Assembly: GCF_010686655.1 (NCBI RefSeq)
Contig: NZ_JAAGVY010000014.1
Coordinates: 1 to 64,000 of the forward strand
Length of the DNA: 64,000 nt
Source of the DNA: Cryomorpha ignava
Lineage (GTDB): Bacteria > Bacteroidota > Bacteroidia > Flavobacteriales_D > Cryomorphaceae
Direction of reading: 5' to 3'
Shown here: positions 1 to 64,000 of the stretch, piece by piece
How the letters are laid out: every line of letters starts with the position of its first letter
Position numbering within the stretch: the stretch's first letter is position 1
Notes under the pieces: model-generated
The model's database searches: none
The model's input: only the letters and a program-made list of their open reading frames with translations
What the model was told of the DNA's origin: nothing
Program-made: the position numbers and the translations under genes

Positions 1-2
1 CA

Positions 3-176
3 CATATACCCATGAAAGCGCAAGTAGCTGTGCAACGAAAACTACTCATTCTTGTTTATACGCTTTGCAAAAAAGATCAAGAGTATGAACCAGACTATTT
101 TAATAAAAAAATAGCCCAAGCAGAAGCTCAGGCTACACAGGATAAACTCAAGAAGAGTCTTCCTTTGGAAGTGTAA
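3..176 (+). CDS. 3' partial IS110-family (DEDD) transposase, C-terminal fragment
   Basis: The frame is open from the window edge to a TAA at 174-176. The translation ...KAQVAVQRKLLILVYTLCKKDQEYEPDY... matches the conserved C-terminal 'KvALVAvARKLL...' tail of the IS110 Transposase_20 domain. Confidence 0.5.
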   Translation, partial: HIPMKAQVAVQRKLLILVYTLCKKDQEYEPDYFNKKIAQAEAQATQDKLKKSLPLEV

Positions 177-225
177 ATATACGACATAAAAAAATGTCGA
201 AATAAATTTGGATTTTTACACAGTA

Positions 226-256
226 CCTGAAAGGGTGACATAAATCAACGAGTAGA
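226..256. repeat. REP-like subterminal hairpin motif (cctgaaagggtgacataaatc...) flanking the IS200-like gene
   Basis: 27 of 30 nt match 57066-57095. An inverted copy lies at 931-951 on the other side of the transposase pseudogene. Confidence 0.5.
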
Positions 257-299
257 GAAAGCAAAGCGAAACTGCGTCGTAAATCTATTAAAAACACGC

Positions 300-736
300 C
301 TAATCCCACAAATACCTTTCATCATACTCAACATTGTCTCTCTCTAAAATTCTCAAAAACTCTTCTTTAAACGTAACATTCAAATGATGTTCATGCTGAT
401 TTGAAATATATTCTACAACTCCAGCAACATGACTGGGGCTGACAGAAAATGCACCATATCCATCTTGCCAGAAAAAATTGTAAAACGGATCGCCTTTTTC
501 TTTTATCCATTTTGAAGAGTGAGATTTAAGCTCTTGAAGGAATTTTTCCAATGTGATTTTCTTCGATAACATACAAAGTACATGAACATGATCGAGGTGC
601 CCACCAATTTTAATGGTTGTACATCCCAGATTGTTACAGATTCCGCCCAAATAACTGTGCTAAAAATGATGTGGGTGTATTGATTTACGAGTGACTGTCC
701 CAAGGTTGTATATTTTAGATGAAATAGTAATGACAA
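300..736 (-). pseudogene. IS200/IS605-family Y1 HuH transposase (RAYT-like 'transposase IS200-like' of Bacteroidota), frameshifted
   Basis: Two overlapping minus-strand ORFs (503..736 and 300..650) together give a Y1-transposase. The N-terminal part reads ...YTHIIFSTVIW. After a frame change near 640-650 the other frame reads ...GGHLDHVHVLCM (HuH motif) and ...FWQDGYGAFSVSPSHV (catalytic-Tyr region). Neither frame alone is full length. Confidence 0.6.
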
Positions 737-930
737 TTACAATTGAATTTACAAATTATAATTAATTACCAGAATAATAATTCGATCAAAAAACAAAATT
801 CTTGTTGATGCGATAAAACATTGCACAAATTAGATGGAGAGATGCCGCCCTTTTGACGGAAAGGAATTCGTATGGACAGGGCTTTACCTGGTGGGGAATT
901 TTATCGATGGGTTGCACCCATCGCTTTTAA

Positions 931-951
931 ATATCGCCCTTTCAGGGCTTC
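931..951. repeat. Inverted copy of the REP-like hairpin motif (gaagccctgaaagggcgatat on the minus strand)
   Basis: On the minus strand it matches 57059-57079 (aaagccctgaaagggcgacat) at 19 of 21 nt. gccc-tgaaa-gggc forms a small hairpin. Confidence 0.5.
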
Positions 952-1222
952 AATTTACTTGAGAATCTGTATAGCTGATTTCTTTCATCTCTTTTATATG
1001 TCACTCTTCTGACCGACGACTTTGAGGGAATGCCTATGCAAGGGAATCCATATGGATTATTTAAATATGTAAGCGCTTTAAAACTAAAGTGTGAAAACAC
1101 ACAATCAAATCTACTTATATAAAAGACCCAACTCACGCCTTAACTATTTTTAGAGGCGACGAACATTATGCCAGTATTAAATCTGCTATGAACTAAATCT
1201 TCGCTGTCTTCATTTTCATCAT

Positions 1223-1876
1223 CTACTTCCCCAACAAACCTTCCATCGCAATCTCCAACTTATTCAACCTTTCTTCAATAGAAAAAGTAGAAATGGCATT
1301 CATCTCTTCAATTTTTTGAAAAACTCTAAAAAGCCTTTTGGTCTTCGATTTCGTAATTTGATTCCCGTTTTCTATTGTGGTTATTTTCTTATCAATACTT
1401 AGATATACCCCGTTTTCTGAAATGATATTCTGTTCGGTGCACAGTAAAATAGTGCCGGAATGAAGGTTGGTATTTATGTTTTCATTTACTTCAATTGCCA
1501 GTTCTCCTTGCACAAAGTGCTTTGGGAACTTGAAGGTTGGAAAGTTTGACATGCTCTCCTTCTTTAAAAAGCTATCCCAGTTGCGCGCAGATACAATAGG
1601 TATGGAAACGGTTTCTAGAGCAGAATTATTCACAATAAAATTCTGTAAGTTGAATTTTGCATACTCATTTACGGTAAGTTCCATTGTAATGAGCTTTTCG
1701 AGCGGAATGTTGAAATATTTAGCAATTTTAATCGCCACATCCATCTTGGGTTCTGCTCTATTTTCTTCATATGCACTTATACTAGCGCGAGTCAAGTCAA
1801 ATAAGTTAGCAAAGTCAGACTGACTCAATCCCTTGATTGTTCGTATCTTTCGAATATTCTTCCCTATTGAACTCAT
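1223..1876 (-). CDS. XRE-family HTH transcriptional regulator with uncharacterised C-terminal domain
   Basis: MSSIGKNIRKIRTIKGLSQSDFANLFDLTRASISAYEENRAEP... is a Cro/C1-type HTH. The start is set at the internal Met at the HTH. The C-terminal ~140 aa has no S24 peptidase motif. Confidence 0.6.
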   Translation of the reverse strand: MSSIGKNIRKIRTIKGLSQSDFANLFDLTRASISAYEENRAEPKMDVAIKIAKYFNIPLEKLITMELTVNEYAKFNLQNFIVNNSALETVSIPIVSARNWDSFLKKESMSNFPTFKFPKHFVQGELAIEVNENINTNLHSGTILLCTEQNIISENGVYLSIDKKITTIENGNQITKSKTKRLFRVFQKIEEMNAISTFSIEERLNKLEIAMEGLLGK

Positions 1877-2069
1877 AATATTGCTAATAATTTGTACATT
1901 TGCTAAAAATGTGTTAATATTGTCACGTAAAATTAGCAACAAGTATATGGAAAAATAAAAAAAGAATCAAAAACTTAACTCTCTGACATAATATTATTTG
2001 CTTTCCTTTAGGGAAATAATAAATTTACAGCATAGAGAGTAATCAAACTAAAATTTAAAACGATTAATA

Positions 2070-2465
2070 ATGAAAGACGATTTCAATAAAGTAAAAAACT
2101 ACATTCTCGATCTGGGTCATTCCATCACAAAGGAAGATGAAGCGGATGGTTTATTGGTAATAGACGACGAAGGTTTGGGAATTAAAAATCTCGTAATAGG
2201 CCTTGCCGATTCTATATTGATAATGGAGCAGTACATTTTGGAGCTAAAACATGCGCCAAAAGAAACGTACATCGAATTATTAAAGAAAAACAGGGACATT
2301 ATTCACGGAGCCTTTGTATTGGATGAATCAGGTCAAAAGTTGATTTTCAGAGATACACTTCAAATGGAGAATCTCGATCAGAATGAACTTGAAGGCTCTA
2401 TCAATTCACTTACTTTATTGCTTTCAGAATTTTCAGAACAGCTTATTGGCTACTCTAAACACTAA
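2070..2465 (+). CDS. Small acidic cytoplasmic protein, first gene of the Psp/flotillin cluster (possibly YbjN-like)
   Basis: A 131-aa ORF sits 11 bp upstream of the PspA-family gene on the same strand. The family assignment is uncertain. Confidence 0.45.
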   Translation: MKDDFNKVKNYILDLGHSITKEDEADGLLVIDDEGLGIKNLVIGLADSILIMEQYILELKHAPKETYIELLKKNRDIIHGAFVLDESGQKLIFRDTLQMENLDQNELEGSINSLTLLLSEFSEQLIGYSKH

Positions 2466-2476
2466 AACGTTAAACG

Positions 2477-3190
2477 ATGAATTTTTTAAAAAGATTATTT
2501 AAAATAGGACAAGCCGAAACACATTCGGCAATAGATAAATTGGAAGATCCAATTAAACTTACAGAGCAAGGTATTCGCGATATGAAGGAAAATCTTTCTA
2601 AGAGCTTGCAGGCTTTAGCAGAAGTTAAAGCAATGGCTATTCGCGCCAGAAACGATAATGAAACTTATACTGATAATGCAACGGACTATCAGGAAAAAGC
2701 AATGCTTTTGCTTCAACGCGCTGAAAAAGGAGAGCTTGAAGGTGCAGAAGCAGATCGCCTGGCAACTGAAGCTTTGATGAAAAAAGCAGAAAACTCGAAA
2801 ATGGCAGAGACTTCACTTACTGAAAAAGATAGATTTGAAAAGTCGGTTGTGCAACTTGAAGGAAATGTAAAGACCATTAAAACCAATATTGGCAAATGGG
2901 AAGCTGAATTAAAAACGCTGAAAGCACGCGTAAAAGTGAGCAACGCAACAAAGAGTTTAAACAAGCAATTGGCTCAAATTGACTCTACCGATACGGTTTC
3001 TTTGCTTGAGCGCATGAAAGAAAAGGTAGCTCAGGAAGAAGCTTTGGCAGAATCTTACGGCGAAATTGCAAATGAAAGCAGAAGTATTGATGAAGATATC
3101 GACAAAGCGCTTGAAGGAAGCGTGGCCAGTAAAGCTCAAGATGAATTGGCAGATTTGAAAGCAAAAATGTCAAAAGGGAAGTTAAATTAG
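2477..3190 (+). CDS. PspA/IM30 (phage-shock protein A / Vipp1) family protein
   Basis: 237 aa, all alpha-helical coiled coil. The N-terminus MNFLKRLFKIGQAETHSAIDKLEDPIKLTEQGIRDMKENL is typical of PspA/IM30. Confidence 0.8.
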   Translation: MNFLKRLFKIGQAETHSAIDKLEDPIKLTEQGIRDMKENLSKSLQALAEVKAMAIRARNDNETYTDNATDYQEKAMLLLQRAEKGELEGAEADRLATEALMKKAENSKMAETSLTEKDRFEKSVVQLEGNVKTIKTNIGKWEAELKTLKARVKVSNATKSLNKQLAQIDSTDTVSLLERMKEKVAQEEALAESYGEIANESRSIDEDIDKALEGSVASKAQDELADLKAKMSKGKLN

Positions 3191-3229
3191 AATGAGCTTA
3201 GAAAAAGGTAATCTTAATTATAAAAAAGC

Positions 3230-3877
3230 ATGATAGAATTATTCCATGCTACCTTTTCGCCTGTGAATATCATTCCGGCCATTATACTCACTTTCGTGGT
3301 GTGCTATTGGTTACTGATCATTTTCGGTGCCTTGGATATTAATTCCTTTGATGTTGAGGTTGATCTTGATGCCGATATGGACATTGATGCCGATGGTGGC
3401 ACGTCAGAATTTTCGGTTTCGTGGTTAAACAACGTTTTGTCATTCTTCAATATCGACAAGATTCCATTGATGATTTTTCTGACTTTCACAGCCATTCCGC
3501 TTTGGGCAATAGCAGTAATGGTCAATCATATACTGGGTAACGAATCGTTTTTGCTATCGCTGCTTTTCCTTATTCCAGAGTTTATTCTCAGCGTTTTAAT
3601 CGCAAAGCCGTTGACCATTCCGTTTGTGAAAATATTTAGCAAACTGAATGAACCGACTGAACAAAATGCAAATTTACTTGGGAAAATGGGCAAAGTGGTT
3701 ATTAGTGCATCAGATTTGAAAATGGGACAAGCTGATGTGAATATCGATGGATCGAGCTATCGCTTGAACATCAAAACAAAAAATGGAAAAATAATGCGTG
3801 GCGAAAGTTTGCTTATCGTCAATTTCTCAGAGCTGGACAAATGCTACATAGTTGAGCCTTATGAATCAATCAATTAA
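3230..3877 (+). CDS. NfeD-like / YqiJ-family inner-membrane protein (OB-fold C-terminus)
   Basis: N-terminal TM helices, an acidic DVEVDLDADMDIDADGG stretch, more TM segments, and a C-terminal beta-rich segment (GKMGKVVISASDLKMGQADVNIDGSSYRLNIKTKNGKIMRGESLLIV). It lies immediately upstream of the flotillin gene, as in yqiJ-yqiK. Confidence 0.6.
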   Translation: MIELFHATFSPVNIIPAIILTFVVCYWLLIIFGALDINSFDVEVDLDADMDIDADGGTSEFSVSWLNNVLSFFNIDKIPLMIFLTFTAIPLWAIAVMVNHILGNESFLLSLLFLIPEFILSVLIAKPLTIPFVKIFSKLNEPTEQNANLLGKMGKVVISASDLKMGQADVNIDGSSYRLNIKTKNGKIMRGESLLIVNFSELDKCYIVEPYESIN

Positions 3878-3887
3878 AAAATAAAAA

Positions 3888-6029
3888 ATGGAAATGTTAG
3901 GTAATATCGGCTTCGGGATAGTCATCTTAGTCGTAATAGTCATCATCGGAATTATCGTGATGATTTCAAGATGGTACAAAAAAGCATCGCAAGGACAAGC
4001 GATTGTGAGAACCGGGGTGGGTGGAACAAGAGTTTCCTTCAATGGAATTTTAATCGTTCCCGTTTTGCACCGAATGGAAACAATGGATATTTCATTAAAA
4101 GCCATTCAAATCGAAAGAGCCGGTGCGGCAGGATTGGTTTGTAGAGATAACATCAGAGCCGACATCAAGGTTGCGTTCTTCATCCGTGTAAACAAAACGC
4201 TTGAAGATGTAATTCAGGTGGCGCAATCTGTAGGCTGTATTCGTTCGTCAGATCCCGCAGCACTAAACGATCTTTTTGACGCAAAATTTTCGGAAGCGCT
4301 TAAAACCATTGGTAAGAAGTTCGATTTTGTTGACTTGTACAATAAACGCGACGAATTTAGAGAAGAGATCGTCAATATTATCGGTACCGATTTGAATGGT
4401 TTCATTCTCGACGATGCCGCGATTGACTATTTGGAACAAACGCCGCTTTCGCAAATGGATGAAAGTAATATTCTCGACGCGGAAGGTATCAAGAAGATTA
4501 TCAGCATTACGTCGCGAGAGAAAATTCAGTCGAACCAAATTGAGAGAGACAGACAAAAAACAATTAGAAAGCAAGATGTTGAAGCGCAAGAAGCCATTCT
4601 GGAGCTCGACAAACAACTTGCAGAGAAGGAAGAAAAGCAAAAACGGGAAATTGCGAATATAAAATCGCGCGAAGAAGCCGAGATTGCTAAAGTACAGCAA
4701 GAAGAGACTCTGAAATCGGAAAGATCGCGCATTATAACCGAAGAAGAAATTCAAATTTCGGAACAGAATAAAGAGCGTGAAATAATTGTAGCATCAAAGA
4801 ATAAAGAAAGAACTTCCGCTGTTGAAACAGAGAGAATTGAGAAGGACAGATTGCTGGAAGTTACCGAGAGAGAGCGTATTGTAACGCTGGCGCAGATTGC
4901 GAAAGAGAAAGCAATTGAAACCCAGAAGCGTGATATTCAGGAAGTCATTCGGGAGCGTGTGGCGATTGAAAAAACGGTGGTTGATGAAGAAGAAAACATC
5001 AAGGACACTCGTGCAAGAGCTCTGGCCAATCGCGAGAAATTAGTCGCTGTCACCAAAGCGGAAGAATCTGCGGAAGCGGCACTTGTAGAGAAAATTAAAG
5101 CAGCTGAAGCAGCCAACCAGGCGGCAGAATTTACGGCAAAGCAAGTCATTATTGAAGCTCAGGCCGAAGAAGAATCTTCCATAAAGCGTGCAGCAGCCAT
5201 GAAAACCATGGCCGATGCCGAAGCGGCCAGGGAAGCAGCTCACGGAATAGCCGAAGCACAAGTAATGGAAGCGAAAGCCACTGCAAGACAGAAAGAAGGA
5301 GATGCGGAAGCCGCAGTAATTGAAGCACGCGCTATGGCTGAAGCCAAAGAAATTCAAGCGAAACAACATGCACGAGCCATTTCCGATTTGGAAATAGGTA
5401 AAGCCGAAGCTGAAGTAATCGAAGCAAAAGCGGTAGCCGAACAGAAAAAAGGACTTGCAGAAGCTGTGGTGAGCAAAGAGAAGTACGATGTGGAGGCAGA
5501 AGGAATTCACAAGAAAGCCGATGCCATGAAAAAATTGGACGGCGTTGGAAAAGATCACGAAGAATTCAAGTTGCGATTGGATAAAGAGAAATCGGTTGAA
5601 TTGGCTCAAATCAGCATCCAGAAAGATATAGCAGATGCTCAGGCCGAAGTTATTTCGAATGCGTTGAAAACTGCAAAAATCGATATTGTTGGTGGTGAAG
5701 CTGTATTCTTTGATAAGATTATTAGCGCCATTTCAAATGGAAAATCGGTGGAGCGTATGATTGACAACAGCGGTACTTTGGGTCAATTGAAAACCCAATT
5801 GCTTGATGGTATCGATGGCTCTACATTGAAAGAGAAGATTGGAAGTTTGGTAGATCAGTTTGGAATTTCATCTGACGATTTGAAGAACCTTTCGGTAAGC
5901 GCATTGATTTTTAAAATGATGCAAGAGAATAGCGATGATAAGCAGCAAGGGGTTTTAAACTCGTTGCTTTCGGCGGCGAAGGCCGCGGGAATTGGTGAAA
6001 AGACGCCGCATAGTTTGGGGATTAAGTAA
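3888..6029 (+). CDS. Flotillin-family (SPFH/band-7) protein, YqiK-like, with long E/A/K-rich coiled-coil tail
   Basis: N-terminal TM segment, then an SPFH core (QAIVRTGVGGTRVSFNGILIVPVLHRMETMDISLKAIQIERAGAAGLVCRDNIRADIKVAFFIRV). This is followed by ~400 aa of EA-rich heptad repeats. Confidence 0.85.
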   Translation: MEMLGNIGFGIVILVVIVIIGIIVMISRWYKKASQGQAIVRTGVGGTRVSFNGILIVPVLHRMETMDISLKAIQIERAGAAGLVCRDNIRADIKVAFFIRVNKTLEDVIQVAQSVGCIRSSDPAALNDLFDAKFSEALKTIGKKFDFVDLYNKRDEFREEIVNIIGTDLNGFILDDAAIDYLEQTPLSQMDESNILDAEGIKKIISITSREKIQSNQIERDRQKTIRKQDVEAQEAILELDKQLAEKEEKQKREIANIKSREEAEIAKVQQEETLKSERSRIITEEEIQISEQNKEREIIVASKNKERTSAVETERIEKDRLLEVTERERIVTLAQIAKEKAIETQKRDIQEVIRERVAIEKTVVDEEENIKDTRARALANREKLVAVTKAEESAEAALVEKIKAAEAANQAAEFTAKQVIIEAQAEEESSIKRAAAMKTMADAEAAREAAHGIAEAQVMEAKATARQKEGDAEAAVIEARAMAEAKEIQAKQHARAISDLEIGKAEAEVIEAKAVAEQKKGLAEAVVSKEKYDVEAEGIHKKADAMKKLDGVGKDHEEFKLRLDKEKSVELAQISIQKDIADAQAEVISNALKTAKIDIVGGEAVFFDKIISAISNGKSVERMIDNSGTLGQLKTQLLDGIDGSTLKEKIGSLVDQFGISSDDLKNLSVSALIFKMMQENSDDKQQGVLNSLLSAAKAAGIGEKTPHSLGIK

Positions 6030-6178
6030 TGTCTGTCCAGAAAGCCCGCTATCGGCGTTGCACTTGAATTGAAAACAGTCATTGACAAATGTCAACTCCT
6101 TGCTTTTCAATTCTGCGTGCGCCTTGCTATCGAACTTTCTGACTCAGACATTTGAGTGCGTTGACATACCCAGAAATT
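6028..6178. mobile_element. MITE-like element, copy 1 (5' terminus aatgtctgtcc...; 3' end degenerate)
   Basis: About 150 bp that align with 56702-56928 over both arms. It contains the internal hairpin attgacaaatgtcaa. It starts at or overlapping the TAA stop of the flotillin gene. Confidence 0.6.
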
Positions 6179-6289
6179 AGACTGTAGTGAGTAAGTTATT
6201 TAAGGTAAAGTGTTTCAAATTTCGGAATACTTTACCCTTTATTATTCGGATTAGAATTCGTGAAAATCAATATTTAGTGAACTAAACAA

Positions 6290-9200
6290 ATGCAAGAAGA
6301 GCAAGAAAATACAGAAGAGCCGGGCACCGTTTTAGAGCAGGGAACTTACGAGATCATCAAAGATCGACTGTTAAAGCAGGGCGATATTTTACGTTCGAAG
6401 CTGGATAAGCTCAACGAAGCCAGAAAAGATGTGTTTGGTGCTATTGAAACGACTTTGCTCACCACAGAGCGCATTACCACAGAAAACAATTGTGTACCAC
6501 GGGACATGGTTGCGATAGCCGATAATTTCATTTTTGGCTATAACGTTTTTATGGGCTTGAAATCGGTTACGCTTTTAACGGATGTTTTTAACATTTATGA
6601 ATATAAAGACCGGAGTTTTATTAAGAAGGACTTGGAGCTGATTAACAACCAGTCTTTTATTCGCGACTTTGAAAATCTATACAAATACTATAAGCAAACA
6701 CAGTTTGCAAAGTTCGCTGTAACCGGCCCGTTTCTCTACATTATTTTTAAAATTGGTGACAACGAAACCGACATCAAAGTTTTTAAATGGCAGATTGATG
6801 GCAATGCTTTAATTTATTCGGAAGATAGGGCTGCGAATGAATTTAGTTTTCCCGATCAGCAGCAGTTTCGATGGAAGAAAACGACGCGCGATATGTTTCG
6901 TGACGGGCTACACCCGCATATTTCTATTGAAGATCAAATTTTCGTAGAAACCGTTGGCGGCGATTTGACTATTAAAATAGAAGACAATACTGAAGATGGG
7001 AAGGGGATTTTTAACGAGCCGGTTGAATACAAAGACCAGGTGCTGCACGATGCTGAAATTCTTTACTCTATCGTTGGAAATTTGATTTTTCTGAAGATCA
7101 AACCTTATAAGGAAAACACGTTTCGGTACATTATATACAACAAGAAAATTCAGCAGGCTATGCGTGTTGATGATATTGAGAATGCGTGCGTTTTGCTGCC
7201 CGAAGACTATGGTGTGATTTTCCCGAAAGGATATTATTTACAAACCGGCGAATCCAAAATATTCAATACCGATTTGAATTCGATGCTTTACGAAAAGACC
7301 ATTGAATCGCCCAACGGAGAAGATTTTCTATATATTTTTTACAATAGAAAATCGGGAACTTACATTTTGCTTTCGTATAATTTAATTTCGCAAACTGTTG
7401 CCAACCCTGTTATTTGCCACGGCTATTCCATTTTCGGCAGTGGCGAGATGTGCTATTTTAAGGGCGAAAATGAAGCTCAGAAACATCATGCTATTCAGAT
7501 TTGGCAAACACCTTATTTATTAGATGTTGCCGACTTTGTTGGAAAAGAAGATTCCTTTTTATCCAAAATTGGAAATAAGGACATTGTGAAGGGAATGGCG
7601 GAGAGTAATGAAGTGCTAAGCCTGATACATAAAAAGGACTCTTACGCCAATCTTTACATCGATATTGTAAGGAAAGTAACGGGTATTGTCGATTCGTTTT
7701 ATTGGCTTGATAAAAAGGAAGCGTTTAATTTGAGTGCTACGCTTGCTGAAATCAGAACCGTTGCAGATTCTGCCATTAATGAGTTTGAGAAAGTCATTAA
7801 AATCAAGAAGAATACGCAAGAAGAATTTAAACGTGTAGAAGTGGAGGTTACCGCTTTGATGCGCGCGTTGAAAATTGCGAAATTCAAGGATATTGATGAA
7901 TTTGTGAAGCTCTTGGCTGAAATTAGAAACATTCGCGGACAGGTAATGAGCCTGACCGATTTGCGCTATATAAACGAAGCGGCCATTGAGAATTACGAAG
8001 AAAAGCTAAAGGCCGAAAATGAGAAGCTCTCGCAGAAATGCGTCAAGTTTTTGTTGAAAAAGGAAGCTTTATCTTATTATGAAACCAAGGTGAAAGAGCT
8101 AAGCGATTCTGTTCATAAACTCACCAAAGTAGTTGAAGCCAATGAGCTGGAAGAAGATGTATTGAAAACATCGAAAGAGCTTGAAATGCTGATTGAGATT
8201 GTGAGTAATCTCAAGATCGAAGATGCGACCCAAACTACTACTATAATCAATAATATTTCAGAAATATACGCTTCGTTCAATCAAATAAATGCCGCACTTA
8301 AAAGAAAGCGAAAAGAGCTGTTTTTGGTGGAAGGCGAAGCCGAATTTCATTCCCAGTTAAAACTAATCAGCCAGGGAATCATCAATTATCTCGACATTTC
8401 TGATACTACAGAAAAGTGTGAAGAATATTTAACCAAGCTGATGATTCAGCTGGAAGAGCTTGAAGGCAAATTCAGTGAATTTGATGAATTTTTAGATAAG
8501 ATAAGCGAGAAGCGCACAGAAGTTTACAATGCCTTTGAAGCGAGAAAAGTGCAGCTCATTGAGAAGAAAAACAAGCGTACTTCTGCCTTGCAGGCTTCTG
8601 CCGATAGAATTTTGGCAGGAGTGAAGCATAGGCTGGAAGGAATGGAAAATATGGATGCCATTAATGGATACATGGCGTCTGACCTGATGGTAGATAAGTT
8701 GCGAAATATTGTTCAGGAATTGATTGGCCTTGGCGATACCGTGAAGGCAGATGAAGTGCAAGGAAAGCTAAAGTCAACACAAGAAGATGCCATTAGACAG
8801 CTTAAAGACAAGACTGATCTTTACGATGGCGAAAACCTTATTTCTTTCGGAAAGCACAAATTTTCGGTCAATAATCAATTGCTCGACCTTACGATTGTGC
8901 CGCGAAGTAATGCCATGTTTTACCACGTAACCGGAACCAACTTTTTTGAAGAGATTAAAGATCCGAAGTTCCTGGCTACCCGTGAAGTCTGGGATCAAGA
9001 GTTGATTTCTGAAAATAATACAGTGTATCGATCAGAATATTTGGCCTTATTACTTTTTAATGCCATTTCAAATTCAAAAAACTTTACGCTAAAAGATGCT
9101 GCACGCTGGCCAGATGAGCGGATGGAAAGTTTCATTGCTGAATTCGTTGCTCCGCGCTATGACGAAGGCTACAGCAAGGGCGTTCACGATGAAGACGCAG

Positions 9201-11182
9201 CTCTTATTTTGTGGGAACTCTTAGACATGACCACCAAAGGCGGCGTGTTGAAATACGATCCAAAAGCCAGAGTAGGAGCTATCTATTTCTGGAATTTATA
9301 CTTGAACAAAGAAAAAAGACAAAGCTTAAACAGCGAAATAAAGGGCGCCGGAATAATCCTGAAAGCTTTTCCAAATTCGAATGCGTTTAGCGACTTGATT
9401 GGAAAAATTGAAAGCTTAATGATTGACTTTTCAAATCAGCAATCTGTTTTCCTTCAGGAGAATGTAAAAGATGCAGCCAGTTATTTATTTGCCGAATTAG
9501 CTGACAACGGCATTTTTAGCGTTAGCAAAGGCGCAAGCGATTTTAAAACCGAATTTCAAAAGAACTTAAAAGAGAACAAGCAGGAGAAAAACTATCAGGA
9601 TTCGATTGATTCCATAGATTCTCCAGAAGGGAAATTTACGCTGATAAGAAGTTGGTTGCTCGCTTTCGCGGAAACGCAAACAGGTAATTTTGACACAATT
9701 ATTGATGAAACAGCTCTTGTTTTGGCCGAAAGCGATCAGGAATTCAAATTGGTTGATGCGTCACTAAACGTTTCTATCGAAGGCATTCAAGGTGAGCACT
9801 CCAGAATTGCTAATGGCGAATTAATCGTTGATTACCATAATTATAATAATCGATTAAGAAATTTTCATGCTAAAACAGTACCAGCTTTTCAGCAATTTAA
9901 GGAATTGAAAAAAGAATTAATTGATACTTATCGTGAAGAGCTGAAGCTAAATGAGTTGAAGCCGCGAGTGATGAACTCTTTTGTACGCAATGAATTGATC
10001 AATAAGGTTTATCTGCCAATGATTGGCGATAACCTGGCAAAGCAAATAGGAACGGCCGATGCCAATAAGCGAACAGATTTGATGGGTATGCTGCTACTGA
10101 TTTCTCCGCCGGGATATGGTAAAACCACGCTGATGGAATATATTGCCAGCAGGCTGGGTGTGATTTTTCTGAAAATTAACGGCCCGGCAATTGGGCATGA
10201 AGTTACATCGCTCGACCCAACAGATGCGCCCAACGCGGGAGCGCGAGAAGAAATTGAAAAGCTGAATCTCGGTTTGGAAATGGGCGATAATGTGATGATT
10301 TATCTCGATGATATTCAGCATTGCAACCCCGAGTTTCTACAGAAGTTTATCTCCCTTTGCGATGCCCAGCGAAAGATAGAAGGCGTTTACAAAGGAAAGA
10401 GCAAGACCTATGACTTGCGCGGAAAGAAAGTCTCGGTAGTAATGGCCGGAAATCCATATACCGAAAGCGGCGACAAATTCAAGATTCCGGATATGCTTGC
10501 CAATAGAGCCGACATTTACAATCTGGGCGATATTCTGGGCGGAAACAAACGGGCTTTCGAATTGAGCTATATTGAAAACAGTTTGACATCGAATTCCACT
10601 TTGCGCAAACTGTCCGGAAAGAGCCAGCAAGATCTCTACACATTTATTCAGATCGCCGAAACCGGCGAGAGTGAAGGACTTGATTTTGAGTCAAACCACT
10701 CTGCCGAAGACATTGCTGATTATGTGAACACTTTAAAGAAGCTCATTCAAATTAGGGATGTCGTTTTAAAAGTAAATCAACAATACATTCAGTCGGCAGC
10801 GATGGAAGAGCAATACCGTATGGAGCCTTCGTTTAAGTTGCAGGGCTCGTACCGAAATATGAATAAAATGGCCGAGAGAGTCGTACCGATAATGAATGAA
10901 GATGAGCTGAAAACGCTCATCATGAACAACTACGAAAACGAATCTCAAACATTGACAACCAGCGCCGAGGCAAACTTATTAAAATTCAAATCGCTTATGG
11001 ATTGGCAAACACCAGAAGAAGAAAAACGCTGGCAAGAGTTGATTGCTATTTTTCTGAAAAATCAGAAGATGAAGGGTTTTGGGGGTGATAATCAGATTGG
11101 TTTGATTTTGAATCAGATGGAGGCGCTTTCGGAGGGGCTGTTTGGTATTAAGAATGTGCTGGCTAAGGGGAAGGGGGAGTGA
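6290..11182 (+). CDS. Giant (1630 aa) multidomain protein: N-terminal beta-rich region, ~450-aa coiled-coil, C-terminal AAA_5/MoxR-like AAA+ ATPase domain
   Basis: Uninterrupted ORF. Walker A LLISPPGYGKTT, Walker B VMIYLDDIQH and sensor-1-like VVMAGNPY sit in the last ~350 aa. The central region is heptad-rich and K/E-rich. No match to a named family could be made by eye. Confidence 0.8.
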   Translation: MQEEQENTEEPGTVLEQGTYEIIKDRLLKQGDILRSKLDKLNEARKDVFGAIETTLLTTERITTENNCVPRDMVAIADNFIFGYNVFMGLKSVTLLTDVFNIYEYKDRSFIKKDLELINNQSFIRDFENLYKYYKQTQFAKFAVTGPFLYIIFKIGDNETDIKVFKWQIDGNALIYSEDRAANEFSFPDQQQFRWKKTTRDMFRDGLHPHISIEDQIFVETVGGDLTIKIEDNTEDGKGIFNEPVEYKDQVLHDAEILYSIVGNLIFLKIKPYKENTFRYIIYNKKIQQAMRVDDIENACVLLPEDYGVIFPKGYYLQTGESKIFNTDLNSMLYEKTIESPNGEDFLYIFYNRKSGTYILLSYNLISQTVANPVICHGYSIFGSGEMCYFKGENEAQKHHAIQIWQTPYLLDVADFVGKEDSFLSKIGNKDIVKGMAESNEVLSLIHKKDSYANLYIDIVRKVTGIVDSFYWLDKKEAFNLSATLAEIRTVADSAINEFEKVIKIKKNTQEEFKRVEVEVTALMRALKIAKFKDIDEFVKLLAEIRNIRGQVMSLTDLRYINEAAIENYEEKLKAENEKLSQKCVKFLLKKEALSYYETKVKELSDSVHKLTKVVEANELEEDVLKTSKELEMLIEIVSNLKIEDATQTTTIINNISEIYASFNQINAALKRKRKELFLVEGEAEFHSQLKLISQGIINYLDISDTTEKCEEYLTKLMIQLEELEGKFSEFDEFLDKISEKRTEVYNAFEARKVQLIEKKNKRTSALQASADRILAGVKHRLEGMENMDAINGYMASDLMVDKLRNIVQELIGLGDTVKADEVQGKLKSTQEDAIRQLKDKTDLYDGENLISFGKHKFSVNNQLLDLTIVPRSNAMFYHVTGTNFFEEIKDPKFLATREVWDQELISENNTVYRSEYLALLLFNAISNSKNFTLKDAARWPDERMESFIAEFVAPRYDEGYSKGVHDEDAALILWELLDMTTKGGVLKYDPKARVGAIYFWNLYLNKEKRQSLNSEIKGAGIILKAFPNSNAFSDLIGKIESLMIDFSNQQSVFLQENVKDAASYLFAELADNGIFSVSKGASDFKTEFQKNLKENKQEKNYQDSIDSIDSPEGKFTLIRSWLLAFAETQTGNFDTIIDETALVLAESDQEFKLVDASLNVSIEGIQGEHSRIANGELIVDYHNYNNRLRNFHAKTVPAFQQFKELKKELIDTYREELKLNELKPRVMNSFVRNELINKVYLPMIGDNLAKQIGTADANKRTDLMGMLLLISPPGYGKTTLMEYIASRLGVIFLKINGPAIGHEVTSLDPTDAPNAGAREEIEKLNLGLEMGDNVMIYLDDIQHCNPEFLQKFISLCDAQRKIEGVYKGKSKTYDLRGKKVSVVMAGNPYTESGDKFKIPDMLANRADIYNLGDILGGNKRAFELSYIENSLTSNSTLRKLSGKSQQDLYTFIQIAETGESEGLDFESNHSAEDIADYVNTLKKLIQIRDVVLKVNQQYIQSAAMEEQYRMEPSFKLQGSYRNMNKMAERVVPIMNEDELKTLIMNNYENESQTLTTSAEANLLKFKSLMDWQTPEEEKRWQELIAIFLKNQKMKGFGGDNQIGLILNQMEALSEGLFGIKNVLAKGKGE

Positions 11183-11264
11183 TGATTTTGAGATTTAGAG
11201 CGTGGATTTTTACTAATGTTAAAGACGATTTCAAAAATGTGGAATTGATCCTTAATTTTAAAAA

Positions 11265-11651
11265 ATGAGTAGACCATTAAACTTAAACAGTCAAGGAGAA
11301 GTAGTCAACTTAAAAGAAGGCAGATACGGAGTTTACATACTTGGTGGATTTGGAATTAGTCTTGGTCATTTCTCAATTTCACTTAAACATATAGGAAAAA
11401 ATGAAGAGATTAAAAGTGTGAAAGCCTTTTGGCCAGTACAAACTTTTGTCAATGGAGAAAGAGCGAAAAAAATATTTATTATAAATGTGATTAAATCAGG
11501 ACAATATGAAGTGATATTCCATAATCCCAAAACTGTAGAAGTGAAAAGCTCAAATTTACTAACTAGTTCGTTTTTCAATAGCCCATTGTTAAATGATAAT
11601 TTGGAAGTAATATTTACAAAAAAGCTGGTGCCTTTCGGTTTCGTAAAATAG
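11265..11651 (+). CDS. Hypothetical protein (128 aa) inside the inserted segment
   Basis: An ORF with no recognisable motifs. It lies between the giant gene's stop and the decayed island genes. Confidence 0.35.
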   Translation: MSRPLNLNSQGEVVNLKEGRYGVYILGGFGISLGHFSISLKHIGKNEEIKSVKAFWPVQTFVNGERAKKIFIINVIKSGQYEVIFHNPKTVEVKSSNLLTSSFFNSPLLNDNLEVIFTKKLVPFGFVK

Positions 11652-11736
11652 AAATACACATACTTGTCTTTCAACTTGATGGAATATGGATTTAGAACGC
11701 TTTTTACAGAAATTTCGAATCTAAGTTGAAAAACTA

Positions 11737-11976
11737 TTGACCAAGGTAAAAAACATATTACTGATTGTCCTGCTTATTATAATCGGTATTCCTTTGTTTA
11801 TTCTGGCAATTCCGTTTATGATCCTAGTTGTTATTATTGGATATTTTCAACGGAAAAAATATTCGAAGTTTTTAAGTGACAACAACGGTAAAAATTTCTT
11901 AAACTCGATAAACCTAAAATACGGATATTCTACAATAGACATCAGATCACCAAAAGAAGTTACACATGGAGACTAA
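11737..11976 (+). CDS. Hypothetical small membrane protein (79 aa, two TM helices)
   Basis: ILLIVLLIIIGIPLFILAIPFMILVVIIGYF is a hydrophobic hairpin followed by a basic stretch. Confidence 0.35.
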   Translation: MTKVKNILLIVLLIIIGIPLFILAIPFMILVVIIGYFQRKKYSKFLSDNNGKNFLNSINLKYGYSTIDIRSPKEVTHGD

Positions 11977-12250
11977 TAAAAAGCCAGGCAAAGAATTTCA
12001 TGCCGTGGAATTTATGAGACAGGTACGTGAAGAAATGACCGAACAGTTCATTGAAGACAGACAAAAATACTTGGAGTATTTGAAAAAATCGATCGCAGAT
12101 TTTAAAATCAGGCAGGCTAAAGCATTCAATAAGGAAGGGCTATAGACAATGAGGCAATGGTTTAACGTAATGACGAACTAAGTCACAAGACATTCATTAC
12201 GAAATAAGATAAAGTAGCGATTGAGAGAGATGAATAATTTGACTTTTTAT

Positions 12251-12285
12251 AGCAAATCAGGCTCAAGAGTTAAATCTTGGTTTCA
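12251..12285. repeat. Direct repeat of the 3' end of the HTH gene (tagcaaatcaggctcaagagttaaatcttggtt); second copy at 13270-13304
   Basis: An exact ~34-bp duplication. The downstream copy encodes the C-terminus (LANQAQELNLGYE) of ORF 12851..13309. Confidence 0.6.
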
Positions 12286-12391
12286 AATAATTCAATTATT
12301 TATAGAGTTAAGACACTTCATGCAGCCGAGAATAATCTTATGAAACGGGTAGTTTAAATCTTTGCCGATTTTTATCTTTATTTCAAATCAG

Positions 12392-12705
12392 ATGGCAAAA
12401 GGAAGAACATTACAGGTAAAAGAATCTGCAATTACGCTTATCACTCAAACCGAAATCGACTATATCAGCTTGACCGATATGACTTCGACTTTTAGAGTGG
12501 ATAGCGGTTTAATTGGGAAATAAGATTACCAACAAAAATACGTTGGAAAATTTGGATGTTTGGGAACGCGTAAATAACCAAAGTTTTAATTACCCTGCCA
12601 TACGGCATTCCTTCGGTCGTCGGGGTAATTGAAATGGAAGCCGGAACAAATAGATTCATAATGTCTGTGCGGCAATGGATTAACAGAGTACAAGCAATTG
12701 GATAG
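12392..12705 (+). pseudogene. KilA-N domain protein, multiply frameshifted remnant
   Basis: Three consecutive frame pieces resemble the common Bacteroidota KilA-N protein. They are MAKGRTLQVKESAITLITQTEIDYISLTDM..., then ...NTLENLDVWERVNNQSFNYPAIRHSFGRRGN*, then MEAGTNRFIMSVRQWINRVQAIG*. These match MAK..ISLTDIARY..TIDFLGLWE..NP.F...EAGSNSFTMSPSQWIE.TGAVG, but no single frame is intact. Confidence 0.55.
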
Positions 12706-12850
12706 ATTACGACAAATTGAAGCTAAAGCCCCCGTAAATCACTTTTTATGCTTTTTGACATAAGCTGACTTCTAGTAGCGCTATCGAATATTTCGTTCGT
12801 TTCGTCTATTTCGTTTCAAAATTATTCGTATTTTTGGTAAAAGAAAGATT

Positions 12851-13309
12851 ATGGAAGCAATAACAGAACAAACTACAAAGGCGGATCAAAAAATTGCTCT
12901 TAACTCTTTGGATGCGTTACTAAATGTTTCGAATAGAGTAAAAGCATCACGAAAAACAGGCGTGAAAATTAAAGTTCAAGAAACTGGTGAGTTCATGACA
13001 ATACCTAAAAAAGCCTTGGAGCTTCTTTTTTCTATTGTTCAGAACATGTCTGAGGGAAGATCTATTTCTTTAGTTCCTTCTGATTTGGAAGTAAGTACCC
13101 AGCAAGCAGCAGACATGCTAAATGTTTCGCGACCTTACTTAGTGAAGTTGATAGAGTCTGGTAATATTCCTTTTAAAAAAATTGGAAGCCATAGAAGAAT
13201 TCTATTACAAGATATTATTGCCTATCAATCGAAATTAGCGTGCGAGAGAGAAAAACAACTTGATTTTTTAGCAAATCAGGCTCAAGAGTTAAATCTTGGT
13301 TATGAATGA
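12851..13309 (+). CDS. HTH (excisionase/MerR-like HTH_17) putative antitoxin partner of the PIN gene
   Basis: DMLNVSRPYLVKLIESGNIPFKKIGSHRRILLQDIIAY is a helix-turn-helix excisionase-family motif. It overlaps the PIN ORF start by 4 bp. Confidence 0.5.
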   Translation: MEAITEQTTKADQKIALNSLDALLNVSNRVKASRKTGVKIKVQETGEFMTIPKKALELLFSIVQNMSEGRSISLVPSDLEVSTQQAADMLNVSRPYLVKLIESGNIPFKKIGSHRRILLQDIIAYQSKLACEREKQLDFLANQAQELNLGYE

Positions 13310-13876
13310 TTCACTCACCAGTCTTGACGGTTGTGATAGATGCATGTGTTTTGTATCCAGCCCCTATTAGAGACGTTTTACTTTCAATGGCTTTTGAAGG
13401 CTTATTTGAACCTAAATGGTCTAGAGCTATTCAGGACGAATGGACAGGAAACCTTTTAATTAACAGGGAAGACTTAAATAAAAAACAACTGGATGGAACA
13501 ATTCAAGCAATGAATCGTGCTTTTCCTGATTCAAATGTTCTAAATTTTGAAGAGCTTATTCCGAGCTTGTCATTACCAGATAAAGATGATAGGCATGTTT
13601 TAGCTTGTGCAATAAAATGCAAGGCAGATTTGATTACAACGTTTTAATTTAATAGATTTCCCATCTAAAACAATTGAGAAGTATGGTATTCAGATTCAAA
13701 ATCCAGATGAATTGATTTGTAATTTGATTAATATGAACGAAAAAATAGCTTGCAAGGCTTTTGCAAAAATGATTAGTCGCTTAAAAAATCCGCCTAAAAC
13801 AAAATTTGAAGTGGCAGCAACTTTGAAAAAATGTGGATTGACGAAAAGTTCAAATCGATTGAAAAACTTATGCTGA
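13306..13876 (+). pseudogene. PIN-domain (VapC-like) toxin gene with +1 frameshift in a T4 run
   Basis: Frame 0 reads MIHSPVLTVVIDACVLYPAPIRD...DRHVLACAIKCKADLITTF*, with the stop at 13645-13647. The canonical PIN continuation FNLIDFPSKTIEKYG... is in the +1 frame and reads on to a TGA at 13874-13876. Removing one T from tttt (13642-13645) restores ...ADLITTFNLIDFP... Confidence 0.55.
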
Positions 13877-13932
13877 CCGCTAAGGCAAGCACGCTCACGA
13901 CCGCCGACCGAATGAAGTCCACATGGAGCCTT

Positions 13933-13998
13933 CGTTTAATTTGCAGGGTTTGTTTGGGATTAAGAATGTGCTGGCTAAGGGGAATGGAGATGAGCGAA
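13933..13998 (+). repeat. Internally deleted duplicate of the 3' end of the giant ATPase gene (footprint / att-like repeat)
   Basis: 13933-13960 matches 10819-10846 (atggagccttcgtttaa[g/t]ttgcaggg). 13958-13998 matches 11138-11178 (ctgtttgg.attaagaatgtgctggctaaggggaa.gg.ga). The junction falls at a shared gggct microhomology, which suggests loss of ~290 bp between the two parts. Confidence 0.65.
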
Positions 13999-14060
13999 GT
14001 GAATGAGATAATGGTATACAATAAAAACCTTACAATCAATTATTTAGTTGAAAACAAAAA

Positions 14061-14609
14061 ATGAGATTTAATCCATTTCCCGAAATTAAAACCAAAAGGC
14101 TTTCACTTAGAAAAATTCTAGAGTCAGACTGTGACGAAATTCTATTCTTACGTTCAGATAAAACGGTCAATGCATACATTGAAAGAGCTGAGAATAGAAA
14201 AACTAAGAATATATCTGATGCAATAAAATTCATCAAGAATACAGCTGAATATCTCGAAACAGGCCGGTCAATCGCTTGGGGAATAACTCTAAATGGCGAC
14301 TCAGAAATTATTGGAACAATTTGTTTGTGGAATTTTTCTGAGAACAATAAAATTGCCGAAGTTGGATATGATTTGAACCCTAAATTTCAGGGGAAAGGTA
14401 TTATGAGTGAGACTCTCAGGAAGGTTATCGACTTTGGTTTTAAAGAATTAAAACTTGACAAAATAGAAGCATTCACAAACTCTGAGAATGTACGTTCTAC
14501 AAAACTGTTAGAAAATAACGGCTTTCGCTTAAACGGGGATCGAAAAGATATAGACAATGACTCAAATATTATATTTGAACTTGATAATACCAGTAGCGAA
14601 AATGGATAA
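14061..14609 (+). CDS. GNAT family N-acetyltransferase (RimJ/RimL-like)
   Basis: 182 aa with an acetyl-CoA binding region ...KFQGKGIMSETLRKVIDFGFKELKLDKIEAFTNSENVRSTKLLENNGF. Confidence 0.75.
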   Translation: MRFNPFPEIKTKRLSLRKILESDCDEILFLRSDKTVNAYIERAENRKTKNISDAIKFIKNTAEYLETGRSIAWGITLNGDSEIIGTICLWNFSENNKIAEVGYDLNPKFQGKGIMSETLRKVIDFGFKELKLDKIEAFTNSENVRSTKLLENNGFRLNGDRKDIDNDSNIIFELDNTSSENG

Positions 14610-14682
14610 GAATAATTAGGCAGTTTGGCTGTGATGTTAAGTCACTAAGCTGCAGTTAAATCACGAAATAAAACAAAAAACA

Positions 14683-15084
14683 ATGATCGGATTAGACGAC
14701 AAAAAAGGCCACATAGCCGCATTAATAAAATTGGCAAAAGCCGATGGTGTCATTTCACAATACGAATCGAATTTAATTAAAATGATTGCCATAAGAATGG
14801 GAATCTCAAGCAACGATTTTAATGAAATCGTAATCAATATCGAGAGTGTCAATTCTTTACCGCCATCAAAAAGAGAAGAAAAAGAAGTGTATTTATACAA
14901 CCTTTTTATGCTGATGAAGATTGATTTGAAAACCGATCCTGACGAACAAAAAATGTGCGAAGAGCTTGCGCTACGCTTGGGCTTTGGCGTCGATGAAGTA
15001 AAAAGATCCGGAGAGTTTATGACAGCGAATCTAAGTGAAGTGACTGATTTTGATGATTTTATAAACGTTTTAAATAACAAGTAG
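14683..15084 (+). CDS. TerB-like (tellurite-resistance TerB / DjlA N-terminal-like) domain protein, paralog 1
   Basis: HIAALIKLAKADGVISQYESNLIKMIA...DEQKMCEELALRLGF. It is paralogous to the next ORF. Confidence 0.55.
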   Translation: MIGLDDKKGHIAALIKLAKADGVISQYESNLIKMIAIRMGISSNDFNEIVINIESVNSLPPSKREEKEVYLYNLFMLMKIDLKTDPDEQKMCEELALRLGFGVDEVKRSGEFMTANLSEVTDFDDFINVLNNK

Positions 15085-15087
15085 AGC

Positions 15088-15540
15088 ATGAATTATTGGG
15101 AAAAGATAGTTGCGTTATTTAGGAGTGAAGACAAAAAACCGCCCATTCCGGGCATGGACGATAAAACATCATTGATTTTGCTCTTGATTAAATTGGCGCA
15201 AATAGATGGGCATGTAAACCACTTTGAGCAGATGAACATTCACATGCTTTCAAATACGCTTGGAGTTGACATCAGGGATGTGAACAAATGGCGCGATCAG
15301 TTGGAAGATGTGGTATTGGTTTTACCCAAAACCAAAATAGAACGTGTAGATTATTTCTGGCGATTTGTTACCATGATGAATATGGATTTAAATGCCCACC
15401 CGAAAGAGCAGAGAATGTGCGTAGAACTTGCCGATGCGCTTGGCTTTAGAAAAAGTAGGGTAGAAGAAGCTATGGCTTTTGCGCTTGATAGGAGAAATGG
15501 AGCCATTAAATTTGACGATATGAAGGGAATTTTGGTGTAA
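15088..15540 (+). CDS. TerB-like domain protein, paralog 2
   Basis: LLLIKLAQIDGHVNHFEQMNIHML...KEQRMCVELADALGF. It follows paralog 1 with a 3-bp gap. Confidence 0.55.
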   Translation: MNYWEKIVALFRSEDKKPPIPGMDDKTSLILLLIKLAQIDGHVNHFEQMNIHMLSNTLGVDIRDVNKWRDQLEDVVLVLPKTKIERVDYFWRFVTMMNMDLNAHPKEQRMCVELADALGFRKSRVEEAMAFALDRRNGAIKFDDMKGILV

Positions 15541-15830
15541 TATGTTTTCTTAATCCCGCAACTCAATTCATAAAATATATAGGATATCTGAATCTCATCA
15601 ATCAAGAAATAAATATCATAGCTAAGCCTTGATTGCTGAAAAAATAAGATCAATTCTTAAAAAAAGAAGAACCATGCTCAAAAAGCGTCGTGGAAAAGCA
15701 TTTCTGAATTCTCAAACCCATTAAGCGAAGAAATAGAAGTAAAACAAGCATCCACTACTTGATATCACCAAATTTCGGCCAAAGTAGTCTTCAAGATTGA
15801 ACGGCTCTATGCTCTACTGCTGCCTGAATT

Positions 15831-16331
15831 TCACTTCACAACCTCCCGTTTCGGAAAATCCATATATTCCATTTTCCCTGTGTGGGCAGATACTTCGGCC
15901 CAATCGTCAAAATCAAAAGTAATTTTACAAATACCGCAGGTGGGAAGATTCAGTATGCCGGCACCAGTTAAATAATCTGCCAAATCAGTAAATCCGGGAT
16001 TGTGACCATACATAATCACGGAATTATAACCGTTGTCAAGCCCATTTACTATTATAAGCAATTCGCGTACATGTGCTTCATAGATTTTTGGCTCTTCTTG
16101 TATGTCATCAACTGCATAACCCAATTCCTGAGCCATCAACTTTGCTGTAGTAATCGCTCTTTTGGCCGGGCTGCTAATTATCAAATCTATTTCGTGATCG
16201 CGTTCAGCAAGTCTTTTGCCCATCATAGGCGCATCATGCATGCCACGTTTGTTAAGCGGTCGATCAAAATCATTCATTTGGCTATCTCCCCAGTCTGATT
16301 TTGCATGTCGGTTTAAAAACAAGTGTTTCAT
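15831..16331 (-). CDS. Histidine phosphatase family protein (SixA-like phosphohistidine phosphatase)
   Basis: The N-terminal LNRHAKSDWG (RHG-type catalytic motif) and ~160 aa size fit branch-1 SixA-like histidine phosphatases. Confidence 0.7.
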   Translation of the reverse strand: MKHLFLNRHAKSDWGDSQMNDFDRPLNKRGMHDAPMMGKRLAERDHEIDLIISSPAKRAITTAKLMAQELGYAVDDIQEEPKIYEAHVRELLIIVNGLDNGYNSVIMYGHNPGFTDLADYLTGAGILNLPTCGICKITFDFDDWAEVSAHTGKMEYMDFPKREVVK

Positions 16332-16399
16332 TATTTCAAATTATGGCGGTGAACTAAAAGGAATTGAAAGTAAAAACTTTCTCTTTATAAATATACCAC

Positions 16400-16441
16400 A
16401 AAAAAAAGCGCAGCACTGATAAAAACAGCAACTGCGCTTAA
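16400..16441 (-). terminator. Putative rho-independent terminator downstream of clpB
   Basis: On the minus strand: aagcgcag-(loop)-ctgcgctt followed by a T8 tract (plus-strand A8 at 16401-16408). Confidence 0.45.
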
Positions 16442-16469
16442 ATGTTTATTCTTGAAAACCTATTTTAAA

Positions 16470-19091
16470 TCAGGCTATCAAACTATCCATCTCTTCTTTA
16501 AGCGGTTTTCTAAAAACCACTTGACCATCAAAAACATCCATCACCAGAGGTTCATCCCTATCTACATCACCGGCTAATATTTGTTTGCTCAATGCATTTA
16601 GCACATCTTTTTGAATAAGTCTTTTTACCGGCCTTGCGCCAAATTGCGGATCATAACCTTTCTCTGCGAGATAGCTTATCGCATCTGGACTTGCGCTGAA
16701 ATCTATATTTCTGTCAAGCAATCTTTCTGCGAGTCTTTTCAATTGAAGTATGACAATGTTCTCGATATTTTTTCGAGTCAATTGTCTAAACATTACCACT
16801 TCGTCTATTCGATTTAAAAACTCGGGGCGAACAGATTTTTTAAGCAAGGCAAAAACTTCATTCTTAGTTTGTTCAGCCATTTCGTCTGAAAACCCCTCTC
16901 GTGCACTTTCGAAATTCTCTTGAATAATATCAGAACCAATATTCGAAGTCATGATAATAATGGTATTCTTGAAATTTACTTTCCTTCCTTTATTATCAGT
17001 CAATGTACCTTCGTCGAGTACCTGAAGCAAAATATTGAACACATCGGGATGCGCCTTCTCAATTTCATCAAGCAACACCACAGAATAAGGTTTTCTGCGA
17101 ACAGCTTCTGTAAGCTGGCCACCTTCTTCGTAACCAATATATCCGGGAGGTGCACCCACAAGTCTGCTTACGCTGTGACGCTCCTGATATTCGCTCATAT
17201 CAATACGTGTCATCGCGTGCGGATCGTTAAAAAGGTATTCGCTCAAGGCTTTGGCTACTTCAGTTTTACCAACTCCTGTAGTTCCCAGAAAGATAAACGA
17301 ACCTATCGGGCGCTGCTCATCCTGTAGTCCGGCTCTACTTCTACGTACTGCATCAGCAACAGCTGTAACCGCCTCATCCTGACCCACAACTTGTTTGTGA
17401 AGCACGGTTTCGAGGTGAAGTAATTTTTCACGTTCACTTTCAAGCATTTTGCGCACTGGAATCCCTGTCCACCTGCTCACTACATCAGCTATTTCTTCTT
17501 CGTCAACTTCCTCCTTAATCATCTTGGAGTTTTTCTGCTCATCAACTAATTGACGCTGGAACTCTGCAATTTTCTCTTCGCTCTCTTTTACTTTTCCATA
17601 GCGAATTTCGGCTACACGGCCGTAATCGCCTTCGCGTTCTGCTTTTTCGGCTTCAAATTTCAACTGCTCCACTTTTTCTTTTTCCTGCTGAATGCTCTCA
17701 ACGAGATTTCGCTCAGTTTGCCATTTAGCCGACAAGCTATCGCGCGTTTCTGAAAGGTTAGCAATTTCCTCGGCAAGATCCTGAAGTTTTGCCTGATCCT
17801 TTTCGCGTTTTATTGCCTCACGCTCAATTTCAAGCTGCATAATTTTTCGCTCTATCTCATCGAGCTCTTCAGGCTTAGAGTTTATCTCCATGCGAAGCTT
17901 AGAAGCTGCCTCGTCTATAAGATCAATAGCTTTGTCGGGAAGAAATCTGTCTGTAATATACCGTTGAGATAATTCTACCGCTGCTATTATTGCCGAATCT
18001 TTGATACGCACCTTGTGGTGAGCTTCGTATTTATCTTTGATACCGCGAAGAATGGAAATGGCCGCTTCACGATCGGGCTCATCTACCATTACCTTTTGAA
18101 AACGCCTCTCAAGGGCTTTGTCTTTTTCAAAATATTTTTGGTACTCATTAAGAGTGGTAGCTCCTACTGCGCGCAATTCTCCACGAGCAAGTGCCGGTTT
18201 CAAAATATTGGCGGCATCCATAGCTCCTTCACCACCACCGGCACCAACGAGAGTGTGAATCTCGTCTATAAACAAAATGATTTCGCCCTCTGCAGCAGTT
18301 ACTTCCTTAACAACTGCCTTGAGACGTTCCTCAAATTCACCTTTGTACTTCGCCCCGGCTATAAGCGCCGCCATATCAAGGCTAAAAACTTTTTTGTCGC
18401 GCAGGTTATCGGGCACATCTCCAGTTACAATTCTGTGTGCAATACCTTCAGCGATAGCTGTTTTCCCCGTTCCAGGCTCTCCAATTAAAATAGGATTATT
18501 TTTTGTCCGTCTGGTCAAAATTTGCAGCACTCTGCGTATTTCTTCGTCGCGACCTATTACAGGGTCTAGCTTACCTTCGGCTGCCAGTTCGTTCAGATTT
18601 TTGGCGTATTTATTTAACGCATTATACGTTTCTTCCTGGCTTGCGGAGGTTACTTTTTCACCTTTCCGTAGCTCAAGAATCGCCGCTTTTAAATTCTTTT
18701 TGGTGATTCCCTGATCCTTTAGAATGCGCGAACCTGAATCATCACCTTCAAGTACTGAGAGTAAAAGATGCTCGAGCGAAACAAATTCATCGCCAAACTC
18801 TTTTAGCAATGTGAATGATCTGTTTAGAGCGTCTCTCATTCCGCGACCCATTTGCACTTCGCCACCGGTAACTTTAGGGTAAGATGCAATTTGCTTGTCA
18901 AGCATCTGGTCAAAGAGATCCGTATTTACAGAAAGCTTTTTGAGTAAATACGGTACCACATTCTCGTCCACATCTATCATTGCTTTTAGCAAATGCGGAG
19001 TTTCCATTATTTGCCCTCCCGCTGATGCAACAATTTGCTGTGCACTCTGAATGGCTTCCTGCGATTTAATTGTAAGTTTTTGAAAATCCAT
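16470..19091 (-). CDS. clpB: ATP-dependent chaperone ClpB
   Basis: 873 aa. N-domain, two AAA+ modules ([13 protein letters not shown]... and [15 protein letters not shown]), a long M-domain coiled coil and a C-terminal ARPVKRLIQ motif. Confidence 0.95.
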
Positions 19092-19298
19092 TATATAGGG
19101 TTTAGTTTTTTAGAATCAAATGAACAGCTACGCCGGGTCAAATTTTAAGCCATTAGAGTAATTCGATACAAACGACCAACATAAGCGCTAAAATGGCAGT
19201 GGCATAACAATTATAATGACATTTTGGCTCGAAGGGTTTGTTAAAGATTTTAAATGTTTATTATTATCTTTAGTCAAATTATCAGAGATTTATAGGTT

Positions 19299-22200
19299 AT
19301 GAGATTGATGTTAGTCCTTTTATGTACTTTTTATTTTGCCTCACTATCAGCGCAAACCTATTGGGCAAAAAAAGAGGCAGGGTCAAACGTAGATGAAACA
19401 CTAGCTGTAACCGGCGACAATCTCGGCAACACTTATACCACCGGATACTTTAGCGGTTTAGCATCTATTGACGGTGTTACAAAAGTTGTAAGTGGGCTTA
19501 CTGATATTTTTATTTCCAAAATCAGTGCCAATGGTACAACTACCTGGGTGGTTGCCGCAGGCGGAAGTTCTTCTGACAGAGGTCTGGGAATTGCTGTTGA
19601 CAACGATCAAAACGTTATTGTCTCTGGCTTTTATAGCGGTACAATAAATTTTGGAAGTGGAATCTCTATTTCTTCAAATGCGGGTTCACAAGACGCGTTC
19701 GTTGCAAAATACGCTTCATCGGGCACTATAATCTGGGCAAAATCTGGAGGTAGCAGCGGCAATAGCGATCGGGCAAATGCGGTAGCTGTTGACAATAGCG
19801 GTAACATTTTCATTACAGGCCAATTTAACGGCGAAGCCTCCTTTGGGAATCTTAGCCTTTCAAGTTTAAACAATTCTATTGACGCCTTTATTGTGAAGTA
19901 CGATGCAGCCGGAAATGAACTTTGGGCAAAAAAGGGGAGTGGAACCGCCATTGACCGGGGTCTTTCTATTACTACCGACAATTCAGGAAGCGCTTATGCC
20001 GTGGGGCAGTTTAGCGACGATATTACTTTCGATAATCTCTATTCCAATACCATTCTCAACGCACTTTTTATCATTAAATATTCCTCTTCGGGAAGTGAAG
20101 AGTGGTTTAGATATGCCGGTGGCAGTGAGCAAAGCATCGCAAACAGCGTAACTTCAGATGGCTCGAACATATTCCTAACCGGAGATTTTGGAAACTCAAT
20201 TACCTTTCTCGGTTCGGGAAATTCTACCCTTAATTCGGGCTACGCCAATGCTGTTTTTTTAGCGTCATACTCTCCGTCAGGCAGCTTATTATGGAAACAA
20301 AGTCAGGGCAGCTCTAGTGCTGTCTCGGCCCGCGGCATTTCCATAAATAACGGTCAGATAGGCGTGGCCGGCTGGCATGAATGTACCTTTGAATCGCTAA
20401 GCGATATATACGGTGAAGCGACTTTTAACTCTCTGGGTTATAAAGATGTCTTTGTAATGCGTTATTCTTCGTCCGGAGCGTTTGATTTTGCACGAAATTT
20501 CGGATCGCCTACTGATGAAATAGCAACCGGCATCCACGTCCAAATAGATGGAAAAGAGGTTATTACGGGTGTTTATAGAGAGAAACTCTACATTCCCGTT
20601 GGCAGCGCAGTAGTAGCGGGGCTTACTGATGTTATTGGATCTCCAAATGTGGGCTTAACATATTGTGGCGATTCTAATTACGGACGGTTTGGCAAGCTGG
20701 AGTCAATGTCCGGTTTTGCAGAAGATGGATTTACCATTAGAGCGATTAACCCAAACCGAGCGCCTCTGGATATGTACAAACGCTTCGGATCGGGGTGTGA
20801 CCTATCCATTCCAGATGCATGTATCGGTAGGCCTGCAACGCCATTAAGCTATACTTGCGAAGACTTGCTGATAGGATGCTCACCATTCCTGGTTCATGCA
20901 ATCAATTTTGTTCCCGTAAATTCAGAAATTGGGTTCATGTCAAATTATTCCTGGTCTCCGCCTAATAATATTTCTTATTTCAGTGTAACCCAACCGGGTG
21001 ATTTATCTGTTACAATTACAAGTAAAGACGGATGTTACACTTCAACTGCATCGGTGGTGGTTGATATTTATCCCGCAGCTATAAGTCCACTACTCAGCGA
21101 TGATGCCGGTGTAAATAATTTGGCCTCAAATCCGTCTCCCATATTTTTATGTCCTGGCGATGAAGTAGATCTTTGGTGTGAATATGAGCCCGGTTATACA
21201 TTTTTCTGGACTGGTCCAGGCATTGACGTTACAGGGCAAACAAACAATGAAACTGTAACAGTATCGCAACCTGGAGTTTATCACTTTAATGTAGTAAGTC
21301 CGGATGGATGTAGCAAAGGCGTTGCCGTTCAAGTATTTTTTATTCAAGTTCCGCCAGAAAATTTGGAACCATATCTAAATTTTGGAATTCCCGGCGATAC
21401 GGTATTGATATGCGGATCTGCCACCGCCAGTGTAGCAGCTTACGACTATTTAACAGACGATCTTATTCCGCATCAGCCATACGATTTTACCTGGTCAATT
21501 ACTCCTCCCGGCGGAATTTTTGGAACCACAGCCTTGGCTTCTATAACCATTTCAGAGAGCGGCTGGTACACCATTACCCTAGAAATTGAGACGGAAGATA
21601 ATCCCTGTCTGGACGAACCTCAGATCTATACAGTCAGTGACTCTGTTTATGCACTTTTAAGGCCTGTACCCGTTGTTGAATTTACCCTCACAGGACCCGG
21701 CTTTACTTGTCCCGGTGACACCATCACCCTCTATACTGAATATTCGGAAGGTACCCCGACTTTTAATTTTAATGTAATCGAAGATTTTGGCGACAGCCTC
21801 TACGTTTATGGAGACGGGAATTATAATGCAAGCCTCACTATTACAAATGAGTTTGGCTGTTCAACAACAAAAATTCAGACGCTTGTTATTACAACAGCGC
21901 CTACACCTTCCATTATTATGTTACCTGAAACGGGTGCGATTTGTCCCGGCGACAGTATCTTGTTGGTTGCCAGCTCAGCAGGCACGCCTCAGTGGCAGGG
22001 ACCCTCAGGAAACTTAGGCAATCAGGATAGCTTGTATGTTTCTGAAGCTGGCCTTTATTATGCGGAAGTAACTTTTTATGCAGGCTGTGCATTGGTGTCA
22101 AATACGGTTCAGATTTCAGAATATTCTACCCCCTTTCTCGAAGGGAGCGGAGGGGTGCTTTGCCAGGGCGATACCATTGAAATAAGCATTGTAAGTACTT

Positions 22201-23531
22201 CTATTACAAACATCTCATGGCAAGATCCCTTTTCAGGGTCAGATACAAGTCAGGTGGTGACCCAGCCCGGAATTTATACAGTTCAAGTTACCAGTTGCAA
22301 TATTGTTTCCGAAATTTCTATTGAAGTGAGTGCAGATACCAATTCAGTATTTATCCAACAACCCGATTTAACTCCGGTTTGCGAAGGAGATAGCATTTTA
22401 ATAGAAGCTATACCAGCTGATTATCCGCAATACTCGTGGACTCAACCGGGCAGCGACTCTGAAATTTATGTAACCAGTCCTGGTACTATTCAGGCCACAG
22501 TTATCGATGAGTTTAACTGTACACTTTTATCAAATGTAATACAAATCGATTTTGAACCTATTCCGCCATTGCCAGTTTTTCAATTCGCGCCAATATGTGA
22601 GGGCGAAAACCAAATAGTGAATATTGCCCAGCCATATGCGGTAAATTACACAGATGGCCTTAACGGTGCTGTTTTACAAAACAATCCTCAATTTACTATT
22701 CCCTCATTTTATGGTGATACAACGCTTTTTGCTTACCTGAACTCACAATATTGTATTGGACCCGCTGATAGTATTACAATAAGCGCAAAACCTTATCCCG
22801 ATGAGCCCATTCTCGTCACTGATGCTCCCGTGTGTACGGGCACCTCACTCAATTTGGTTGTTATAAACTCAGAGCCAAATGTGGTTTATCAATGGCTTTC
22901 GCCAACAGGGTCAATATTTACAGGAAATGATGTGGACTACGGAGTCTCTAACCTGGATGATGAGGGAATTTACTATTGCCACGCAAATTTAGCTGGATGC
23001 ATAAGTGATACTGCACTCATTGAAGTAGCACTTTTTGAAACCAGAAGAGTAATATTACCACCTGATACAAATATGTGCTATAAAGCCGATTTCTCTGTAA
23101 AGCCTACTGAAACCTTTGCCACATACCTTTGGCAGGATGGCTCAGAAGCGGCATTCTTCAAACCGTCCGAAAGTGCTGATTTATTCTTGATAACGACAGA
23201 TGAAAATGGATGCCAATCGGTTGACGAGATGCGTATCAATATTGTAGATTGCACCGTTACTATTCCAAATATTTTTACCCCTAATGGCGATGGCTATAAC
23301 GATGGGTGGATAGGAACAACAGAAGATCCTTTATTTTACAAAGTAGTAGTTTACAACAGATGGGGACGAATAGTATTTGAATCAAACAGTGTGAATAACG
23401 CCTGGGATGGCACACATTATAAAACAAATGAACCTTGCTCTGAAGGAGTTTATTTTTACATTTTAAGGCTCAATAATTTTGAGGGAATGGCATTTGAACA
23501 AACTGGAAATGTGACGCTTATCAGAGAGTAA
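19299..23531 (+). CDS. Large secreted beta-propeller-repeat protein with T9SS type-B (gliding-motility-associated) C-terminal domain
   Basis: Signal peptide. The N-terminal half has repeated ...DxGxxIAVDNSGNIxITGxFxGxxxFG... units (SBBP-like beta-propeller). The C-terminus IPNIFTPNGDGYNDGW...VVYNRWGRIVFES...WDG is the T9SS type-B sorting domain. Confidence 0.8.
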   Translation: MRLMLVLLCTFYFASLSAQTYWAKKEAGSNVDETLAVTGDNLGNTYTTGYFSGLASIDGVTKVVSGLTDIFISKISANGTTTWVVAAGGSSSDRGLGIAVDNDQNVIVSGFYSGTINFGSGISISSNAGSQDAFVAKYASSGTIIWAKSGGSSGNSDRANAVAVDNSGNIFITGQFNGEASFGNLSLSSLNNSIDAFIVKYDAAGNELWAKKGSGTAIDRGLSITTDNSGSAYAVGQFSDDITFDNLYSNTILNALFIIKYSSSGSEEWFRYAGGSEQSIANSVTSDGSNIFLTGDFGNSITFLGSGNSTLNSGYANAVFLASYSPSGSLLWKQSQGSSSAVSARGISINNGQIGVAGWHECTFESLSDIYGEATFNSLGYKDVFVMRYSSSGAFDFARNFGSPTDEIATGIHVQIDGKEVITGVYREKLYIPVGSAVVAGLTDVIGSPNVGLTYCGDSNYGRFGKLESMSGFAEDGFTIRAINPNRAPLDMYKRFGSGCDLSIPDACIGRPATPLSYTCEDLLIGCSPFLVHAINFVPVNSEIGFMSNYSWSPPNNISYFSVTQPGDLSVTITSKDGCYTSTASVVVDIYPAAISPLLSDDAGVNNLASNPSPIFLCPGDEVDLWCEYEPGYTFFWTGPGIDVTGQTNNETVTVSQPGVYHFNVVSPDGCSKGVAVQVFFIQVPPENLEPYLNFGIPGDTVLICGSATASVAAYDYLTDDLIPHQPYDFTWSITPPGGIFGTTALASITISESGWYTITLEIETEDNPCLDEPQIYTVSDSVYALLRPVPVVEFTLTGPGFTCPGDTITLYTEYSEGTPTFNFNVIEDFGDSLYVYGDGNYNASLTITNEFGCSTTKIQTLVITTAPTPSIIMLPETGAICPGDSILLVASSAGTPQWQGPSGNLGNQDSLYVSEAGLYYAEVTFYAGCALVSNTVQISEYSTPFLEGSGGVLCQGDTIEISIVSTSITNISWQDPFSGSDTSQVVTQPGIYTVQVTSCNIVSEISIEVSADTNSVFIQQPDLTPVCEGDSILIEAIPADYPQYSWTQPGSDSEIYVTSPGTIQATVIDEFNCTLLSNVIQIDFEPIPPLPVFQFAPICEGENQIVNIAQPYAVNYTDGLNGAVLQNNPQFTIPSFYGDTTLFAYLNSQYCIGPADSITISAKPYPDEPILVTDAPVCTGTSLNLVVINSEPNVVYQWLSPTGSIFTGNDVDYGVSNLDDEGIYYCHANLAGCISDTALIEVALFETRRVILPPDTNMCYKADFSVKPTETFATYLWQDGSEAAFFKPSESADLFLITTDENGCQSVDEMRINIVDCTVTIPNIFTPNGDGYNDGWIGTTEDPLFYKVVVYNRWGRIVFESNSVNNAWDGTHYKTNEPCSEGVYFYILRLNNFEGMAFEQTGNVTLIRE

Positions 23532-24288
23532 AACGCTTTATGAGTCTCAGTTTATGCGAATATGCTTTTATATCTTCATTGTAAATCCCCTGATGATCTA
23601 AGGTGTCAATACGCACCGATCCGCTGGCATGGATAATTTTACCGTTTTCAAGAATAATTCCTACATGAGTAATCCGTCCTTCACTATTGTCAAAAAATGC
23701 GAGATCACCAGGCTCGGTTAAGTCAATAAAATCTACTGCTTCACCTTTTTCGGCTTGCTGCCAGGCATCCCTAGGCAACGATATTCCTGCGCAAGCAGTA
23801 ACTACCTGCGTATATCCAGAGCAATCAATCCCCATAGCGGTTTTACCACCCCAAAGATAAGGGGCATGAAGTAGCCTGCGTGCATGGCGAATTATGCTTT
23901 CTGAATCGTGCCGTGCCACTCTGCCATCAAATTCAAAATGCGCTCCATTAACTTCAAATCTACCTTCGTGATAGGCGGGCAGGGGAGAGCCGCAAGGAAT
24001 AAAAAAGCGCTTCCCGACTTTGTCTGTAATTTGACCTATCGCATCACCACATCTCTTAATAGATTGAAATTCAGCTTCTTTCAACTCACCTTCGCTCATT
24101 TCACTATGCTGCTTCCGGTCTATCCAGCATTGGTAGCTGTCGGCTTCAATCTCTATCAATAGCCACTTTTTTTCAGTTTCAAGTACGCGATAGGTCTCAC
24201 CAAACAAGACTTGGGTAACCATTTCAGCTTTATCTGATGGCTCTGCCCTTCCGGGAATAATGGGATGTTTTGATGTACCGAAACTCAT
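23521..24288 (-). CDS. C40 family (NlpC/P60) peptidase with N-terminal SH3-like region
   Basis: Catalytic-Cys context LWGGKTAMGIDCSGYTQVV and a downstream ITHVGIIL His region. Confidence 0.8.
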   Translation of the reverse strand: MSFGTSKHPIIPGRAEPSDKAEMVTQVLFGETYRVLETEKKWLLIEIEADSYQCWIDRKQHSEMSEGELKEAEFQSIKRCGDAIGQITDKVGKRFFIPCGSPLPAYHEGRFEVNGAHFEFDGRVARHDSESIIRHARRLLHAPYLWGGKTAMGIDCSGYTQVVTACAGISLPRDAWQQAEKGEAVDFIDLTEPGDLAFFDNSEGRITHVGIILENGKIIHASGSVRIDTLDHQGIYNEDIKAYSHKLRLIKRFTL

Positions 24289-24303
24289 AAATTTGCTTTT
24301 AGA

Positions 24304-25146
24304 TTACGGAATCCACTTAATGTTTTTAAAATTTGGTTTTCTCTTTTCCAGAAATGCATTTCTCCCTTCCTTAGCTTCATCTGTCATGTAAGCGAGTCTG
24401 GTTGCTTCACCTGCAAAAATCTGCTGTCCCACCATCCCATCGTCAGTGGCATTAAAGGCAAACTTGAGCATTTTTATAGAAGTAGGCGATTTTTCTAGAA
24501 TTTCCTGTGCCCAGGCATATGCAGTATCTTCCAATTCTACATGTGGAATTACGGCATTAACCATTCCCATATCAAAGGCATCTTGTGCACTGTAATTTCT
24601 TCCAAGGAAGAATATTTCGCGGGCACGCTTTTGGCCAATCATTTTAGCGAGATACGCAGAACCGTAACCTCCGTCAAAACTCGTTACATCTGCATCAGTC
24701 TGTTTAAAAATAGCATGTTCTTTACTGGCAAGTGATAAATCGCAAACCACATGCAAGCTATGACCGCCACCAACTGCCCAACCCGGAACAACGGCTATAA
24801 CAACCTTCGGCATAAACCTTATAAGCCGCTGTACTTCAAGGATATTAAGACGCGGCATCCCGTCATCATCAACATATCCCTGGTGGCCTCGGGTGCGCTG
24901 ATCGCCACCACTACAAAAAGAATAAACACCATCTTTTGTTGAAGGCCCTTCGGCCGAAAAAAGGACAACGCCAATTGAAGTATCTTCACGAGCATCTAAA
25001 AATGCCTGGTACAATTCGCCAACAGTTTTTGGTCTGAAGGCATTTCTTACATTCGGTCTGTTAAAAGCTATACGAGCTACCCCATTACATTTTTTGTAAG
25101 TTATATCTTCAAATTCCTTTACTGTTTTCCAATCAGGTGATTTCAT
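24304..25146 (-). CDS. menB: 1,4-dihydroxy-2-naphthoyl-CoA synthase
   Basis: Crotonase fold with the MenB signatures FCSGGDQRTRG and AVVPGWAVGGGHSLHVVCDLSLAS, ~280 aa. Confidence 0.9.
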   Translation of the reverse strand: MKSPDWKTVKEFEDITYKKCNGVARIAFNRPNVRNAFRPKTVGELYQAFLDAREDTSIGVVLFSAEGPSTKDGVYSFCSGGDQRTRGHQGYVDDDGMPRLNILEVQRLIRFMPKVVIAVVPGWAVGGGHSLHVVCDLSLASKEHAIFKQTDADVTSFDGGYGSAYLAKMIGQKRAREIFFLGRNYSAQDAFDMGMVNAVIPHVELEDTAYAWAQEILEKSPTSIKMLKFAFNATDDGMVGQQIFAGEATRLAYMTDEAKEGRNAFLEKRKPNFKNIKWIP

Positions 25147-25182
25147 GTATTCAATTATTCAAGGTGATTTGATTCACCGGTG

Positions 25183-25809
25183 TTAAGACTGCTTTTGTCT
25201 GCGTCTATTCAGCACTTCTTCCCTCGGTAAACTATAAAGCTGATCAATGGATGATTTTAGATTTTCGCGTTCCGCGTCTGTCATTATTGCCTCTAATCTT
25301 GCTTTGTCAGAATCTGATTCTGATAAAGATGCGGCAAGTGCAACATTCATTATTAAAGTGTTGCGCTTTAATCTATGATCCACTTTCATGGTATCAATAA
25401 TGCTTATAAATCCGTCTATTGATTCGCTATATTTTTTATTTGCTTCATCTCTTTTTCCCTGCAATTCATATTCCATACCGAGCTGAAGCGTTGAATAAGG
25501 ATCTTTTAAGTTTGAACCATCTAATTGTTCAAGTATTTTAGAAACATTTTCAAAATCGCCTGACCTAGAATATATATTCATTTTAGCGTTATAGAAATTT
25601 TTATTATCAGGATCGAGAGCAATTGCCTGATCCAGCAATGCCAAACTTTTTTCGATACTGGTTGCATCTTTGTTTTGGGCTGCCATTTTAACCGCAGAAT
25701 CGCGCAGAGCAACCGCCTGCTCTTGTGGAGTTTTTGTTGTTTCTGTAGGTTCATTATTGCTACAGGCGGCTATTACCAAAATAAGGAAAGCGTATTTAAT
25801 CTTGTTCAT
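25183..25809 (-). CDS. TPR-like lipoprotein, function unknown
   Basis: Lipoprotein signal (LILVIAACSNNE) followed by TPR-like helical repeats. Confidence 0.5.
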   Translation of the reverse strand: MNKIKYAFLILVIAACSNNEPTETTKTPQEQAVALRDSAVKMAAQNKDATSIEKSLALLDQAIALDPDNKNFYNAKMNIYSRSGDFENVSKILEQLDGSNLKDPYSTLQLGMEYELQGKRDEANKKYSESIDGFISIIDTMKVDHRLKRNTLIMNVALAASLSESDSDKARLEAIMTDAERENLKSSIDQLYSLPREEVLNRRRQKQS

Positions 25810-26223
25810 AATCTTCTAGTTGAATTTCCTGCAAAAATAAGAGATATCTCATGTGATACACGTTTGGATCAACATAGTTTTTAACGATCGGAATTTAAAC
25901 AGCAAAAAAGAACGGAAAAGGACGAAAAATATCAAGTAAGACTATTTCTATATAGTTGCTAAGCCAAAAGTTTCAAAGACTAAAGTGAATTATTAGGCAA
26001 TAATTATAGTTAATTCAGAGCAAATGGAAAATTTATTTTACGAAAAAAAGGCTTTATCGAAATATCCAGTGACTAGCTTACAGAGTTTTATGGAAAGGAT
26101 GAGTATTGTTATATTATTTTACCACATTTGTAACTAGAACTTTTACAAACGATGCTGCGTAAAGGAATTACTAAGATTTACAACCTGCAACTGTAAATTT
26201 AAAAGAGGAAAGGAGCCCAATAA

Positions 26224-28743
26224 GTGAATTTAGATATTCAAACTCCATTAGTAAGCGTCTTGGTTGTTCAGGGCCTTGCAGAGAGAGGTGTGCATAAGAA
26301 TTTTTTAGGAGAAGGCTACGAAATTAGTTTTGCCGATACCCTTGGAGAATCAAAAAGTTTAATTGCATCAAAAGCATTTGATATTGTTTTACTCGATTTA
26401 AATCTATCAGACTATAAGGGAATAGACGCTTTAAAAAGTCTGCTGAGAGAATTGGGATCAATTCCGGTTGTAATTATACTTCAGGAAGAAGACGATGAGC
26501 TGGGAGTGGAGGCTATGCACCTTGGCGCTCAAGATTACTTGCATTATGCTGATCTGGCAAATGAGAATATTCTAAAGCGCATTATTCGGTATTCTATCGA
26601 GCGAAATAAGCATATTAAAGCGTTAAAAGTTCAGGAAGATTCGCTCAAGCTTGCACAGGATATTTCTAAAATTGGATCGTGGACGTGGTATCCCGAAAGT
26701 GATAAATTTATTCCCTCAGCAGCATTTATTAAGATTTTCGCAATACCTGAATTAACCGCTCAAAACTCTTTTATTACCTTTCTTAGAAATGTGCACGTTG
26801 ACGACAGGCAAAAAATAAAGGAGGCACTACATGTACATACAATTAGGCTGGAGTCGTTTTCTTTAGAATTTCGGATATTTACAAAAAGCAAGAACCTACT
26901 ACATATACATCTCAGTGGTAATCTTCTCGAAGAAACGGGACAAACTGAACCTGTATACTATGGTACAGGTCAAGATATTACAGAATTAAAAGCTACACTC
27001 GAAAACTTAAATCAGAAAGAGCGATTTCTTGACTTGAGCGGAGAAATTGCCTTGGTTGGGGGATGGGAGTTTGACTTAAAAGAAGAAAAATTATACTGGT
27101 CAAAGGCCTCGTACGGTATTCACGGCGTGCCCGAAAGCTTTGAGCCCACATTTACAAATGCTCTCGAGTTTTATGGGGCTGAAGATCGTGTTAAAATGAG
27201 CAATTCATTCTATAAATCGCTTTCGGAGGGAAAACCCATTTTTCTGGAAGCTCCTATACAGATAGATGGAGCAAACCGGTGGTTGCAATACAATGGAAGA
27301 ATTATTAAAGATGGTTCCACACCCGTAAAGGTTGCTGGTGTAGTGCACGATGTTACAGAGTCGAAAAGAAATTTGAAGCGACAGGAGCTTAGAGGTATGA
27401 TGCTTGACACTGTGCGGGAAGCAGCTGTGGCAGTTGATAAAAATTGGAATGTTATATTTTGGAATAAAGCCGCTGAAAACCTTTTTGGGTATAAGCGATC
27501 TGAAACTATTAACCAACCAATAGCGTCATTCAATATTTTAAAAATTTCAAAAGAAGATTTTGCAAAGGACTTTAAGAAATTTAAAAAAGGGAAAAGTGTT
27601 GCCGGGGAATATACTTTAATAAGGCGTGATGGTAGAGAGTTTCTTGGATTTGCATCTAATTCTGTAATTATAGGTCAGGAAGGAAAAATAGAAGCCCTGC
27701 TTACTATAATTCGCGACATTTCAAAAGAAAAGGAACATCTGATTAAACTCGAGCAGAGTGAAACACGCTTTAGAAAACTATTTGAACACTCTGCTTTGGG
27801 CATTGGTCTTGTGGATATGAATTCAAAAAAGTGGCTTGACTCAAATGATACATTGTTAAAATTACTTGGATATTCTAAAGATGAATTTACGGAGCTAACT
27901 TATGTGGACATTACACCTCGTGAATACCGAAAGGTAGATCATGAGCAGTTTCACAAAACTATGCAAAAGAACACGTTCGGCCCATATCAAAAAGAATACA
28001 TTAAAAAGGATGGCTCACGGGTAAAGGTTATTTTAACCGGATTTACCATCGAAAATGGGGAGGAAGGCAAGAAACTGGCATGGACACACGTGCTTGATAT
28101 TACCGAACTGGAAGAGAAAACAGAATCACTTAGACAAAGTGAGGAACGGTTTAGAGATTATGTAGAAAACTCAACCGACGTAATTCTCACTATAGATGAT
28201 AATAGTATTATTACGTATATCTCTCCAAATGCCAAAAACGTTTTCGGTTTCGATTATACCGAAATTAGAGGGGTTTCACTTCTTGAATTTTCGCATCCCG
28301 ATGAAAAAGAGATGGTAAGTAACGACATTGCTGAAGCATTTAATGATGAAAATGGTTTATTAAAAGCAACAACCCGAATCAGGCATAAAGATGGACACTA
28401 TCTTTGGATTCAATCTGAAGGGACAGTTAGAATAACTCCAGAGGGCAAAAAATACGGTATTATTGTTTCGCGAGATATTGATAAAGAACGTAGATCTGAA
28501 TTACAGATACGTGAGCAAAACAGAAAATTGAAAGATATTGCCTTCATTCAGTCTCATATTTTGCGGCGGCCTTTGGCAAATATTTTGGGATTATTGGCTA
28601 TTAATACATTAAGTGATAATCTACCGGCAGAGTCTTCACGCCTGCTTAATCTTATCAAAACAGAAGCAGAAAATATGGACGATATCGTTTATGAAATAGT
28701 TGAGAAATCAACAGAATTAACAAATTTATCAAGCTATGAATAG
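26224..28743 (+). CDS. Sensor protein: N-terminal REC-like domain, multiple PAS domains, C-terminal HisKA-like phosphoacceptor segment, no HATPase_c
   Basis: GTG start. A CheY-like fold (DIVLLDLNLSDYKGIDALK) and about four PAS/PAC modules. An H-box-like IAFIQSHILRRPLANILGLL sits near the C-terminus. The protein ends without N/G1/G2 ATP-binding boxes. Confidence 0.7.
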   Translation: MNLDIQTPLVSVLVVQGLAERGVHKNFLGEGYEISFADTLGESKSLIASKAFDIVLLDLNLSDYKGIDALKSLLRELGSIPVVIILQEEDDELGVEAMHLGAQDYLHYADLANENILKRIIRYSIERNKHIKALKVQEDSLKLAQDISKIGSWTWYPESDKFIPSAAFIKIFAIPELTAQNSFITFLRNVHVDDRQKIKEALHVHTIRLESFSLEFRIFTKSKNLLHIHLSGNLLEETGQTEPVYYGTGQDITELKATLENLNQKERFLDLSGEIALVGGWEFDLKEEKLYWSKASYGIHGVPESFEPTFTNALEFYGAEDRVKMSNSFYKSLSEGKPIFLEAPIQIDGANRWLQYNGRIIKDGSTPVKVAGVVHDVTESKRNLKRQELRGMMLDTVREAAVAVDKNWNVIFWNKAAENLFGYKRSETINQPIASFNILKISKEDFAKDFKKFKKGKSVAGEYTLIRRDGREFLGFASNSVIIGQEGKIEALLTIIRDISKEKEHLIKLEQSETRFRKLFEHSALGIGLVDMNSKKWLDSNDTLLKLLGYSKDEFTELTYVDITPREYRKVDHEQFHKTMQKNTFGPYQKEYIKKDGSRVKVILTGFTIENGEEGKKLAWTHVLDITELEEKTESLRQSEERFRDYVENSTDVILTIDDNSIITYISPNAKNVFGFDYTEIRGVSLLEFSHPDEKEMVSNDIAEAFNDENGLLKATTRIRHKDGHYLWIQSEGTVRITPEGKKYGIIVSRDIDKERRSELQIREQNRKLKDIAFIQSHILRRPLANILGLLAINTLSDNLPAESSRLLNLIKTEAENMDDIVYEIVEKSTELTNLSSYE

Positions 28744-29131
28744 AAAATGTGTATGGGTAGTTGACGATGACCCTATTTTTAGATTGATTTTTTCAATCAC
28801 GTTGAAAAAGTCTTTTGACAATTTTACTATTATTGAACATGAAAATGGAAGGCTGGCCTGCGATTCGCTTTATGATGGCCTTGAAGGAAATACAGATCTT
28901 CCGCAATGTCTTTTTATGGATATAAATATGCCGGAAATGAGCGGCTGGCAATGCATGGATAAGATATTGGAACTTATGCCTTCTTCTTTAGCGTTTTTCC
29001 CTAAAATTTATATTGTAAGCTCAAGTATTAATACTGACGATGAGCAGAAAGCTTACTCATATCCATTTACATCAGGCTACCTTACTAAACCAATTTCAAT
29101 AGAAAAATTTCAAGAAATTCTCTCTGTTTAA
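28736..29131 (+). CDS. Single-domain response regulator (REC)
   Basis: VWVVDDDPIFRLI...LFMDINMPEMSGWQCMDKI. It overlaps the sensor gene by 8 bp, which suggests translational coupling. Confidence 0.75.
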   Translation: MNRKCVWVVDDDPIFRLIFSITLKKSFDNFTIIEHENGRLACDSLYDGLEGNTDLPQCLFMDINMPEMSGWQCMDKILELMPSSLAFFPKIYIVSSSINTDDEQKAYSYPFTSGYLTKPISIEKFQEILSV

Positions 29132-29134
29132 GCT

Positions 29135-29937
29135 TTAATGATCTATTTGAGTCATGCTCGCTTTCAATCCTTTAATTAAGGCCGAGCTAAATCCGTTGTG
29201 TTCCATTTCGTTAAGTCCTGCGATTGTGCATCCTTTTGGGGTAGTAACTTTATCTATCTCACTTTCGGGATGCGTTTTTCTTTCCAATAATAATGTCGCT
29301 GCTCCTTTTACAGTGTGTTGAACAATATTACCTGCAGTTTCTGCATCAAAGCCAATTTCAATTCCGCCTTGTACCATTGCCCTTATAAAACGCATTACGT
29401 AAGCAATACCACATGCTCCCAGTACTGTGGCAGAATTCATTAGCTCTTCTTTAATTATAATCGTTGTGCCAAGTGCATCAAAAATTTTAAGTGTTAATTC
29501 TACCTGATAATCCTCCACTCCATTGTGGCAAATACATGTAAGTGATTCTTTTACATCGGCAGCAGTATTGGGCATAGCCCGTATAATCGCCATTCCAGAA
29601 GGCATCTTGGCGGCAAGTGTTTCTATTGATACACCTGTAATTACAGATACAACCAATTGCCGCAAAGGATCAATATCATCGTATATTTCATCTAGAACTA
29701 CTTGATAGTTAAACGGTTTTACACACAATAGAATAACGTCGGCCTGCTTTACTGCAAATCTATTATCGGTTCCGGCATGTACCCTTAGCTTTTTAATCTC
29801 TTCGAGCTTATCGCCATTTCGTCTGGTAGCATAAATATTTGTGGCAGGCACGCCGCTCTCTATTAGCCCGCTTACTAGTGCATTGCCCAAATTTCCAACT
29901 CCTATTACAGCTATTTTTAGCGTCTTGATATCCATAA
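29135..29937 (-). CDS. proC: Pyrroline-5-carboxylate reductase
   Basis: Rossmann motif IAVIGVGNLGNALVSGL and ProC-family length. The start is placed at the internal MDIKTLKIAVIG rather than the longer ORF (29135..30025). Confidence 0.8.
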
Positions 29938-30051
29938 AGCAATCTTTACAGCAAAAGTAAGCATCCATGTTATTAATTAACCGATAATATTTAAAACTTC
30001 TAAAGCAGCATGGGCTAACTGCCAATTACTTATTTTATGTTTGAATAAATT

Positions 30052-32967
30052 ATGGATGCAATGATTTGGAAGGAATTAAGTCAAAAAATTGAGGGAGAGC
30101 TTTCCTTAAGCAATCTGTCTAAACTGGCCTATAGCACAGATGCTTCCATTTATAAAAAAACACCTATTGGTGTAGTTTATCCAAAACATACCGCCGACTT
30201 ACAGCAAATTGTAAAATTCGCAAGTGAAAACCAAATCGGTCTCATTCCTCGTGCCGGCGGTACTTCGCTTGCCGGTCAATGTGTAGGCGATGGCCTGGTA
30301 GTTGATATTTCAAAACATTTTACACGTATCTTAAATTTAAATATCGAAGAGGGATGGGTTGAAGTACAGCCGGGCGTAATTCGCGATGAACTAAACCGTT
30401 TTCTAAAACCGTACGGGTACTTTTTTGGACCAAACACATCTACTGCTAGCCGCTGCATGATGGGCGGAATGCTGGGCAATAACTCCTCGGGAACCACCTC
30501 CATCAAGTACGGCGTAACTCGCGATAAAGTACTTGAAGTCGAAGCCGTTTTGCGCGATGGCAGTGTGGCTTTATTTAAGGAGAAAAAGCTTGATGAAATT
30601 TCTGAAATTCTCAATTCCGGATCTAAAGAAGCTGAAATTTACAACGGAGTTATAAAATTGCTCTCGCCCAAAGAAGTGCAGCAAGAGATACTAAATCGAT
30701 TTCCTCCTGCAGATATACACCGCAGAAATACCGGCTATGCGGTAGATGAGCTTATTAAGTTTTTGCCTTTCGGCGAAAGCGAAAACAACCTGAATCTCTC
30801 AAAATTACTGGCAGGATCGGAGGGTACCTTGTGCGTGACTACCAAAATCAGATTTTGTATTGATAAGTTGCCGCCAGAAAACGAGGCTGTTATATGTGCT
30901 CATTTTAAATCTGTTATTGAAGCTATGGAGGCTACCGTGGCCATTATACAATTTAAGCCATTCGCCTGTGAGCTAATGGATAAGACCATTTTGGATCTAA
31001 CCAGGGGCAATATTGAACAAGCCGAAAATCGTTTTTTCGTAGAAGGCGATCCTGGTGCTATTTTGGCTATTGAAGTTAGAAGCGATACACCTTCCGGACT
31101 TGAAGATGAGATTGAAAAAATCACCAGCACACTAAAAACGAAAAATCTCGGATTCGCTTTCCCAGTTGTTCGACCTCCGCAAACCGCCATGGTTTGGAGT
31201 TTGCGCGCCGCCGGCCTCGGTGTTTTAAGCAATATGCCTGGCGATGCAAAACCTGTGGCATTTGTAGAAGATACTGCAGTTTCAATTTCTGATTTGCCAG
31301 AATATATCTCAGAATTTGAATTGTTAATGGATAGGCACGGTCAAAAGGCTGTTTATTACGCCCATGCGGGTGCAGGCGAGCTACACTTGCGGCCGGTTTT
31401 AAATCTGAAAAGTCAAAAAGGAATTAAAGACCTACGAGCAATTGCAGAATCGAGCGCCCAACTGGTAAAAAAATACAATGGTTCCCTTAGTGGTGAGCAT
31501 GGTGATGGGAGAGTGCGTGCCGAGTTTATCGAACTTATGGTAGGTCCCAAAAATTACGAGCTTTTTAAAGCCATAAAAAACCTCTGGGATCCAAAACATA
31601 TTTTCAATCCGGGTAAGATTGTGTTTCCGGATAAAATGGATGAAGATCTCAGATATTCAGAAAATCAAGCACCATTCAGCACCCCTACTTTTCTCTTTTT
31701 TGGCAAAAATGAAAACATGCTCCAAGCCGCCGAGCGTTGCAATGGATCGGGCGATTGCCGCAACCCACATACATCAGGCGCTACAATGTGTCCCAGTTAT
31801 CAGGCATCGCGCAATGAGCTTGACACTACGCGTGCAAGAGCTAACGTATTACGCGAAGTGCTCACCAATCCAGCAAACTCAAACTATCCATTAGATTCTC
31901 TAGAAGTGAAGGAGGTTCTCGACTTATGCTTGAGCTGTAAAGCCTGCAAGCGCGAGTGTCCGAGTAGTGTAGACATGGCAGCGCTAAAAGCGGAGGCGAT
32001 GTATCAGTACCAACAAAAAAATGGTGTTTCGAGACGTACGGTTTTTTTCGGTAATTTTCATAAGTCAGCAGGTCTGGCAACAAGATTTTCGTTTCTGGCC
32101 AATCTTATTTTGGCTTTAAAGCCGATAGAAAACTTTATTAAATCGCATTACTCAATTGCTAAACAGCGCTCAATACCACAATTTTCGCGGAAGCGTGCTT
32201 CAAAACTCATCCAAAAATATGGAAGCTCCAATTCACCGGAATTTGTGCTGTACATCGATGAGTTTACTGAATTTCAAGATGCCGAAATTGCTCTTGCTGC
32301 CGCAAAATTATTCCAATCGCTTGAATTTAGCTTTCAAGTTGTTTATACCGCATCCGGTCGCGCTGCAATATCAAAGTCAATGCTTCCGCTTGCGCGCGAA
32401 TGTGCGCACAAGGCTATAGAAAAGCTCAAACCATTTATCGAAAAATCAATACCCATAGTAGGTCTTGAACCCTCTGGAATTCTGGGATTTAGAGATGATT
32501 TTTTAAAGCTTGTAGAACCGGCACAGCGCGAAATAGCTAAAAGTCTCGCTCAAAATGCACTTACATTCGAAGAGTTTCTTTACCGACATATAGAATCTGG
32601 ACGAATTCACTCCGGTCAATTTACCGAAATGGTTGAAAATGTACATATTCATTTGCATTGTCATCAAAAGGCAATGTCGCATATAAAATATAGTAAAGCG
32701 GTTTTATCGCTTCCAAAAAACTACAAGGTTCGCGCTATACCCTCGGGTTGCTGTGGCATGGCAGGAAGTTTTGGCTATGAAAAAGAGCATTTTGAAATGA
32801 GCAATAAAATAGGGGAGTTGGTGCTCTTTCCCCATATTCGTGAAAACAAAGATGCGCTCATTGCTGCGGCTGGTACAAGTTGCAGACATCAGGTAAAAGA
32901 TGGCTTGAAAGTCAGGGTCTACCATCCGGCAGAGATTTTACTTCAAGCGTTAATCAAAACCGAATAA
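30052..32967 (+). CDS. FAD-linked oxidase with C-terminal Fe-S/CCG domains (YdiJ-like; D-2-hydroxyglutarate/D-lactate dehydrogenase-type)
   Basis: N-terminal FAD_binding_4 (GLIPRAGGTSLAGQ), FAD-oxidase_C, then 4Fe-4S cysteine motifs (CLSCKACKRECPSS) and CCG-type cysteines. ~970 aa, as in E. coli YdiJ. Confidence 0.8.
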   Translation: MDAMIWKELSQKIEGELSLSNLSKLAYSTDASIYKKTPIGVVYPKHTADLQQIVKFASENQIGLIPRAGGTSLAGQCVGDGLVVDISKHFTRILNLNIEEGWVEVQPGVIRDELNRFLKPYGYFFGPNTSTASRCMMGGMLGNNSSGTTSIKYGVTRDKVLEVEAVLRDGSVALFKEKKLDEISEILNSGSKEAEIYNGVIKLLSPKEVQQEILNRFPPADIHRRNTGYAVDELIKFLPFGESENNLNLSKLLAGSEGTLCVTTKIRFCIDKLPPENEAVICAHFKSVIEAMEATVAIIQFKPFACELMDKTILDLTRGNIEQAENRFFVEGDPGAILAIEVRSDTPSGLEDEIEKITSTLKTKNLGFAFPVVRPPQTAMVWSLRAAGLGVLSNMPGDAKPVAFVEDTAVSISDLPEYISEFELLMDRHGQKAVYYAHAGAGELHLRPVLNLKSQKGIKDLRAIAESSAQLVKKYNGSLSGEHGDGRVRAEFIELMVGPKNYELFKAIKNLWDPKHIFNPGKIVFPDKMDEDLRYSENQAPFSTPTFLFFGKNENMLQAAERCNGSGDCRNPHTSGATMCPSYQASRNELDTTRARANVLREVLTNPANSNYPLDSLEVKEVLDLCLSCKACKRECPSSVDMAALKAEAMYQYQQKNGVSRRTVFFGNFHKSAGLATRFSFLANLILALKPIENFIKSHYSIAKQRSIPQFSRKRASKLIQKYGSSNSPEFVLYIDEFTEFQDAEIALAAAKLFQSLEFSFQVVYTASGRAAISKSMLPLARECAHKAIEKLKPFIEKSIPIVGLEPSGILGFRDDFLKLVEPAQREIAKSLAQNALTFEEFLYRHIESGRIHSGQFTEMVENVHIHLHCHQKAMSHIKYSKAVLSLPKNYKVRAIPSGCCGMAGSFGYEKEHFEMSNKIGELVLFPHIRENKDALIAAAGTSCRHQVKDGLKVRVYHPAEILLQALIKTE

Positions 32968-33093
32968 TGATGTGATCCCCGTCACTTATAAACAGTGAAT
33001 TAGACAAACATAATTACATTTTGAGGAATTAATCTGTAACGTTATCTGATCAATTTTTTGTACATTCGTTCAACTGATAAATAATATTATTAT

Positions 33094-33555
33094 ATGATAG
33101 CTCAAAATAAACGAAGAAATACAGATCGGTATAATCATTTAATAAAACTATTGGGCAAGAAATACATTAAAACAGACATTGAAAATCCTCTTGATTTTAT
33201 TTCAGTTGCGTCTAGAGGAGTTGAAGCGGGCATTATTATAAACTTTAGAAATGCCTTTAATATTCCTAGAGATTTTGCAGCTGAAATGTTGAATATTTCT
33301 GAACCTACTCTTTACAGATGGATTAAAGAGGACAAAAAGCTTCAGAGGAATTATGCCATCCAGCTATTTGAGTTAACTGATTTGTTTCTCTTTGGGAATG
33401 AGGTGATTGGAAGCCAGAAAAACTTCTTTAAATGGATGGAACTGCCCAATCTGTCCTTGGGAGGATTGGAACCCAAAGAATTACTGAATATTCCCTGTGG
33501 CATAGATAAGGTTAGAAATTTGCTGGGGCGTGTTGATCATGGCGTTTACAGCTAA
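33094..33555 (+). CDS. Xre/MbcA/ParS-type antitoxin (HTH + DUF2384 toxin-binding domain)
   Basis: The C-terminal FFKWMELPNLSLGGLEPKELLNIPCGIDKVRNLLGRVDHGVYS is the typical RES-antitoxin DUF2384. It lies 2 bp upstream of the RES gene. Confidence 0.65.
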   Translation: MIAQNKRRNTDRYNHLIKLLGKKYIKTDIENPLDFISVASRGVEAGIIINFRNAFNIPRDFAAEMLNISEPTLYRWIKEDKKLQRNYAIQLFELTDLFLFGNEVIGSQKNFFKWMELPNLSLGGLEPKELLNIPCGIDKVRNLLGRVDHGVYS

Positions 33556-33557
33556 TT

Positions 33558-34013
33558 ATGAAAATTTACCGGATTGCTAACCGCAGGCACGCCAAAAATA
33601 TCACTGGTGCCGGGGCTTCTTTTTATCCCGGCCGTTGGAATAATATCGGAACTCCCGTTCTATATACAGGAGAAAGTATTGAAATCGCATTATTAGAGAT
33701 ACTTGTACATATACCTGCATTGCTAGTGCCCGAATTAGATGTTTTAATATTAGAGATTCCTGAAAACTCAATCAAGGAAATAAAAATTAATGATTTACCC
33801 TCAAACTGGAATCAGTTTCCGGCACCCACTATACTATCTGAAGTAGGACAACAGTGGGTAGAAAATAACCAATCACTGGCAATGAAAGTACCAAGCAGCA
33901 TAATTGAGTCAGCCTTCATTTTCGTTTTAAATTGCGACCATAAAAGGTATTCCGAAGTGAAGATTATTGATCACCATAAATTCTCCTTTGATTCCAGGTT
34001 GAGAAAATCCTGA
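33558..34013 (+). CDS. RES-domain toxin
   Basis: MKIYRIANRRHAKNITGAGASFYPGRWNNIGTPVLYTGESIEIALLEILVH carries the conserved R...Y...S (RES) residues. Confidence 0.75.
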   Translation: MKIYRIANRRHAKNITGAGASFYPGRWNNIGTPVLYTGESIEIALLEILVHIPALLVPELDVLILEIPENSIKEIKINDLPSNWNQFPAPTILSEVGQQWVENNQSLAMKVPSSIIESAFIFVLNCDHKRYSEVKIIDHHKFSFDSRLRKS

Positions 34014-34060
34014 TAGTTTATAACCTCCATAAATTCAGAAGCCGTGCAACGTACACAATT

Positions 34061-34100
34061 AAAAAGGCCCTTTTCAAAATATGAAAAGGGCCTTTTCGTT
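34061..34100. terminator. Bidirectional rho-independent terminator between convergent genes
   Basis: Perfect palindrome aaaaaggcccttttc-aaaatatg-gaaaagggccttttcg with U-tracts on both strands. Confidence 0.7.
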
Positions 34101-34113
34101 TTGACTTACAATT

Positions 34114-36846
34114 TTATTTAGCAATAACAAATCGTCTGGTCTCAATCTGATCTGCACTGCTTAGTTTAAAGAGATATACTCCTGAAGTAAGGTTCGTAAC
34201 ATCAATAAATCCGGTAACCGTACCACCAGCATTATTGAGTTCTTTTTGAACAATGATCTTCCCATTAATGTCCATTATTTCAACAGTTTGCACATTATTA
34301 TTCAAAGAATTGAAACGCATATTCAATTGATCTTTTGTTGGGTTTGGCCACAGAGAAAGATTGGTAATAGATTCCGTTGCAGTTAAGCCCACTGAAGCGC
34401 CATCGCCAATCACATTGATTGTAAAACCCCCTTCACTTGAGGTAAAACCGGAGCCATCTGCCATATCTCCGGTAAGTACGACGCAATAAGTTATTGAGCA
34501 GCTGCTGCCATCTGGCGAAGCAAAGGTTGCTGTAAGGCACAAAGTAAAAGGGCCATCGCCAAAGTACTCGTGACTGGGGAAAAGATCTGTACTTGTAGTT
34601 CCGTCGCCAAAATCCCAAAGAACTTCTACTGCAGCCAGGATGTTGGCCGAAGGCACAATCCATATTACATCTTCGCCAGTTGAATCTGGAATTACAAAGA
34701 AGTCAATGCTGCAATCAAATTGGTAAATGCAGCTACCATCGTCTTCTGTAGCTTCCGGATTGTAATTATACGCATTTGGGTCGGTGCATCCGTAAATGAC
34801 ATTTGTGGAGTCACATCCTGAACCAACCTCGAAACTTACTGCCTGAAAAGACCCAATTAAACCTTCAGCAATAGGCATACTATCAACAAGAACGGTATAA
34901 TATCCAAGCTCAAGTGTATCGCCCCAAATACCAATAATCTCAAGAGAGTAGCATCCGTCTTCCAAACATTCATCAATAATTGTAACATTTTGATTTTGCA
35001 TAGCACCGGCTAATGCATATCCATCAGTAGAAGTTATTAACCACTCCGTATAAGGAACATTATATCCATCTATGATTATTGTTACCGGAGTGCAATCAGA
35101 ATCATACATACAAGATCCATCGTCTAATATTGCCTCAGGGTTGTAATTTACTGCTCCTGGGTCTGTACATCCATAAATCGGTAGCGTGTTAGCACATCCT
35201 TCTTGATTAATTCCAAAGGTTACAGCTCCATAATTGAAATTGCTCAATGCTCCCGAAGCGAGGATGTCGCCATCAAGAATCACTTCAAAGTTGGCGCCAT
35301 TCCATCCATCGCCAAAACTGTCAAACATCTGAAACGTATAACATCCATCTGAAAGACACCATTGCGAAACGTATTCTAGATTATCGGAATATCCGTTTCC
35401 AGTGGCAACTATTATACTATCAGCGTTCACCAAATTCCAAGAAATCTCATTCGCCCAAGTTCCAGTATTTATGACAACCTGAATTTCGTTAAGCTCACAA
35501 ATTGTTGCGTATTCGCAAGAACCATCATCTTCTGTAGCTTCTGGATTATAATTAATTGCTTGCGGGTCTGTGCAGCCTAATACTTCTGTGGTGCAAGTTG
35601 AATCTACTTCATATTGTAAGAAACAGGTTCCTGCGTCTCCATAATATCCATCTATCATTAATATATAAGTCGTGTTCTCGTCCAGTACCCCACATTCAAA
35701 ATCGAGTGCCGACATAAGGCCTTCACCTGCATTTCCATCGCAATAGATCATTTCTCCACCGCACTCTTCAAATATCCCGAACTGTGTATCTGTTAATGTG
35801 TTAGAGCCATCATACAACGCTTCAAGATGAATGCTTGCAGGATAAAGGGGCGTAGTAAACGTGTACCAAACACTGGTTTGCTCACCTTCTCCCTGGCCAA
35901 AGCCCCAGCACTCGCCCCAGATTCCTTCGTTTTGAAAAGCAGTAGAGTTATTTATTAATATTGTGCTTCCGGGAATCAGTGGAATAGCATTGGCGCAAAG
36001 ATCATTTTCTGTAATTGTGGCGTATTCGCAAGAGTTGTCATCAATTGTTGCAAAGGGATTGTAATTTAGAGCCAACGGATCAGTGCATCCAGAAACAGGA
36101 GGAGTTTCAATGCAACCTTCCTGATTAATCCCAAATGAAACCGAACCGTAATTGCCGGAAAGCAATGTGCCGCTTTGAATAACAAGTCCATCTACCACAA
36201 CTTGAAAAGTGGATTCATTCCAACCGTCGCCAAAAGTGTCGAACATTTCAAAAGTATAGCAGCCATTTTCCAGACACCAGTTAGAGCTATAAGTATTATT
36301 GCTTTGATATTTTCCACCGCCTGCAACACTTGTACTATCGAGCAACAGATTCCACGATACTTCTTGACCCCATGACTGAGTTGAGATGCTTACAATAACA
36401 TCATTTAATTGGCAGGTAGTTACGTATTGGCAGGAGCCATCATCTTGGTTTGCTTGTGGATTATAATTGATGGCTAAAGGATCTGTACATCCGTAAAGCG
36501 TTGAATCTGCACAGTAATTAAAATTAAGTGGAATATCAATTAAATCATCAAATTCACTGGCATTCCAGCTTTGGAAAGTATAATTACCCTGACAATTATA
36601 ATAGCCCGCTCCAATAAACTGTATTGATTCTCCCGAAGGCAAATCAATCCACTGGGTCTGGATATTGCCTGATGGCTCGGTGAATAATAGCACCGGCGTC
36701 ATGCTACTGTCTCCATAAATCGAAACATCGATTTGTACCGGACTTGCAGGCGCATTTGCCATAAAGCCATATAGATAAACACCGTTTTGAGAAAAGGATG
36801 AAACGCTAAGCGCAATCGAAAAGAGGAGAGATAGAAGTAATTTCAT
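34114..36846 (-). CDS. Secreted modular repeat protein (5 x ~130-aa modules, PKD-like domain) with T9SS type-A C-terminal domain
   Basis: Signal peptide. Five copies of G-C-T-D-P-x-A-x-N-Y-N-P-x-A-x-x-D-D-G-S-C-x-Y, each followed by a ...SWNL...FGDGWN...F.V..DG... module. A PKD-like VLWDFGDGTTS segment. A C-terminal Por_Secre_tail (...VTNLTSGVYLFKLSSADQIETRRFVIAK). Confidence 0.8.
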   Translation of the reverse strand: MKLLLSLLFSIALSVSSFSQNGVYLYGFMANAPASPVQIDVSIYGDSSMTPVLLFTEPSGNIQTQWIDLPSGESIQFIGAGYYNCQGNYTFQSWNASEFDDLIDIPLNFNYCADSTLYGCTDPLAINYNPQANQDDGSCQYVTTCQLNDVIVSISTQSWGQEVSWNLLLDSTSVAGGGKYQSNNTYSSNWCLENGCYTFEMFDTFGDGWNESTFQVVVDGLVIQSGTLLSGNYGSVSFGINQEGCIETPPVSGCTDPLALNYNPFATIDDNSCEYATITENDLCANAIPLIPGSTILINNSTAFQNEGIWGECWGFGQGEGEQTSVWYTFTTPLYPASIHLEALYDGSNTLTDTQFGIFEECGGEMIYCDGNAGEGLMSALDFECGVLDENTTYILMIDGYYGDAGTCFLQYEVDSTCTTEVLGCTDPQAINYNPEATEDDGSCEYATICELNEIQVVINTGTWANEISWNLVNADSIIVATGNGYSDNLEYVSQWCLSDGCYTFQMFDSFGDGWNGANFEVILDGDILASGALSNFNYGAVTFGINQEGCANTLPIYGCTDPGAVNYNPEAILDDGSCMYDSDCTPVTIIIDGYNVPYTEWLITSTDGYALAGAMQNQNVTIIDECLEDGCYSLEIIGIWGDTLELGYYTVLVDSMPIAEGLIGSFQAVSFEVGSGCDSTNVIYGCTDPNAYNYNPEATEDDGSCIYQFDCSIDFFVIPDSTGEDVIWIVPSANILAAVEVLWDFGDGTTSTDLFPSHEYFGDGPFTLCLTATFASPDGSSCSITYCVVLTGDMADGSGFTSSEGGFTINVIGDGASVGLTATESITNLSLWPNPTKDQLNMRFNSLNNNVQTVEIMDINGKIIVQKELNNAGGTVTGFIDVTNLTSGVYLFKLSSADQIETRRFVIAK

Positions 36847-37019
36847 TTCTGATTAGGTTAAATGACTGTTTGGATTTCACCTAATTGACTTTTTATTTTT
36901 TAGAAAGTTGCCTAAAGCTTTTTGAAAATTTCCCTAGTTTTATCATCCCATTCCAATTCAGGCTCTCTGGCCTAACTAAGAAAGTAAATATCATAATTTT
37001 AATGTTATTTTAAAAAATA

Positions 37020-39017
37020 CTACCGCAGGATTTGAACATATCCATTTTCGGTTTGCACCTCAAGGCTCTCGTTAAACTTTTCGCCCCAGCGATAAGTAAT
37101 TCGGTAAAAATAAATACCTGGTTCGACAAAGTATCCATCGAGCCCTCCATTCCAACGCGTTTCCAAATCTTCACTTTCAAATACGATTTTTCCCCAACGG
37201 TCAAAAATCTGCATATTAAAATTTGAAATAGGGCAGGAGGGTACTACAACAAGCAAGTCATTAAGTCCGTCTCCATCGGGAGTCATGGCATTTGGAATGT
37301 ACATATCGCATGGGCAATCATCGCCAATCTCGAGATAAGAAACACCAATTTTAAAATCGCGATCAAGCCTGCAACCACGCCCATCTTCTACAGATAAATT
37401 GTAATCGCCGGCACCGAGCCGATCATAAAAACCTTTATCAGACCGATTACCCTCATTGAGTTGCCATTTTATTGGCTCTTCTCCACCCGAAAGCAAAACG
37501 TCAATTAATCCATTATCGAATAGGGGACAATTTACCGGATGTACCGACCTGATTACAAAACTCAAATCTGTATCATCGCCAATAGTAACATCAAGAGATG
37601 GTGTGCATCCCGAGGCAGTTTGTGCAAGTACTGTATATTCTCCTCTCGATAGGCTTGCAAAGTAGGCAGTGTCTTGCCATCCGGAAACACCCTGGATACT
37701 GTACTCAAAGTCAGCATCATACTTAACTTTTACGATAAGGCTTCCAGAATTGTCGCCGCAGAAAGAATTTTTTGAAGAAACGAGTTCCATTTGCGGAGTA
37801 TCACGCGCAATTTCAACGCTATCTATAAATTCACAACCTTGCTGATCTATGATGTTTAAAAAGTATTTACCTTGTATTATATTATTAAAATCCGGGTTTT
37901 CTGAATCTGTAACACCATTTGTAATTGAATAGATATAAGGCTCCGTACCACCACTTGCCTGAAAAATTATCCGACCGTCATTTCCTTCACACGTTTCATT
38001 GCTACTTTGAAAACTAGCTTCAAAATTTATGCATGCTGCATCTTCACATTTTGTGGTGGCATTGTTTAATAGAGTTTGAAGAGACGTATTTACATAAGCT
38101 GTTAGCTGGTCTGTTTGACCCTGAGAAAACATATACAAACAGGCATCGTCGCAATAATCCATATATGAAGGCCACAAAATTGGATCGGTACAATTAATAA
38201 GCTCTTCGCCTATGGCATAGCAGCCATAAGTAGCGGCATTTGTAATAGGCGTATCGGCAATTCCATCACCGTCAATAGCGCAATCGGGATTGTTAAAAGG
38301 ATGATTTAAAGAAAGATAATGACCGAGTTCGTGCGTTACGGTTCTTCCCATATTATAGGTTGCCATAAGTGTATTTCCACCGCAGCTTACCGATCCAAAA
38401 GAGGTGATGCCGCAAACTACGCCATCTCCATTTCCATCGCCCCCAAGAGGTGAATACCCAAGAACACCGCCATTCATATTACGCACAAAAAAGTTAATAT
38501 ATCCCGACCATTGAGGTATATCATCTATTGGGCCATACTCATTTAAAGTAACTGCATAGTCGCCTTCGGCAATGCCAGAGCCGGCTGGGTGATTTAAAGT
38601 GGCAAGACAGAACTCCACGCAACTTTCACCATTTTGAATTTGCGGCCAGCGAATTGTTCTTCCTTCCGTCCATTTATTAATATCTGGATTTGTACCACCA
38701 TAGTCTTGATTGATGGATTCTACCTGACTCAAAGCCATTTCAAGCGCACAAGCATAATCAATACCTACATCTTGAAAGTGCACTGCCACCGGCAAATAGA
38801 GAATCTCATCGCAATCGGCCTTCATCTCACTATTGTGACTCTTTAAATACGTTTCAATTTTTTGATTCTTTTCAGCAAATTGAGCTGCATAGGCAGAATC
38901 TTGCATTAAAATTTCATGCCGTTCATCAGTGCCGCATCTTATAATCCCGTTATTATTTTGAGAAAAAGCTGTAAATGAGAATAACAATAAGAAAGTGAAA
39001 ACAGAAAATAGTTTCAT
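37020..39017 (-). CDS. M43 (pappalysin/cytophagalysin-like) zinc metalloprotease with T9SS type-B C-terminal domain
   Basis: Signal peptide. Zinc site TVTHELGHYLSLNHPF with downstream GIADTP (M43B signature). C-terminal YIPNAMTPDGDGLNDLL...IFDRWGKIVFESEDLETRWNGG. Confidence 0.8.
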   Translation of the reverse strand: MKLFSVFTFLLLFSFTAFSQNNNGIIRCGTDERHEILMQDSAYAAQFAEKNQKIETYLKSHNSEMKADCDEILYLPVAVHFQDVGIDYACALEMALSQVESINQDYGGTNPDINKWTEGRTIRWPQIQNGESCVEFCLATLNHPAGSGIAEGDYAVTLNEYGPIDDIPQWSGYINFFVRNMNGGVLGYSPLGGDGNGDGVVCGITSFGSVSCGGNTLMATYNMGRTVTHELGHYLSLNHPFNNPDCAIDGDGIADTPITNAATYGCYAIGEELINCTDPILWPSYMDYCDDACLYMFSQGQTDQLTAYVNTSLQTLLNNATTKCEDAACINFEASFQSSNETCEGNDGRIIFQASGGTEPYIYSITNGVTDSENPDFNNIIQGKYFLNIIDQQGCEFIDSVEIARDTPQMELVSSKNSFCGDNSGSLIVKVKYDADFEYSIQGVSGWQDTAYFASLSRGEYTVLAQTASGCTPSLDVTIGDDTDLSFVIRSVHPVNCPLFDNGLIDVLLSGGEEPIKWQLNEGNRSDKGFYDRLGAGDYNLSVEDGRGCRLDRDFKIGVSYLEIGDDCPCDMYIPNAMTPDGDGLNDLLVVVPSCPISNFNMQIFDRWGKIVFESEDLETRWNGGLDGYFVEPGIYFYRITYRWGEKFNESLEVQTENGYVQILR

Positions 39018-39312
39018 TTTTTCGATTTACGGCTGTTAACATCTGTGTATAAAAAATAAACAGACCTGTTAATCAGCTCAATGAATTAATTTAACCTTGC
39101 AGGGTTTTAAATTTTAAAGCGCATTTCAATTATTGACGCAAAACAGGCTGAATAGATGCATAAAAAGATGCTTTTATTTTCACTTTTTATCATTTCAAAA
39201 GACTTCAAGTAATAGAGGAATTTGTGAACTGGATAAAGTTCATCCAAAAAACCCTTTCCCCAATTGTTCATTCAGAAATTAAGCTGAACAAGGTCATCTG
39301 GTTTAAAGGAAA

Positions 39313-40377
39313 TTAAATCTTTAGTATCGAGCATGTTTGATCAAACTCTGCCTCTTCTGTTTGTGGATTATCCGGATCTGTTATAATTTCTCCATCTACA
39401 ATAAAACGATACAGGTACTTTCCGGAGGAAAGATAAATTGGGAAATTCCAAGCTCCATTTTCATGATTCATTTTAAAGTTTTTCCTGGCCCAGTCAGTAA
39501 ACGTGCCGGTTACGATTACTTCAGCGGCTGTTTCAAATTTGTCTAATTTGAACACATGATTAGGTTTTATGCAAATAAGGCTATTAAAACCCTCATTGCG
39601 CTCTACCCGATAAGGATTGTTTGGGTCCAAAATCCATTCATTGTCCACAACATATTTATACTCGTACATGCCGGGAGCTAAGGCATAATGCAGTTCCCAC
39701 CCGCTAGGTGTACGTAGCATTTGCAATTCAGTATAGTTCCATAAATTAAAATTCCCTGCTAGTCGAACTTCAACCGCGTCGAGATTGCCATAAAGTTTAA
39801 ACACGCTGCAATCGCCAATTGACAAATAAGAATTATAATTTCCGGTGCCATCAGGACGTACTGCCGGGTTGTCAGGATCTGTAATCCACTTTCCATCAAC
39901 AATAAACTTATAAGCGTACGTGCCGTCTGGCAAATAAAGAGGAAGTTTCCAGATATCTCCTTCGCGTTTCATTTCTAATTCACCCACAGTCCACCCGTTA
40001 AAATTTCCAGCAACGAAAATCTGAGAAGCCTCATCATGCTCTCCCAATTCAAAAACATGATTTTCAATAAAGAATATCGAGGCACGGCCTAGTTCATGAT
40101 GTTGGCCTTTTAGAAGATTCTGCTTGTCGAGAGTTTCTTTGCCATCTACAATAAACTTATAAAAGTGTTGTCCCGGCTCAATGCGTACATAGGTTCTCCA
40201 ACCTGAATCGATCTTGTCCATTTTAACTTTATCACAAAAGCTACCCTGAAGTAAGACCTGCTTTGCCTTTATATTGCCCGAAAGGAAAAAACAAATTTCG
40301 TTATTGTCAGAAGCGGAGATCGATTTTCCGGTTAGGTTATTTATACCATATTGTACGTAGTGTTTAAGTGCTTCCAA
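39313..40377 (-). CDS. Protein of ~4 tandem CBM48/E-set (glycogen-binding, AMPK-beta-like) domains, no catalytic domain
   Basis: Repeated ...VAGNFNGWT...W.L.L.L..G.YEYKFIVDG.W..DP.NP... units. Confidence 0.6.
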   Translation of the reverse strand: MEALKHYVQYGINNLTGKSISASDNNEICFFLSGNIKAKQVLLQGSFCDKVKMDKIDSGWRTYVRIEPGQHFYKFIVDGKETLDKQNLLKGQHHELGRASIFFIENHVFELGEHDEASQIFVAGNFNGWTVGELEMKREGDIWKLPLYLPDGTYAYKFIVDGKWITDPDNPAVRPDGTGNYNSYLSIGDCSVFKLYGNLDAVEVRLAGNFNLWNYTELQMLRTPSGWELHYALAPGMYEYKYVVDNEWILDPNNPYRVERNEGFNSLICIKPNHVFKLDKFETAAEVIVTGTFTDWARKNFKMNHENGAWNFPIYLSSGKYLYRFIVDGEIITDPDNPQTEEAEFDQTCSILKI

Positions 40378-40389
40378 TGTTTTAGATTT

Positions 40390-41802
40390 TTAGAGTAGCT
40401 TCTTTAGCCAGCTTAGTTTCGATTGGTTAAAAGGCGGGTATTTTAGTGCCGGATCAAACCAGGTTTTACTAATCACCAGACTTTTGGCATGGCTAAAGCA
40501 CTCAAAACTATGCCAGCCATGATAGTGTCCGCTACCGCTACCCTGCACCCCTCCAAAAGGCAAATCAGGATTTCCGAGATGCACCAAGGTGTTGTTCACG
40601 CAACCGCCTCCAAAAGATAGTTGGTTTAATATCAATTCTTTAAATTCTTTATTGGATCCAAAATAATAACATGCCAAAGGATATCTGTTGCCTCGCACAA
40701 TTTCAGAGATTTCGCGACTGTGTGTAAAAGGTATAATTGGCAAAACGGGTCCGAAAATCTCATCGCGCATCACAGTACTGTTTAAATCAACATTATCCAT
40801 AAGCGTTGGTTCGATATACAGCTTTTCTTTATCTGTTTTGCCCCCATAAACTATGTTGCCGTCTTTGAGAAAATTGGCTACGGCACCAAACCGTTTTTCG
40901 TTGATCATTCTGGGGTAATCAGCTGATTTTCGCGCATCAGTTCCATAAAATTCCTGAATAGTTTCAATCAATAAACCGGTAAATTTTTCTTTAATTTTGG
41001 ATTCTACCAATAAATAATCCGGTGCTACGCAAGTTTGACCGGCATTGATAAACTTACCCCAAATGAGACGTTTTGCAGCGACTTTAAGATTGGCGGAGCT
41101 ATCGATAATTGCAGGACTCTTGCCACCAAGCTCAAGGGTAGTGCTTACCAGATTATCTGCTGCTTGCCTGGCAATATTTTTTCCAACTCCCGGGCTTCCG
41201 GTGAAAAATATATGGTTGAAAATATGCGTTTTAAGCAGGTGAGGAACCACTTCGCTTCCCACTCCCTGAACGACGCTAATGTATGCCGGATTGAAAATTT
41301 TTGAAATAATTTTTTCTGTAATTGCCGCAGTGGCTGGAGCTTCTTCAGAAGGTTTGATTACCACTGCATTACCGGCTGCGATAGCTCCTACAAGTGGGTC
41401 GAAAACCAGATTAAACGGATAATTCCAGGGTGCTATAATCAATACAACCCCTTTCGGCTCGTACCGCAATTCACTTTTTGAGGGCTCAAAAGCCAATGGA
41501 GTAAACCGCCTTTTTGGTTTCATCCATTTCTTTAAATTTTTGAGGGCAAAGTCTATTTCGGCTTTCACAATCCCGATTTCTGTAAGGTAGCTTTCAGTCT
41601 CAGATTTCCCTAAGTCGGCATTTAGAGCCTTGAAAATTTCGTCTTCATGATCTTGAATACCAACACTTAACTTTTCGAGCATTTCTTTTCTAAAAGAATA
41701 CGAAAGTGTATTTCCCTTATCAAAAAAGCGGCGCTTTTCATCAAAGAGTGCCTTTATTGACGTGTGATTTCTTGCAACTTTTATTTCATTTGTCTCTTCC
41801 AA
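40390..41802 (-). CDS. NAD(P)+-dependent aldehyde dehydrogenase (ALDH3-like)
   Basis: LELGGKSPAIID and the catalytic-Cys region INAGQTCVAPDYLLV, 470 aa. Confidence 0.9.
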   Translation of the reverse strand: MEETNEIKVARNHTSIKALFDEKRRFFDKGNTLSYSFRKEMLEKLSVGIQDHEDEIFKALNADLGKSETESYLTEIGIVKAEIDFALKNLKKWMKPKRRFTPLAFEPSKSELRYEPKGVVLIIAPWNYPFNLVFDPLVGAIAAGNAVVIKPSEEAPATAAITEKIISKIFNPAYISVVQGVGSEVVPHLLKTHIFNHIFFTGSPGVGKNIARQAADNLVSTTLELGGKSPAIIDSSANLKVAAKRLIWGKFINAGQTCVAPDYLLVESKIKEKFTGLLIETIQEFYGTDARKSADYPRMINEKRFGAVANFLKDGNIVYGGKTDKEKLYIEPTLMDNVDLNSTVMRDEIFGPVLPIIPFTHSREISEIVRGNRYPLACYYFGSNKEFKELILNQLSFGGGCVNNTLVHLGNPDLPFGGVQGSGSGHYHGWHSFECFSHAKSLVISKTWFDPALKYPPFNQSKLSWLKKLL

Positions 41803-41806
41803 AATA

Positions 41807-43360
41807 GTGAATTATGATTTTTATAAATATAGCAATTCAAAATCAATTATCTTTCGCTCAATTTTAAAATTAGGCATGAGCGAGGAAAATATTGAGAAAC
41901 CGGATTTAATAGATCAGGCGACTTTAGATAAGGATAAGCGTGTAGAGCAAAGTTCGCAAAATATCAAAAGACGTTTTAAGATTTTGATTCAAGAACTTTT
42001 AATTTTCTTTCGCGAACTTCTTGCCCTAAAGGATGAAACTGACTACGAGCAGACACGTACCGGAATTATTCGTGACGTTACTTTTCGGGGTCCTACAGTA
42101 TACATCCTTATTTGTTCCATAATTATTGCATCTGTTGGCTTAAACCTAAATTCACCGGCAGTCATTATTGGTGCGATGCTTATTGCTCCTCTTATGGGGC
42201 CAATTTTGGGTGTCGGTCTCGCCTTCGGCACCAATGACTCGCCATTGCTTGGCAAAGCGCTCAAGAATTTTGGAGTAATGGTAACTATAAGTCTATTTAC
42301 CAGCACGTTATATTTTCTTCTCACTCCGCTGGTAGAATATCAACCTGAGATTTTGGCGCGCACCACCCCGACGACCTTGGATATTCTCGTTGCTATTTTT
42401 GGGGGTATTGCCGGAGTGGTAGCAGGTAGTAGAAAGGAAAAAAGCAATGTAATTCCCGGTGTTGCCATCGCCACAGCGCTTATGCCACCCCTCTGTACTT
42501 CCGGTTTTGGATTGGCTACAGGTAATTGGCATTTCTTCTTGGGCGCTTTCTATCTCTTTATGCTTAACAGTATTTTTATTTGTGGTGCTACTATAGTTGG
42601 AGTTCGGTTTTTGGGATTTCCATTAAAGAAATTAATCAACAAACAGCGCGAGCGAAAAGTGCGCAACTGGATGGCCGCCATTATGATTATCATGATTTTT
42701 CCGAGCTTTTGGATTTTTTATGGTGTTGTAAAAGAGTCGTGGTTTAAAAGCCATGCAGATAAATTCGTAAAAGAAGTGATAAAGATGAAAGGAGCGCGTC
42801 TGGTTGATACAAAGTTTATTTATGCCGATACTGTTCCATCCATTGAGCTGTTTATGATCGGTGTGGAAATTCCAGATGACACAATTAAGAAATGGCAAAA
42901 CCAGATGGCTGGCTACGGATTGGAGAATTCCCATCTGGATGTTTATGGAATTGGTGAATCTAATAAAGATCCCGATTTTGAAATTTTAAGTGGGAAATTG
43001 AAAGAAACAATTCAGGCAGACGTGGTAAAGCAGTTTTATTCATTTAGTCAAGAAGAGATACAAAGCCACGAAAAGCAGATTGAATTTTTGCAAAATGAAT
43101 TGCTTAAACTTAGACCGAGAGATGTCAAAATGGTTAATTTGGCGAAAGAAATGAAGATCCAATTTGAAAATTTGGAAAGAATCTCATACGCAGATGCTAT
43201 TGAGAGCGATTTTGGTAATAAAATTGATACCATTCCAACCATTCTTGTAAAATGGCGAAATGGTATCAATAACAATCAACTTAAAAAAGATGAAATTAAA
43301 ATTCAGAAAATAATGCAGTTAAGACTCGAATTAGATACGGTAAGAGTTATACAGTATTAG
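41807..43360 (+). CDS. DUF389-family polytopic membrane protein with C-terminal soluble extension
   Basis: GAMLIAPLMGPILGVGLAFG and repeated TM helices. The exact start is uncertain. Confidence 0.6.
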   Translation: MNYDFYKYSNSKSIIFRSILKLGMSEENIEKPDLIDQATLDKDKRVEQSSQNIKRRFKILIQELLIFFRELLALKDETDYEQTRTGIIRDVTFRGPTVYILICSIIIASVGLNLNSPAVIIGAMLIAPLMGPILGVGLAFGTNDSPLLGKALKNFGVMVTISLFTSTLYFLLTPLVEYQPEILARTTPTTLDILVAIFGGIAGVVAGSRKEKSNVIPGVAIATALMPPLCTSGFGLATGNWHFFLGAFYLFMLNSIFICGATIVGVRFLGFPLKKLINKQRERKVRNWMAAIMIIMIFPSFWIFYGVVKESWFKSHADKFVKEVIKMKGARLVDTKFIYADTVPSIELFMIGVEIPDDTIKKWQNQMAGYGLENSHLDVYGIGESNKDPDFEILSGKLKETIQADVVKQFYSFSQEEIQSHEKQIEFLQNELLKLRPRDVKMVNLAKEMKIQFENLERISYADAIESDFGNKIDTIPTILVKWRNGINNNQLKKDEIKIQKIMQLRLELDTVRVIQY

Positions 43361-43366
43361 AATTAA

Positions 43367-43975
43367 TTATCTATTAATCAATATCTTACCCGTTTGTATC
43401 TGTTCGTTTTCTTGCGTGAGCACAAAAGTGTAGAGTCCTTCGCTGTAGCCTGAAACGTCGTGGCTCGATATACCATTCATTAAAAATTCAGCTACCTTTC
43501 TGCCTTGAGTATCATAAATAGTCATATTCGCATCGGGAAGAGGAGTATTGTCATTCCATTTCCATGAAAGTTGATTCACAACCGGATTGGGAAAAAACGC
43601 GAAATATGCAGGTTTTTCTGCTTCTGTAATGCCAACTGTAGAAGCTGAAACTATTACAGAACCGGTCATTCCCTCATGCACATCACATCTATATGAGTAA
43701 GTACCTGCTATCGTAAAAACAAACTCATAAGTCCACCCGGCAGGACCAGTTTCATTTCCGAATGAATCAGGATTATTGGGGAAATCTATTGCATTTCCAT
43801 TTACGTTGTGAAAACCCAGCGAATTAGTCCACACAACAGTATCGCCCACGTTAATTTCGAGTTGAGAGGGACTAAAGACATTATTGGAGACATTAACATT
43901 GTAATGAGTTTGTGCCAAAAGTGAGCCGGAAGCGAAAAGCGCTATAGAGGCTAAAAGGGTGTAAAGTTTTTTCAT
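43367..43975 (-). CDS. Secreted cupredoxin (plastocyanin/azurin-like blue-copper) protein with T9SS C-terminal domain
   Basis: Signal peptide. The cupredoxin ligand arrangement ...GFHNV... and YSYRCDVHEGMTGSV (C-x2-H-x2-M). The C-terminus ...NMTIYDTQGRKVAEF...GLYTFVLTQENEQIQTGKILINR resembles Por_Secre_tail. Confidence 0.7.
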   Translation of the reverse strand: MKKLYTLLASIALFASGSLLAQTHYNVNVSNNVFSPSQLEINVGDTVVWTNSLGFHNVNGNAIDFPNNPDSFGNETGPAGWTYEFVFTIAGTYSYRCDVHEGMTGSVIVSASTVGITEAEKPAYFAFFPNPVVNQLSWKWNDNTPLPDANMTIYDTQGRKVAEFLMNGISSHDVSGYSEGLYTFVLTQENEQIQTGKILINR

Positions 43976-44189
43976 GTTACAATTTGATTTAGGGGGTTAG
44001 TTCATAATTATACAAAGGTATGACGCTCGAAATTAATAAATGTTGTAAAAGGTTGGTTAATTGAGTAGGGAGTAGAGCGTAGAGCGTATTTTGTATAAAG
44101 TAGGTTGTAGCGAGAATTTGAAACTCGTTTATTTCCTACAAGGCCGCAATAAATTGTTAAAAGCGAGGCAATCTCAAGGCAGCATCATA

Positions 44190-44276
44190 GCCAGTTGCTT
44201 ATTGTCTATTGCCAATTGCTTATTGCCTATTGCCAATTGCCAATTGCTTATTGCCTATTGCATCATTGCCAATTGA
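44190..44276. repeat. Degenerate tandem repeat (attgcc / attgct / tattgc units, ~14 units)
   Basis: ttgcttattgtctattgccaattgcttattgcctattgccaattgccaattgcttattgcctattgcatcattgccaattg. It lies in the 5' region of the minus-strand cupredoxin gene. Confidence 0.7.
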
Positions 44277-44294
44277 AATTGACTTCTAATACAT

Positions 44295-44771
44295 CTAAAA
44301 GCCACTTCTTCTATCGGGTACTTCGGGCGCATCAGAGCGTTCTACCCCGGTAATGAAGTATTTAGTTTCTCCGCGCCAGGGCAGTGTTACATATTTTTCT
44401 TCGTAACGAAGTCTTACGCGCTCTCCAGTTAGTGAAACTTCTTCGAGTTTACCAAAAACTTCCTTGTCATTTTTCTCAACCGAAAATAAAAAAGTTTGTG
44501 AGAGACTATTGGCGCTTTTTACTGCCCCAAAACTCATTACATCCATTTGACCTTCATAGGTTTTAAATAATGCTCCGCGTTCGCTAACTTCTATAATTAC
44601 TCCAGATTTCACTCCTTTGCTCAAGGTGGCATAATAAAAGAAAAACATTAAACCGATTCCTATAATAAGCAGTAGGATGGCCAGCTTCTTAAAAAATCTT
44701 TTAGCACTGTTTGTGGCATTCGTCGTTTTCTCGGAAAAAGTAGTCATATAAAATACTTGATTTTGGGGCAA
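44295..44771 (-). CDS. Hypothetical membrane-anchored protein
   Basis: 158-aa ORF with a single TM helix (LAILLLIIGIGLMFFFYYATL). Confidence 0.45.
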   Translation of the reverse strand: MPQNQVFYMTTFSEKTTNATNSAKRFFKKLAILLLIIGIGLMFFFYYATLSKGVKSGVIIEVSERGALFKTYEGQMDVMSFGAVKSANSLSQTFLFSVEKNDKEVFGKLEEVSLTGERVRLRYEEKYVTLPWRGETKYFITGVERSDAPEVPDRRSGF

Positions 44772-44881
44772 AATTAATCATTTCCAATTAAGAAAGTGAT
44801 GTTCTTTGGGCTAATTCAAAATCCAATCATATCAATTCAATTCCTTATAATTCCAGAGCGACACCTTGAAAATCGCATTAA

Positions 44882-46018
44882 GTGAAATTATTCTGCGATA
44901 TTTGTCCAATGTGTGCTTTGAAAATATTACAGCTAAGTTCAGAACAGAGCTGGCGCGGTGGTGAGCAGCAAATAGCCTATCTTATTCTCTATCTCAAAGC
45001 GCAGAATGTAGATGTAGTAGTATGCACGCGCAAAAATTCAGCTTTTTCGGCATGGTGTAGAGAGATGGAAATACCCTTTTATGAACTGGGTTTTATAAAT
45101 GGAGCAGACATTAAATCAGCGCTCAAAATCAAGAAAATCGTAAAAAGGGAAGGTATTGATATAGTAAATGCGCACTCCGGCAAGTCGCATAGCCTTGCCT
45201 ACCTTGCTTTAAGGCTTGGTATGAATAAGCCGCTCATTGTACATCGTAGAGTAGATTTTCCGCTAAAAACACGTGGTTTTTCGCTTGCAAAGTACAATCA
45301 TAAAAATGTAAAAGGAATTGTCTGTGTATCTAAGGCCATAGCAAGGCTTGTGAAAAGAGCAGTGGAAAATCCAGAAAGGGTCAAAACGGTTTATAGCGGA
45401 ATAGATCCGGCGCGATTTTCAGACAATAAACCCAATGGATATATTCACAAAGAATTTAATATTGATAAAAGTAAAAGACTGATTGCCAATATTTCTGCTA
45501 TTGCACCTCACAAAGACTACCAGACATTTCTGCACACGGCAAAGCGCGTAACTGAAAGCCGTGACGACTGCCATTTTTTGATTGTTGGTGAAGGAAATCT
45601 TCGTCATGAAATACAAGAATTAGCCAAATCGCTTAAACTAACGAATTCAGTGAGTTTCACCGGATTTAGAAATGATATTCCAAATCTCTTCCGCGAATTA
45701 ACACTGTTTTTAATCACCTCGGACACCGAAGGTCTGGGCACTACTGTAATTGATTCTCTCTGCAATGGGATACCTATAATTGCCACCAAAGCAGGCGGAA
45801 TTCCTGAACTGGTGCGCGATGGAGAAGAGGGATATTTGTGTGCTATTGCAGATTCTGAATGTCTGGCGGAAAAAGTGAATCTGCTTCTCAATATGGAAGA
45901 AGAACGACAAAAAATGAGCAAAAAAGCAATTGAGCGGGCAAAGCTTTTTACAAATGAACAAATGGGAGCAGGGGTATTGGAAATATATCGTCAAATTAAA
46001 ACGGGTTCAACACTTTAA
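44882..46018 (+). CDS. Glycosyltransferase family 4 (Glycos_transf_1) protein
   Basis: C-terminal EGLGTTVIDSLCNGIPIIATKAGGIPELV (E-x7-E region). The exact start is uncertain. Confidence 0.8.
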   Translation: MKLFCDICPMCALKILQLSSEQSWRGGEQQIAYLILYLKAQNVDVVVCTRKNSAFSAWCREMEIPFYELGFINGADIKSALKIKKIVKREGIDIVNAHSGKSHSLAYLALRLGMNKPLIVHRRVDFPLKTRGFSLAKYNHKNVKGIVCVSKAIARLVKRAVENPERVKTVYSGIDPARFSDNKPNGYIHKEFNIDKSKRLIANISAIAPHKDYQTFLHTAKRVTESRDDCHFLIVGEGNLRHEIQELAKSLKLTNSVSFTGFRNDIPNLFRELTLFLITSDTEGLGTTVIDSLCNGIPIIATKAGGIPELVRDGEEGYLCAIADSECLAEKVNLLLNMEEERQKMSKKAIERAKLFTNEQMGAGVLEIYRQIKTGSTL

Positions 46019-46944
46019 TCTATCTCACTATCTCCTTGTTTTGCATCATTTGAAATATAGGGGTTTCCCAGATGGGTTTGGAAGAGGAATTCTTCTGCCA
46101 ACATCTTCACATTTAGTTGATCGAATTCGCCTATCACCTCGCCATCAGCCTGCAAAAATTGTGGATTGGAAAAGCTTATCACAGCCTTTTCAGTAGTAAT
46201 AATCCTGCTGACATTTTGAGGAGTATATAGTTGATCAATTGCAGAAAGCCCTGCTTTGAGAATTGTCCCCAGGTTTATTTCTTCTACGATTACAATTTCA
46301 AACACACCATCAAAAGGATTTCCGAATTCGGTGATAGAAACACCGGTGCCAAATTTTCTGCCATTCGCAATAATGATCATTACACAGTGGCCGCTTATTG
46401 TTTCTCCATTTGCTTCTACTGAATACTCAATTCGCTCCATATTTTGAAGCTCCCGTGCGAAATACTTTCCATAAGTGAGCATACCCCGGTTCTCATCTTC
46501 CTCAAAAGCTTTCACCACACGAGCGTTTACTCCAATGTCAGCAAGGTGGATAGATTTTACCGAATGGTTTATGCAAAGCATATCCATCTTTCTAGCGATT
46601 CTTGATTTTAGCAAATCATCAAAGGCCATATTAGGATCTTGATTGACTCCAAGTTCTTTTGCCATTCCGTTTGCCGATCCAAAAGGAATAATTCCAACAG
46701 AAGTTTTACCATTTGCTGAAGCTAGAGCGGCAAGTGCAAATGTTCCATCTCCGCCAACAGCCATAATTAAATCAAACGAATCGCTCTTTAAAAATTTCGC
46801 CAATTTCTTTAAATCGTTGGTGCCTGTGGTTTCAAAAATGGCGGTTTCAATTCCATAAAAGCTTGAAGTTTCCTTAAAGTACTCAATAAAGTCGTCCTTA
46901 TCATTTCCACCAGAAATGGGATTAAGAACTGCGACTATTTTCAT
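46015..46944 (-). CDS. Diacylglycerol-kinase catalytic-domain family lipid kinase (YegS-like)
   Basis: MKIVAVLNPISGG...DLIMAVGGDGTFALAA is the DAGK_cat signature. Confidence 0.8.
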   Translation of the reverse strand: MKIVAVLNPISGGNDKDDFIEYFKETSSFYGIETAIFETTGTNDLKKLAKFLKSDSFDLIMAVGGDGTFALAALASANGKTSVGIIPFGSANGMAKELGVNQDPNMAFDDLLKSRIARKMDMLCINHSVKSIHLADIGVNARVVKAFEEDENRGMLTYGKYFARELQNMERIEYSVEANGETISGHCVMIIIANGRKFGTGVSITEFGNPFDGVFEIVIVEEINLGTILKAGLSAIDQLYTPQNVSRIITTEKAVISFSNPQFLQADGEVIGEFDQLNVKMLAEEFLFQTHLGNPYISNDAKQGDSEID

Positions 46945-47836
46945 GTATTAATTTATTTATATCAGTTTGAATGTCGGCATAATCATCATAATAATGAACA
47001 GGAATTTTCCCGTCAGGCATTTCCCAAGTTACATTTTCCGATTTTGAAGATTTCAGGCTTCCGGTTTTACGCAAATAAACACTGTGGATTCGATTTGGCA
47101 ATTTTTGAGCTACTTCACCAAACACAGTAAAATCTTGTTGTGAGTCATCGCCAAACAAAACTATTTTCTTATCTGGAAAATGTCGCAGCAATTTCATGAT
47201 CCGATTTATTTTATAGTCCTCTCTTTCAGTTTTAACAAAAAGATTTTTGAACTCCTGATGTGGGCGCAGGTAAATGGGGCCTGGCGGCAATTTGTGAAGA
47301 TGTATAAAAGTTGAGACCAAAGAGAAAAGGTTGTATTCACTGGCAGAAACGTAGGCAAAAGGAAAGTTATTTTTGCTCAATTCACGGTAAGCCAATTCAC
47401 TTTCTTCAACCGTTTTCCGTTTTGGAATTGGCTTGAAAAGCATGAGCCAGAGCTTTGAAAAGAGCCGTGCTGAATGCGAGACCAGTATGGTGTCGTCAAT
47501 GTCTGAAATAATCAGAAATTTACTTTTATGGTAGGAATAATATCGGTTTTCACTCTGAAGCACATCCAATTGTTCTGATGAAGCCGAATGAAGGAATTCT
47601 ATTGTTTCAATCCGTTCCAAATCAAGTGTCATTTCAAAATTACCATTATTATCAGTTACTACAGGGTAAATTTCCCCATTGATCTTCAAATCTATATTTC
47701 TTCTCCCTGCCGAATCATAAAAATAGGAGCGAAGTATTTTCCAAAAAAGTTTTAAGGCTCCATCATTTTTGTCTATAAATTTTGGATGTCCGTTAATTGC
47801 AACTCCATTTAGCAGCCAGCCTCGTTGCGACTGCAC
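46922..47836 (-). CDS. App1-like phosphatidate phosphatase (DUF2183)
   Basis: FLIISDIDDTILVSH is a HAD-like DxDxT motif in an App1-family context. It overlaps the lipid-kinase gene by 23 bp. Confidence 0.65.
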   Translation of the reverse strand: MQSQRGWLLNGVAINGHPKFIDKNDGALKLFWKILRSYFYDSAGRRNIDLKINGEIYPVVTDNNGNFEMTLDLERIETIEFLHSASSEQLDVLQSENRYYSYHKSKFLIISDIDDTILVSHSARLFSKLWLMLFKPIPKRKTVEESELAYRELSKNNFPFAYVSASEYNLFSLVSTFIHLHKLPPGPIYLRPHQEFKNLFVKTEREDYKINRIMKLLRHFPDKKIVLFGDDSQQDFTVFGEVAQKLPNRIHSVYLRKTGSLKSSKSENVTWEMPDGKIPVHYYDDYADIQTDINKLIHENSRSS

Positions 47837-47969
47837 TGCCTGATAAGTCCAAATAGATAAAGGTCGCGAAATAGTAATGGGTTTTATAGGTTTAGAAAGA
47901 TAGCAGTTTCGAATCGAAATTGTTTAATTTAAAAGCTTCATGTAAAGTCTATTTTACAGAAACACATTT

Positions 47970-48479
47970 TTATTTGTCCCTCATCACTTCTCCAAAGTCA
48001 AAGTAATTTAGCCATTTCTGTTCTTGAGCATTTTGAATAATTTTGATGAATCGATTTTCTGAATCGACTAATAATCCATGATACTTGGCATGATTTACGG
48101 CTTGCTCAAAAGAATTGAGCATACTTTTGTAAAAAGATTCTTGATTTATGGTTCGCTGAAAAGTAAAGGCCTGTGCTGTCTCAATATTAAAGAGCATCGC
48201 ATCAAGCAGGAGGGAGGGTTCTACTTCAATGGTTATAAAATGCTTAATGAGTTTTTGAGCAACAGAACGTCGCATTTTTGGTTTTCTTTTTCCAGGAGGG
48301 AAATATTCTTTTCCAACCCGGGTTTTAAAATCATCTATTAACTTGTCTTCCTGCGGATTGAAAGCAAAATCGTAATAAACTTTTACATCCTTAAATCGTT
48401 CGTAAAGATCTAGGATCTGTTCGTTAAGTTGTTTTTTGGTAAGATCCTTTAGGTAATTCTGTAAATCGCGTTTCGACAA
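47970..48479 (-). CDS. Hypothetical protein
   Basis: 169-aa ORF, helical, with no recognised motif. Confidence 0.45.
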   Translation of the reverse strand: MSKRDLQNYLKDLTKKQLNEQILDLYERFKDVKVYYDFAFNPQEDKLIDDFKTRVGKEYFPPGKRKPKMRRSVAQKLIKHFITIEVEPSLLLDAMLFNIETAQAFTFQRTINQESFYKSMLNSFEQAVNHAKYHGLLVDSENRFIKIIQNAQEQKWLNYFDFGEVMRDK

Positions 48480-48480
48480 A

Positions 48481-49083
48481 TTATTCGATTTTGGTGTCTT
48501 GAGAATTCCCGTTTGACTTTTCCAGAGTTAAGTCTACTCTAGTAAAATCCCACGCCAGCATTAAGTTCAGCGGATCTCTCTCAAACTCTATTGTAAGCTG
48601 TTCGTAAACCATAAAATTTCTCATGGGTCTCACGGTAGCAGTTACTACATCGAGCTCGGGCTGCCGAGCTGCTTTCTCATCCCAGTCAACGCCCCAGCCG
48701 GGATGGCCGCTGTTAAAAATTATTTCCCATTCTGTAGGTTTCGGAATTGTCCAGAGGGTATATTTTCCTGCCGGAAGCTTCTGACCCTGAATTACTAAAT
48801 CTGTTGCTGTTACGAAAGTAGTGGGCTCGTTGGCACCGGTACGCCACACTTGGCCGTAAGGCACTAAACCCCCAAATATATCGCGGCCTTTTTTAAACGG
48901 GCGACTGAAGGTGATTTCAACATCGTATCCATTATCGGTATAGGTAATCGTTTCTTCGGGGCTGTGTTTTTTGGTTTGGAATTTCATCACCTGCAAGCTG
49001 CCGAAGGCAACGACGAACAGAATTACAATTCCAATTAAAAACCATTTAAAAAATTTATTCATGGGTTTCAATTTTGGTTGCAA
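48481..49083 (-). CDS. Exported protein, possibly DUF2911 family
   Basis: N-terminal TM/signal anchor and a YGQVWRTGANEPTTF motif. Confidence 0.45.
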   Translation of the reverse strand: MQPKLKPMNKFFKWFLIGIVILFVVAFGSLQVMKFQTKKHSPEETITYTDNGYDVEITFSRPFKKGRDIFGGLVPYGQVWRTGANEPTTFVTATDLVIQGQKLPAGKYTLWTIPKPTEWEIIFNSGHPGWGVDWDEKAARQPELDVVTATVRPMRNFMVYEQLTIEFERDPLNLMLAWDFTRVDLTLEKSNGNSQDTKIE

Positions 49084-49126
49084 GTTAGTAAGTATTGATC
49101 AAATTCTGCTGCAGACGGCCTAAGTT

Positions 49127-49834
49127 TTATTCAATGTCAAAATCAAAATATGTGTCGGGAAAGGGTTCGTTACGCAGTGTAAAATGCCACCATTCTGTTT
49201 CTATTGGTTTAAATCCGGCAAGCATCATAGCATTTCGGAGAATCAATCTTTTATCGCGCTGATCTTTTGGTAGTGCCTGATATTTAGAAGCCGATTCCGG
49301 CCCGAAAAAATCAAAGCTTGTTCCCATTAGAACTATCTCTCCGTTAGAGATGTAAACAAGACCTAAATCTATTGTACTTCCCCGTGAGTGGCCACTTTTG
49401 GATGCGATGTAACCCTGCTTGAAAAGATTTTTTTTGGAAACATCGGGATAGAAAGCTTGCTTGTTAATTGTATCATTTAACAACCGGCTCCAGCTTACAA
49501 ACATGTTAACTGCTTTTTGTGGTCTGTAGCCATCGTATATAATAATTCCATAACCCAAACGATTCAAAAGTTCAATTGCTTTCTCTAAAGAATCAGCGGC
49601 CGCCCTGGTAAGCAAAATCTTTTCTGCATTATAGCCGTTTATACGTTTTCCTACAAAATTATTGGATGTTGCATATCTGACATCTATGTACACGTTAGGA
49701 GGTCTGGACTGTATTTCAATGAAATCTGAAGGAATATTTGAGTCAAATTGACTCCTCTCAATTTTCTCTTTTACAGGATTTAGACTGATGGTAATCAGCG
49801 CATAAATCAAAAGATTAACTAAATAAGTGCCCAT
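49127..49834 (-). CDS. M15 family D-Ala-D-Ala dipeptidase (VanX/DdpX-like)
   Basis: Zinc/catalytic motifs SGHSRGSTIDL and EWWHF. There is a signal/TM sequence at the N-terminus. Confidence 0.75.
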   Translation of the reverse strand: MGTYLVNLLIYALITISLNPVKEKIERSQFDSNIPSDFIEIQSRPPNVYIDVRYATSNNFVGKRINGYNAEKILLTRAAADSLEKAIELLNRLGYGIIIYDGYRPQKAVNMFVSWSRLLNDTINKQAFYPDVSKKNLFKQGYIASKSGHSRGSTIDLGLVYISNGEIVLMGTSFDFFGPESASKYQALPKDQRDKRLILRNAMMLAGFKPIETEWWHFTLRNEPFPDTYFDFDIE

Positions 49835-49961
49835 ATTAAATCAATTTATGGCATATAAGATAGAATTTTTTTGTGTTAATCATTTTCTTGAACTTTAAAA
49901 TCAAGTAAAGTGTTGTACCTTAAACCCGTTAATCAAATCTCTCACAACCAAATTTCTCCTC

Positions 49962-50378
49962 ATGGAGTTCAAATATTACATAGATAAAGAACAGAAAATA
50001 GTTGTGAGATCTTTTCATGGTGAAGTTTCTCTTGAATCGCTGGAAAAATCGCTCGCTGTGGTTTGGGTAGATCCAGATTACAGTCCCCTTTACAGTGGAG
50101 TTGCAGATTTTAGAGATAGTAAGCTTCTTTTTTCAAAAGTTATGCTTTACAAAATTATCAAAACAGTGTCAGATAATTCCATGAGTTTGCAAGGTAGAGT
50201 AGCCATACTTGTTTCGGAGCCTCTTTCTGCAGCAATGGCTACTATTTATGGTGAGCAATTGAGGAATATGAGCCAAGTGGAGATTTTTTGTTACACGTCA
50301 GTGGCAGCGAAGTTCTTAGAAGTTGACACGAATATTCTGGATTGCTTAAGCGATGTTAAGCCAATTTATGTGGAATAG
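49962..50378 (+). CDS. Hypothetical protein, paralog A of tandem pair
   Basis: MEFKYYIDKEQKIVVRSFHGEVSLESLEK...GRVAILVSEPLSAAMATIYGEQL. Confidence 0.55.
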   Translation: MEFKYYIDKEQKIVVRSFHGEVSLESLEKSLAVVWVDPDYSPLYSGVADFRDSKLLFSKVMLYKIIKTVSDNSMSLQGRVAILVSEPLSAAMATIYGEQLRNMSQVEIFCYTSVAAKFLEVDTNILDCLSDVKPIYVE

Positions 50379-50481
50379 GGTAGGCTTTATCCACTCAAAT
50401 ATGAGATGGGGATTTTTCTAATTTTCAGAAATAAGAAATGTTTTCTATCTTTCTAGCCGTCAATTACACTTTCAATCCTAT

Positions 50482-50910
50482 TTGTTACAACCCATGGAGT
50501 TCAAATTTTTTATAGATGTAGATCAGAAAGTGATTCTAGAAACTTTTTATGGTGATATTTCAATATCAGACATTGAAAAGGCTATTCCACATATATTTAA
50601 TCATCCCGATTATAATAAGCACTTTGATGTTGCTATTGATTTTAGAAAAGCGAATAGCAAGTATTCAAAGCAAGCTTTACAAGATTTTATAAAAGGCTAT
50701 GTGGAAAATGATCAAAAAGTGCTCGGGAGGGTAGCCATTTTGGTCTCTGAACCTACGTCGGCAGCTATGGCTACTTTGTATGGTGAAGAGATGAAGGAAA
50801 TTCATACCCTTGGGATATTTTGTTCAGAATCGGAAGTTCATCGTTTTTTGCGTATTTCACCAGAGATATTTAAAAAAATTGATGCTCTGGAAACAATATC
50901 ACTGGAATAA
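50482..50910 (+). CDS. Hypothetical protein, paralog B of tandem pair
   Basis: MEFKFFIDVDQKVILETFYGDISISDIEK...GRVAILVSEPTSAAMATLYGEEM. About 35-40% identical to paralog A. Confidence 0.55.
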   Translation: MLQPMEFKFFIDVDQKVILETFYGDISISDIEKAIPHIFNHPDYNKHFDVAIDFRKANSKYSKQALQDFIKGYVENDQKVLGRVAILVSEPTSAAMATLYGEEMKEIHTLGIFCSESEVHRFLRISPEIFKKIDALETISLE

Positions 50911-50921
50911 ATATTGAATTC

Positions 50922-52376
50922 TTAGTCGGGAATATAAAGCAATTTTTTATTCGCAAAATCATAAAGCGTAAGTCTGCGCAGATCGAAATAGGCTATCCAA
51001 AAATCGCGTAAAGCTTTCGTATATGATCGCTTGGCCGCATCTTTTTCATTTAAGGCAATATTTAAATCAGTAATTCCCACTTTCCCTGTCAAGTATCTGT
51101 TTTGAGCTACCTTATAACGTTCATCAGCTACCTCATCCGATTTTTTTGCAATCTGAAGCTGATTACGCAATACCTCAAACCGCCTCACGAGCGTGATAAT
51201 CTCCTGCTCAAAATTTTGGATATCCTGTTCGAGTACGTATTGATTTAATTGCTGGTTTGCCAAAGCTGTTTGAATGCGCGCTTTGTTTCTTCCCCAATCC
51301 AAAATTGGCACTGCAAGACCGATATCTAATCTTTGCTGATCATTTGGATTTGCGTAAGCATCATCAAAATCATCGCTTGCCGTATTTAGTCCGTACGAAG
51401 CAACCAAATTGGCTCCGAAACGTTGTTTGCGCGCTTCGGCGACATCTCTTTCAGCTTCTATTCTGCTGCGCTCAAATTCGATGTAGTCAGATCGATTCAT
51501 TTTGGCATACATCAATGCATCTTGCATTAAAATGTCAAATTTCGGAATACTTTCGGGCAAAATCAGCTGTAGGGTATCGCTTGATTTAATGGCGAGATAG
51601 GCGCGAAGTTTCTGACTGGCTGTTTGCAAATCAAGCTGTGCCTGGGTTACATCTTGTTGCGACCTAAGTAGCTGAAGTTCCACTTGAAGTAGTTTATCTT
51701 TTGATGTGGTTCCAATATTGTAACGCCCTTCTTCAATCTTGTAAATAGTGTCGTTATTCGTTAGATTAAAATCAGCAATTTGGTAATTTATTTGGGCATC
51801 GAGAAAATCAAAAAAATACCGCACAGATTCGCGACTTACAAATTCCATTTGCTCTACGTAATTTCTCTTGCTCTCTTCGTAGCGCAAAGGTTCGGTGCGT
51901 CTATCCCATTTTAGCGGGTTGTAACCAAATATTGGTTGATCTAATTTTATGTTTACAAGGGTGGTATTAAAACGATCTAAATCTTGCTGAATATCATTGA
52001 AATAATTGAGATTGGTATTTACAGAAAGGTTCCCTCCGGTAAATGCAATGGGCTGATTTAATCCTAAATTCAAAGTTGAATTGATCTGCTCGCGCGATTG
52101 AAATACAATGCTTCCATCATCAAGTCTATTACTAAAATAATCACGATTGTACCCCGGCAAATTTCCCCTCAAGACTAGTTGCGGATTGTAGTTAGATTTA
52201 TATGTTCTGTACTGCCAATAGCTGTTTTTCTTTCGTGTCTCTGCCTGTTTCGATGCGGGCGACTGCTCACGAGAGAGCATAATTGCATCTGTGAGAGAAA
52301 GTATGTTTACATTTTGACCATTTGCCGAAAAGGCGAACAAACCTATTATAAAAAGCAGAAAAATTATTTTATTCAT
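50922..52376 (-). CDS. TolC-family outer-membrane efflux protein
   Basis: Signal peptide MNKIIFLLFIIGLFAFSANGQ (start set at the internal Met rather than 52433). Two-repeat OEP architecture rich in Q/L heptads. Confidence 0.8.
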   Translation of the reverse strand: MNKIIFLLFIIGLFAFSANGQNVNILSLTDAIMLSREQSPASKQAETRKKNSYWQYRTYKSNYNPQLVLRGNLPGYNRDYFSNRLDDGSIVFQSREQINSTLNLGLNQPIAFTGGNLSVNTNLNYFNDIQQDLDRFNTTLVNIKLDQPIFGYNPLKWDRRTEPLRYEESKRNYVEQMEFVSRESVRYFFDFLDAQINYQIADFNLTNNDTIYKIEEGRYNIGTTSKDKLLQVELQLLRSQQDVTQAQLDLQTASQKLRAYLAIKSSDTLQLILPESIPKFDILMQDALMYAKMNRSDYIEFERSRIEAERDVAEARKQRFGANLVASYGLNTASDDFDDAYANPNDQQRLDIGLAVPILDWGRNKARIQTALANQQLNQYVLEQDIQNFEQEIITLVRRFEVLRNQLQIAKKSDEVADERYKVAQNRYLTGKVGITDLNIALNEKDAAKRSYTKALRDFWIAYFDLRRLTLYDFANKKLLYIPD

Positions 52377-53709
52377 AACGCAATGAATTAATGGGGTTTT
52401 GCTTCGCAGCGCGTTGAGCAGGGGTAATGCCAAAAATCAATCCTATAGAAGCGGCCACCCCAAACGAAATGAAAATTGAAGACAAGGAAATAACTGTTTT
52501 TATATTGGCGAAATGGCTAACGACATAGGCCAAAGTTATTCCCAGAATAATTCCTAAAACACCACCTGTAATGCTAATAAGTACAGACTCAAACATAAAT
52601 TGATAAACGATATCGCTTTTTTTTGCGCCAAGCGAGAGGCGGAGACCAATTTCCTTAATTCGCTCTAATACAGAGGCAAGCATAATATTCATAATACCAA
52701 TACCACCTACTAAGAGAGATATACCGGCTATAGCACCAAGCACGTAATTAAACAATTCATTGCTGCGTCGCTGTTGCTTTAAGAGCAATTCTGGTATTTC
52801 GATCTGATAATCTACTACACCGTAATGTTTGCGCTCCAGCAAACGCGAAACAACATCAGAAACCGCTCCAAGCAGCTCGGTTTGATCTACCTGAAGTACC
52901 ATTCTATCAATCTGATGATAATTTGATGGTGCTTTAGCAGTGCTTACTTCCTCTTCGTCATTGCCACTGGAATTGGCAGTTCTAATCATCTGTTCGGTAA
53001 TTAAATCACGATTTTCGTATCGCACCAAAACGGTTTGAAGAGGAGCGTAAACATCCATATTGTAATCGCGAATGCCAAGGTTGCTCTGGCTTTGATCGCT
53101 GATAAGTCGTTGCTCAAGCACACCAATTACTTCAAGCCACTGCACACCAACTTTGAGACGTTTGCCAATAGGGTTCTCGGTAGGGAAGAAGCGATTTTTG
53201 ATTGATTTTCCGATTATGCATACAGCCGACCCTTGTTCAATCTGTTTCTCATTAAACATTTTTCCATCCGAGAGATTGAAATTGAAAATCTCGAAGTAAA
53301 CGGGTTCAACACCTACGAGCTTTGCCGACCTGCGTATGCCGTTATTGATAATATAGGTATCAAAAATTATCTCGGGGCTTATTTTTTGAATATTCGGTAT
53401 GATTTGGCGAATGGCTTCTGCATCCTCAAGGCGCAAGCCAGGCGAAAATTTCTCTTTTTCATTTGCAGCGTTTTCAGTATTTACCGTTTCTTCCTTTTGC
53501 TCTATGATTGGAGTTATTACCACATTGTTGACTCCTACAAGCTTCATTTGCTCATTGAGCTCTTGCTGGGTGCCATTTCCAATGGCGAGCATTGCGATAA
53601 CAGCTGCTACGCCAAAAATAATTCCAAGAGCAGTAAGAAGCGATCGCATTCTATTGCTTATCAAGGCTTCAAGAGCAATAGTAAAATTAGCCATTAAGCG
53701 TTCGTTCAT
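52369..53709 (-). CDS. ABC transporter permease, MacB/FtsX-type (MacB periplasmic domain + FtsX), no ATPase domain
   Basis: N-terminal TM, a large periplasmic domain, and a C-terminal four-TM FtsX region (...LRLSLGAKKSDIVYQFMFESVLISITGGVLGI...). Confidence 0.8.
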   Translation of the reverse strand: MNERLMANFTIALEALISNRMRSLLTALGIIFGVAAVIAMLAIGNGTQQELNEQMKLVGVNNVVITPIIEQKEETVNTENAANEKEKFSPGLRLEDAEAIRQIIPNIQKISPEIIFDTYIINNGIRRSAKLVGVEPVYFEIFNFNLSDGKMFNEKQIEQGSAVCIIGKSIKNRFFPTENPIGKRLKVGVQWLEVIGVLEQRLISDQSQSNLGIRDYNMDVYAPLQTVLVRYENRDLITEQMIRTANSSGNDEEEVSTAKAPSNYHQIDRMVLQVDQTELLGAVSDVVSRLLERKHYGVVDYQIEIPELLLKQQRRSNELFNYVLGAIAGISLLVGGIGIMNIMLASVLERIKEIGLRLSLGAKKSDIVYQFMFESVLISITGGVLGIILGITLAYVVSHFANIKTVISLSSIFISFGVAASIGLIFGITPAQRAAKQNPINSLRYE

Positions 53710-53711
53710 AT

Positions 53712-55073
53712 CTACGACGCTTTACGTTTTCTCTTAAACTCGCCACCTGCCGAGTCTTTTCGTATAGTATCCGGCACGTTTGGCTTCGACCCTTCTAATT
53801 TCTCTTGTTTTCGCTTCCCATTTAACTCCGGTAAGAGATTAACATCCGATTTTTCCATTCCGCTTACTTTGTTTAGATAAACCTGATCGTCTTCTTCTAA
53901 TCCCATTTTCACAATTACCTCGTTCCGGTTAGACTCACCAACCTCTATTTCTTGTTTCACGGCATTTAGGCCTGACTTTTTGTAAACATATGTTATTGAA
54001 TCGGCCAGATTAAAGAGCGCCTCAAGAGGTACAAATAGTTTGTTTTCAGCCTTTTCGGTAATAATTCTATTGCTTGTAGTCATTGATGGGCGTAGCAAAT
54101 CGTCTTTTTCATTTACTTCAATACTCACTTTAAAAACTTTGGCATCGCTGTTAGGTCTTTGCTCTCCTACATTGGCCACGCGTAGTACCTTACCGGTAAA
54201 TCTCTTTTCAGGAAAAGCGTCTAATCCAATTTCAACCATCTGGCCAGCCTCAACTCTCCTGATATCTACTTCATTTACATAAGTTGCAGAGATCATTGTT
54301 GAGAGGTCGGGTAAAGTAGCCACTACTGGATTCCAAGCATTAATTTGAGAACCAGTTTTGGTTGCACGGCCATTGTAGTCTTTGATGTAAATCAGCATTC
54401 CATCTTCAGGAGCTTTAATAGTAAAATCTTGAATAAGATCTTTCATTCCATCAAGGTTGCGCTGCTCTTTTAGCCTGTTAAGCGATACCTCTTGCATTTT
54501 GGCAATATTCTGCTGTCGCTTAATTTTGTAATTCTCTTTTGCCTGCTCAAGTGATCGGCCGGCTTTCTCAACATCTATTTCTGCCTGGCGAATGGTGGCG
54601 GGTGGCTCGTATTTGCTTTGATCTAATACCAGTTGCCTTTCATCAACAGCATAAGCCAGATTTATAAGTTCGTCACGTGATTTTCGCATGTCGAGAGAAG
54701 TATCAAGTTTTGTTTGAATGAATTTAGACTCTATTTTTTCTAATTCCAGCTGCGAATCTTTCAACTTGTTAGTCAATTCAGAAGGATCTATAGTTGCCAC
54801 ATAATCTCCTTTTTTAACGAGTGTTCCCTCATCTATTATATCCTGAATGGTCATATTCCAAATACGGTAGTCGCGCGTACCCTTGGGACCCAGAATTTCT
54901 ACCGAATTTTTAGCTTCAAGCTCTCCGGTTGTAGTAATGTCAATAACAAACTCACCCTTTTTTACCGACACCAGTATTCCGGCTGACTCTGCAGAACTCG
55001 ACGATGTAAAATAATATATAAGGATTATCGCAGCAATAGCTCCAATAATTCCAATCCAAATCTTTGATTTCAT
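53712..55073 (-). CDS. Efflux periplasmic adaptor (HlyD/MacA-like membrane fusion protein)
   Basis: N-terminal TM anchor, coiled-coil hairpin, beta-barrel/lipoyl segments, and a K/R-rich C-terminal tail. Confidence 0.8.
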   Translation of the reverse strand: MKSKIWIGIIGAIAAIILIYYFTSSSSAESAGILVSVKKGEFVIDITTTGELEAKNSVEILGPKGTRDYRIWNMTIQDIIDEGTLVKKGDYVATIDPSELTNKLKDSQLELEKIESKFIQTKLDTSLDMRKSRDELINLAYAVDERQLVLDQSKYEPPATIRQAEIDVEKAGRSLEQAKENYKIKRQQNIAKMQEVSLNRLKEQRNLDGMKDLIQDFTIKAPEDGMLIYIKDYNGRATKTGSQINAWNPVVATLPDLSTMISATYVNEVDIRRVEAGQMVEIGLDAFPEKRFTGKVLRVANVGEQRPNSDAKVFKVSIEVNEKDDLLRPSMTTSNRIITEKAENKLFVPLEALFNLADSITYVYKKSGLNAVKQEIEVGESNRNEVIVKMGLEEDDQVYLNKVSGMEKSDVNLLPELNGKRKQEKLEGSKPNVPDTIRKDSAGGEFKRKRKAS

Positions 55074-55180
55074 TAAATTGTATGGAATAAATATATTCGC
55101 GCTAAAGCTAAAACCTTCAAGCTGTAGGGCGACTTTAGGTGTCGTTAAGGTATGTTAAGGTTAACCAGCTATAACAGCTC

Positions 55181-55390
55181 TTACTTATTTTTCTGCTTTC
55201 GGAAATAATAATATCCAATAAGCACTACGAAAAGGCCAAGAATGGGAATGATAAATTCGGGTTGCTGATATATACTCACCGGTTTTTCGTTTTGGCCGGG
55301 GTCAATATGGGTTGGTATTTGGCCATGAACACTAAGTACACTTAGCAAACAAAACGCAAAAATCGCCGGTTTTTTTTTCAGAAGTTTCAT
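55181..55390 (-). CDS. Small exported protein with C-terminal TM helix and basic tail (paralog 1)
   Basis: MKLLKKKPAIFAFCLLSVLSVHGQIPTHIDPGQNEKPVSIYQQPEFIIPILGLFVVLIGYYYFRKQKNK. The start is set at the internal Met of ORF 55181..55462. Confidence 0.5.
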   Translation of the reverse strand: MKLLKKKPAIFAFCLLSVLSVHGQIPTHIDPGQNEKPVSIYQQPEFIIPILGLFVVLIGYYYFRKQKNK

Positions 55391-55556
55391 ATGTATTAAA
55401 TCAGGTTGGTGAATATATGACAATAAGCACTGTGTTTTGTTTTGAAATAGAAAATGCCTCAATTAAATTGAAAACCTAGAGTTTTTTCGTTGTCCGACTC
55501 TTAATATTTCTGCACGGCTTAATTTTTGGTATTTTTTAAAATACAACACCACCGTT

Positions 55557-56315
55557 ATGAAATATCACTACTTCTCTGCTGCGCTAATAATAAGCCTATC
55601 ATCTTGTACTTCATATCAGTACGTATCGCTTAAAAGCGAATTAGATCAAACTACAGAATCAAAACACTATTACTATCAAGAAAATGTATATGTCGATTTT
55701 GATTTTTCAGGGGCTAATTTTCCGATGAGTATTTTTCTTGAAAATATTGGAAGTGAGCCACTATATCTCGATCTGGAGAAAACTCTATTTTTAGAGAATG
55801 ATGTGATTTTGCGAAACGGCATTCCCGGTAATACCGGAAATATTTCAACATTTATAAAATACGAAGGGCAGGTGAGTGGCGTCAAGAGCTCCGATGAATA
55901 TCCTAACATCCTATACATCCCTTCAGGTGAAAAAATTTCCATGTTCTATGATGTATTTGGTTTTCCATACAATGAAGTTGTGAAATTAAACAGTACTCCC
56001 AAAAAAGAAAGGGTTGAAGGCTACAATTACAGAGTTAAATCTCTTGAACTTCCTAAAAATCAATCTCCCGATTATGAAATTGATTTCTATTTCTATACGG
56101 ATTCTACTCATGAAGACGGATATGATGTAATCGCTACGTTTTGGCCGGATAAGATTTATACCAAGAATACTAAGCCTACAGAGTTTCCATTTAGAAACCC
56201 CAATACATTTCATACATCCCAAGTAAATGAAGCCGCGCAGACGGCAGGGTATCTCACAATTATCGGTTTGCCCCTCACTGCATTAGTGCTCATACCTGAT
56301 TTTGAGGAGGAATAA
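55557..56315 (+). CDS. Hypothetical lipoprotein
   Basis: Lipobox LIISLSSCTSYQ. 252 aa with no recognised domain. Confidence 0.55.
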   Translation: MKYHYFSAALIISLSSCTSYQYVSLKSELDQTTESKHYYYQENVYVDFDFSGANFPMSIFLENIGSEPLYLDLEKTLFLENDVILRNGIPGNTGNISTFIKYEGQVSGVKSSDEYPNILYIPSGEKISMFYDVFGFPYNEVVKLNSTPKKERVEGYNYRVKSLELPKNQSPDYEIDFYFYTDSTHEDGYDVIATFWPDKIYTKNTKPTEFPFRNPNTFHTSQVNEAAQTAGYLTIIGLPLTALVLIPDFEEE

Positions 56316-56332
56316 AAAACTTAATACAAATC

Positions 56333-56551
56333 TTATTTTTTACTTCGCTTTTGCCAGAAATAAAAAGCAATTGCGAGAATGATAAATACCACAATGGGTA
56401 TAATATATTTTGGCTGCTGATAAATGCTAACCGCTTCGTCGCTCTGGCCTGCATCAACACCATCAGGCAATTGTGCGAAAGCAGTAATTGAAGAAGCGAT
56501 CAGACAAATTACAGTAAATATTGCTGCTTGAATAGAATTATAGATTTTCAT
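56333..56551 (-). CDS. Small exported protein with C-terminal TM helix and basic tail (paralog 2)
   Basis: MKIYNSIQAAIFTVICLIASSITAFAQLPDGVDAGQSDEAVSIYQQPKYIIPIVVFIILAIAFYFWQKRSKK. It shares SIYQQP(E/K)(F/Y)IIPI plus the TM helix and basic tail with 55181..55390. Confidence 0.5.
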   Translation of the reverse strand: MKIYNSIQAAIFTVICLIASSITAFAQLPDGVDAGQSDEAVSIYQQPKYIIPIVVFIILAIAFYFWQKRSKK

Positions 56552-56701
56552 ATTTCGTAAGTTTAACTGGTTTTATTATTACAAAATTCATTAGGTTTTT
56601 GTTTTGAGATAAGATGAAGTTCTTGTTAGTTTAGGATTTAGGATTTAGGATTTCAGATTGGAGCGCACGATGTAATGGAATGATTCAAAAAATTAAACTA
56701 T

Positions 56702-56928
56702 TTAGTGTCTGTCCATAAAGTCCGCTATCTGCGTTGCACTTCATTTGCAAACAGTCTTTTCGACTCATCTCGACTCATCTCGACTCCGCTCTATGACCAC
56801 CGCTCGATAACCACCGCTCAAGGCATCGCACTGACAAATGTCAACTCCTTGATTTCTAATTCTACGTGCGCCTTTCTATCAAACATTCTGACCGAGACAC
56901 TAGAGTGTATTGACAGACACTAATTTAG
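56702..56928. mobile_element. MITE-like element, copy 2 (perfect terminal inverted repeats ttagtgtctgtc / gacagacactaa)
   Basis: A 12-bp perfect terminal inverted repeat. It aligns with 6028-6178 across both arms. It carries an extra internal block with 3 x tcgactcatc tandem units and a ttgacaaatgtcaa hairpin. Confidence 0.65.
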
Positions 56929-57003
56929 AGATTACGAAGCAATACAATATATATCGTTTGTATATATAAGTACTATTTTATATCTTCGCGAAATAAATAA
57001 TAT

Positions 57004-57141
57004 AGGGTTACCCCTTTAGATCGCGAAGCGTCTAAACCATTAATTATTAACGGAATACAAACCAAAGCCCTGAAAGGGCGACATAAATCTACGCGAGGTG
57101 CGATGAAAACTACATGTTTCGCGATCTAAGTGGGTAACCCT
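57004..57141. mobile_element. Second MITE/REP-like element: 24-bp imperfect terminal inverted repeats (agggttacccctttagatcgcgaa / ttcgcgatctaagtgggtaaccct) enclosing the IS200-end-like motif
   Basis: The terminal repeats match at 22 of 24 positions. The interior contains aaagccctgaaagggcgacataaatctacgcgag, which matches 226-256 and, inverted, 931-951. It is flanked by ataatat on both sides, which could be a target duplication. Confidence 0.6.
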
Positions 57142-57158
57142 AAAATAATATTTCATTT

Positions 57159-57386
57159 ATGGCATCGAAACAAATGGCATTCCGGTTTGACGAGGAATTA
57201 ATTAGACAAGTTAAGATCAAGGCGGAAGCAGAGCATAGAAGCTTGAACAATTATATAGAAGTATTGATGCTTAGAGATATTGGTAAGATTCCCAACGCAG
57301 AGACCAAAAAAGCAATTGACGAGGTAATGTCCGGAAAAGAACTGGAAGAGATAGATGACATTGACGAATTTATGGATTCTTTGTAA
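57159..57386 (+). CDS. dinJ: DinJ/RelB-family RHH antitoxin
   Basis: A 75-aa ribbon-helix-helix protein (AFRFDEELIRQVKIKAEAEHRSLNNYIEVLM). It lies 9 bp upstream of a YafQ-type toxin. Confidence 0.7.
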   Translation: MASKQMAFRFDEELIRQVKIKAEAEHRSLNNYIEVLMLRDIGKIPNAETKKAIDEVMSGKELEEIDDIDEFMDSL

Positions 57387-57395
57387 TGGTAGCTG

Positions 57396-57674
57396 ATGTA
57401 CAAACTTGTTATTTCAACAAAATTCAAAAAAGACCTTAAAAAGATTAAGAAAGATCCTCTTAATCACGCTTTAACGAGAGCCATTTTAAAAATCTTAAAA
57501 GAAAAAGGTGCTGTTGGCATTCCAGTGAATATGAAGCCACACCGACTGTCAGGAGGATACAAAAACAGCTGGGAATGCCATATCCGGCCAGATTTACTAA
57601 TTATTTGGTTTCAGATAGAAGACCCGCAAACTATTAAGCTCATTCGTATTGGATCACATTCGGATCTGTTTTAA
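57396..57674 (+). CDS. yafQ: YafQ-family type II toxin (RelE/ParE superfamily mRNA interferase)
   Basis: KFKKDLKKIKK...HRLSGGYKNSWECHIRPDLLIIWFQIEDPQTIKLIRIGSHSDLF. The C-terminal GSHSDLF and CHIxPD(W/L)LLI motifs are YafQ hallmarks. Confidence 0.8.
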   Translation: MYKLVISTKFKKDLKKIKKDPLNHALTRAILKILKEKGAVGIPVNMKPHRLSGGYKNSWECHIRPDLLIIWFQIEDPQTIKLIRIGSHSDLF

Positions 57675-57781
57675 AACATTGATTTTACTTTTTTCTCTTG
57701 GCCTGATCCAAAAAGTTTTGTTGATTTTCTGTACCCTGTATGATCTTCTGCTGAAATCTTCGCCACAATTTATATATGAGC

Positions 57782-57868
57782 GGTTTCGTAATTAACTTAT
57801 TCGTAATTACTTGCTTCGCTTCGTGAGCGCTACGCTAAGTTCGTAATTAACTCATTCGTAATTAACCC
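57782..57868. repeat. Cluster of 4-5 direct copies of ttcgtaattaac (one variant ttcgtaattac) in the intergenic region between yafQ and the helicase gene
   Basis: Read directly at 57785-57796, 57800-57810, 57840-57851 and 57855-57866. Confidence 0.6.
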
Positions 57869-57873
57869 GCAAC

Positions 57874-60141
57874 CTACTCATTTGCTTGCAAAAGCACCTG
57901 CACCATACGCAACTTGCCATAAGAGTATTTACCCTTAAAACTTGCAAAAACATCGCTCATTGACTTTTCTTCAGTTGATTGATAAGCCTTTGTGATTTCG
58001 TCGATTTCGTCGGGTTTTAAAAATTTCAGAACGTCAACCTTTCCGGCAGCAATGCCTTTGGCTACATGGCCTTCTATGGTAGATTCGGCCATAGAGCGCT
58101 TAGCAGCAATTTGCTCTACAGAAAGTCCGTCTTTTATCAATTGATAAGTCTCTTCATACGTAGCGCCTACCTGCGCTTTTCCCTTGGTTGTGCCGGTTTT
58201 TCGCTTTTTACCTGTTTTTGTCGTTCCCTTTCGGGGATTTTGGCGTATGTGGTTTTCTATTTTTGATAAGAATGATTCGCGTTTGGCGTGGCGTGTACGA
58301 CGCTCTTCATCACCATTTTCAATTTCTTTGCCACTCAATACACTTTTGGTGAGTCGCTGTGCCTTTTGCAAATCTGATATTTTACGCATTATAAGCTGGT
58401 CTACTTCGGCAACTGCATTTACGTAAGTCTTTGAACGCGCAAAACTAGCTGCCTCTTCTTTGTGCAGAAGTATTTGATAAAGCATATCATACAGGAAATT
58501 CAAATAATAAGCACTCCCTTTTTCCACACGCACTTTCAAATCCTCATACCCTTCGGAGTGAAGCAAGTTTGTAATTTGATTTCTGAATTTTCGGGCATTG
58601 TCAAATTCAGAATTAACATTTTGACGCACGTTTGGCAAAGCATTCTGCAAATCTGCGTCTTCAAATTCCATTTTCCCGGCCACTTTACGTTGCACATAGT
58701 CAATTTGATCGGCTATTGGCTCAAAATTAAAAGTGCTGTGCAGGGCATCATGCAAATACACAGCCTGACCAGTTCTTAGCAGTTGTTTTAAATCGCCTTG
58801 TTCTTGTCGCGATTTTTGAAATTCAATTACCTTTTCGTCGCTCGAAATGGCAGAAGTGTTAATTTTGGTGCGCAAAATCAATCCATCAAGCGAGCGCAAT
58901 CGCGAAAGCGCAACATATACCTGACCCGGTGCAAATGCCTGACCTACATCTATTACCGCTTTATCGAAAGTAAGCCCCTGACTTTTGTGAACCGTAATTG
59001 CCCAGGCGAGTTTAATAGGGTAGTGGCTAAAAGTTCCGGCCACTTCTTCAGTAATTTCCTTGTTGTCATCAACGCCGTATTTTACATTGTCCCATTGCAT
59101 TTTATCAACCGACAGCTCACGGTCTTCACCTGACATGGCAACCTCTATATGATCGCTACTTATATCAATCACCTTGGCGAGTTTGCCATTAAAAAACCGA
59201 CCTTCCGGATCATTTTTAATAAACATTATCTGGGCACCTTTTTTCAAAACCAACGTTTCCGGTAGGGGAAATAATTGTTCTGGAAAATCGCTTTTAACTT
59301 CGGCTTTAAACTTGAATTCTTTTTCGGGAAGTTCTTCAAGAGCCTTTTGGTTAATGCTGTTTGCCTGATAGTTATGCGTGGTAAGCGTTACTACTCCCTC
59401 AAGCTTGTCAATGGTTGGTTTATAATGCGAATTGAGGGTGGCGATATCCTGGGCAGTACATTCATTATTACGCAGATTATTGAGAATATCGATAAAAGAA
59501 TTATCTGTTTGGCGAAAAACTTTATCGAGCTCCACAAATACGTAGCCCTCTTTACGCAACGCCTGCGATGAGAAGAAATGCGGGGTGGGGTAGTGGTGGC
59601 GCAAAACATTCCACTCATGGTCTTTAACTATTGGTGGCAGCTGAAACAAATCGCCAATTAATAGAAGTTGTACACCACCAAAAGCCTGTCTGTGATTTCG
59701 CCTGGCTGTGCGCATGCGGTGGTCTATAGCATCGAGCAAATCTGCCCGAAGCATGCTCACTTCATCAATTATCAGCAAGTCGATATCGCGCAGCACCTGC
59801 TTGCGAACACTATTGAGTGGATGTCTTCTTACCAGTTCTTTGGCGTTGTAAAACCGCGCATTTGAATTAGGTTCGTAGGGGGCGTGTTCATCGGGATTGA
59901 AAGAGCCAAAAGGCAATAAGAACTGCGAATGAATTGTCACACCACCGGCATTCAGCGCTGCAATTCCGGTAGGGGCTACAATTAAATGTTTTTTATGTGT
60001 AGCGACTGCCAAGTTGTGCAAAAAGGTGGTTTTTCCGGTGCCTGCTTTTCCCGTAAGGAAGATATGACGCGAAGTGGAGTTAACGAAATTGGCAGCAATT
60101 TCGATTAAATCAGTGGATTGAATAGGTGTTTTAGACTCCAT
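57874..60141 (-). CDS. Pif1/RecD-like SF1B DNA helicase with C-terminal sigma-70-region-4-like HTH domain
   Basis: Walker A FLTGKAGTGKTTFL, Walker B LLIIDEVSML, and the Pif1-family motif LVGDLFQLPP-like (LIGDLFQLPPI). The C-terminal ...GLSVEQIAAKRSMAESTIEGHVAK is an HTH, as in Bacteroidota Pif1 homologues. Confidence 0.8.
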   Translation of the reverse strand: MESKTPIQSTDLIEIAANFVNSTSRHIFLTGKAGTGKTTFLHNLAVATHKKHLIVAPTGIAALNAGGVTIHSQFLLPFGSFNPDEHAPYEPNSNARFYNAKELVRRHPLNSVRKQVLRDIDLLIIDEVSMLRADLLDAIDHRMRTARRNHRQAFGGVQLLLIGDLFQLPPIVKDHEWNVLRHHYPTPHFFSSQALRKEGYVFVELDKVFRQTDNSFIDILNNLRNNECTAQDIATLNSHYKPTIDKLEGVVTLTTHNYQANSINQKALEELPEKEFKFKAEVKSDFPEQLFPLPETLVLKKGAQIMFIKNDPEGRFFNGKLAKVIDISSDHIEVAMSGEDRELSVDKMQWDNVKYGVDDNKEITEEVAGTFSHYPIKLAWAITVHKSQGLTFDKAVIDVGQAFAPGQVYVALSRLRSLDGLILRTKINTSAISSDEKVIEFQKSRQEQGDLKQLLRTGQAVYLHDALHSTFNFEPIADQIDYVQRKVAGKMEFEDADLQNALPNVRQNVNSEFDNARKFRNQITNLLHSEGYEDLKVRVEKGSAYYLNFLYDMLYQILLHKEEAASFARSKTYVNAVAEVDQLIMRKISDLQKAQRLTKSVLSGKEIENGDEERRTRHAKRESFLSKIENHIRQNPRKGTTKTGKKRKTGTTKGKAQVGATYEETYQLIKDGLSVEQIAAKRSMAESTIEGHVAKGIAAGKVDVLKFLKPDEIDEITKAYQSTEEKSMSDVFASFKGKYSYGKLRMVQVLLQANE

Positions 60142-60448
60142 AACCGTCCGAAGTTAGTAAATATTGAAAATCTATAAAATGAAATCAGTGAAATTTAAAT
60201 TCGCCCTTTCAATTTTTAAGACCGAATTCACTTAATTTTTAGGTCGAAAGTTAAGTTACGACTGCCCTAAGTGATTCAAATCAATAACATTTTGTAGGCG
60301 TAGTTTTTAAATAAACTGATAAAATTTAGACGCTAATACTGAATCTGCTTGCAAAACAATTGCAAACCCTTATTTTTGCGCTGTACAATTATTTCGGGCT
60401 TTGGCATTTTATTTGTACTTAGACATCCGAAATATAAAAACCTACTTA

Positions 60449-61585
60449 ATGAAACGTATCTTATTTTTCTTATTTCTTATTGCCACTACTGGCGTTATGG
60501 CTCAAAGTTCAAAAGTCGTATCTGCCTACAATGCCAGAAAAGATGGCGATTACAAAAAGGCTTTAGAATACATTGACGAAGCCGCTAAAAATGAAAAAAC
60601 GATGGCTGATCCCAAAACATGGGTTTACCGTGGGCAAATTTATCAGCAGATAATATTGAGTGAGGAAGATTTCGGTGTGGATAAAGTAACCGCTATAAAG
60701 GAAGGACTTGCCTCATTTAATAAAGCCAAAGAATTTGACAGCAAGGATAAATGGGCAGAGGATATCGATTCAGGAGTTTTGGTAATGAAAACTTTCGCCA
60801 GCAATCTCGGGATACAGGCTTACAATGAAAAGCAATTTGAAAGTGCACGCGACTATTTCCTTATCGGAGAGCAAGCTGCTGCTGAAGCTGGAGAATTTGA
60901 CACACTTGCGGTTTATAATGCTGGTCTTGCAGCAGAGCAGGCCGGCGATATGGAAACTGCCATTGAGCAATATAAGAAGGCTGCCGGTGCTCAATATCTG
61001 GGTGCTAATATGTATATCTACATGGCAAATCTTTACGAAAAAGAAAAAATGCCGGAGAAATATCTGGAAATTGTAAAAGAAGGGAGAAAGGCATATCCGG
61101 ATAATTCAGACTTGATCGTGTACGAGCTTAACTATTACTTGAGGAACAATAAGTACGAAGAAGCTGAAAACAACCTCAAACTAGCGATTGAAAAAGAGCC
61201 TGACAATAAGCAATTGCAATTCTCATTGGGTGTTGTTTACGATAACTTAGGCCGTAGAGATGACGCCAAAGTGGCTTACGAAAAAGCGATAGCCATTGAC
61301 CCTGAATACTTCGACGCTATTTTTAACCTCGGTGCAATGTACTTTAACCAGGGAGTAGAGATGAATAACGGTGCAAATGAGATTACCGACAATAAAAAAT
61401 ACAACGCCGCCAGGGCAGAAGCTAAGAAAGTGTTTGAAAAAGCGAGACCATATCTTGAAAAAGCGCATGCGTTAGAGCCTGGCGATGTAAGCGCTATAGT
61501 ATCATTATCACAATTGTATGCACTAACCGGCGATAATGAAAAGTACAAAGAAATGAAAGCGAAGGAAGAAGCTTTAAAGGAATAA
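60449..61585 (+). CDS. Secreted TPR-repeat protein
   Basis: Signal peptide MKRILFFLFLIATTGVMAQ (start set at this Met, not at 60401). Multiple TPR units (AKVAYEKAIAIDPEYFDAIFNLGAMYFNQG...). Confidence 0.7.
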   Translation: MKRILFFLFLIATTGVMAQSSKVVSAYNARKDGDYKKALEYIDEAAKNEKTMADPKTWVYRGQIYQQIILSEEDFGVDKVTAIKEGLASFNKAKEFDSKDKWAEDIDSGVLVMKTFASNLGIQAYNEKQFESARDYFLIGEQAAAEAGEFDTLAVYNAGLAAEQAGDMETAIEQYKKAAGAQYLGANMYIYMANLYEKEKMPEKYLEIVKEGRKAYPDNSDLIVYELNYYLRNNKYEEAENNLKLAIEKEPDNKQLQFSLGVVYDNLGRRDDAKVAYEKAIAIDPEYFDAIFNLGAMYFNQGVEMNNGANEITDNKKYNAARAEAKKVFEKARPYLEKAHALEPGDVSAIVSLSQLYALTGDNEKYKEMKAKEEALKE

Positions 61586-61616
61586 TCATCTTGGGCATCA
61601 AAATATTATGTTAATT

Positions 61617-61650
61617 AAACCCGAAGAAAGCTCTTCGGGTTTATTTTTGG
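61617..61650 (+). terminator. Rho-independent terminator after the TPR gene
   Basis: aaacccgaag-aaagctc-ttcgggttt followed by atttttgg. Confidence 0.65.
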
Positions 61651-61684
61651 AATAACTCGAGTAAATCATTGAATAATTAAGATC

Positions 61685-62038
61685 TTGCATAGAATAATTT
61701 TAGTCGTTATAGTTTCTGTCTTTTGCTTTGGCTGTAGCCAAAAAAGCGAAGTGGAAAAGAACATAGAAGGTATAGACAAAGTAATAGAAGGCATAGAAGA
61801 TCGGAGCGCGGTAGAAAATCGCACTATCAGCCAGGAATCAGAGTCTCTAGAAATTCTACGTTCAAATTTCAGAAAAGCAAATTCAGATGGAATGCGCGAA
61901 AAAGTTCAGCGCGAGATTCGGCTTAAAGAAGCTGTCATAGAAAAATCGAAAAATAACCGTGAGAATCAGGATAAGATATTGGAAGAGCTACAGGTAAAAA
62001 AGGACAGCCTTGTGGAGATTCTGCATAAAGAGCAATAA
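61685..62038 (+). CDS. Small coiled-coil lipoprotein, hypothetical
   Basis: Lipobox VFCFGCSQK, then an E/K-rich helical sequence. Confidence 0.45.
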   Translation: MHRIILVVIVSVFCFGCSQKSEVEKNIEGIDKVIEGIEDRSAVENRTISQESESLEILRSNFRKANSDGMREKVQREIRLKEAVIEKSKNNRENQDKILEELQVKKDSLVEILHKEQ

Positions 62039-62646
62039 TTTGAGTAAAGTTGTGAATGTATATTTGCTCGATTCAGGTTTCATTAGAATCGCGTGGAAGG
62101 GATGATTGTGATTTAAATTTTAAATACGGCAAGGAAATGGAGGTGATGGGTTTGATTTGGATTGTGATAATTCGAATCTGATAGAGATCTAAGAAAGTAT
62201 TGTTTGAATTGATTAGTGGGGGTTCTTTTATTTTCTGGTTAACATAATGTAAATTATCGGACTTTTAAATTGTACTTGGATTAGAGAGGGTTCATTAGTT
62301 CTATAAGCTTTTGTTAAACTCTTCTAATTCATCAACTTTAGAGAAGATTAGTTCCATATCCAAACTATTAAGAAATCCTTCGACTATGAATCGTGAATGT
62401 TAAATCTATTTCAATTGTTAATCAATAAATAATCTCAGATACATTATCATGGAAAGATACGCAAGTCTATAAGTCTTTTGAAATTCTTGTAATATTTTTT
62501 TAAAGGCTATAATTACGAAACATTACCGATATCGATTACCACTTTTTGTACGCATAAAATTCACCAAAATATAAGGATTAGTTCCTTATCAAAATATCCA
62601 AATTTAGCTCCCTTGTGAATGTGAAGGAAGCACAATTTTCGATTGC

Positions 62647-63450
62647 ATGGACTTAAATGCTAATATCGGCGACATTTGTGATGATAATAATGCAGAAACT
62701 GAAAACGATGTGATAACAGAAGATTGCCAATGTGTTGGAACACCTGTTCACGACTGCCCTGATTTGGAAGCAAACATTGGTGACCCTTGTGATGATGGAA
62801 ATGAAAATACTGTTAACGATGTAATTACTGATATTTGTAATTGTGAGGGAACTGCAAACTACGACTGTGAGGGCGTATTGAATGGAGATGCAGTTCCCGG
62901 TAGCATTTGCACCGTGGGTGGTGTTAATGGATTCTACAATGAGTCGTGTGAATGTGAGATCATTCCATTTGGAAGTATGACAATTCAGATAGAGTGGAAT
63001 ACGGAATGTGGTAGTAGAATTGTGACAGTGATAATTTCAAATCAGAATATTCCATCGCTAAGTCAGGTTGTTGAGACAACTATTGGTGCTAATGGTAATA
63101 TTGTATTACCGCAATTACCGACTGGGACATATGATATTAGTATAACTGTAGAAGGATATCTAACAAAATCTGTTCTGAATATGGAAGTTGTTGAGGGAAT
63201 GAATTATCTCGCCATCGGTGCTCTTGTTTCCGGTGACCAAAATGGAGATAACGTTCTCAATTTGGCTGACATTTCTGCTATGAATTCAACTTTTGGATCA
63301 AATTCGAATGGTTCAGCCTATAACTGTCTGGCAGATTTAAATTGCGATGGAAATATCAATATTATAGATATATCAATCATAAATATGAATTTCGGATTGA
63401 CTGGAGATGGTATAAATGTTCAAGGGTTTTCTATTGGTAATAGGTATTAA
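62647..63450 (+). CDS. Cys-rich protein with C-terminal dockerin-like calcium-binding repeats; no N-terminal signal peptide
   Basis: GDQNGDNVLNLADISAMN and DLNCDGNINIIDISIINMNF fit the D-x-N-x-D-G-x-(I/V)-N dockerin repeat. The N-terminal half has repeated ...ANIGDxCDDxN..T.NDVIT..C.C.GT... units. The first ATG follows a stop only 13 codons upstream. Confidence 0.45.
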   Translation: MDLNANIGDICDDNNAETENDVITEDCQCVGTPVHDCPDLEANIGDPCDDGNENTVNDVITDICNCEGTANYDCEGVLNGDAVPGSICTVGGVNGFYNESCECEIIPFGSMTIQIEWNTECGSRIVTVIISNQNIPSLSQVVETTIGANGNIVLPQLPTGTYDISITVEGYLTKSVLNMEVVEGMNYLAIGALVSGDQNGDNVLNLADISAMNSTFGSNSNGSAYNCLADLNCDGNINIIDISIINMNFGLTGDGINVQGFSIGNRY

Positions 63451-64000
63451 AAACTGAAAAATAGCATCTTTTTAAATTACAGCAAGATTTGTATAAAATC
63501 TTGTTGTAATCTTTCTTACCACTGATCGGAATGCAGCCGAGGAAGATATCTTTATTTTTGTTGCAAATCCATACTCTCCTACTATAAGAAAGTTGGAACA
63601 AAATAAACTATTCAATAGGAATGAAGTAGCTAATAACAAATACTCGGATCAATAATTAAAGACTACCCTGCTTCCCACAAAATTTATTAGTTCGTTGCCA
63701 CCAGATAATTTAGGGACTTCGATAAGTCGAAATTTTACAGAATATTTTTGATGTAATTTTCTTTGCTTTATATTGAGCTGCTGTTTTTACTGTGATATTT
63801 TTTTGTTCTTTGCAGAAAGTACTCATTCAGCAACAATTCTCCTACCTATACTGTTACTCTATTTACGAAACGAAGAAAAAAAGTCAACATCAAAATTCCA
63901 TTTTCAACATATTGCCCCGTATTCCTGCTCGTTATCCTAGTTGCTACCTCCCCTATACCGGCAAATAGCCAATCCACAGAAACTTCTGAACCAAACACCC

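Follow-up and report, generated by a model that had tools for sequence, protein, structure and literature searches.

Close to the start of the window (the whole stretch of 64,000 nucleotides of the Cryomorpha ignava contig that was analysed), five genes lie on the forward strand downstream of a divergently oriented regulator, and the last of them encodes a giant ATPase. The regulator (1223..1942, minus strand) is an XRE-family HTH protein (Pfam HTH_19/HTH_3, E~1e-13) with its likely start at the ATG at 1876, and its C-terminal ~150 aa obtained no Pfam match. The first forward gene (2070..2465) encodes a CesT/Tir-like chaperone of 131 aa, matched over its full length by CesT_Tir_1 (PF22550, E=2.3e-51), and the second (2477..3190) encodes the ESCRT-III-like PspA/IM30 of 237 aa (Pfam PspA_IM30, E=2.1e-38). 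It is followed by the gene for a YqiJ/YuaF-type NfeD-like membrane protein of 215 aa (3230..3877, forward strand), a YqiJ homologue by hhalign of its family profile (A5) against E. coli YqiJ (96%, E=2.6e-9, 175 columns), with weaker matches to Pfam YqiJ_N (E=0.013) and to the OB-domain of YuaF (PDB 2K14, E=0.08). The fourth gene (3888..6029, forward strand) codes for a YqiK-type flotillin of 713 aa, consisting of an N-terminal TM segment (the hydrophobic N-terminus is seen in the translation), an SPFH domain, an A/E-rich coiled coil and a flotillin tail; its profile (A4) aligns with E. coli YqiK at 100% (hhalign, E=3.7e-40, 391 columns). Pfam Band_7 matches just three of the 22 flotillin family members and misses the one in the window. 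The preliminary description of this DNA had named PspA, NfeD(YqiJ) and flotillin(YqiK) upstream of the ATPase on the same strand, as Pfam and hhalign bear out, and had missed the CesT_Tir_1 and divergent HTH genes.

Downstream of the ATPase gene, two TerB-domain genes (Pfam TerB; 133 and 150 aa; 14683..15540, forward strand) are displaced by an insertion of ~3.5 kb (11183-14682); in the closest long relative, the TerB pair begins 18 bp past the ATPase gene. The two share 70% and 69% identity with the genes at 11927-12325 and 12327-12779 of the related locus L089, where a PLDc_2 gene and a helicase gene adjoin the regulator. The TerB pair was considered as a general member of the operon and rejected, being found solely in the Cryomorpha lineage. 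The flanks of the ATPase locus in the window hold an IS200-like fragment, a toxin-antitoxin pair and the TerB genes; elsewhere the window carries ordinary chromosomal genes (ClpB, metabolic genes, T9SS cargo).

The ATPase gene itself (6290..11182, forward strand, ATG start) encodes a soluble protein of 1630 aa belonging to the DUF3686/'DNA repair ATPase' family. It is a genuine gene of the size and strand first reported: its product is 100% identical to an NCBI protein of Cryomorpha ignava and has more than 4866 homologues at E<=1e-5. No TM segment was found in the protein (top 19-residue Kyte-Doolittle mean of 1.16). Both PF12458 (DUF3686; 596.5 bits, cut-off 25, E=3.4e-179, aligned over profile positions 2-448 of 448) and PF25472 (DUF7902; 98.7 bits, cut-off 26, residues 592-676) exceed their gathering scores, and the architecture is common to all top homologues. 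The preliminary description could not place this architecture and divided the protein into three parts; Pfam covers it with DUF3686, DUF7902 and AAA_5, and a fourth domain (residues 871-1250) had been left out of the division. The DUF3686 domain (residues 34-471; 6389..7702, forward strand), which had been taken for a region with no recognisable motif, models as a beta-propeller of ~30 strands preceded by an N-terminal helix (AlphaFold pLDDT 84), and Foldseek matched it to many beta-propellers (E=2e-6 to 1e-4, probability 1.0). The K/E-rich region that follows (residues 472-870; 7703..8899, forward strand), earlier called a coiled coil of ~450 aa, models as spectrin-like helical bundles including DUF7902 (nt 8063-8317).

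The remaining part between these bundles and the motor is an orphan middle domain (residues 871-1250; 8900..10039, forward strand), mostly helical and carrying a cluster of invariant polar residues (H879, E908, R914, Y961, K963, G964, H966, D967, D969, R994, W1001 and H1170). It found no match in Pfam, in a profile search of PDB sequences or in a fold search, and a Pfam scan of 23 family members returned scattered single weak matches only. An HD-phosphohydrolase identity, prompted by the invariant H...HD.D pattern, was rejected at an hhalign probability of 0.2% against E. coli YfbR. Some orthologues possess extra C-terminal interaction modules, for example ankyrin repeats in L012. A fusion of NfeD1b_N to DUF3686 in P0137 is probably a frameshift or gene-calling artefact, since its residues ~230-480 are R/P/G/A-rich, like an out-of-frame translation of high-GC DNA, and it was not used as evidence.

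The C-terminal part (residues 1251-1630; 10040..11179, forward strand) comprises the AAA+ module, its lid and a helical tail. The three AAA+ boxes named in the preliminary description were all located in the translation: Walker A (PPGYGKT, residues 1273-1279, nt 10106-10126), Walker B (IYLDDIQH, residues 1337-1344, nt 10298-10321) and sensor-1 (MAGNPY, residues 1385-1390, nt 10442-10459), each on the forward strand. Pfam AAA_5 covers residues 1268-1391 (31.9 bits, cut-off 22, E=1.6e-7, aligned over profile positions 2-125 of 139), and PF00004 (AAA) passes its threshold too (26.4 against 21.2). The nucleotide-binding motifs are intact, with the Walker A stretch SPPGYGKTT (residues 1272-1280) conforming to GxxGxGK[ST] and invariant in 29 diverse sequences, and the module is very strongly conserved, its mean column identity being 71% across six phyla. 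The Walker B departs from the hhhhDE consensus; it reads IYLDD, with D1340 and D1341 invariant across the ATPase family and Asp in place of the catalytic Glu, so that ATP may be hydrolysed slowly, with the protein possibly serving as a switch. N1388, R1406 and R1522 (in QGSYR) are invariant as well, their roles as sensor-1, candidate Arg finger and sensor-2 being assigned by motif position only. The AlphaFold model has a confidence of less than 50 around the P-loop and in the stretch from sensor-1 to the candidate Arg finger, and predicts a pre-sensor-1 beta-hairpin at residues 1362-1375.

The AAA+ module is MoxR/RuvB-like, and a more precise clade was tried and not adopted. Its fold matches (Foldseek) are spread over RuvB, MCM, NorQ/CbbQ of the MoxR type, the bEBP PspF and HslU, while hhalign aligned RuvB at 96% in the surroundings of the P-loop only and E. 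coli RavA at a weak 20%. Likeness to the MoxR-family systems (RavA-ViaA, NorQ-NorD, CbbQ-CbbO) lies in the AAA_5 score above threshold over nearly the whole model and in the NorQ and CbbQ fold matches; furthermore, the motif NP-x-E-x-G-x3-IPDML-x-NR resembles the sensor-1/Arg-finger region of MoxR proteins. The ATPase differs from them in having its AAA+ core behind ~1250 residues of propeller and helical domains, in the DD of its Walker B, in the weak alignment to RavA and in its neighbours: no VWA/MIDAS partner gene is conserved near it in the 80 scanned loci, and no Pfam VWA match occurs among the window proteins scanned.

The flotillin and ATPase genes are separated in the window by 260 bp. 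The spacer had been said to hold a MITE, and a palindromic MITE/REP-like element of ~145 bp that has inverted repeats and folds stably (z=-3.8) does lie at 6027..6170, a second copy being present at 56700-56920; what had been overlooked is a terminator-like hairpin of 13 pairs (6204..6236, forward strand) followed by a T-rich tail (CTTTATTATT). In L089, a relative with 76% identity, the spacer is 108 bp and does not contain the palindromic element. Among 55 related loci, 28 have a similar hairpin directly behind the flotillin stop codon, compared with 27% when sequences are shuffled. The flotillin-ATPase gap has a median of 122 bp, the genes overlapping in two loci and lying more than 300 bp apart in 25 of 68. 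Co-transcription is therefore not assured, here or elsewhere, given the long gaps and the common terminator-like hairpins, and the spacer hairpin probably lowers expression of the ATPase relative to the structural flotillin. The Bacteroidota-type promoter TAnnTTTG has no exact match upstream of the CesT gene or in the 260-bp gap, which is uninformative; a sigma-70 promoter scan did no better than on shuffled sequence, and no ORF within the long flotillin-ATPase gaps is conserved beyond close relatives.

Gene order was compared over 87 related loci from nine phyla, 80 of which had enough upstream sequence: 73 from the contig set (more than 700 bp upstream) and seven further loci of Pseudomonadota, Actinomycetota and Deinococcota. 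In 68 of the 73 and in all seven of the others (75/80), the gene immediately upstream of the ATPase, on the same strand, encodes a YqiK-type flotillin, and the complete order of YqiJ-like gene, YqiK-type flotillin and ATPase recurs in these seven (Pseudomonas, Proteus, Vibrio, Halomonas, Streptomyces, Nonomuraea and Deinococcus). YqiJ accompanies the ATPase in 55 of 62 loci, and an adjacent flotillin is absent from five with adequate flank (L001, L003, L016, L022 and L038). The YqiJ-flotillin-ATPase order is thus near-obligate across nine phyla, and the tie between the ATPase and membrane-scaffold genes that the preliminary description proposed holds for the flotillin. Pairwise distances of the three triad proteins correlate (r=0.60-0.78), indicating that the triad is inherited as a unit. 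The yqiJK genes of E. coli adjoin no such ATPase, so the flotillin does not need the ATPase. Clustering of the neighbourhood ORFs upstream and downstream in the 80 scanned loci yielded no conserved partner besides YqiJ, flotillin, PspA, CesT and the HTH regulator.

PspA is distributed differently, being confined among the 80 scanned loci to 20, all of them Bacteroidota; the set of CesT-like chaperone, PspA and divergent XRE regulator is found in 18-20 of the 80, the regulator accompanying CesT in 18 of 18 loci. None of the examined loci from Planctomycetota, Verrucomicrobiota, Clostridia, Actinomycetota and Deinococcota has PspA within 10 kb. Orthologues occurring apart from Psp/flotillin neighbours had been named in the preliminary description as what would count against its reading; the link to flotillin withstands this, but PspA is not a general neighbour. 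Gene order across the sample points to flotillin and NfeD, rather than PspA, as the obligate partner.

The ATPase had been announced as a candidate undescribed machine, although the exact architecture of the operon is already known from comparative genomics, and a claim of discovery would add little. Ravi et al. (mSystems 2024, PMC11237479; preprint 2020) reported an operon of CesT/Tir-PspA, YqiJ/YuaF, band-7/flotillin and a beta-propeller, coiled-coil and AAA-ATPase protein, exemplified by Dokdonia donghaensis ANH61663.1, described the abbreviated flotillin-YqiJ(-ATPase) form as the more widespread one and independently drew the same contextual inference on the ATPase. Compared with their Table S3, where the divergent regulator is listed as 'cHTH+Protease', the window shows five genes on one strand in the same order with a divergent cHTH, and the domain description of the ATPase agrees. 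Nothing essential differs, and the window holds another member of the group, peculiar in the palindromic repeat of its spacer and in the 3.5-kb insertion between the ATPase and TerB genes. What is added here is the division of the ATPase into four domains, the invariance of the DD in its Walker B, the invariant polar cluster of its middle domain and the linkage counts. Literature searches for 'DNA repair ATPase' with flotillin, for YqiK with YqiJ and ATPase, and for SPFH with MoxR returned nothing relevant.

Gene context favours, with reasonable though incomplete confidence, a reading in which the ATPase is a soluble four-part AAA+ machine, the third gene product of a YqiJ/NfeD-flotillin-ATPase triad, which would dock on the flotillin-NfeD cage and remodel it. 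The protein would oligomerise as AAA+ proteins do, its propeller and helical arms would dock on the cytoplasmic side of the cage, and ATP binding or hydrolysis would assemble, open or dismantle the cage or handle client proteins inside it, by analogy with FtsH inside the HflK/C cage and Vps4 on ESCRT-III. In the Bacteroidota, including the window, the triad is joined to the CesT-like chaperone and PspA under the divergent XRE-type regulator, an arrangement which suggests a stress-inducible membrane-maintenance operon. SPFH cages are known to pair with AAA+ machines, as HflK/C does with FtsH and prohibitin with the m-AAA protease. The triad resembles HflK/C-FtsH in pairing an SPFH scaffold with an AAA+ ATPase at the cytoplasmic membrane, the pairing here being one of conserved gene order. 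It differs in that the ATPase has neither a Pfam protease domain nor a TM anchor, that its fold and Pfam matches are RuvB, MCM and MoxR-type with none to FtsH, and that the SPFH partner is a YqiK-type flotillin with an NfeD-like protein instead of HflK/C.

The invariant DD of the Walker B, in place of DE, could also be read as the mark of an ATP-controlled scaffold or tether, a slow nucleotide switch whose propeller and helical arms organise flotillin platforms or anchor them to other cytoplasmic partners in the manner of a coat or adaptor. The propeller followed by helical repeats does resemble such proteins (Foldseek matches include clathrin heavy chain, Vps18 and IFT-A), and the additional C-terminal modules of some orthologues, such as the ankyrin repeats of L012, would suit a tether. 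Nevertheless, the coat-like matches have low TM-scores and reflect a generic succession of propeller and helices, the remaining AAA+ catalytic elements do not vary, and conservation of the module goes far beyond what a simple switch would seem to need, which leaves this explanation rather unlikely.

Somewhat less probable still is the proposal, made in part by the preliminary description, that the protein is a Vps4-like disassembly factor for PspA polymers, with flotillin only a membrane platform. An AAA+ gene does stand beside PspA (of the Snf7/PspA superfamily, like ESCRT-III) in the window, PspA and the CesT-like chaperone share the operon here and in 18-20 Bacteroidota loci, a separate YjfI-PspA operon lies directly upstream of the triad on the Pseudomonas plasmid pQBR103, and PspA-AAA+ associations are discussed as ESCRT-like by Ravi et al. 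(PMC11237479). However, no PspA lies within 10 kb in roughly three quarters of the loci, and the restriction of PspA to 20 of 80 loci, all Bacteroidota, and to pQBR103 rules out a Vps4-like action on it as the core function. The ATPase also differs from Vps4, with its N-terminal MIT domain and classical-clade AAA core, in having a beta-propeller at the N-terminus, no Pfam MIT domain and AAA+ fold matches to RuvB, MCM and MoxR-type proteins rather than Vps4.

A role in conflict, as an anti-phage component of the abortive-infection type acting at the membrane, is improbable. The distribution is patchy and sometimes plasmid-borne (pQBR103; plasmids of Hymenobacter, Streptomyces and Deinococcus), and the IS200-like fragment, toxin-antitoxin pair and TerB genes around the window locus, like the PLDc_2 and helicase genes by the regulator of L089, are in keeping with it. 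Against this, PADLOC-DB 2.0 gave no significant match (only mad8, E=0.0036, over the AAA core, and none for the five other operon proteins), no phage homologues were found, the neighbourhood has no conserved nuclease or other effector, full-length identity of ~50% across phyla is unusual for defence genes, and the remainder of the window is ordinary chromosome; the defence reading was set aside as unsupported. Hardly any credence attaches to a DNA repair ATPase, as the names have it (Pfam DUF3686, 'ATPase involved in DNA repair'; NCBI relatives, 'DNA repair ATPase'), for apart from these names it has the RuvB-like matches around the P-loop, which span just ~45-50 residues around Walker A and fall short of the curated thresholds and domain set of the RuvB helicase (Pfam RuvB_N 25.4 against 27; NCBIfam RuvB 25.3 against 282 and 21 against 299), while the ATPase has no Pfam DNA-binding domain, the neighbours conserved across the 87 loci are membrane proteins and include no repair gene, and neither DUF3686 nor PF12458 turned up in any paper by full-text search. 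As a database label, 'DNA repair ATPase' very probably misleads and ought to be corrected.

Cage remodelling by the ATPase can be taken further, in a tentative form that has the odds against it: the ATPase might be a dedicated energy-dependent regulator that opens or dismantles flotillin-NfeD cages, docking by its propeller and spectrin-like arms, with the invariant H/D/K/R/E cluster of the middle domain forming a ligand-sensing or catalytic site of a kind not seen before, through which a membrane-stress signal would be coupled to the AAA+ motor. Much work has been done on bacterial flotillins and their NfeD partners, yet to our knowledge no energy-dependent factor acting on them is known. A soluble ATPase of 1600-1900 residues tied to the flotillin-NfeD pair is a strong candidate for this role and offers a well-defined target for experiments, for which Flavobacterium, Bacteroides, Proteus mirabilis and Pseudomonas with pQBR103 are among the tractable hosts, given the linkage of the triad in at least nine phyla and a motor domain of such high identity. 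If this is true, bacterial flotillin scaffolds would have an ATP-driven cycle of their own, comparable to that of Vps4 with ESCRT-III.

The 1630-aa open reading frame at 6290-11182 (+) is real: it begins with ATG, its product matches a Cryomorpha ignava protein named 'AAA domain-containing protein' at 100% identity, and more than 4866 homologues were retrieved from a collection of 5.8 billion proteins. The genes upstream are co-oriented with it at spacings of 11, 39 and 10 bp, and the identification of PspA, YqiJ and YqiK among them in the preliminary description agrees with both Pfam (PspA, 2477-3190, E=2e-38) and profile comparison. The 713-aa (3888-6029) and 215-aa (3230-3877) proteins have no significant Pfam match on their own; their orthologue profiles align by hhalign with E. 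coli YqiK (100%, E=3.7e-40) and YqiJ (96%, E=2.6e-9), respectively. That description had overlooked the CesT_Tir_1 chaperone gene that opens the operon (2070-2465, +; E=2e-51), as well as a divergent XRE-type HTH gene (1223-1942, -). In this regulator, the last ~150 aa carry neither a Pfam match nor an obvious Ser/Lys S24 peptidase motif, and its counterpart in Dokdonia has been labelled 'cHTH+Protease' (Ravi et al., mSystems 2024, PMC11237479; preprint 2020).

Conservation of this neighbourhood was assessed by a pattern scan with one genome per species, which yielded at least 585 loci; the best 80 were retained (by record title, 37 Bacteroidota, 19 Verrucomicrobiota, 14 Planctomycetota, 5 Clostridia, 3 Desulfobacterales, 1 Kiritimatiellota and 1 unassigned) and their ORFs searched with the upstream proteins of the window and iterated HMMs. 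Among these best 80 of at least 585 loci, 73 have more than 700 bp upstream, and 68 of these carry a co-oriented flotillin gene immediately 5' of the ATPase gene (the exceptions with adequate flank being L001, L003, L016, L022 and L038). Upstream sequence exceeds 3.2 kb in 62, of which 55 place a YqiJ-like gene immediately 5' of flotillin. The 18 of the best 80 that combine CesT with the divergent HTH gene, and the 20 with PspA, are all Bacteroidota; no further conserved neighbour was found in this set. Plasmid records searched by tblastn contributed further loci from Pseudomonas fluorescens pQBR103, Proteus mirabilis, Vibrio campbellii, Halomonas, Streptomyces, Nonomuraea and Deinococcus, and the YqiJ-flotillin-ATPase order recurs in 7/7 loci examined; phage records contained no homologue. 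The three proteins show correlated pairwise distances (r=0.60-0.78), and the triad is therefore inherited as a unit. The core is thus a three-gene module to which PspA is a lineage-specific addition. The interpretation offered earlier is partly supported: of the proposed tie to PspA and flotillin, the flotillin half is strong and the PspA half lineage-specific. On pQBR103 (L082; Pseudomonas fluorescens SBW25 plasmid, record 84437-97641), the triad lies immediately 3' of a YjfI-PspA-rhomboid-DUF2491-DUF350-DUF1190-glutathionylspermidine synthase operon, a second, independent route joining a CesT-like/PspA pair to the triad.

The system is not undescribed, as had been supposed. Ravi et al. (PMC11237479) reported 'CesT/Tir-PspA' operons combined with three further genes, including a YqiJ/YuaF-type 3TM protein, noted that abbreviated flotillin-YqiJ(-ATPase) operons are more widespread, and listed the flavobacterium Dokdonia donghaensis with the same gene order, including the divergent cHTH gene (their Table S3). 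The ATPase-flotillin system is already known as a comparative-genomics prediction, and full-text literature searches returned no experimental paper on the ATPase family; the present finding thus correctly rediscovers a system that is published but functionally uncharacterised.

The N-terminal region of the ATPase, earlier said to lack any recognisable motif, is covered by Pfam DUF3686 (residues 34-471, E=3.4e-179), followed by DUF7902 (592-676). An AlphaFold model of residues 1-700 (pLDDT 84) comprises an N-terminal helix, about 30 beta-strands (55-406) and then helices. Many beta-propellers, among them Elp1, DCAF1 WD40, CyRPA, prolyl oligopeptidase, Vps18 and clathrin, matched the beta portion in Foldseek (E 2e-6 to 1e-4, probability 1.0); TM-scores are low, and the propeller is therefore generic and divergent. 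Furthermore, the three-part architecture proposed earlier missed a fourth, mostly helical domain (residues 871-1250; window 8900-10039, +), for which Pfam, PDB sequences and a fold search gave no match. Its overall conservation is low (mean column identity 36%) and it contains an invariant polar set (H879, E908, R914, Y961, K963, G964, H966, D967, D969, R994, W1001 and H1170), which may form an unrecognised binding or catalytic site. A relationship to HD hydrolases was tested and rejected.

All three AAA+ boxes were located: PPGYGKT (1273-1279), IYLDDIQH (1337-1344) and MAGNPY (1385-1390). Pfam AAA_5 covers residues 1268-1391 above its gathering score, and residues 1215-1630 retain a mean identity of 71% across Bacteroidota, Planctomycetota, Verrucomicrobiota, Desulfobacterota, Clostridia and Kiritimatiellota, with Walker A, sensor-1 N1388, R1406 and the QGSYR motif of the lid invariant. 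In Walker B the usual DE is invariably replaced by DD, a substitution that may slow ATP hydrolysis. The model (pLDDT 81) predicts a pre-sensor-1 beta-hairpin at 1362-1375 and is of low confidence around the P-loop. The 'AAA_5-type' label is acceptable at the Pfam level and no exact clade is fixed by the weak, scattered fold matches (RuvB, MCM, NorQ/CbbQ of the MoxR group, PspF, HslU and ClpB) or by profile comparison (RuvB around the P-loop only; RavA weakly). MoxR proteins typically have a VWA partner, whereas none occurs among the conserved neighbours in the best 80 of at least 585 loci. Some orthologues (L012, L009, L022, L053 and L060) are extended C-terminally by 190-350 aa; the extension in L012 of Desulfobacterales (14954-15709) carries ankyrin repeats, and Pfam recognises nothing in those of Planctomycetota, Verrucomicrobiota and a second Desulfobacterota locus (L022). 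In the metagenomic protein P0137 (1345 aa), an NfeD1b_N (ClpP-like) domain is seemingly fused ahead of DUF3686; its R/P/G-rich linker suggests a frameshift artefact, in which case the gene immediately preceding that of the ATPase in this high-GC organism would be a long-form NfeD gene.

The 260-bp flotillin-ATPase spacer holds a palindromic element of ~145 bp (6027-6170) with a stable fold (z=-3.8). A second copy at 56700-56920 (~86% identity, with a 73-bp central insertion) makes 'MITE-like' a fair term for what had been called a MITE. A terminator-like hairpin with a T-rich tail follows at 6204-6236. Across loci the gap has a median of 122 bp (at most 150 bp in 38/68, more than 300 bp in 25/68, two pairs overlapping); in L089, the closest long relative (76% identity), it is 108 bp and lacks the palindrome. 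Terminator-like hairpins occur in 28/55 gaps against 27% of shuffled sequences, and at least 11 are strong, with 10-12-bp stems beginning ~10-20 nt past the flotillin stop codon (strong T-run hairpins directly after the stop in L002, L017, L019, L025, L026, L028, L031, L036, L048, L062 and L065). Such recurrence suggests attenuation that sets the flotillin:ATPase ratio: the ATPase gene would usually be transcribed by read-through, leaving its product in far fewer copies than the structural flotillin. In the window, the repeat insertion makes co-transcription less certain.

Downstream, an apparent ~3.5 kb insertion (11183-14682) separates the ATPase gene from two TerB-domain genes (14683-15084 and 15088-15540), which in L089 begin 18 bp past the ATPase gene. 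The insert holds a 128-aa ORF (11265-11651), an HTH_17+PIN toxin-antitoxin-like pair (12851-13647), a GNAT acetyltransferase gene (14061-14609) and apparent gene fragments. PLDc_2 and UvrD/AAA_11/AAA_12 helicase genes adjoin the XRE regulator on the same strand in L089 (1-2018, -); an IS200-like transposase fragment (300-650, -) takes their place in the window. The remainder of the examined region (to ~39 kb) is ordinary chromosome: a ClpB disaggregase gene 5 kb downstream of the operon (16470-19091, -), T9SS cargo with CHU_C or Por_Secre_tail (19299-23531, 34114-36846 and 37020-39017), a PAS/response-regulator protein (26224-28743), ProC, enoyl-CoA hydratase and an NlpC/P60 protein.

The ATPase is a soluble, multi-domain protein with intact nucleotide-binding motifs, almost obligately linked to the flotillin-NfeD pair. 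The ATPase gene is nearly always found beside that of flotillin, yet E. coli yqiJK lacks such a neighbour; this asymmetry suggests a dependence of the ATPase on flotillin, as its platform or substrate. It is probably a dedicated partner that remodels or regulates the flotillin-NfeD cage: the protein would form oligomers via its AAA+ domain and dock on the cytoplasmic cage by means of the propeller and spectrin-like arms, and nucleotide-driven movements would put the cage together, open it, take it apart or handle clients inside it. FtsH, which sits within the HflK/C cage, and Vps4, which acts on ESCRT-III, offer the nearest parallels. An ATP-switch scaffold or tether seems unlikely; Vps4-like action on PspA is more doubtful, as the PspA linkage is lineage-specific, and a role in a conflict or defence system is slightly less probable again. 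Nothing found here supports the database name 'DNA repair ATPase', and a DNA repair function is barely credible. The invariant polar residues of the middle domain and the DD of Walker B deserve follow-up, and the triad is a good experimental target, for which the well-studied megaplasmid pQBR103 provides a tractable system.

What the first reader, a model, noticed from the sequence alone, without database searches (positions are those of the whole stretch)
10819..13998. Insertion footprint: the 3' end of the giant ATPase gene is duplicated (and internally deleted) 2.75 kb downstream, bracketing a decayed island
Sequence 13933-13998 rejoins two blocks that are ~290 bp apart in the intact gene: 10819-10846 and 11138-11178.
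The joint falls at a shared gggct microhomology.
A former full duplicate of the last ~360 bp of the gene therefore flanks the 11183-13932 segment. This is the signature of an integrative element that inserts into the 3' end of a protein-coding gene and carries a replacement 3' end in its attP.
Everything between the two copies looks accessory or decayed: a KilA-N pseudogene, a frameshifted PIN toxin, an internal 34-bp duplication and orphan small ORFs.
No integrase remains in the segment.
Basis: seen in the sequence. Interest (0 to 1): 0.7.

Follow-up and report, generated by a model that had tools for sequence, protein, structure and literature searches.

The report
Orphaned gene-end marking an insertion seam
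A short, broken second copy of the end of a giant ATPase gene lies 2.7 kb downstream in Cryomorpha ignava; it is a real but ordinary scar of accessory DNA having been recombined into a conserved stress operon, and nothing shows that a dedicated integrating element made it.

Summary
Window 13923-14006 (not 13933) is a second copy of the 3' end of the 1630-aa DUF3686/AAA gene (6290-11182). Block 10820-10846 (25/27 identical) is fused to block 11138-11173 (33/36). Exactly 291 nt (97 codons, in frame) are missing between them. The alignment score is far above shuffles and real-sequence controls. The structure recurs in independent environmental contigs, so it is not an assembly artefact.

The three closest lineages have the giant gene followed directly by a TerB gene. 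The whole 3.5 kb at 11183-~14667, GNAT included, is therefore lineage-specific. The remnant sits at the seam between block A (ORF128, small ORFs, toxin-antitoxin relic, KilA-N pseudogene, HTH_17-PIN pair) and block B (GNAT).

No recombinase or relic of one is present. None of 80 related loci shows a 3'-end duplicate. The island modules occur singly in unrelated contexts, and a second partial-gene relic lies inside the island. The two copies are 92% identical to each other versus about 73% to the nearest species, so the incoming copy came from the same lineage.

Homology-driven insertion that displaced the resident 3' end is my preferred mechanism, and an e14/icd-like integrase relic is the main rival. 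Interest is low.

The parts
6290..11182 (+). Intact giant gene, 1630 aa (DUF3686 + DUF7902 + AAA); 100% identical to a Cryomorpha ignava protein
10820..10846 (+). Proximal copy, block 1 (codons 1511-1519, MEPSFKLQG); left edge of the duplicated segment
10847..11137 (+). 291 nt (97 codons) present in the gene but missing from the remnant
11138..11195 (+). Proximal copy, block 2 (LFGIKNVLAKGKGE*, stop at 11180-11182) plus about 13 nt of weak post-stop similarity
11183..13922 (+). Accessory block A, 33% GC versus 40% for the giant gene; absent from L020, L002 and L003
11265..11651 (+). ORF128, a conserved hypothetical family (9 homologues, 50-58% identity) found in unrelated accessory contexts
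11737..11976 (+). ORF79, a possible small membrane protein; unverified, and not called as a gene in L088
11966..12145 (+). ORF59, a small ORF called as a gene in L088 and L089; no family match
12185..12294 (+). Relic of a second antitoxin gene 3' end plus the first 8 nt of a PIN gene. It is 97% identical over 38 nt to 13264-13301 and 77% over 110 nt to the L106 antitoxin
12390..12720 (+). KilA-N-like pseudogene: only the N-terminal ~94 aa remain, spread over three frames
   Evidence: Pfam negative
12851..13309 (+). HTH_17 (excisionase-type HTH) antitoxin, 152 aa; overlaps PIN by ATGA
13306..13876 (+). PIN_3 toxin, 189 aa when read with T3. The window has an extra T at 13642-13645, which truncates the ORF at 13647
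13877..13922 (.). 46-nt spacer of 63% GC between the PIN stop and the remnant; unique in the window, origin unexplained
13923..14006 (+). Orphaned 3'-end remnant of the giant gene (MEPSFNLQG|LFGIKNVLAKGNGDERSE*), 58/63 identical to the gene in its two blocks
14061..14609 (+). GNAT acetyltransferase (accessory block B), also absent from the related loci
14683..15540 (+). Two TerB-domain genes, the ancestral immediate neighbours of the giant gene

Best explanation
13923-14006 is a non-functional, orphaned copy of the last 121 codons of the DUF3686 AAA-ATPase gene. It marks the seam between two separately acquired accessory blocks: A (11183-13922) and B (GNAT). Together these form a 3.5-kb lineage-specific spacer inside an otherwise conserved operon (CesT-like, PspA, two unknown genes, DUF3686 ATPase, TerB, TerB).

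Most likely mechanism (inferred). DNA from a closely related Cryomorpha genome entered by recombination that used homology within the giant gene. That DNA carried its own copy of the gene's 3' end next to different downstream cargo. Entry was either (i) one homologous crossover plus an illegitimate join, that is, homology-facilitated illegitimate recombination (HFIR), or (ii) a single-crossover 'Campbell' insertion of a circular fragment. Either route leaves one complete 3' end on the gene and pushes the other copy downstream.

The displaced copy then lost 291 nt by slippage at an AGGG microhomology and is drifting, with a K-to-N change in the universally conserved FKLQG motif. Which block arrived last cannot be told: A inserting into a giant-GNAT junction, or remnant plus GNAT joining behind block A.

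Shown: the duplication, the deletion, the insertion relative to relatives, and the absence of a recombinase. Inferred: the enzyme, the donor and the order of events.
For: - The duplicate is real and highly significant and is present in independent samples.
- Giant-to-TerB adjacency in L020, L003 and L002 shows that 11183-~14667 is inserted.
- The two copies are 58/63 identical, against 46/63 and 45/63 to L020, and they share the Met1511 codon where close relatives have Thr. The second copy therefore came from the same lineage.
- There is no divergence step at 10820 against L020: 81.0% identity upstream and 80.2% in 10820-11137.
- No recombinase domain appears in any ORF from 1 to 25.8 kb, and block A is almost fully accounted for by other features.
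- No 3'-end duplicate occurs in 80 related loci.
- Island modules occur singly in unrelated contexts: ORF128 between trmD and rplS, the toxin-antitoxin pair next to an SDR gene, and GNAT elsewhere.
- A second relic of the same type, an antitoxin 3' end, lies inside the island. All such relic repeats in the 64-kb window lie in this 3.5 kb.
- Displaced 'orphan' 3' regions produced by homologous anchoring plus illegitimate joining have been proposed for T6SS and Rhs loci (PMC5361080).
Against: - No donor or empty-site allele was found, so the event is reconstructed from a single lineage.
- No clear microhomology is visible at the left junction (CCAC|ATGG versus CCGT|ATGG).
- The duplicated segment begins at the most conserved C-terminal motif (EPSFKLQG) and ends just past the stop codon. 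That is exactly what an attP mimic of a gene-end-targeting integrase would look like.
- Island content (excisionase-type HTH, KilA-N, toxin-antitoxin) is typical of mobile elements.
- HFIR is reported to be rare compared with ordinary homologous recombination (PMC5361080).
Confidence: 0.5

Rival explanations
1. Relic of a site-specific integrative element of the e14/icd type. The element's attP carried about 375 bp mimicking the gene's 3' end, and a tyrosine integrase crossed over near codon 1511. The element-borne copy now completes the gene. The native 3' end was displaced to the far att site and decayed. The integrase and most of the element were later deleted.
For: - The topology is identical to icd-e14-icdC (PMC13626634).
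- The intact gene is complete.
- Homology starts sharply at 10820/13923, at the conserved EPSFKLQG-coding stretch, and ends about 13 nt past the stop.
- The island is AT-richer than its flanks.
- It carries mobile-element-type genes: HTH_17/excisionase-type, KilA-N and a toxin-antitoxin pair.
Against: - No integrase or fragment of one is present, and little unassigned space remains in the 2.74 kb.
- None of 80 related loci shows a 3'-end duplicate.
- No integrase family appears among families shared by two or more of 131 immediate downstream ORFs.
- An XerD probe found nothing in 3431 ORFs. This is weak evidence: the probe was recalled from memory and had no positive control.
- The HTH_17 gene is the antitoxin of a PIN pair that occurs as a stand-alone module, not an excisionase.
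- Both copies share lineage-specific states, so any 'attP' would have been captured recently from this lineage.
- The internal antitoxin relic shows that partial duplications arise here without an att site.
Confidence: 0.3
2. Purely intragenomic origin. A tandem duplication spanned the gene's 3' end and its downstream DNA. Unrelated insertions and deletions then replaced most of one copy, leaving the 84-nt remnant.
For: The copies are 92% identical and share Met1511. The locus clearly accumulates rearrangements.
Against: - Nothing downstream of the remnant resembles the start of block A, and nothing upstream of it resembles the gene before 10820. Several extra events are therefore needed.
- Three of the five differences between the copies are synonymous. 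This hints, without significance, at divergence while both copies were functional alleles in different genomes.
Confidence: 0.1
3. The remnant is a selected functional element, for example a 27-aa micro-ORF or a regulatory sequence upstream of GNAT, or it is a chance or assembly artefact.
For: - The 291-nt deletion is in frame and the remnant keeps an ATG and a stop codon.
- The remnant is retained in three assemblies.
Against: - Being in frame has a 1-in-3 chance.
- The strains are at least 99.9% identical genome-wide, so retention is uninformative.
- One of the only two differences in L082 is a non-synonymous change inside the remnant.
- K-to-N hits an invariant motif position.
- The remnant is absent from all other taxa.
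- Chance is excluded, and an artefact.
Confidence: 0.03

Closest known systems
e14 cryptic prophage in E. coli icd, with the icdC C-terminal pseudogene (PMC13626634; Hill et al. 1989, cited there)
   Same: An intact gene whose 3' end lies inside the inserted DNA, and a C-terminal pseudogene copy at the far end of the insert. Direct repeats could recombine to delete the insert and make a chimeric gene.
   Different: - e14 is 15 kb and carries a working integrase and excision system. Here the insert is 2.7 kb with no recombinase.
- The distal copy is internally deleted.
- Only 17- and 26-nt identical tracts remain.
- No recurrence in other genomes was found.
Orphaned 3' regions and immunity arrays downstream of Rhs, CDI and T6SS effector genes, attributed to homology-facilitated illegitimate recombination (PMC5361080)
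   Same: A conserved 5' gene body acts as the anchor. A new 3' end plus cargo arrives, and the old 3' end is shifted downstream and left as an orphan fragment. Successive events build a patchwork.
   Different: - The ATPase 3' end is not a polymorphic toxin domain, and there is no effector-immunity logic.
- Only one displaced fragment is present.
- The cargo is unrelated accessory genes.
Genomic islands that target the 3' end of tRNA or tmRNA genes
   Same: The target's 3' end is duplicated as direct repeats flanking the island, and the gene is restored by island-borne sequence.
   Different: - No tRNA is involved.
- The repeat would have been about 375 bp rather than tens of bp.
- There is no integrase.

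Membership tests
Integrative element using a protein-gene 3' end as attB (e14/icd type) | Direct duplication of the target gene's 3' end on both sides of the insert | tested here: met
   10820-10846 plus 11138-11173 match 13923-13985 at 58/63, with an alignment score far above controls
Integrative element using a protein-gene 3' end as attB (e14/icd type) | Target gene kept intact by the insert-proximal copy | tested here: met
   1630-aa ORF, colinear to its end with homologues of 1624-1660 aa
Integrative element using a protein-gene 3' end as attB (e14/icd type) | Site-specific recombinase (integrase) gene, or a relic of one, within the insert | tested here: not met
   Pfam, NCBIfam and PHROG scans of all island ORFs and of neighbours from 1 to 25.8 kb found none. 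An XerD probe was negative but had no positive control
Integrative element using a protein-gene 3' end as attB (e14/icd type) | Same attB used recurrently: related elements or empty sites in other genomes | tested here: not met
   No 3'-end duplicate or island gene in 80 related loci. Downstream neighbours are TerB or housekeeping genes. Caveat: only 10-kb flanks were examined, and only 80 of more than 553 loci
Integrative element using a protein-gene 3' end as attB (e14/icd type) | Excision to a circular form that restores attB | not testable with these tools
   Needs PCR or read-level data from C. ignava
Homology-facilitated illegitimate recombination / orphaned 3' end displacement | Homologous anchor upstream, and a displaced resident 3' fragment downstream of new cargo | tested here: met
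   Structure of the locus. The cargo is absent in relatives
Homology-facilitated illegitimate recombination / orphaned 3' end displacement | Short microhomology at the illegitimate joint | tested here: inconclusive
   The donor sequence is unknown. Only CC..ATGG is shared around 13919-13926 and 10816-10823
Homology-facilitated illegitimate recombination / orphaned 3' end displacement | Donor allele with alternative downstream cargo exists in the population | tested here: inconclusive
   Only near-identical strains (at least 99.9%) were recovered. The next relative is 81% identical
Type II toxin-antitoxin pair (HTH_17 antitoxin + PIN_3 toxin) | Two small adjacent or overlapping genes, the second with a PIN domain, occurring as a portable two-gene module | tested here: met
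   HTH_17 at 1e-11 and PIN_3 at 1.8e-7. ATGA overlap at 13306-13309. The same pair occurs in L093 (60-66% aa) and L106 (84% nt) in other contexts
KilA-N domain gene (as pseudogene) | Significant match to the KilA-N family | tested here: inconclusive
   The Pfam KilA-N model did not hit even at E up to 10. The stitched three-frame translation does match 22 plasmid genes annotated 'KilA-N domain-containing protein' over at least 80% of its length, with E down to 9e-18

The most novel reading that the evidence does not exclude
The scar is the last trace of a so-far undescribed family of Bacteroidota integrative elements. Their integrase would target the DNA encoding the near-invariant EPSFKLQG motif of DUF3686 AAA-ATPase genes, and they would carry a ~375-bp replacement 3' end. 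The HTH_17-PIN pair and the 46-nt GC-rich spacer would form the element's right arm.
Probability: 0.1. Interest if true: 0.4.

Novelty: new member of a known kind. Interest (0 to 1): 0.18.

Why it matters
The finding matters mainly as annotation. It shows that 13923-14006 is a pseudogene fragment and not a gene or regulatory element. It shows that ORF 13831-14064 is spurious. It also shows that the 3.5 kb between the DUF3686 ATPase and the TerB genes is a lineage-specific accretion that splits a conserved PspA-associated operon.

It gives a dated, readable example of how accessory genes (a toxin-antitoxin pair, GNAT) are stacked behind a conserved gene. The remaining 17- and 26-nt identical tracts could still mediate deletion of block A, which would produce a chimeric ATPase C-terminus. 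It does not open a new question unless an integrase-bearing relative is found.

Tried and rejected
1. Divergence step at 10820 as a sign of a foreign 3' end. None was found: 81.0% versus 80.2% identity to L020, with third-position identity 56% in both.

2. Recurrence of the scar. tblastn of the C-terminus against 80 related loci found nothing. A repeat search around L020's own insertion found no relic.

3. Empty site. GNAT homologues are at most 75% identical and never lie next to a DUF3686 gene. Exact-protein look-ups recovered only near-identical strains.

4. Origin of block A. There are no plasmid or phage DNA matches beyond a 155-nt PIN hit. The metagenome scan with PIN gave only stand-alone toxin-antitoxin pairs.

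5. The GC-rich 46-mer. It is unique in the window, with no Rfam or tRNA hit and no homology to the gene upstream of codon 1511 in any frame. A 'TLTT' peptide match to the deleted region is out of order and at chance level for a 4-mer, so I dismissed it.

6. The 16-nt inverted repeat 10825-10840 / 11306-11321 (I8) as a possible recombinase site. I rejected it because the second arm encodes the semi-conserved NL(K/E)xG of ORF128 in homologues from unrelated loci.

7. Whether the island block is identical between strains while its flanks diverge, which would suggest a recent import. It is not. Upstream flanks differ by only 3/3549. Only the patch 15193-15895 is divergent.

8. Integrase search with an XerD sequence recalled from memory. 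There were no hits in 3431 ORFs, but with no positive control this is weak evidence.

9. A literature search for DUF3686 found no papers.


Full report
**Source and setting.** The giant ORF 6290-11182 (1630 aa) is 100% identical to a protein of Cryomorpha ignava on an 87.9-kb isolate contig. It carries DUF3686, DUF7902 and an AAA domain. It is the fifth gene of a co-directional cluster:
- a CesT_Tir_1-like gene (2070-2465);
- PspA/IM30 (2477-3190);
- two genes without family matches (3230-3877 and 3888-6029);
- the ATPase;
- further downstream, two TerB-domain genes (14683-15084 and 15088-15540).

- 13923-13949 matches 10820-10846 at 25/27.
- 13950-13985 matches 11138-11173 at 33/36.
- Weaker, indel-containing similarity runs to about 13 nt past both stop codons.
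- The segment absent from the distal copy is 10847-11137, exactly 291 nt or 97 codons. The remnant therefore reads in frame as MEPSFNLQG|LFGIKNVLAKGNGDERSE*, with its stop at 14004-14006.
- The joint lies in AGGG, which is shared in frame by both flanks.

A gapped local alignment of 13901-14020 to the gene scores 43.2. Shuffles give 11.0 +/- 1.4, and 120 real 120-nt control windows give at most 19.9.

The same arrangement is present in short contigs from two independent sequencing runs:
- L081 and L082 cover PIN 3' end, spacer, remnant and GNAT.
- L088 and L089 cover giant 3' end, ORF128 and ORF59.

All are at 98.7-100% identity. L088 and L089 both end at 12279, inside one of the repeats. This rules out a chimeric assembly.

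**What lies between and around the copies.** Block A (11183-13922, 33% GC versus 40% for the gene) contains the following.
- ORF128 is a real conserved family with nine homologues at 50-58% identity.
- Two small ORFs follow it.
- A 110-nt relic of an antitoxin gene 3' end plus the first 8 nt of a PIN gene lies at 12185-12294.
- A KilA-N-like pseudogene is reduced to about 94 N-terminal residues spread over three frames. The stitched translation matches plasmid genes annotated KilA-N at E down to 9e-18. Pfam's own model did not hit it.
- An HTH_17 antitoxin and a PIN_3 toxin form a pair that overlaps by ATGA.
- An unexplained 46-nt spacer of 63% GC closes the block.

The PIN frameshift is an extra T in a T-run at 13642-13645. 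Both environmental contigs have T3 and an intact 189-aa gene that aligns end to end with a 189-aa homologue. So 'everything is decayed' is too strong.

**Comparison with relatives.** The nearest other species is L020, a Cryomorphaceae MAG with 81% nucleotide identity across the gene. There the ATPase stop is followed 22 nt later by TerB1, with no block A, no remnant and no GNAT. L003 and L002 also have a TerB gene 36 and 165 nt after the stop. By parsimony the whole of 11183-~14667, GNAT included, is a C. ignava-lineage insertion. The remnant sits at the seam between block A and the GNAT block.

The predicted empty site (giant gene followed by GNAT) was not found. GNAT's best homologues are 74-75% identical, some named Lutibacter, and sit in unrelated neighbourhoods. 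L020 carries a different insertion, an AAA_14/DUF4143 gene, between TerB1 and TerB2. That insertion has no relic repeat.

**Is there evidence for a dedicated integrative element?** I found none.
- No recombinase domain appears in any ORF of the island or of the surrounding 25 kb. The only transposase-type gene is a Y1_Tnp at 300-572, 10 kb away.
- None of 80 related loci has a second copy of the C-terminus or any island gene.
- Of their 131 immediate downstream ORFs, the families seen more than once are TerB, racemase/dehydratase, metallo-beta-lactamase, EamA, DUF4178 and similar. Integrases are not among them.
- A crude XerD probe found nothing, but it had no positive control.
- Caveats: flanks were 10 kb, and only the best 80 of more than 553 loci were held.

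The island's modules occur singly elsewhere. ORF128 lies in a small accessory cluster between trmD and rplS, and also behind an unrelated large gene. The toxin-antitoxin pair lies next to an SDR gene in L106 (84% nt) and in another context in L093. There are no plasmid or phage DNA matches.

**Where did the second copy come from?**
- The two copies are 58/63 identical, whereas each is only 45-46/63 identical to L020 over the same columns.
- Both have ATG (Met) at codon 1511, where the close relatives have Thr (ACA in L020). Met does recur in two distant homologues.
- Identity to L020 does not change at 10820: 81.0% upstream and 80.2% in 10820-11137, with third-position identity 56% in both.

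So neither copy is foreign, and the incoming homology came from within the Cryomorpha lineage. Of the five differences, three are synonymous and two are K-to-N. One K-to-N hits the K/R of the FKLQG motif that is conserved in all homologues shown. This is consistent with relaxed constraint on the remnant.

**Mechanism.** The topology is: intact gene with 3' copy 1, then cargo, then 3' copy 2, then old downstream DNA. Three routes produce it:
1. site-specific integration of an element whose attP mimics the gene end, as for e14 in icd with its icdC pseudogene (PMC13626634);
2. RecA-dependent single-crossover insertion of a circular fragment that carries the gene end;
3. a homologous anchor in the gene plus an illegitimate join at 10820, as proposed for orphaned 3' regions of T6SS and Rhs loci (PMC5361080).

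I favour the homology-driven routes (about 0.5) over an integrase relic (about 0.3), for four reasons:
- there is no recombinase and no recurrence;
- both copies have a lineage-internal origin;
- the cargo is a mosaic of stand-alone modules;
- a second partial-gene relic, of the antitoxin gene, lies inside the island.

All relic-type repeats in the 64-kb window fall within this 3.5 kb. This argues for repeated general recombination here rather than one att-directed event.

Points that favour the integrase model are the sharp left edge at the most conserved C-terminal motif, the right edge just past the stop codon, and the mobile-element flavour of the cargo. The order of arrival of block A and the GNAT block cannot be resolved. 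After the event, the displaced copy lost 291 nt at an AGGG microhomology.

**Population data.** The two environmental strains are almost identical to the isolate: 3 differences in 3549 nt upstream and 0-1 substitutions across the island contigs. They give no information on polymorphism of the insert. The only divergent patch is 15193-15895, in TerB2 and beyond. It has 12 substitutions, nine of them within 37 nt, and a 17-nt indel. It probably reflects a separate recombination tract.

**Verdict.** This is a genuine, statistically solid scar: an orphaned, internally deleted 3' end of the ATPase gene at the seam of an accreted 3.5-kb accessory spacer. It is an ordinary kind of footprint. The 'integrative element with a replacement 3' end' reading is possible but unproven, and my evidence leans against it. 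Interest is low.

Noticed in passing
window 6080-6169 and 56829-56918: A 90-nt intergenic repeat, 83% identical, that contains the palindrome TTGACAAATGTCAA. One copy lies just upstream of the giant ATPase gene. There is no Rfam match. It could be a shared operator or promoter, or a small mobile repeat.
   Followed up: partly
window 2070-11182 and 14683-15540: A conserved co-directional cluster: CesT_Tir_1-like, PspA/IM30, two genes without any family, DUF3686/DUF7902/AAA ATPase, then two TerB-domain genes. The ATPase-TerB adjacency is kept in the nearest relatives. No paper mentioning DUF3686 was found.
   Followed up: partly
L020 11612-13459: The nearest species has its own, different insertion in the same operon: a 480-aa AAA_14/DUF4143 ATPase between TerB1 and TerB2. 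It has no flanking relic repeat.
   Followed up: yes
window 12185-12294 vs 13203-13313: A second partial-gene relic inside the island: the last ~100 nt of an HTH_17 antitoxin gene plus the first 8 nt of PIN, sitting upstream of the KilA-N pseudogene. The Logan contigs L088 and L089 both break at 12279, inside it.
   Followed up: yes
window 13642-13645: The PIN toxin gene is interrupted by one extra T in a T-run. Two environmental contigs have T3 and an intact 189-aa gene. This is either a strain-specific inactivation or a homopolymer sequencing error.
   Followed up: partly
window 13877-13922: A 46-nt spacer of 63% GC in a ~35% GC region, between the PIN stop and the remnant. It is unique in the window, has no RNA-family match, and shows no homology to the ATPase gene. 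Its origin is unexplained.
   Followed up: partly
window 15193-15895 vs L081: A local patch of high divergence from an otherwise ~99.9%-identical environmental strain: 12 substitutions, nine of them within 15402-15438 in TerB2, and a 17-nt indel at 15568. It looks like a short recombination tract.
   Followed up: no
window 300-572 (-): A 90-aa ORF whose identical copy in L113 carries a Y1_Tnp (IS200/IS605 or REP-associated tyrosine transposase) Pfam hit. It lies next to an HTH_3/HTH_19 regulator gene at 1223-1876.
   Followed up: no
window 10825-10840 and 11306-11321: A 16-nt inverted repeat (15/16) between duplicate block 1 and the 5' part of ORF128. It is probably coincidental, because the second arm encodes a semi-conserved NL(K/E)xG motif of the ORF128 family.
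   Followed up: yes
window 13831-14064: A 77-aa ORF spans the PIN end, the spacer and the remnant (in another frame) and ends in an ATGA overlap with the GNAT start. It is almost certainly spurious but could be mis-annotated as a gene.
   Followed up: no
window 34714-36492 (-): Five diverged ~78-nt repeats at a spacing of 380-510 nt inside the 910-aa gene on the minus strand. They are presumably repeated protein domains.
   Followed up: no

Follow-up and report, generated by a model that had tools for sequence, protein, structure and literature searches.

The window analysed here, i.e., the whole stretch of 64,000 nucleotides that makes up positions 1 to 64,000 (forward strand) of Cryomorpha ignava contig NZ_JAAGVY010000014.1, contains two genes for very small proteins, mini-1 and mini-2, which lie on the minus strand and flank a plus-strand ORF for a predicted lipoprotein of 252 aa (Table 1). 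The mini-1 gene ends 107 nt before the ATG of a gene on the same strand that encodes a membrane-fusion protein (MFP), the start of an MFP-MacB-TolC operon. This is the arrangement, with the same coordinates, that an earlier note on this DNA had described, and what that note said of the two products (about 45-50 aa when mature, one shared architecture, and tails ending in RKQKNK and QKRSKK) also holds, the predicted mature length being 46 aa in both cases once leaders of 23 and 26 aa are removed. A mechanical ORF list extends mini-1 to a TTG at 55462, whereas NCBI calls a protein of 69 aa. The two small proteins are 40% identical over 65 residues (E 5e-18) and are thus paralogs, and in both of them the sequence SIYQQP(E/K)(F/Y)IIPI abuts a hydrophobic stretch of 18 residues. 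No third copy is present in the 64-kb window. A scan of positions 54900-57200 against Rfam gave a single sub-threshold chance match, located outside the region of interest, and a scan with a sigma-70-type promoter model, which is not appropriate for Bacteroidota, returned sites no more frequent than in shuffled sequence.

Table 1. Features of the C. ignava locus, ordered by position in the window; leaders and transmembrane (TM) helices are predicted.
Feature	Positions	Strand	Details
TolC/OEP outer-membrane factor	50922..52433	minus	TolC family 4e-14; longest ORF 503 aa
MacB-type permease	52369..53709	minus	446 aa; MacB_PCD 1e-38, FtsX 1.5e-21
MFP	53712..55073	minus	453 aa; HlyD_D23 (3.9e-11) and HlyD_3; N-terminal TM anchor
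Conserved non-coding element	55144..55166	minus	GGTTAACCTTAACATACCTTAAC; core TTAAC-N5-TTAAC; candidate operator
mini-1 gene (G3O08_09425)	55181..55390	minus	69 aa; NCBI annotation; start is the ATG of MKLLKKK
mini-1 stop codon	55181-55183	minus
mini-1 basic tail	55184-55201	minus	residues 64-69; RKQKNK
mini-1 TM helix	55202-55255	minus	residues 46-63; FIIPILGLFVVLIGYYYF; predicted
mini-1 acidic outside segment	55256-55321	minus	residues 24-45; QIPTHIDPGQNEKPVSIYQQPE
mini-1 leader	55322-55390	minus	residues 1-23; predicted
Lipoprotein gene (G3O08_09430)	55557..56315	plus	252 aa; predicted; lipobox LSSC
mini-2 gene (G3O08_09435)	56333..56551	minus	72 aa; NCBI annotation
mini-2 basic tail	56336-56353	minus	residues 67-72; QKRSKK
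mini-2 TM helix	56354-56407	minus	residues 49-66; YIIPIVVFIILAIAFYFW; predicted
mini-2 acidic outside segment	56408-56473	minus	residues 27-48; QLPDGVDAGQSDEAVSIYQQPK
mini-2 leader	56474-56551	minus	residues 1-26; predicted

The operon that follows mini-1 has the parts of a MacB-type (type VII ABC) tripartite pump, i.e., a permease with MacB_PCD and FtsX domains, a HlyD-type adaptor and a TolC/OEP outer-membrane factor. The MFP is of the HlyD/YknX type, its orthologues carrying the Pfam tag Beta-barrel_YknX, and orthologues of the TolC/OEP protein are called at 484-488 aa, against the 503 aa of the longest ORF in the window. The operon had been described as ATPase-less, and our analysis agrees: the 64-kb window contains no ABC signature accompanied by a Walker A motif, the permease has no fused ATPase, and in none of the 13 related loci described below does the pump operon contain an ATPase gene. 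The cognate ATPase must be encoded elsewhere.

Our profile search over 1.84 billion (1.84e9) representatives (E<=1e-3) identified 37 real clusters of mini-proteins, all with members of 54-109 aa, and so extends the family beyond the C. ignava genome; one further match, P0016 (2657 aa with 41 matched stretches), was dropped because it is a translated tandem repeat in which many weak TM-like matches add up. All members found so far are on Cryomorphaceae-like Flavobacteriales contigs. Profile searches of the mini-proteins against Pfam, NCBIfam, PADLOC and PDB gave no match above threshold, and no Pfam family was significant for any of 42 family members, in keeping with the earlier note, whose author did not recognise the family. 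The family is rare, previously unnamed, without annotation and limited to one lineage, and because of this rarity and restriction its general importance is modest. The motif SIYQQP to which the earlier note drew attention is, in that exact wording, a feature of close relatives only (P0002-P0008; the variant in P0015 is SIYEQP), whereas a looser motif and the architecture are kept across the family. The family-wide motifs are QxP(T/Q)(H/N)(I/V)DPG and aromatic-x-x-P-x-(Y/F), and conservation peaks at the N-terminus of the mature protein (QxPTHIDPG, in the outside segment) rather than in the part next to the TM helix, with the Q and P of the AQxP block invariant across the family alignment. The outside segment is also the main site of divergence among paralogs.

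Sequence statistics and a confident structural model establish an architecture of leader, outside segment, TM helix and basic tail. Among 54 distinct mini sequences, the leader has a median length of 23 aa, the residue preceding the conserved Gln is A, G or S in 51, the outside segment has 19-27 aa and a net charge of -2 to -6, the TM helix has about 20 residues, and the first eight residues of the tail carry +3 to +6. The AlphaFold2 model of mini-2, based on a 42-sequence alignment, consists of a helix (residues 2-26), a coil (27-46) and a second helix (47-71), with a mean pLDDT of 83.9, and its TM helix begins at the P of the P-x-Y motif. The residues around the end of the leader follow the Q-rule documented for Bacteroidetes signal peptidase I substrates (a small residue at both -3 and -1, then Gln at +1; PMC5837995, PMC10653852), in that the Gln is invariant, follows A, G or S, and stands behind an N-terminal hydrophobic leader; the minis differ from such substrates in that 8 of the 54 members lack a canonical leader, with just 8-11 residues ahead of the Gln and the AQ block kept. 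We infer a Sec leader that would be cleaved by signal peptidase I before the invariant Gln, and since a cut at this position fits the Q-rule, the mature N-terminus is probably pyroglutamate. The mature protein (about 46 residues) is predicted to span the inner membrane once, with its N-terminus outside and its C-terminus inside, so that the outside segment would be an acidic, unstructured periplasmic stretch and the tail a short, polybasic, cytoplasmic one.

The lipoprotein encoded between the two mini genes starts with a lipobox (MKYHYFSAALIISLSSC), whose Cys17 is invariant in 10 homologues, and is predicted to be beta-rich; near its C-terminus a hydrophobic stretch precedes an acidic end. 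Homologues with 27-78% identity recur beside mini genes, always on the opposite strand. Searches against Pfam, NCBIfam, PADLOC and PDB profiles gave nothing above threshold for this protein, and its AlphaFold2 model, made with 6 close homologues, has a mean pLDDT of 32.6 and is unusable.

Related loci were found using the PTHIDPG subset A3 of the family as the query, which biases the collection toward the main subfamily, and since they were retrieved by searching for minis they are also a biased sample for pump loci that have no mini. The co-localisation with FtsX/HlyD/TolC operons that the earlier note proposed to check is present in 13 distinct loci (the window, L001-L004, L008, L010/11, L012, L014, L015/16, L018, L019 and L021/22), and in all 13 an orthologous MFP-MacB-TolC operon directly follows one or more mini genes of the same strand. 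That note had also envisaged that homologues might turn out to be rare and never linked to efflux operons: rare they are, but the linkage is there. The MFP is 65-93% identical among these loci, the spacers between mini and MFP measure approximately 105-204 nt by the called MFP starts, and the gene on the upstream side of the mini varies, encoding a lipoprotein, a T9SS CTD protein, or an NlpC/P60, PIF1 or CheB-like protein. Mini-1 clusters with the MFP-upstream copy of the other loci, and mini-2 is a diverged paralog that clusters with P0015, P0031, P0035 and P0037. No pump-bearing locus without a mini was seen in this sample, fetched via the minis. Five family members are not beside any pump within flanks of at least about 1.7 kb on each side (mostly 3.7-8 kb): in L006 and L023 the mini lies between genes for a T9SS FG-GAP protein and an M15 D-Ala-D-Ala dipeptidase, and in L013, L024 and L025 it is found in unrelated contexts. 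The pump-linked loci have a wider gene order in common (PIF1, TPR, DUF2911, M15), and look like orthologous loci of one lineage rather than independent associations. In three of them (L004, L014 and L019) the first mini is located closely 3′ of an NlpC/P60 gene, at a distance of 24-44 nt in L004 and L019, where it was measured.

A second conserved feature lies between the mini and the pump. TTAAC-N5-TTAAC, a direct repeat with a 10-bp period, precedes the MFP start codon by about 70 nt in the window and is kept 60-90 nt upstream of every MFP start in the pump-linked loci. Where the lipoprotein gene separates this repeat from the minis, as in L016 and L019, the repeat stays with the MFP gene, and in the pump-less loci L006 and L023 it is absent. 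No shared promoter or operator motif comparable to the TTAAC repeat is present upstream of the mini genes. This conservation upstream of every MFP, together with the retention of the element by the MFP gene, suggests that the pump operon is transcribed from a regulated promoter of its own, located 3′ of the mini gene, and this sharply conserved candidate operator offers a handle on the pump's regulator.

Based on gene order, our best guess, which we hold tentatively, is that the MFP-proximal mini serves the neighbouring pump as a small accessory subunit in the membrane, or modulates it, which is close to what the earlier note had in mind when it compared the layout with bitopic regulatory peptides of efflux and ABC systems. 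In such an arrangement the TM helix of the mini would have the permease or the MFP anchor as its packing partner, the acidic segment would contact the periplasmic parts of the permease or MFP, and the 252-aa lipoprotein might belong to the same module. The retention of the mini-to-MFP order in 13 loci, while the gene upstream of the mini varies, argues for this reading, as does the lack of any terminator-like site found 3′ of mini-1. The five pump-less members, the descent of the pump-linked loci within what looks like one lineage, the separate TTAAC element and the spacers of 105-204 nt argue against it. It is nearly as likely that the gene order is simply inherited within one lineage and that the minis are pump-independent, single-pass inner-membrane proteins, acting for example in envelope or peptidoglycan-peptide turnover. 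The minis next to an M15 dipeptidase gene in L006 and L023, with neither pump nor TTAAC repeat, the three members in unrelated contexts, a pump with its own conserved upstream element, and the wider gene order common to all pump-linked loci are consistent with a pump-independent role, and minis close behind NlpC/P60 could be co-transcribed with that gene. However, all 13 loci keep the mini-MFP junction, whereas the gene at the opposite flank of the mini has changed at least five times, and every pump-bearing locus in the sample (biased, as it was fetched via the minis) has a mini.

The role proposed here for the minis as pump accessories has an analogue in AcrZ of Escherichia coli, a protein of about 50 residues with a single TM helix that is a partner of AcrB, the inner-membrane component of an RND pump. 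AcrZ is likewise a small single-pass partner of a tripartite efflux pump, although the two are analogous rather than homologous: there is no sequence relationship, none of 42 mini members is matched by Pfam, and membership of the AcrZ family was rejected. A cleaved leader and a conserved periplasmic segment, both predicted for the minis, are lacking in AcrZ; its partner is an RND pump, whereas the minis adjoin a MacB-type permease; and its binding is experimentally proven, whereas for the minis the link to the adjacent pump is one of gene order. A second comparison, which provides a precedent for an accessory role, is with YknW, an extra membrane protein required by the MacB-type YknXYZ pump of Bacillus (PMC8277102). 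YknW works with a MacB-type permease (YknZ) and an adaptor of the YknX type, the type for which the MFP orthologues found here are tagged; with four TM helices it is no small protein, whereas the minis are single-pass, its operon (YknWXYZ) includes the ATPase YknY, which has no counterpart in the C. ignava operon, and it is found in a Gram-positive host without TolC and has no homology to the minis.

Our analysis delimits a compact candidate module of one or two mini genes, the lipoprotein gene and the MFP-permease-TolC operon. A stronger proposal, which is rather doubtful, makes the minis, possibly with the lipoprotein, the fourth and fifth parts dedicated to a tripartite pump of the MacB type in Flavobacteriales, with lineage-specific duplications of the minis (types A, B and C) adjusting how the pump assembles or which substrates it takes. 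If true, the minis would be the first subunit of this small, single-pass kind to be described for any type VII ABC pump in a diderm, the use of tiny single-pass partners known from RND pumps (AcrZ) would extend to MacB-type tripartite pumps, and small proteins beside Bacteroidota efflux operons would merit systematic annotation.

Two further explanations appear improbable. In the first, the mini would be a membrane-tethered precursor from which proteolysis releases the acidic segment of 20 residues, to act as a signal or to be carried by the MacB-type pump, whose substrates come from the periplasm. The strongest conservation falls on the outside segment (QxPTHIDPG), as does most of the divergence between paralogs, and periplasmic peptides and toxins are exported by pumps of the MacB type (reviewed in PMC8277102), but no cleavage motif is conserved between this segment and the TM helix that follows, which is kept, like the basic tail, as uniformly as the segment itself, there are no cysteines, no modification-enzyme or peptidase genes are conserved nearby, and some members have no pump in cis. 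Just as little probability attaches to the second, by analogy with small proteins that modulate histidine kinases, in which a sensor would govern the pump operon via TTAAC-N5-TTAAC, with the mini as its membrane connector or regulator. The repeat, with its 10-bp period, upstream of every MFP gene and the position of the mini gene next to a regulated operon agree with such a role; however, the argument is purely analogical, none of the loci encodes a sensor kinase or response regulator, and the mini genes have no upstream motif in common.

The remaining explanation, that the mini is a signal for C-terminal sorting or anchoring and the substrate of an exosortase-, rhombosortase- or sortase-like enzyme, e.g., the orphan exosortase XrtF of Flavobacteria, is highly improbable and already largely refuted, since the combination of motif, TM helix and basic tail is not seen in any larger protein among the profile matches; the reading of the layout as such a signal, raised in the earlier note, is not supported. 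The resemblance is formal, in that PEP-CTERM and LPXTG domains also have a hydrophobic helix between a short motif and a basic cluster, many members have P-E-(Y/F) just ahead of the TM helix, and XrtF, which is present in Flavobacterium johnsoniae, still has no known substrates (PMC10936215). However, all real profile matches are proteins of 54-109 aa in which the tag is never attached to a passenger domain and the whole mature mini is the conserved unit; P-E-Y is itself variable, in that its E is not conserved and its P, modelled as the first residue of the TM helix with aromatics beside it, is replaced in several members. The mini family is also far rarer than XrtF, and no mini homologue was found in F. 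johnsoniae. Weak matches to the LPXTG and Heimdall-CTERM models score below the curated cut-offs (13.5 vs 15.9 bits and 13.3 vs 24 bits, respectively). The former, to TIGR01167 in mini-1 (E 0.088), spans only the TM helix and basic tail of a sequence that has no LPXTG, and a PEP-CTERM identity was rejected as well, there being no NCBIfam PEP-CTERM match and no PEP signature.

With this small-protein family now cleanly defined, three UniRef names at the locus can be corrected: 'LPXTG cell wall anchor domain-containing protein' for mini-1; adenylosuccinate synthetase for mini-2, an annotation error for a protein of 72 aa, compared with >400 aa for the enzyme, that has no match to this family in Pfam or NCBIfam; and DUF4249 for the lipoprotein, for which no Pfam family is found at E<=1.

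Our analysis of the window agrees with the earlier note in its gene layout, paralogy and ATPase-less operon. Two genes for small predicted membrane proteins, mini-1 and mini-2 (40% identity, E 5e-18 by pairwise alignment), lie on either side of a predicted lipoprotein gene (G3O08_09425, 09430 and 09435 for the three genes in Cryomorpha ignava), and no further copy is present in the 64-kb window. The mini-1 stop is 107 nt ahead of the start of the gene for an HlyD/YknX-type membrane-fusion protein (MFP), followed on the same strand by genes that HMM matches assign to a MacB_PCD+FtsX permease and then a TolC-family protein, with no ABC ATPase gene in the whole 64 kb. The mini-2 start codon is preceded, at a distance of ~80-105 nt, by a short tandem repeat, (AGGATTT)x3.

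Features of the window and of related loci (L numbers)
Feature	Locus	Position	Strand	Description
mini-1	window	55181..55390	-	69 aa: MKLLKKKPAIFAFCLLSVLSVHG / QIPTHIDPGQNEKPVSIYQQPE / FIIPILGLFVVLIGYYYF / RKQKNK
mini-2	window	56333..56551	-	72 aa: MKIYNSIQAAIFTVICLIASSITAFA / QLPDGVDAGQSDEAVSIYQQPK / YIIPIVVFIILAIAFYFW / QKRSKK
Lipoprotein gene	window	55557..56315	+	252-aa ORF with lipobox (LSSC), between mini-1 and mini-2
TTAAC-N5-TTAAC	window	55144-55166	-	GGTTAACCTTAACATACCTTAAC, within mini-1/MFP spacer
16-mer CTTAACATACCTTAAC	L001; L002; L003; L008	5776-5791; 5976-5991; 3702-3717; 8332-8347		
(AGGATTT)x3	window	56631-56658	+	
M15 gene	window	49127-49834		just past pump operon
Tandem ORFs, 138 and 142 aa	window	49962-50378; 50482-50910	+	just downstream of TolC, opposite strand
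Antitoxin-like small ORF; RelE/YafQ-family toxin	window	57159-57386; 57396-57674	+	toxin TIGR02385, 6.4e-15; antitoxin-like ORF upstream
Pump-less minis	L006; L023	7923-8165; 8001-8243		between T9SS FG-GAP/ASPIC protein and M15 D-Ala-D-Ala dipeptidase
NlpC/P60 + SH3 peptidase gene	L004; L005; L019	7204-7947; 7202-7945; 504-1322		same strand as first mini, directly upstream
Short-leader minis	L004; L015; L016; L017; L019; L007	7971-8135; 5980-6138; 63-221; 945-1118; 1366-1524; 615-788		also P0020, P0030, P0044
87-aa ORF	L010; L011	8558-8818; 8296-8556	-	between PIF1 and mini

It is well supported that the minis form a genuine family of tiny membrane proteins, each with a single pass, that is unannotated and confined to one lineage. 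Word-indexed searches returned close relatives only (n = 5 for mini-2, 3 for mini-1 and 6 for the lipoprotein, counts that include the window's own proteins), and those traced to contigs (L001, L002) have the same gene order as the window. When 1.84 billion representatives were searched in full with a HMMER profile, 38 clusters came up at E<=1e-3; one of them (P0016) is a tandem-repeat artefact and was left out, and the remaining 37 are all 54-109 aa and share one layout. Across 54 distinct family sequences, this consists of an N-terminal leader (median 23 aa), an outside segment of 19-27 aa with a net charge of -2 to -6, a hydrophobic helix of ~20 residues, and a tail whose first eight residues carry a charge of +3 to +6. 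An A, G or S precedes the invariant Gln in 51 of the 54, matching the Bacteroidetes Q-rule, under which Gln stands right after the signal peptidase I site (PMC5837995, PMC10653852). With such a cleavage site, the positive-inside rule predicts a mature single-pass protein of ~46 residues, N-out and C-in. AlphaFold2, using a 42-sequence alignment, modeled helix 2-26, coil 27-46 and helix 47-71 (mean pLDDT 83.9), with the TM helix beginning at the motif's Pro. The family consensus is AQxPTxIDPG..D..V.....P.Y, then the helix, then RR/KK. The SIYQQP motif highlighted by the earlier note is present in, and specific to, the closest relatives; in the family as a whole, only two residues of the 'AQxP' block, Q and P, are invariant. 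No relatives were found in Pfam, NCBIfam, PADLOC or PDB, and HMM searches did not support the UniRef names "LPXTG cell wall anchor domain-containing protein" (mini-1) and "Adenylosuccinate synthetase" (mini-2), both errors, or "DUF4249 domain-containing protein" (lipoprotein). The minis are small proteins of a generally known kind, but as a family they are new.

A neighbor-joining tree of the mature parts, which is short and noisy, contains a main group (QxPTHIDPG) that includes mini-1, a type B group (QNP(E/D)YVDPGNxRGDE), and a third group of mini-2 with P0015, P0031, P0035 and P0037. Two copies are separated by the lipoprotein gene in the window, L001 and L002, and are in tandem in L004, L014 and L007, while in L016 and L019 an opposite-strand lipoprotein gene stands between a tandem pair and the MFP gene. 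In eight members, for the most part the first of a tandem pair, AQ is preceded by just 8-11 residues; these keep the AQxPTHIDPG block (for example, MIPTLLSAQTPTHIDPG) but have no canonical signal peptide. A longer leader would not fit behind the NlpC/P60 gene in L004 and L019.

Contexts were mapped with the family HMM on six-frame ORFs and tblastn of the window proteins. The co-localization with FtsX/HlyD/TolC operons that the earlier note proposed to check was found in 13 distinct loci, where one or more mini genes immediately precede an orthologous pump operon on the same strand (relative to the window proteins, 65-93% identity for MFP and 73-97% for the permease). On its far side the mini borders different genes: the lipoprotein, mini-2 and a toxin-antitoxin pair, or a T9SS CTD protein, NlpC/P60, PIF1 or CheB-like gene. 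A wider gene order (TPR, PIF1, DUF2911, DUF6155, M15) is also common to all pump-linked loci, which look orthologous and not like independent events. Among 185,579 species genomes, pattern scans hit only 3 loci, all in Cryomorphaceae and Flavobacteriales MAGs; a metagenome set gave 9. Both counts are lower bounds since the patterns cover the main subfamily only.

The mini-1/MFP spacer contains a direct repeat, TTAAC-N5-TTAAC, that is unique in the window. The window's 16-mer CTTAACATACCTTAAC is exact in L001, L002, L003 and L008, the rest of the spacer having diverged, and one TTAAC-N5-TTAAC is present upstream of MFP in L004, L010-L012, L014, L016, L018, L019, L021 and L022. Each pump-bearing locus has exactly one, 60-90 nt ahead of the likely MFP start, and L016 and L019 keep it at MFP although the lipoprotein gene parts the minis from MFP. 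It is absent from the pump-less L006 and L023, and among all the fetched loci there is a single further occurrence, in L025. The stretch from the element to the MFP start codon includes a Bacteroidota -7-like box (TAGCTTTA), and no regulator gene is encoded nearby. We read the element as a candidate operator of a pump-specific promoter. Such a promoter would weaken the case that mini-1 must be co-transcribed with the pump. Read-through could still occur, since no terminator-like site follows mini-1.

No pump was found next to five members (L006, L023, L013, L024 and L025), with flanks of at least ~1.7 kb on each side, mostly 3.7-8 kb; the last three are in unrelated contexts. As M15 adjoins the mini in L006 and L023 but follows the pump operon in the window, the pump block seems to have been inserted, or lost, between them. 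In one sub-lineage, an NlpC/P60 + SH3 gene comes just before the first mini; in L005, where Pfam confirms it, the gap is 68 nt, and in L004 and L019 it is 24-44 nt. Together with the M15 dipeptidase elsewhere, this shows that peptidoglycan-peptide enzymes repeatedly adjoin minis.

Our best guess, a tentative one, is that the adjacent MacB-type pump may have the minis as small accessory partners, in analogy to AcrZ with AcrB and YknW with YknXYZ. Almost as likely, they may be a pump-independent envelope protein kept beside the pump through inherited gene order. Two minor alternatives cast them as a tethered peptide precursor or as a regulator-connector. The likeness to a C-terminal sorting or anchor signal drawn in the earlier note fails, as it is the mature protein in its entirety that is conserved as a unit, no larger protein with this tail turned up among the 1.84 billion representatives searched, and P-x-Y is a helix cap flanked by aromatic residues. 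That note's interpretation is partly supported: the pump linkage and the unannotated family stand, and the proposed accessory role is drawn from the order of genes in a single lineage, which, with the rarity of the family, limits the weight of the finding.

Seven loci have a member of the lipoprotein family adjoining the minis, in each case on the opposite strand; in L008 it is 3 kb away. The 87-aa ORF in L010 and L011 weakly matches the C-terminal quarter of this 252-aa family (E 0.002-0.004), and is probably, from this match, a decayed remnant of the gene. The toxin-antitoxin pair, which separates mini-2 from the PIF1 helicase gene, looks like a strain-specific insertion, because in the syntenic L001 and L002 these are 160-310 bp apart with no gene called between. 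The 138- and 142-aa ORFs beside TolC, which have no match in Pfam, NCBIfam or PADLOC, appear to be paralogs of each other, and a homologue occupies the same position in L002, L004, L010, L014 and L019.

Follow-up and report, generated by a model that had tools for sequence, protein, structure and literature searches.

The two related repeats in a 64,000-nt stretch of the Cryomorpha ignava genome (contig NZ_JAAGVY010000014.1, positions 1 to 64,000; hereafter the window) are members of an uncatalogued, hairpin-forming, MITE-like family of the Cryomorphaceae and Crocinitomicaceae, about 125-150 nt in length. On balance, we lean towards the view that this is an old, low-copy family of foldback repeats, MITE-like in origin, that now works as an ERIC-like, cis-acting RNA hairpin in 3' UTRs; we propose such a hairpin, and not a young jumping MITE, because the copies sit on stop codons and are conserved like coding DNA. 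Our literature search found no described Flavobacteriales or Brumimicrobium repeat or RNA motif like this one. Rfam 15 gave no match across the whole window at gathering score, and the matches obtained with E up to 10 in the surroundings of the two copies and of a canonical copy from Brumimicrobium glaciale (L007) were at chance level only; a tRNA/tmRNA scan of the window found none.

That the two repeats are related, as a sequence-only reading of the window had claimed, is borne out well beyond chance: the window contains a 20-mer, TGACAAATGTCAACTCCTTG, and a 24-mer, TGTCTGTCCANAAAGNCCGCTATC, exactly two times each, where 0.01 and 0.00 occurrences would be expected, and the two copies align over their full length, except for an insert of about 75 nt in the second. 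A covariance-model search found no third copy in the 64-kb window. The same reading had itself named an outcome that would undo the family, namely that only these two copies exist as products of a segmental duplication. Further copies follow unrelated genes, and the family is therefore real; segmental duplication is rejected, the flanks of both window copies and of all other copies being unrelated genes.

Copy 1 (6027-6171 on the plus strand, its end being approximate) consists of a canonical short form (6027-6153; covariance-model match of 134 bits, E about 1e-38) followed by a degraded outer 3' repeat (ttgacatacc at 6161-6170), as the sequence-only reading had said of its 3' terminus. Its apical hairpin, TTGAC-AAAT-GTCAA with the CTCCTTG flank, lies at 6082-6102 (plus strand), and the RNA folding called for earlier shows that it takes the family hairpin fold (-43.8 kcal/mol, z = -3.3). 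The first three bases of the copy (6027-6029, plus strand) are the TAA stop of a flotillin-family gene (3888-6029); the earlier reading had correctly put an element's 5' end there but had attributed this fusion to the second copy, whereas the copy on that stop is copy 1. The 713-aa product is 100% identical to the NCBI entry 'flotillin family protein [Cryomorpha ignava]', although, despite that name, it has no Pfam match at default thresholds. Between the flotillin-family gene and the DUF3686 gene that follows, the spacer measures 260 nt in the window versus 38-108 nt, element-free, at three related loci (L027, L028 and L030) with 79-86% protein identity and the same gene order; at one of them (L028) the C-terminus of the flotillin is identical (...HSLGIK*). 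Outside the repeat, 3' of copy 1, lies a terminator-like hairpin with a T-rich tail (6204-6236, plus strand). The gene string as a whole is conserved between the window (2477-11182) and these three loci: a PspA/IM30 protein (2477-3190), a protein of about 215 aa (3230-3877), the long flotillin-family protein (3888-6029) and a 1630-aa DUF3686/AAA ATPase (6290-11182), headed, according to the annotation in the relatives, by a CesT/YbjN-like protein. It looks like a membrane-stress or repair module.

Copy 2, the element originally flagged, spans 56702-56923 on the plus strand and differs in several ways: its family hairpin is broken by the insert and no gene is attached to it. Its left terminal repeat ttagtgtctgtc (TA followed by GTGTCTGTC; 56702-56713, plus strand) is the perfect complement of the right, outer repeat gacagacactaa (56912-56923, plus strand), confirming the perfect 12-bp terminal inverted repeats of the earlier description. 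Because this complement of the left repeat ends at 56923, the right end of the element is placed there, for a length of 222 nt, and the end first given, 56928, lies 5 nt too far out. The inverted-repeat arms extend to 21 nt (56702-56722 and 56903-56923) with 86% complementarity. This perfect 12-bp repeat, found in copy 2 alone among the family copies, pairs the left end with an outer duplicate located in about 22 nt of extra 3' sequence typical of Cryomorphaceae-type copies. Comparison of the 3' flanks shows that these 22 or so nucleotides, which come after an inner 3' partner (gaccgagacac, 56890-56900, plus strand), are a terminal duplication common to both window copies and to L001, L011 and L020. 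The inner partner is homologous to Brumimicrobium-type 3' ends, and the covariance-model match obtained in the window search (56703-56902; 68 bits, E about 1e-17) stops at 56902.

The insert of copy 2 (56757-56831, plus strand), absent from copy 1 by alignment, lies immediately 5' of the apical hairpin and ends in ...CTCAAGGCATCGCAC. TRF resolves it into two arrays, (TCGACTCATC) x2.7 at 56760-56786 and (CCGCTCGATAACCA) x2.4 at 56786-56819; the threefold tandem block noted from the sequence is thus real as the first array, was rightly said to be missing from copy 1, and is adjoined by a second. The insert has no match elsewhere in the DNA examined (the window and the retrieved loci); shorter inserts occur at the same site in L004 and L025 and have the motif CTCAnnGCA[T/C]CGC in common with it. 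A module of about 25 nt (ATTCGrnnrrCTCAnnGCATCGC) is seen at two alternative positions in different copies, the 3' arm in L009 and L026 and the position just 5' of the apical hairpin in copy 2, L004 and L025. Directly after the insert comes the conserved core TGACAAATGTCAACTCCTTG, that is, the apical hairpin with its 3' flank (56832-56851, plus strand), and the internal stem-loop TGACAAATGTCA recognised in the earlier reading is present in copies 1 and 2 alike. Folding the whole of copy 2 gives z = -2.75 without reproducing the inner stem of the family; its inner helices are missing because of the insert and of two mismatches in the helix below the apical module.

Copy 2 is set in a repeat-rich spacer upstream of a HicB-like/YafQ pair, and 388 nt separate it from the end of the closest preceding same-strand ORF of at least 80 aa. 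The two copies had been said to lie between convergent or tandem genes; copy 2 does not lie between convergent ones. With its 75-nt mini-tandem insert, weakened inner stem and missing upstream gene, copy 2 is most likely a decaying relic, its outer repeats nevertheless being perfect. The same spacer holds, just 5' of copy 2, a short tandem array, (TTTAGGA) x3.4, at 56630-56659. An unrelated long inverted repeat (56998-57147; 37-nt arms with 81% complementarity, 76 nt apart), whose arms include GGGTTACCCCTTTAGATCGCGAA and its complement, occurs once in the window, directly upstream of the HicB-like/YafQ toxin-antitoxin pair (57159-57674); its loop carries a terminator-like GCCCTTTCAGGGC on the minus strand (57079-57067).

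The extent of the family was assessed by scanning genomes and metagenomes for exact matches to the shared 20-mer TGACAAATGTCAACTCCTTG, which forces every copy found in this way to carry it. Copies were retrieved from B. glaciale (three contigs), B. mesophilum, B. oceani, an uncultured Brumimicrobium, two Cryomorphaceae MAGs, one Bacteroidales MAG and twelve further metagenome contigs; viral contigs scanned with the same 20-mer gave no matches. Each genome scanned yielded one to three exact-core copies, and a 4.29-Mb contig (L011) a single one; the B. glaciale loci hold at least four full copies and a partial one. These per-genome numbers, which come from exact-match scans and from loci of 4-14 kb, are in single digits in the genomes sampled. 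Three matches were set aside as chance, two of them in apparent coding sequence (L003, L014) and one in a Desulfobacterales MAG (L006); in L006 and L014 the covariance-model search matches the core alone.

The covariance model, built from 15 trimmed copies, recovers copies without the exact 20-mer: the B. mesophilum lpdA copy (L032), where the apical loop changes from AAAT to AAAA with the stem kept (TTGAC-AAAA-GTCAA), a copy at L022 10007-10133 with the core CTGA-CAAAAA-TCAG, and partial copies adjoining the L008 and L019 loci. A second subfamily, at L005 3815-3941 (minus strand) and L010 1651-1776 (plus strand), follows the same hairpin plan with TTTAT-AAAT-ATAAA at its apex; its apical module is GCAATCATTTATAAATATAAAATCATGAA and its loop flanks are AATCA... 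and ...ATCATGA. The L005 copy starts on a stop codon (TAA), and a partial duplicate of the 3' arm lies about 160 nt downstream of the L010 copy. Tandem arrays of the element are also present, at L025 4628-5631 (at least five full copies and a truncated one) and L012 7005-7491, with a period of 186 nt (element plus a 36-nt spacer). Both sit after an ssb-like gene whose product ends in ...DDDLPF, and in their copies the apical hairpin is broken (AAATTCAAC) and ATTGACAA is duplicated by a 22-nt insert.

The copies all fold, over their full length, into a single long, irregular hairpin, with short forms of 111-132 nt and, at the other extreme, the 222 nt of copy 2 with its insert, and no reading frame is common to them. 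The consensus hairpin of a 15-copy alignment contains 33 pairs, 16 of which have changed on both sides in a compensatory manner; standard pairs are formed in 94.3% of cells, versus 30-50% when the 3' partners are slid by one to three columns, and 500 column shuffles never attained the alignment's covariation score or its number of doubly changed pairs. Besides the helices, an internal loop is conserved with GCTATC on both strands, a direct and not an inverted repeat, together with a GGCG/CGCC helix and the apical module CAGTCA / TTGAC-AAAT-GTCAA / CTCCTTG. The termini are the most variable part (GTGTCTGTCC, GTTTGAATA, GTTTTTGTTT and others) and the apical core is the best kept, the opposite of what is expected of MITE ends bound by a transposase. 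The invariance of the core is in part an artefact, because the scans required the exact 20-mer; the apical hairpin is nonetheless kept by compensatory changes in copies that the 20-mer did not select (L005/L010 and L022).

At about 13 of 18 independent loci the element begins on the stop codon of an ORF of at least 128 aa on the same strand, the stop and its first three bases being one and the same; every stop-anchored copy is oriented the same way. The upstream genes include those for flotillin, queA, tyrS, an M42 peptidase, lpdA, an E2 acyltransferase, a thiolase, ssb and a TPR protein. The suggestion that the element may supply the stop codon is supported: its first base completes the upstream stop in most copies, and the stop is TAG at 5 of the 12 stop-anchored loci, which fits TA followed by the element's first G. 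Stop supply alone does not explain the uniform orientation, because either end of the palindrome could give TAG. At 7 of about 18 independent loci, clear intrinsic terminators follow 40-145 nt downstream; judging by position, copies that precede such a terminator, or the terminator-like hairpin after copy 1, would belong to the 3' UTR and be transcribed as part of it. The hairpin itself was considered as an intrinsic terminator and rejected: no T-run (U-tract) follows it, and the canonical terminators downstream are separate structures.

Orthologous loci point to selection on the element. In five orthologous pairs its identity is 79-96%, comparable to the 82-93% of the upstream coding DNA (measurable in four pairs), whereas identity falls to 57-63% over the next 100 nt in four of the five. 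Coding-like identity against a diverged downstream flank indicates purifying selection and not the decay of an insertion, and the comparative sequence evidence thus indicates that selection preserves the surviving copies in the form of a long, irregular hairpin with two conserved internal loops. Even so, there have been gains and losses of the element: at the lpdA site it is present in B. glaciale (L007) and B. mesophilum (L032) and absent in L035. In L033 and L034 (2893-2962) the outer arms are kept (TCTGTATATAAAGTGCGCTATC ... GCTAGCGAACTTTCTATTTCAGAC) while the conserved centre is replaced by an unrelated short hairpin, CCACGAGATGAAATCTCGCGGTG; since the arms are retained without it, the core is not needed for whatever keeps them. 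In B. oceani (L031 2893-2950), right after the lpdA stop, stands a different palindrome, a GTAG...CTAC unit (GTAGGCAAGCCCTATTAGGGCATGCCTAC) within an AT-rich inverted repeat, and similar units occur near a convergent SprB-like gene in L031, L033 and L007. This palindrome looks REP-like, and the position after the stop seems to be a hot spot for hairpin elements.

How far, then, does the MITE label given by the sequence-only reading hold? Much of the description stands: these are small, non-coding repeats of less than about 300 bp, with terminal inverted repeats and no conserved ORF, dispersed in several (though few) copies per genome, with TA flanks and both filled and empty sites. TA is present at both ends in about 10 of 16 copies and the 3' flank is often TAA, as expected for entry into the TA of a TAA stop codon. 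Because TA is self-complementary, TA flanks alone may simply extend the stem and need not mark a target-site duplication, and sequence divergence at the empty sites (L028, L035) prevents a base-by-base alignment with filled ones. With most ends flanked by TA, a MITE-like origin is plausible. What does not stand is the picture of an active MITE of the usual type: conservation is lowest at the termini, copies are few, uniformly oriented and retained at genes, and no conserved termini common to the family and an autonomous IS were found in the window and the loci examined. Apart from the two copies, the window has no further occurrence of the terminal repeat, and the search for a transposase that the earlier reading proposed found none nearby, nor any with these ends in the loci examined. 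The label is therefore partly right, correct as to form and likely origin and wrong where it implies a young, transposase-driven family with conserved termini.

An ordinary selfish MITE would be a non-autonomous derivative of an IS630/Tc1-like, TA-targeting IS, mobilised in trans and devoid of host function, its placement on stop codons reflecting tolerated insertions. The perfect 12-bp repeats of copy 2, the TA on both ends of most copies, the sites left empty in relatives, the junk-like dynamics of inserts, terminal duplications and tandem arrays, and the precedent of RUP for IS630-type mobilisation at TA would all suit it. We judge it unlikely all the same, as the most conserved part is the centre and not the termini, copies persist at the same genes across species with compensatory changes and coding-like conservation, exact-core copies number only one to three per genome scanned, orientation to the upstream gene is uniform even though either end could supply TAG, and the window and the loci examined contain no transposase with these ends. 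No more credence goes to a structured RNA whose function would reside in the apical module (CAGUCA / UUGAC-AAAU-GUCAA / CUCCUUG), as a 3'-UTR-derived sRNA or a binding site for protein or RNA, with the long stem only presenting or stabilising it. The module and its flanks, including those not forced by the search, are near-invariant across genera in the main family, the hairpin is kept by compensatory changes in divergent copies, and both the two fixed G-U pairs described below and the uniform orientation fit a sense-strand RNA; yet the loop flanks differ in the second subfamily (AATCA... / ...ATCATGA), the module is lost while the arms are kept in L033 and L034, the apical hairpin is broken in the L025 and L012 array copies, and the module has no Rfam relative and no known partner.

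Whether the hairpin matters as RNA or as DNA is a question that the pairing itself addresses. Among the non-Watson-Crick pairs of 22 copies there are 50 G-U against 23 A-C, but 38 of the G-U come from two fixed columns, which leaves 12 against 23 in the variable arms; with G-U not above A-C in the variable pairs, the hairpin could just as well be kept as a DNA structure. A DNA-level element would be a single-stranded hairpin or cruciform for a recombinase or a HUH-type enzyme, in the manner of REP/RAYT, or else would offer TTGAC-N4-GTCAA as the site of a dimeric regulator; this motif would fit the TTGA-N6-TCAA form of CRP/FNR-type boxes. The lack of a G-U excess in the variable stems, the REP-type palindrome (GTAG...CTAC) at the identical post-stop position of lpdA in B. 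oceani and the GCTATC direct repeat on both arms all argue for this reading, which we hold to be more doubtful than either of the preceding two: a symmetric DNA site would not be expected to show strict one-way orientation or a seat on stop codons, no recombinase or RAYT-like gene lies nearby, and the GTAG/CTAC ends of REPs are missing. One-way orientation, the two fixed G-U pairs (which favour the plus strand) and stop-codon anchoring lead us to favour RNA over a DNA-level hairpin. Almost no weight is given to the idea that copy 2 encodes a 72-aa protein, even though an uninterrupted frame of 72 codons (56705-56923, GTG to TAA) coincides exactly with the element. The same frame stops after 12 codons in copy 1 and the product has no Pfam match, on which grounds the ORF is rejected as a gene; its frame relative to the core also differs among copies (for example L007 and copy 1), and it consists largely of the mini-tandem insert found in copy 2 only.

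Proteobacteria have well-studied small hairpin repeats, among them ERIC, REP and Correia. The closest analogue of the present family is ERIC/IRU (RU-1) of the Enterobacteriaceae, likewise an imperfect palindrome of about 125 nt that forms a single long RNA hairpin and has TA at its ends; it is found in intergenic DNA that is transcribed or in 3' UTRs. ERIC is reportedly low in copy number in some hosts and retained at orthologous sites. Longer variants with inserts of some 70 bp at particular internal positions are also reported, which the insert of copy 2 resembles. The likeness is architectural only: no similarity to the 127-bp enterobacterial consensus is apparent, and the present family belongs to another phylum, the Bacteroidota; moreover, anchoring on the stop codon is much more regular here (about 13 of 18 loci) than in ERIC, and the conserved internal loop with its GCTATC direct repeat and the tandem arrays (L025) set the family apart. 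REP/REPIN sequences, extragenic palindromes found at the 3' ends of genes, form hairpins and are retained vertically for long periods, and a REP-like unit holds the same post-stop lpdA site in B. oceani; the present element is instead a single hairpin of about 125 nt, much longer than the 20-40 nt of a REP, with ends of the form TA|GTGTCTG..., has neither GTAG/CTAC ends nor the arrangement of a REP doublet, and shows no RAYT gene near it in the window. Integron attC sites were also considered and rejected, the ends being unlike RYYYAAC / GTTRRRY core sites and the copies following housekeeping genes (lpdA, tyrS, thiolase, ssb, queA) and not cassettes.

Bacterial MITEs are described as shorter than 200 bp, with terminal inverted repeats, TA ends and an RNA stem-loop formed by pairing of the 5' and 3' ends; ERIC is co-transcribed, and an orientation-dependent effect on mRNA stability involving the ribosome has been reported in Yersinia (PMC2229807). 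RUP of Streptococcus pneumoniae, with 108 copies and IS630-Spn1 as partner IS (PMC2229807), and Correia/NEMIS of Neisseria share with the present family a small non-coding body, terminal inverted repeats, TA flanks and a hairpin transcript. They differ in having around a hundred or more near-identical copies with conserved termini, as opposed to one to three exact-core copies with diverging termini here, and RUP has an identified partner IS where none is known for this family. Within the same phylum, the BrickBuilt MITE of Porphyromonas gingivalis carries an internal minisatellite, mostly a 23-nt tandem repeat, and is invariably located 49-591 nt from coding sequences (PMC4596501). Its internal tandem block recalls that of copy 2; in the present family, however, such a block arose by accident in a single copy, and copies usually sit on the stop codon.

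Under the 3'-UTR hairpin that we favour, an ancestor would have inserted at the TA of a stop codon, where TA and the element's first G would have recreated a stop (TAG) and left the protein unchanged. Transcribed as the start of the 3' UTR, the element would act in cis as a hairpin on the upstream mRNA, perhaps as a barrier to 3' exonucleases or as a processing site, and each ribosome that terminates on the stop codon within the element would open the base of the hairpin. To our knowledge, Bacteroidota lack Shine-Dalgarno-led initiation and RNA chaperones of the Hfq/ProQ type, and post-transcriptional control is less charted in this phylum. As a tentative extension, to which we assign a small chance, Bacteroidota might have in this family a new, stop-codon-anchored class of cis-regulatory RNA: a ribosome terminating on the stop codon in the base of the hairpin would melt it, the loops and the apical module would recruit a nuclease, a protein or an RNA, and translation of the upstream gene would thereby be linked to what becomes of that gene's mRNA, or to an sRNA being released from the 3' UTR, a once-mobile element having been domesticated repeatedly at housekeeping genes.

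Hairpin repeats as a kind of element are already known; this family, a new member, stands out by its unusually strict anchoring on stop codons and its good covariation support. For annotation, it follows that an element of this type can supply the last base of a stop codon, and the covariance model could serve to mask or annotate these repeats. For the biology of the family, the case allows selfish DNA, an mRNA stabiliser and a translation-coupled switch to be tested against one another, with natural variants at hand in relatives in the form of empty sites, a replaced core and a site taken by another palindrome.
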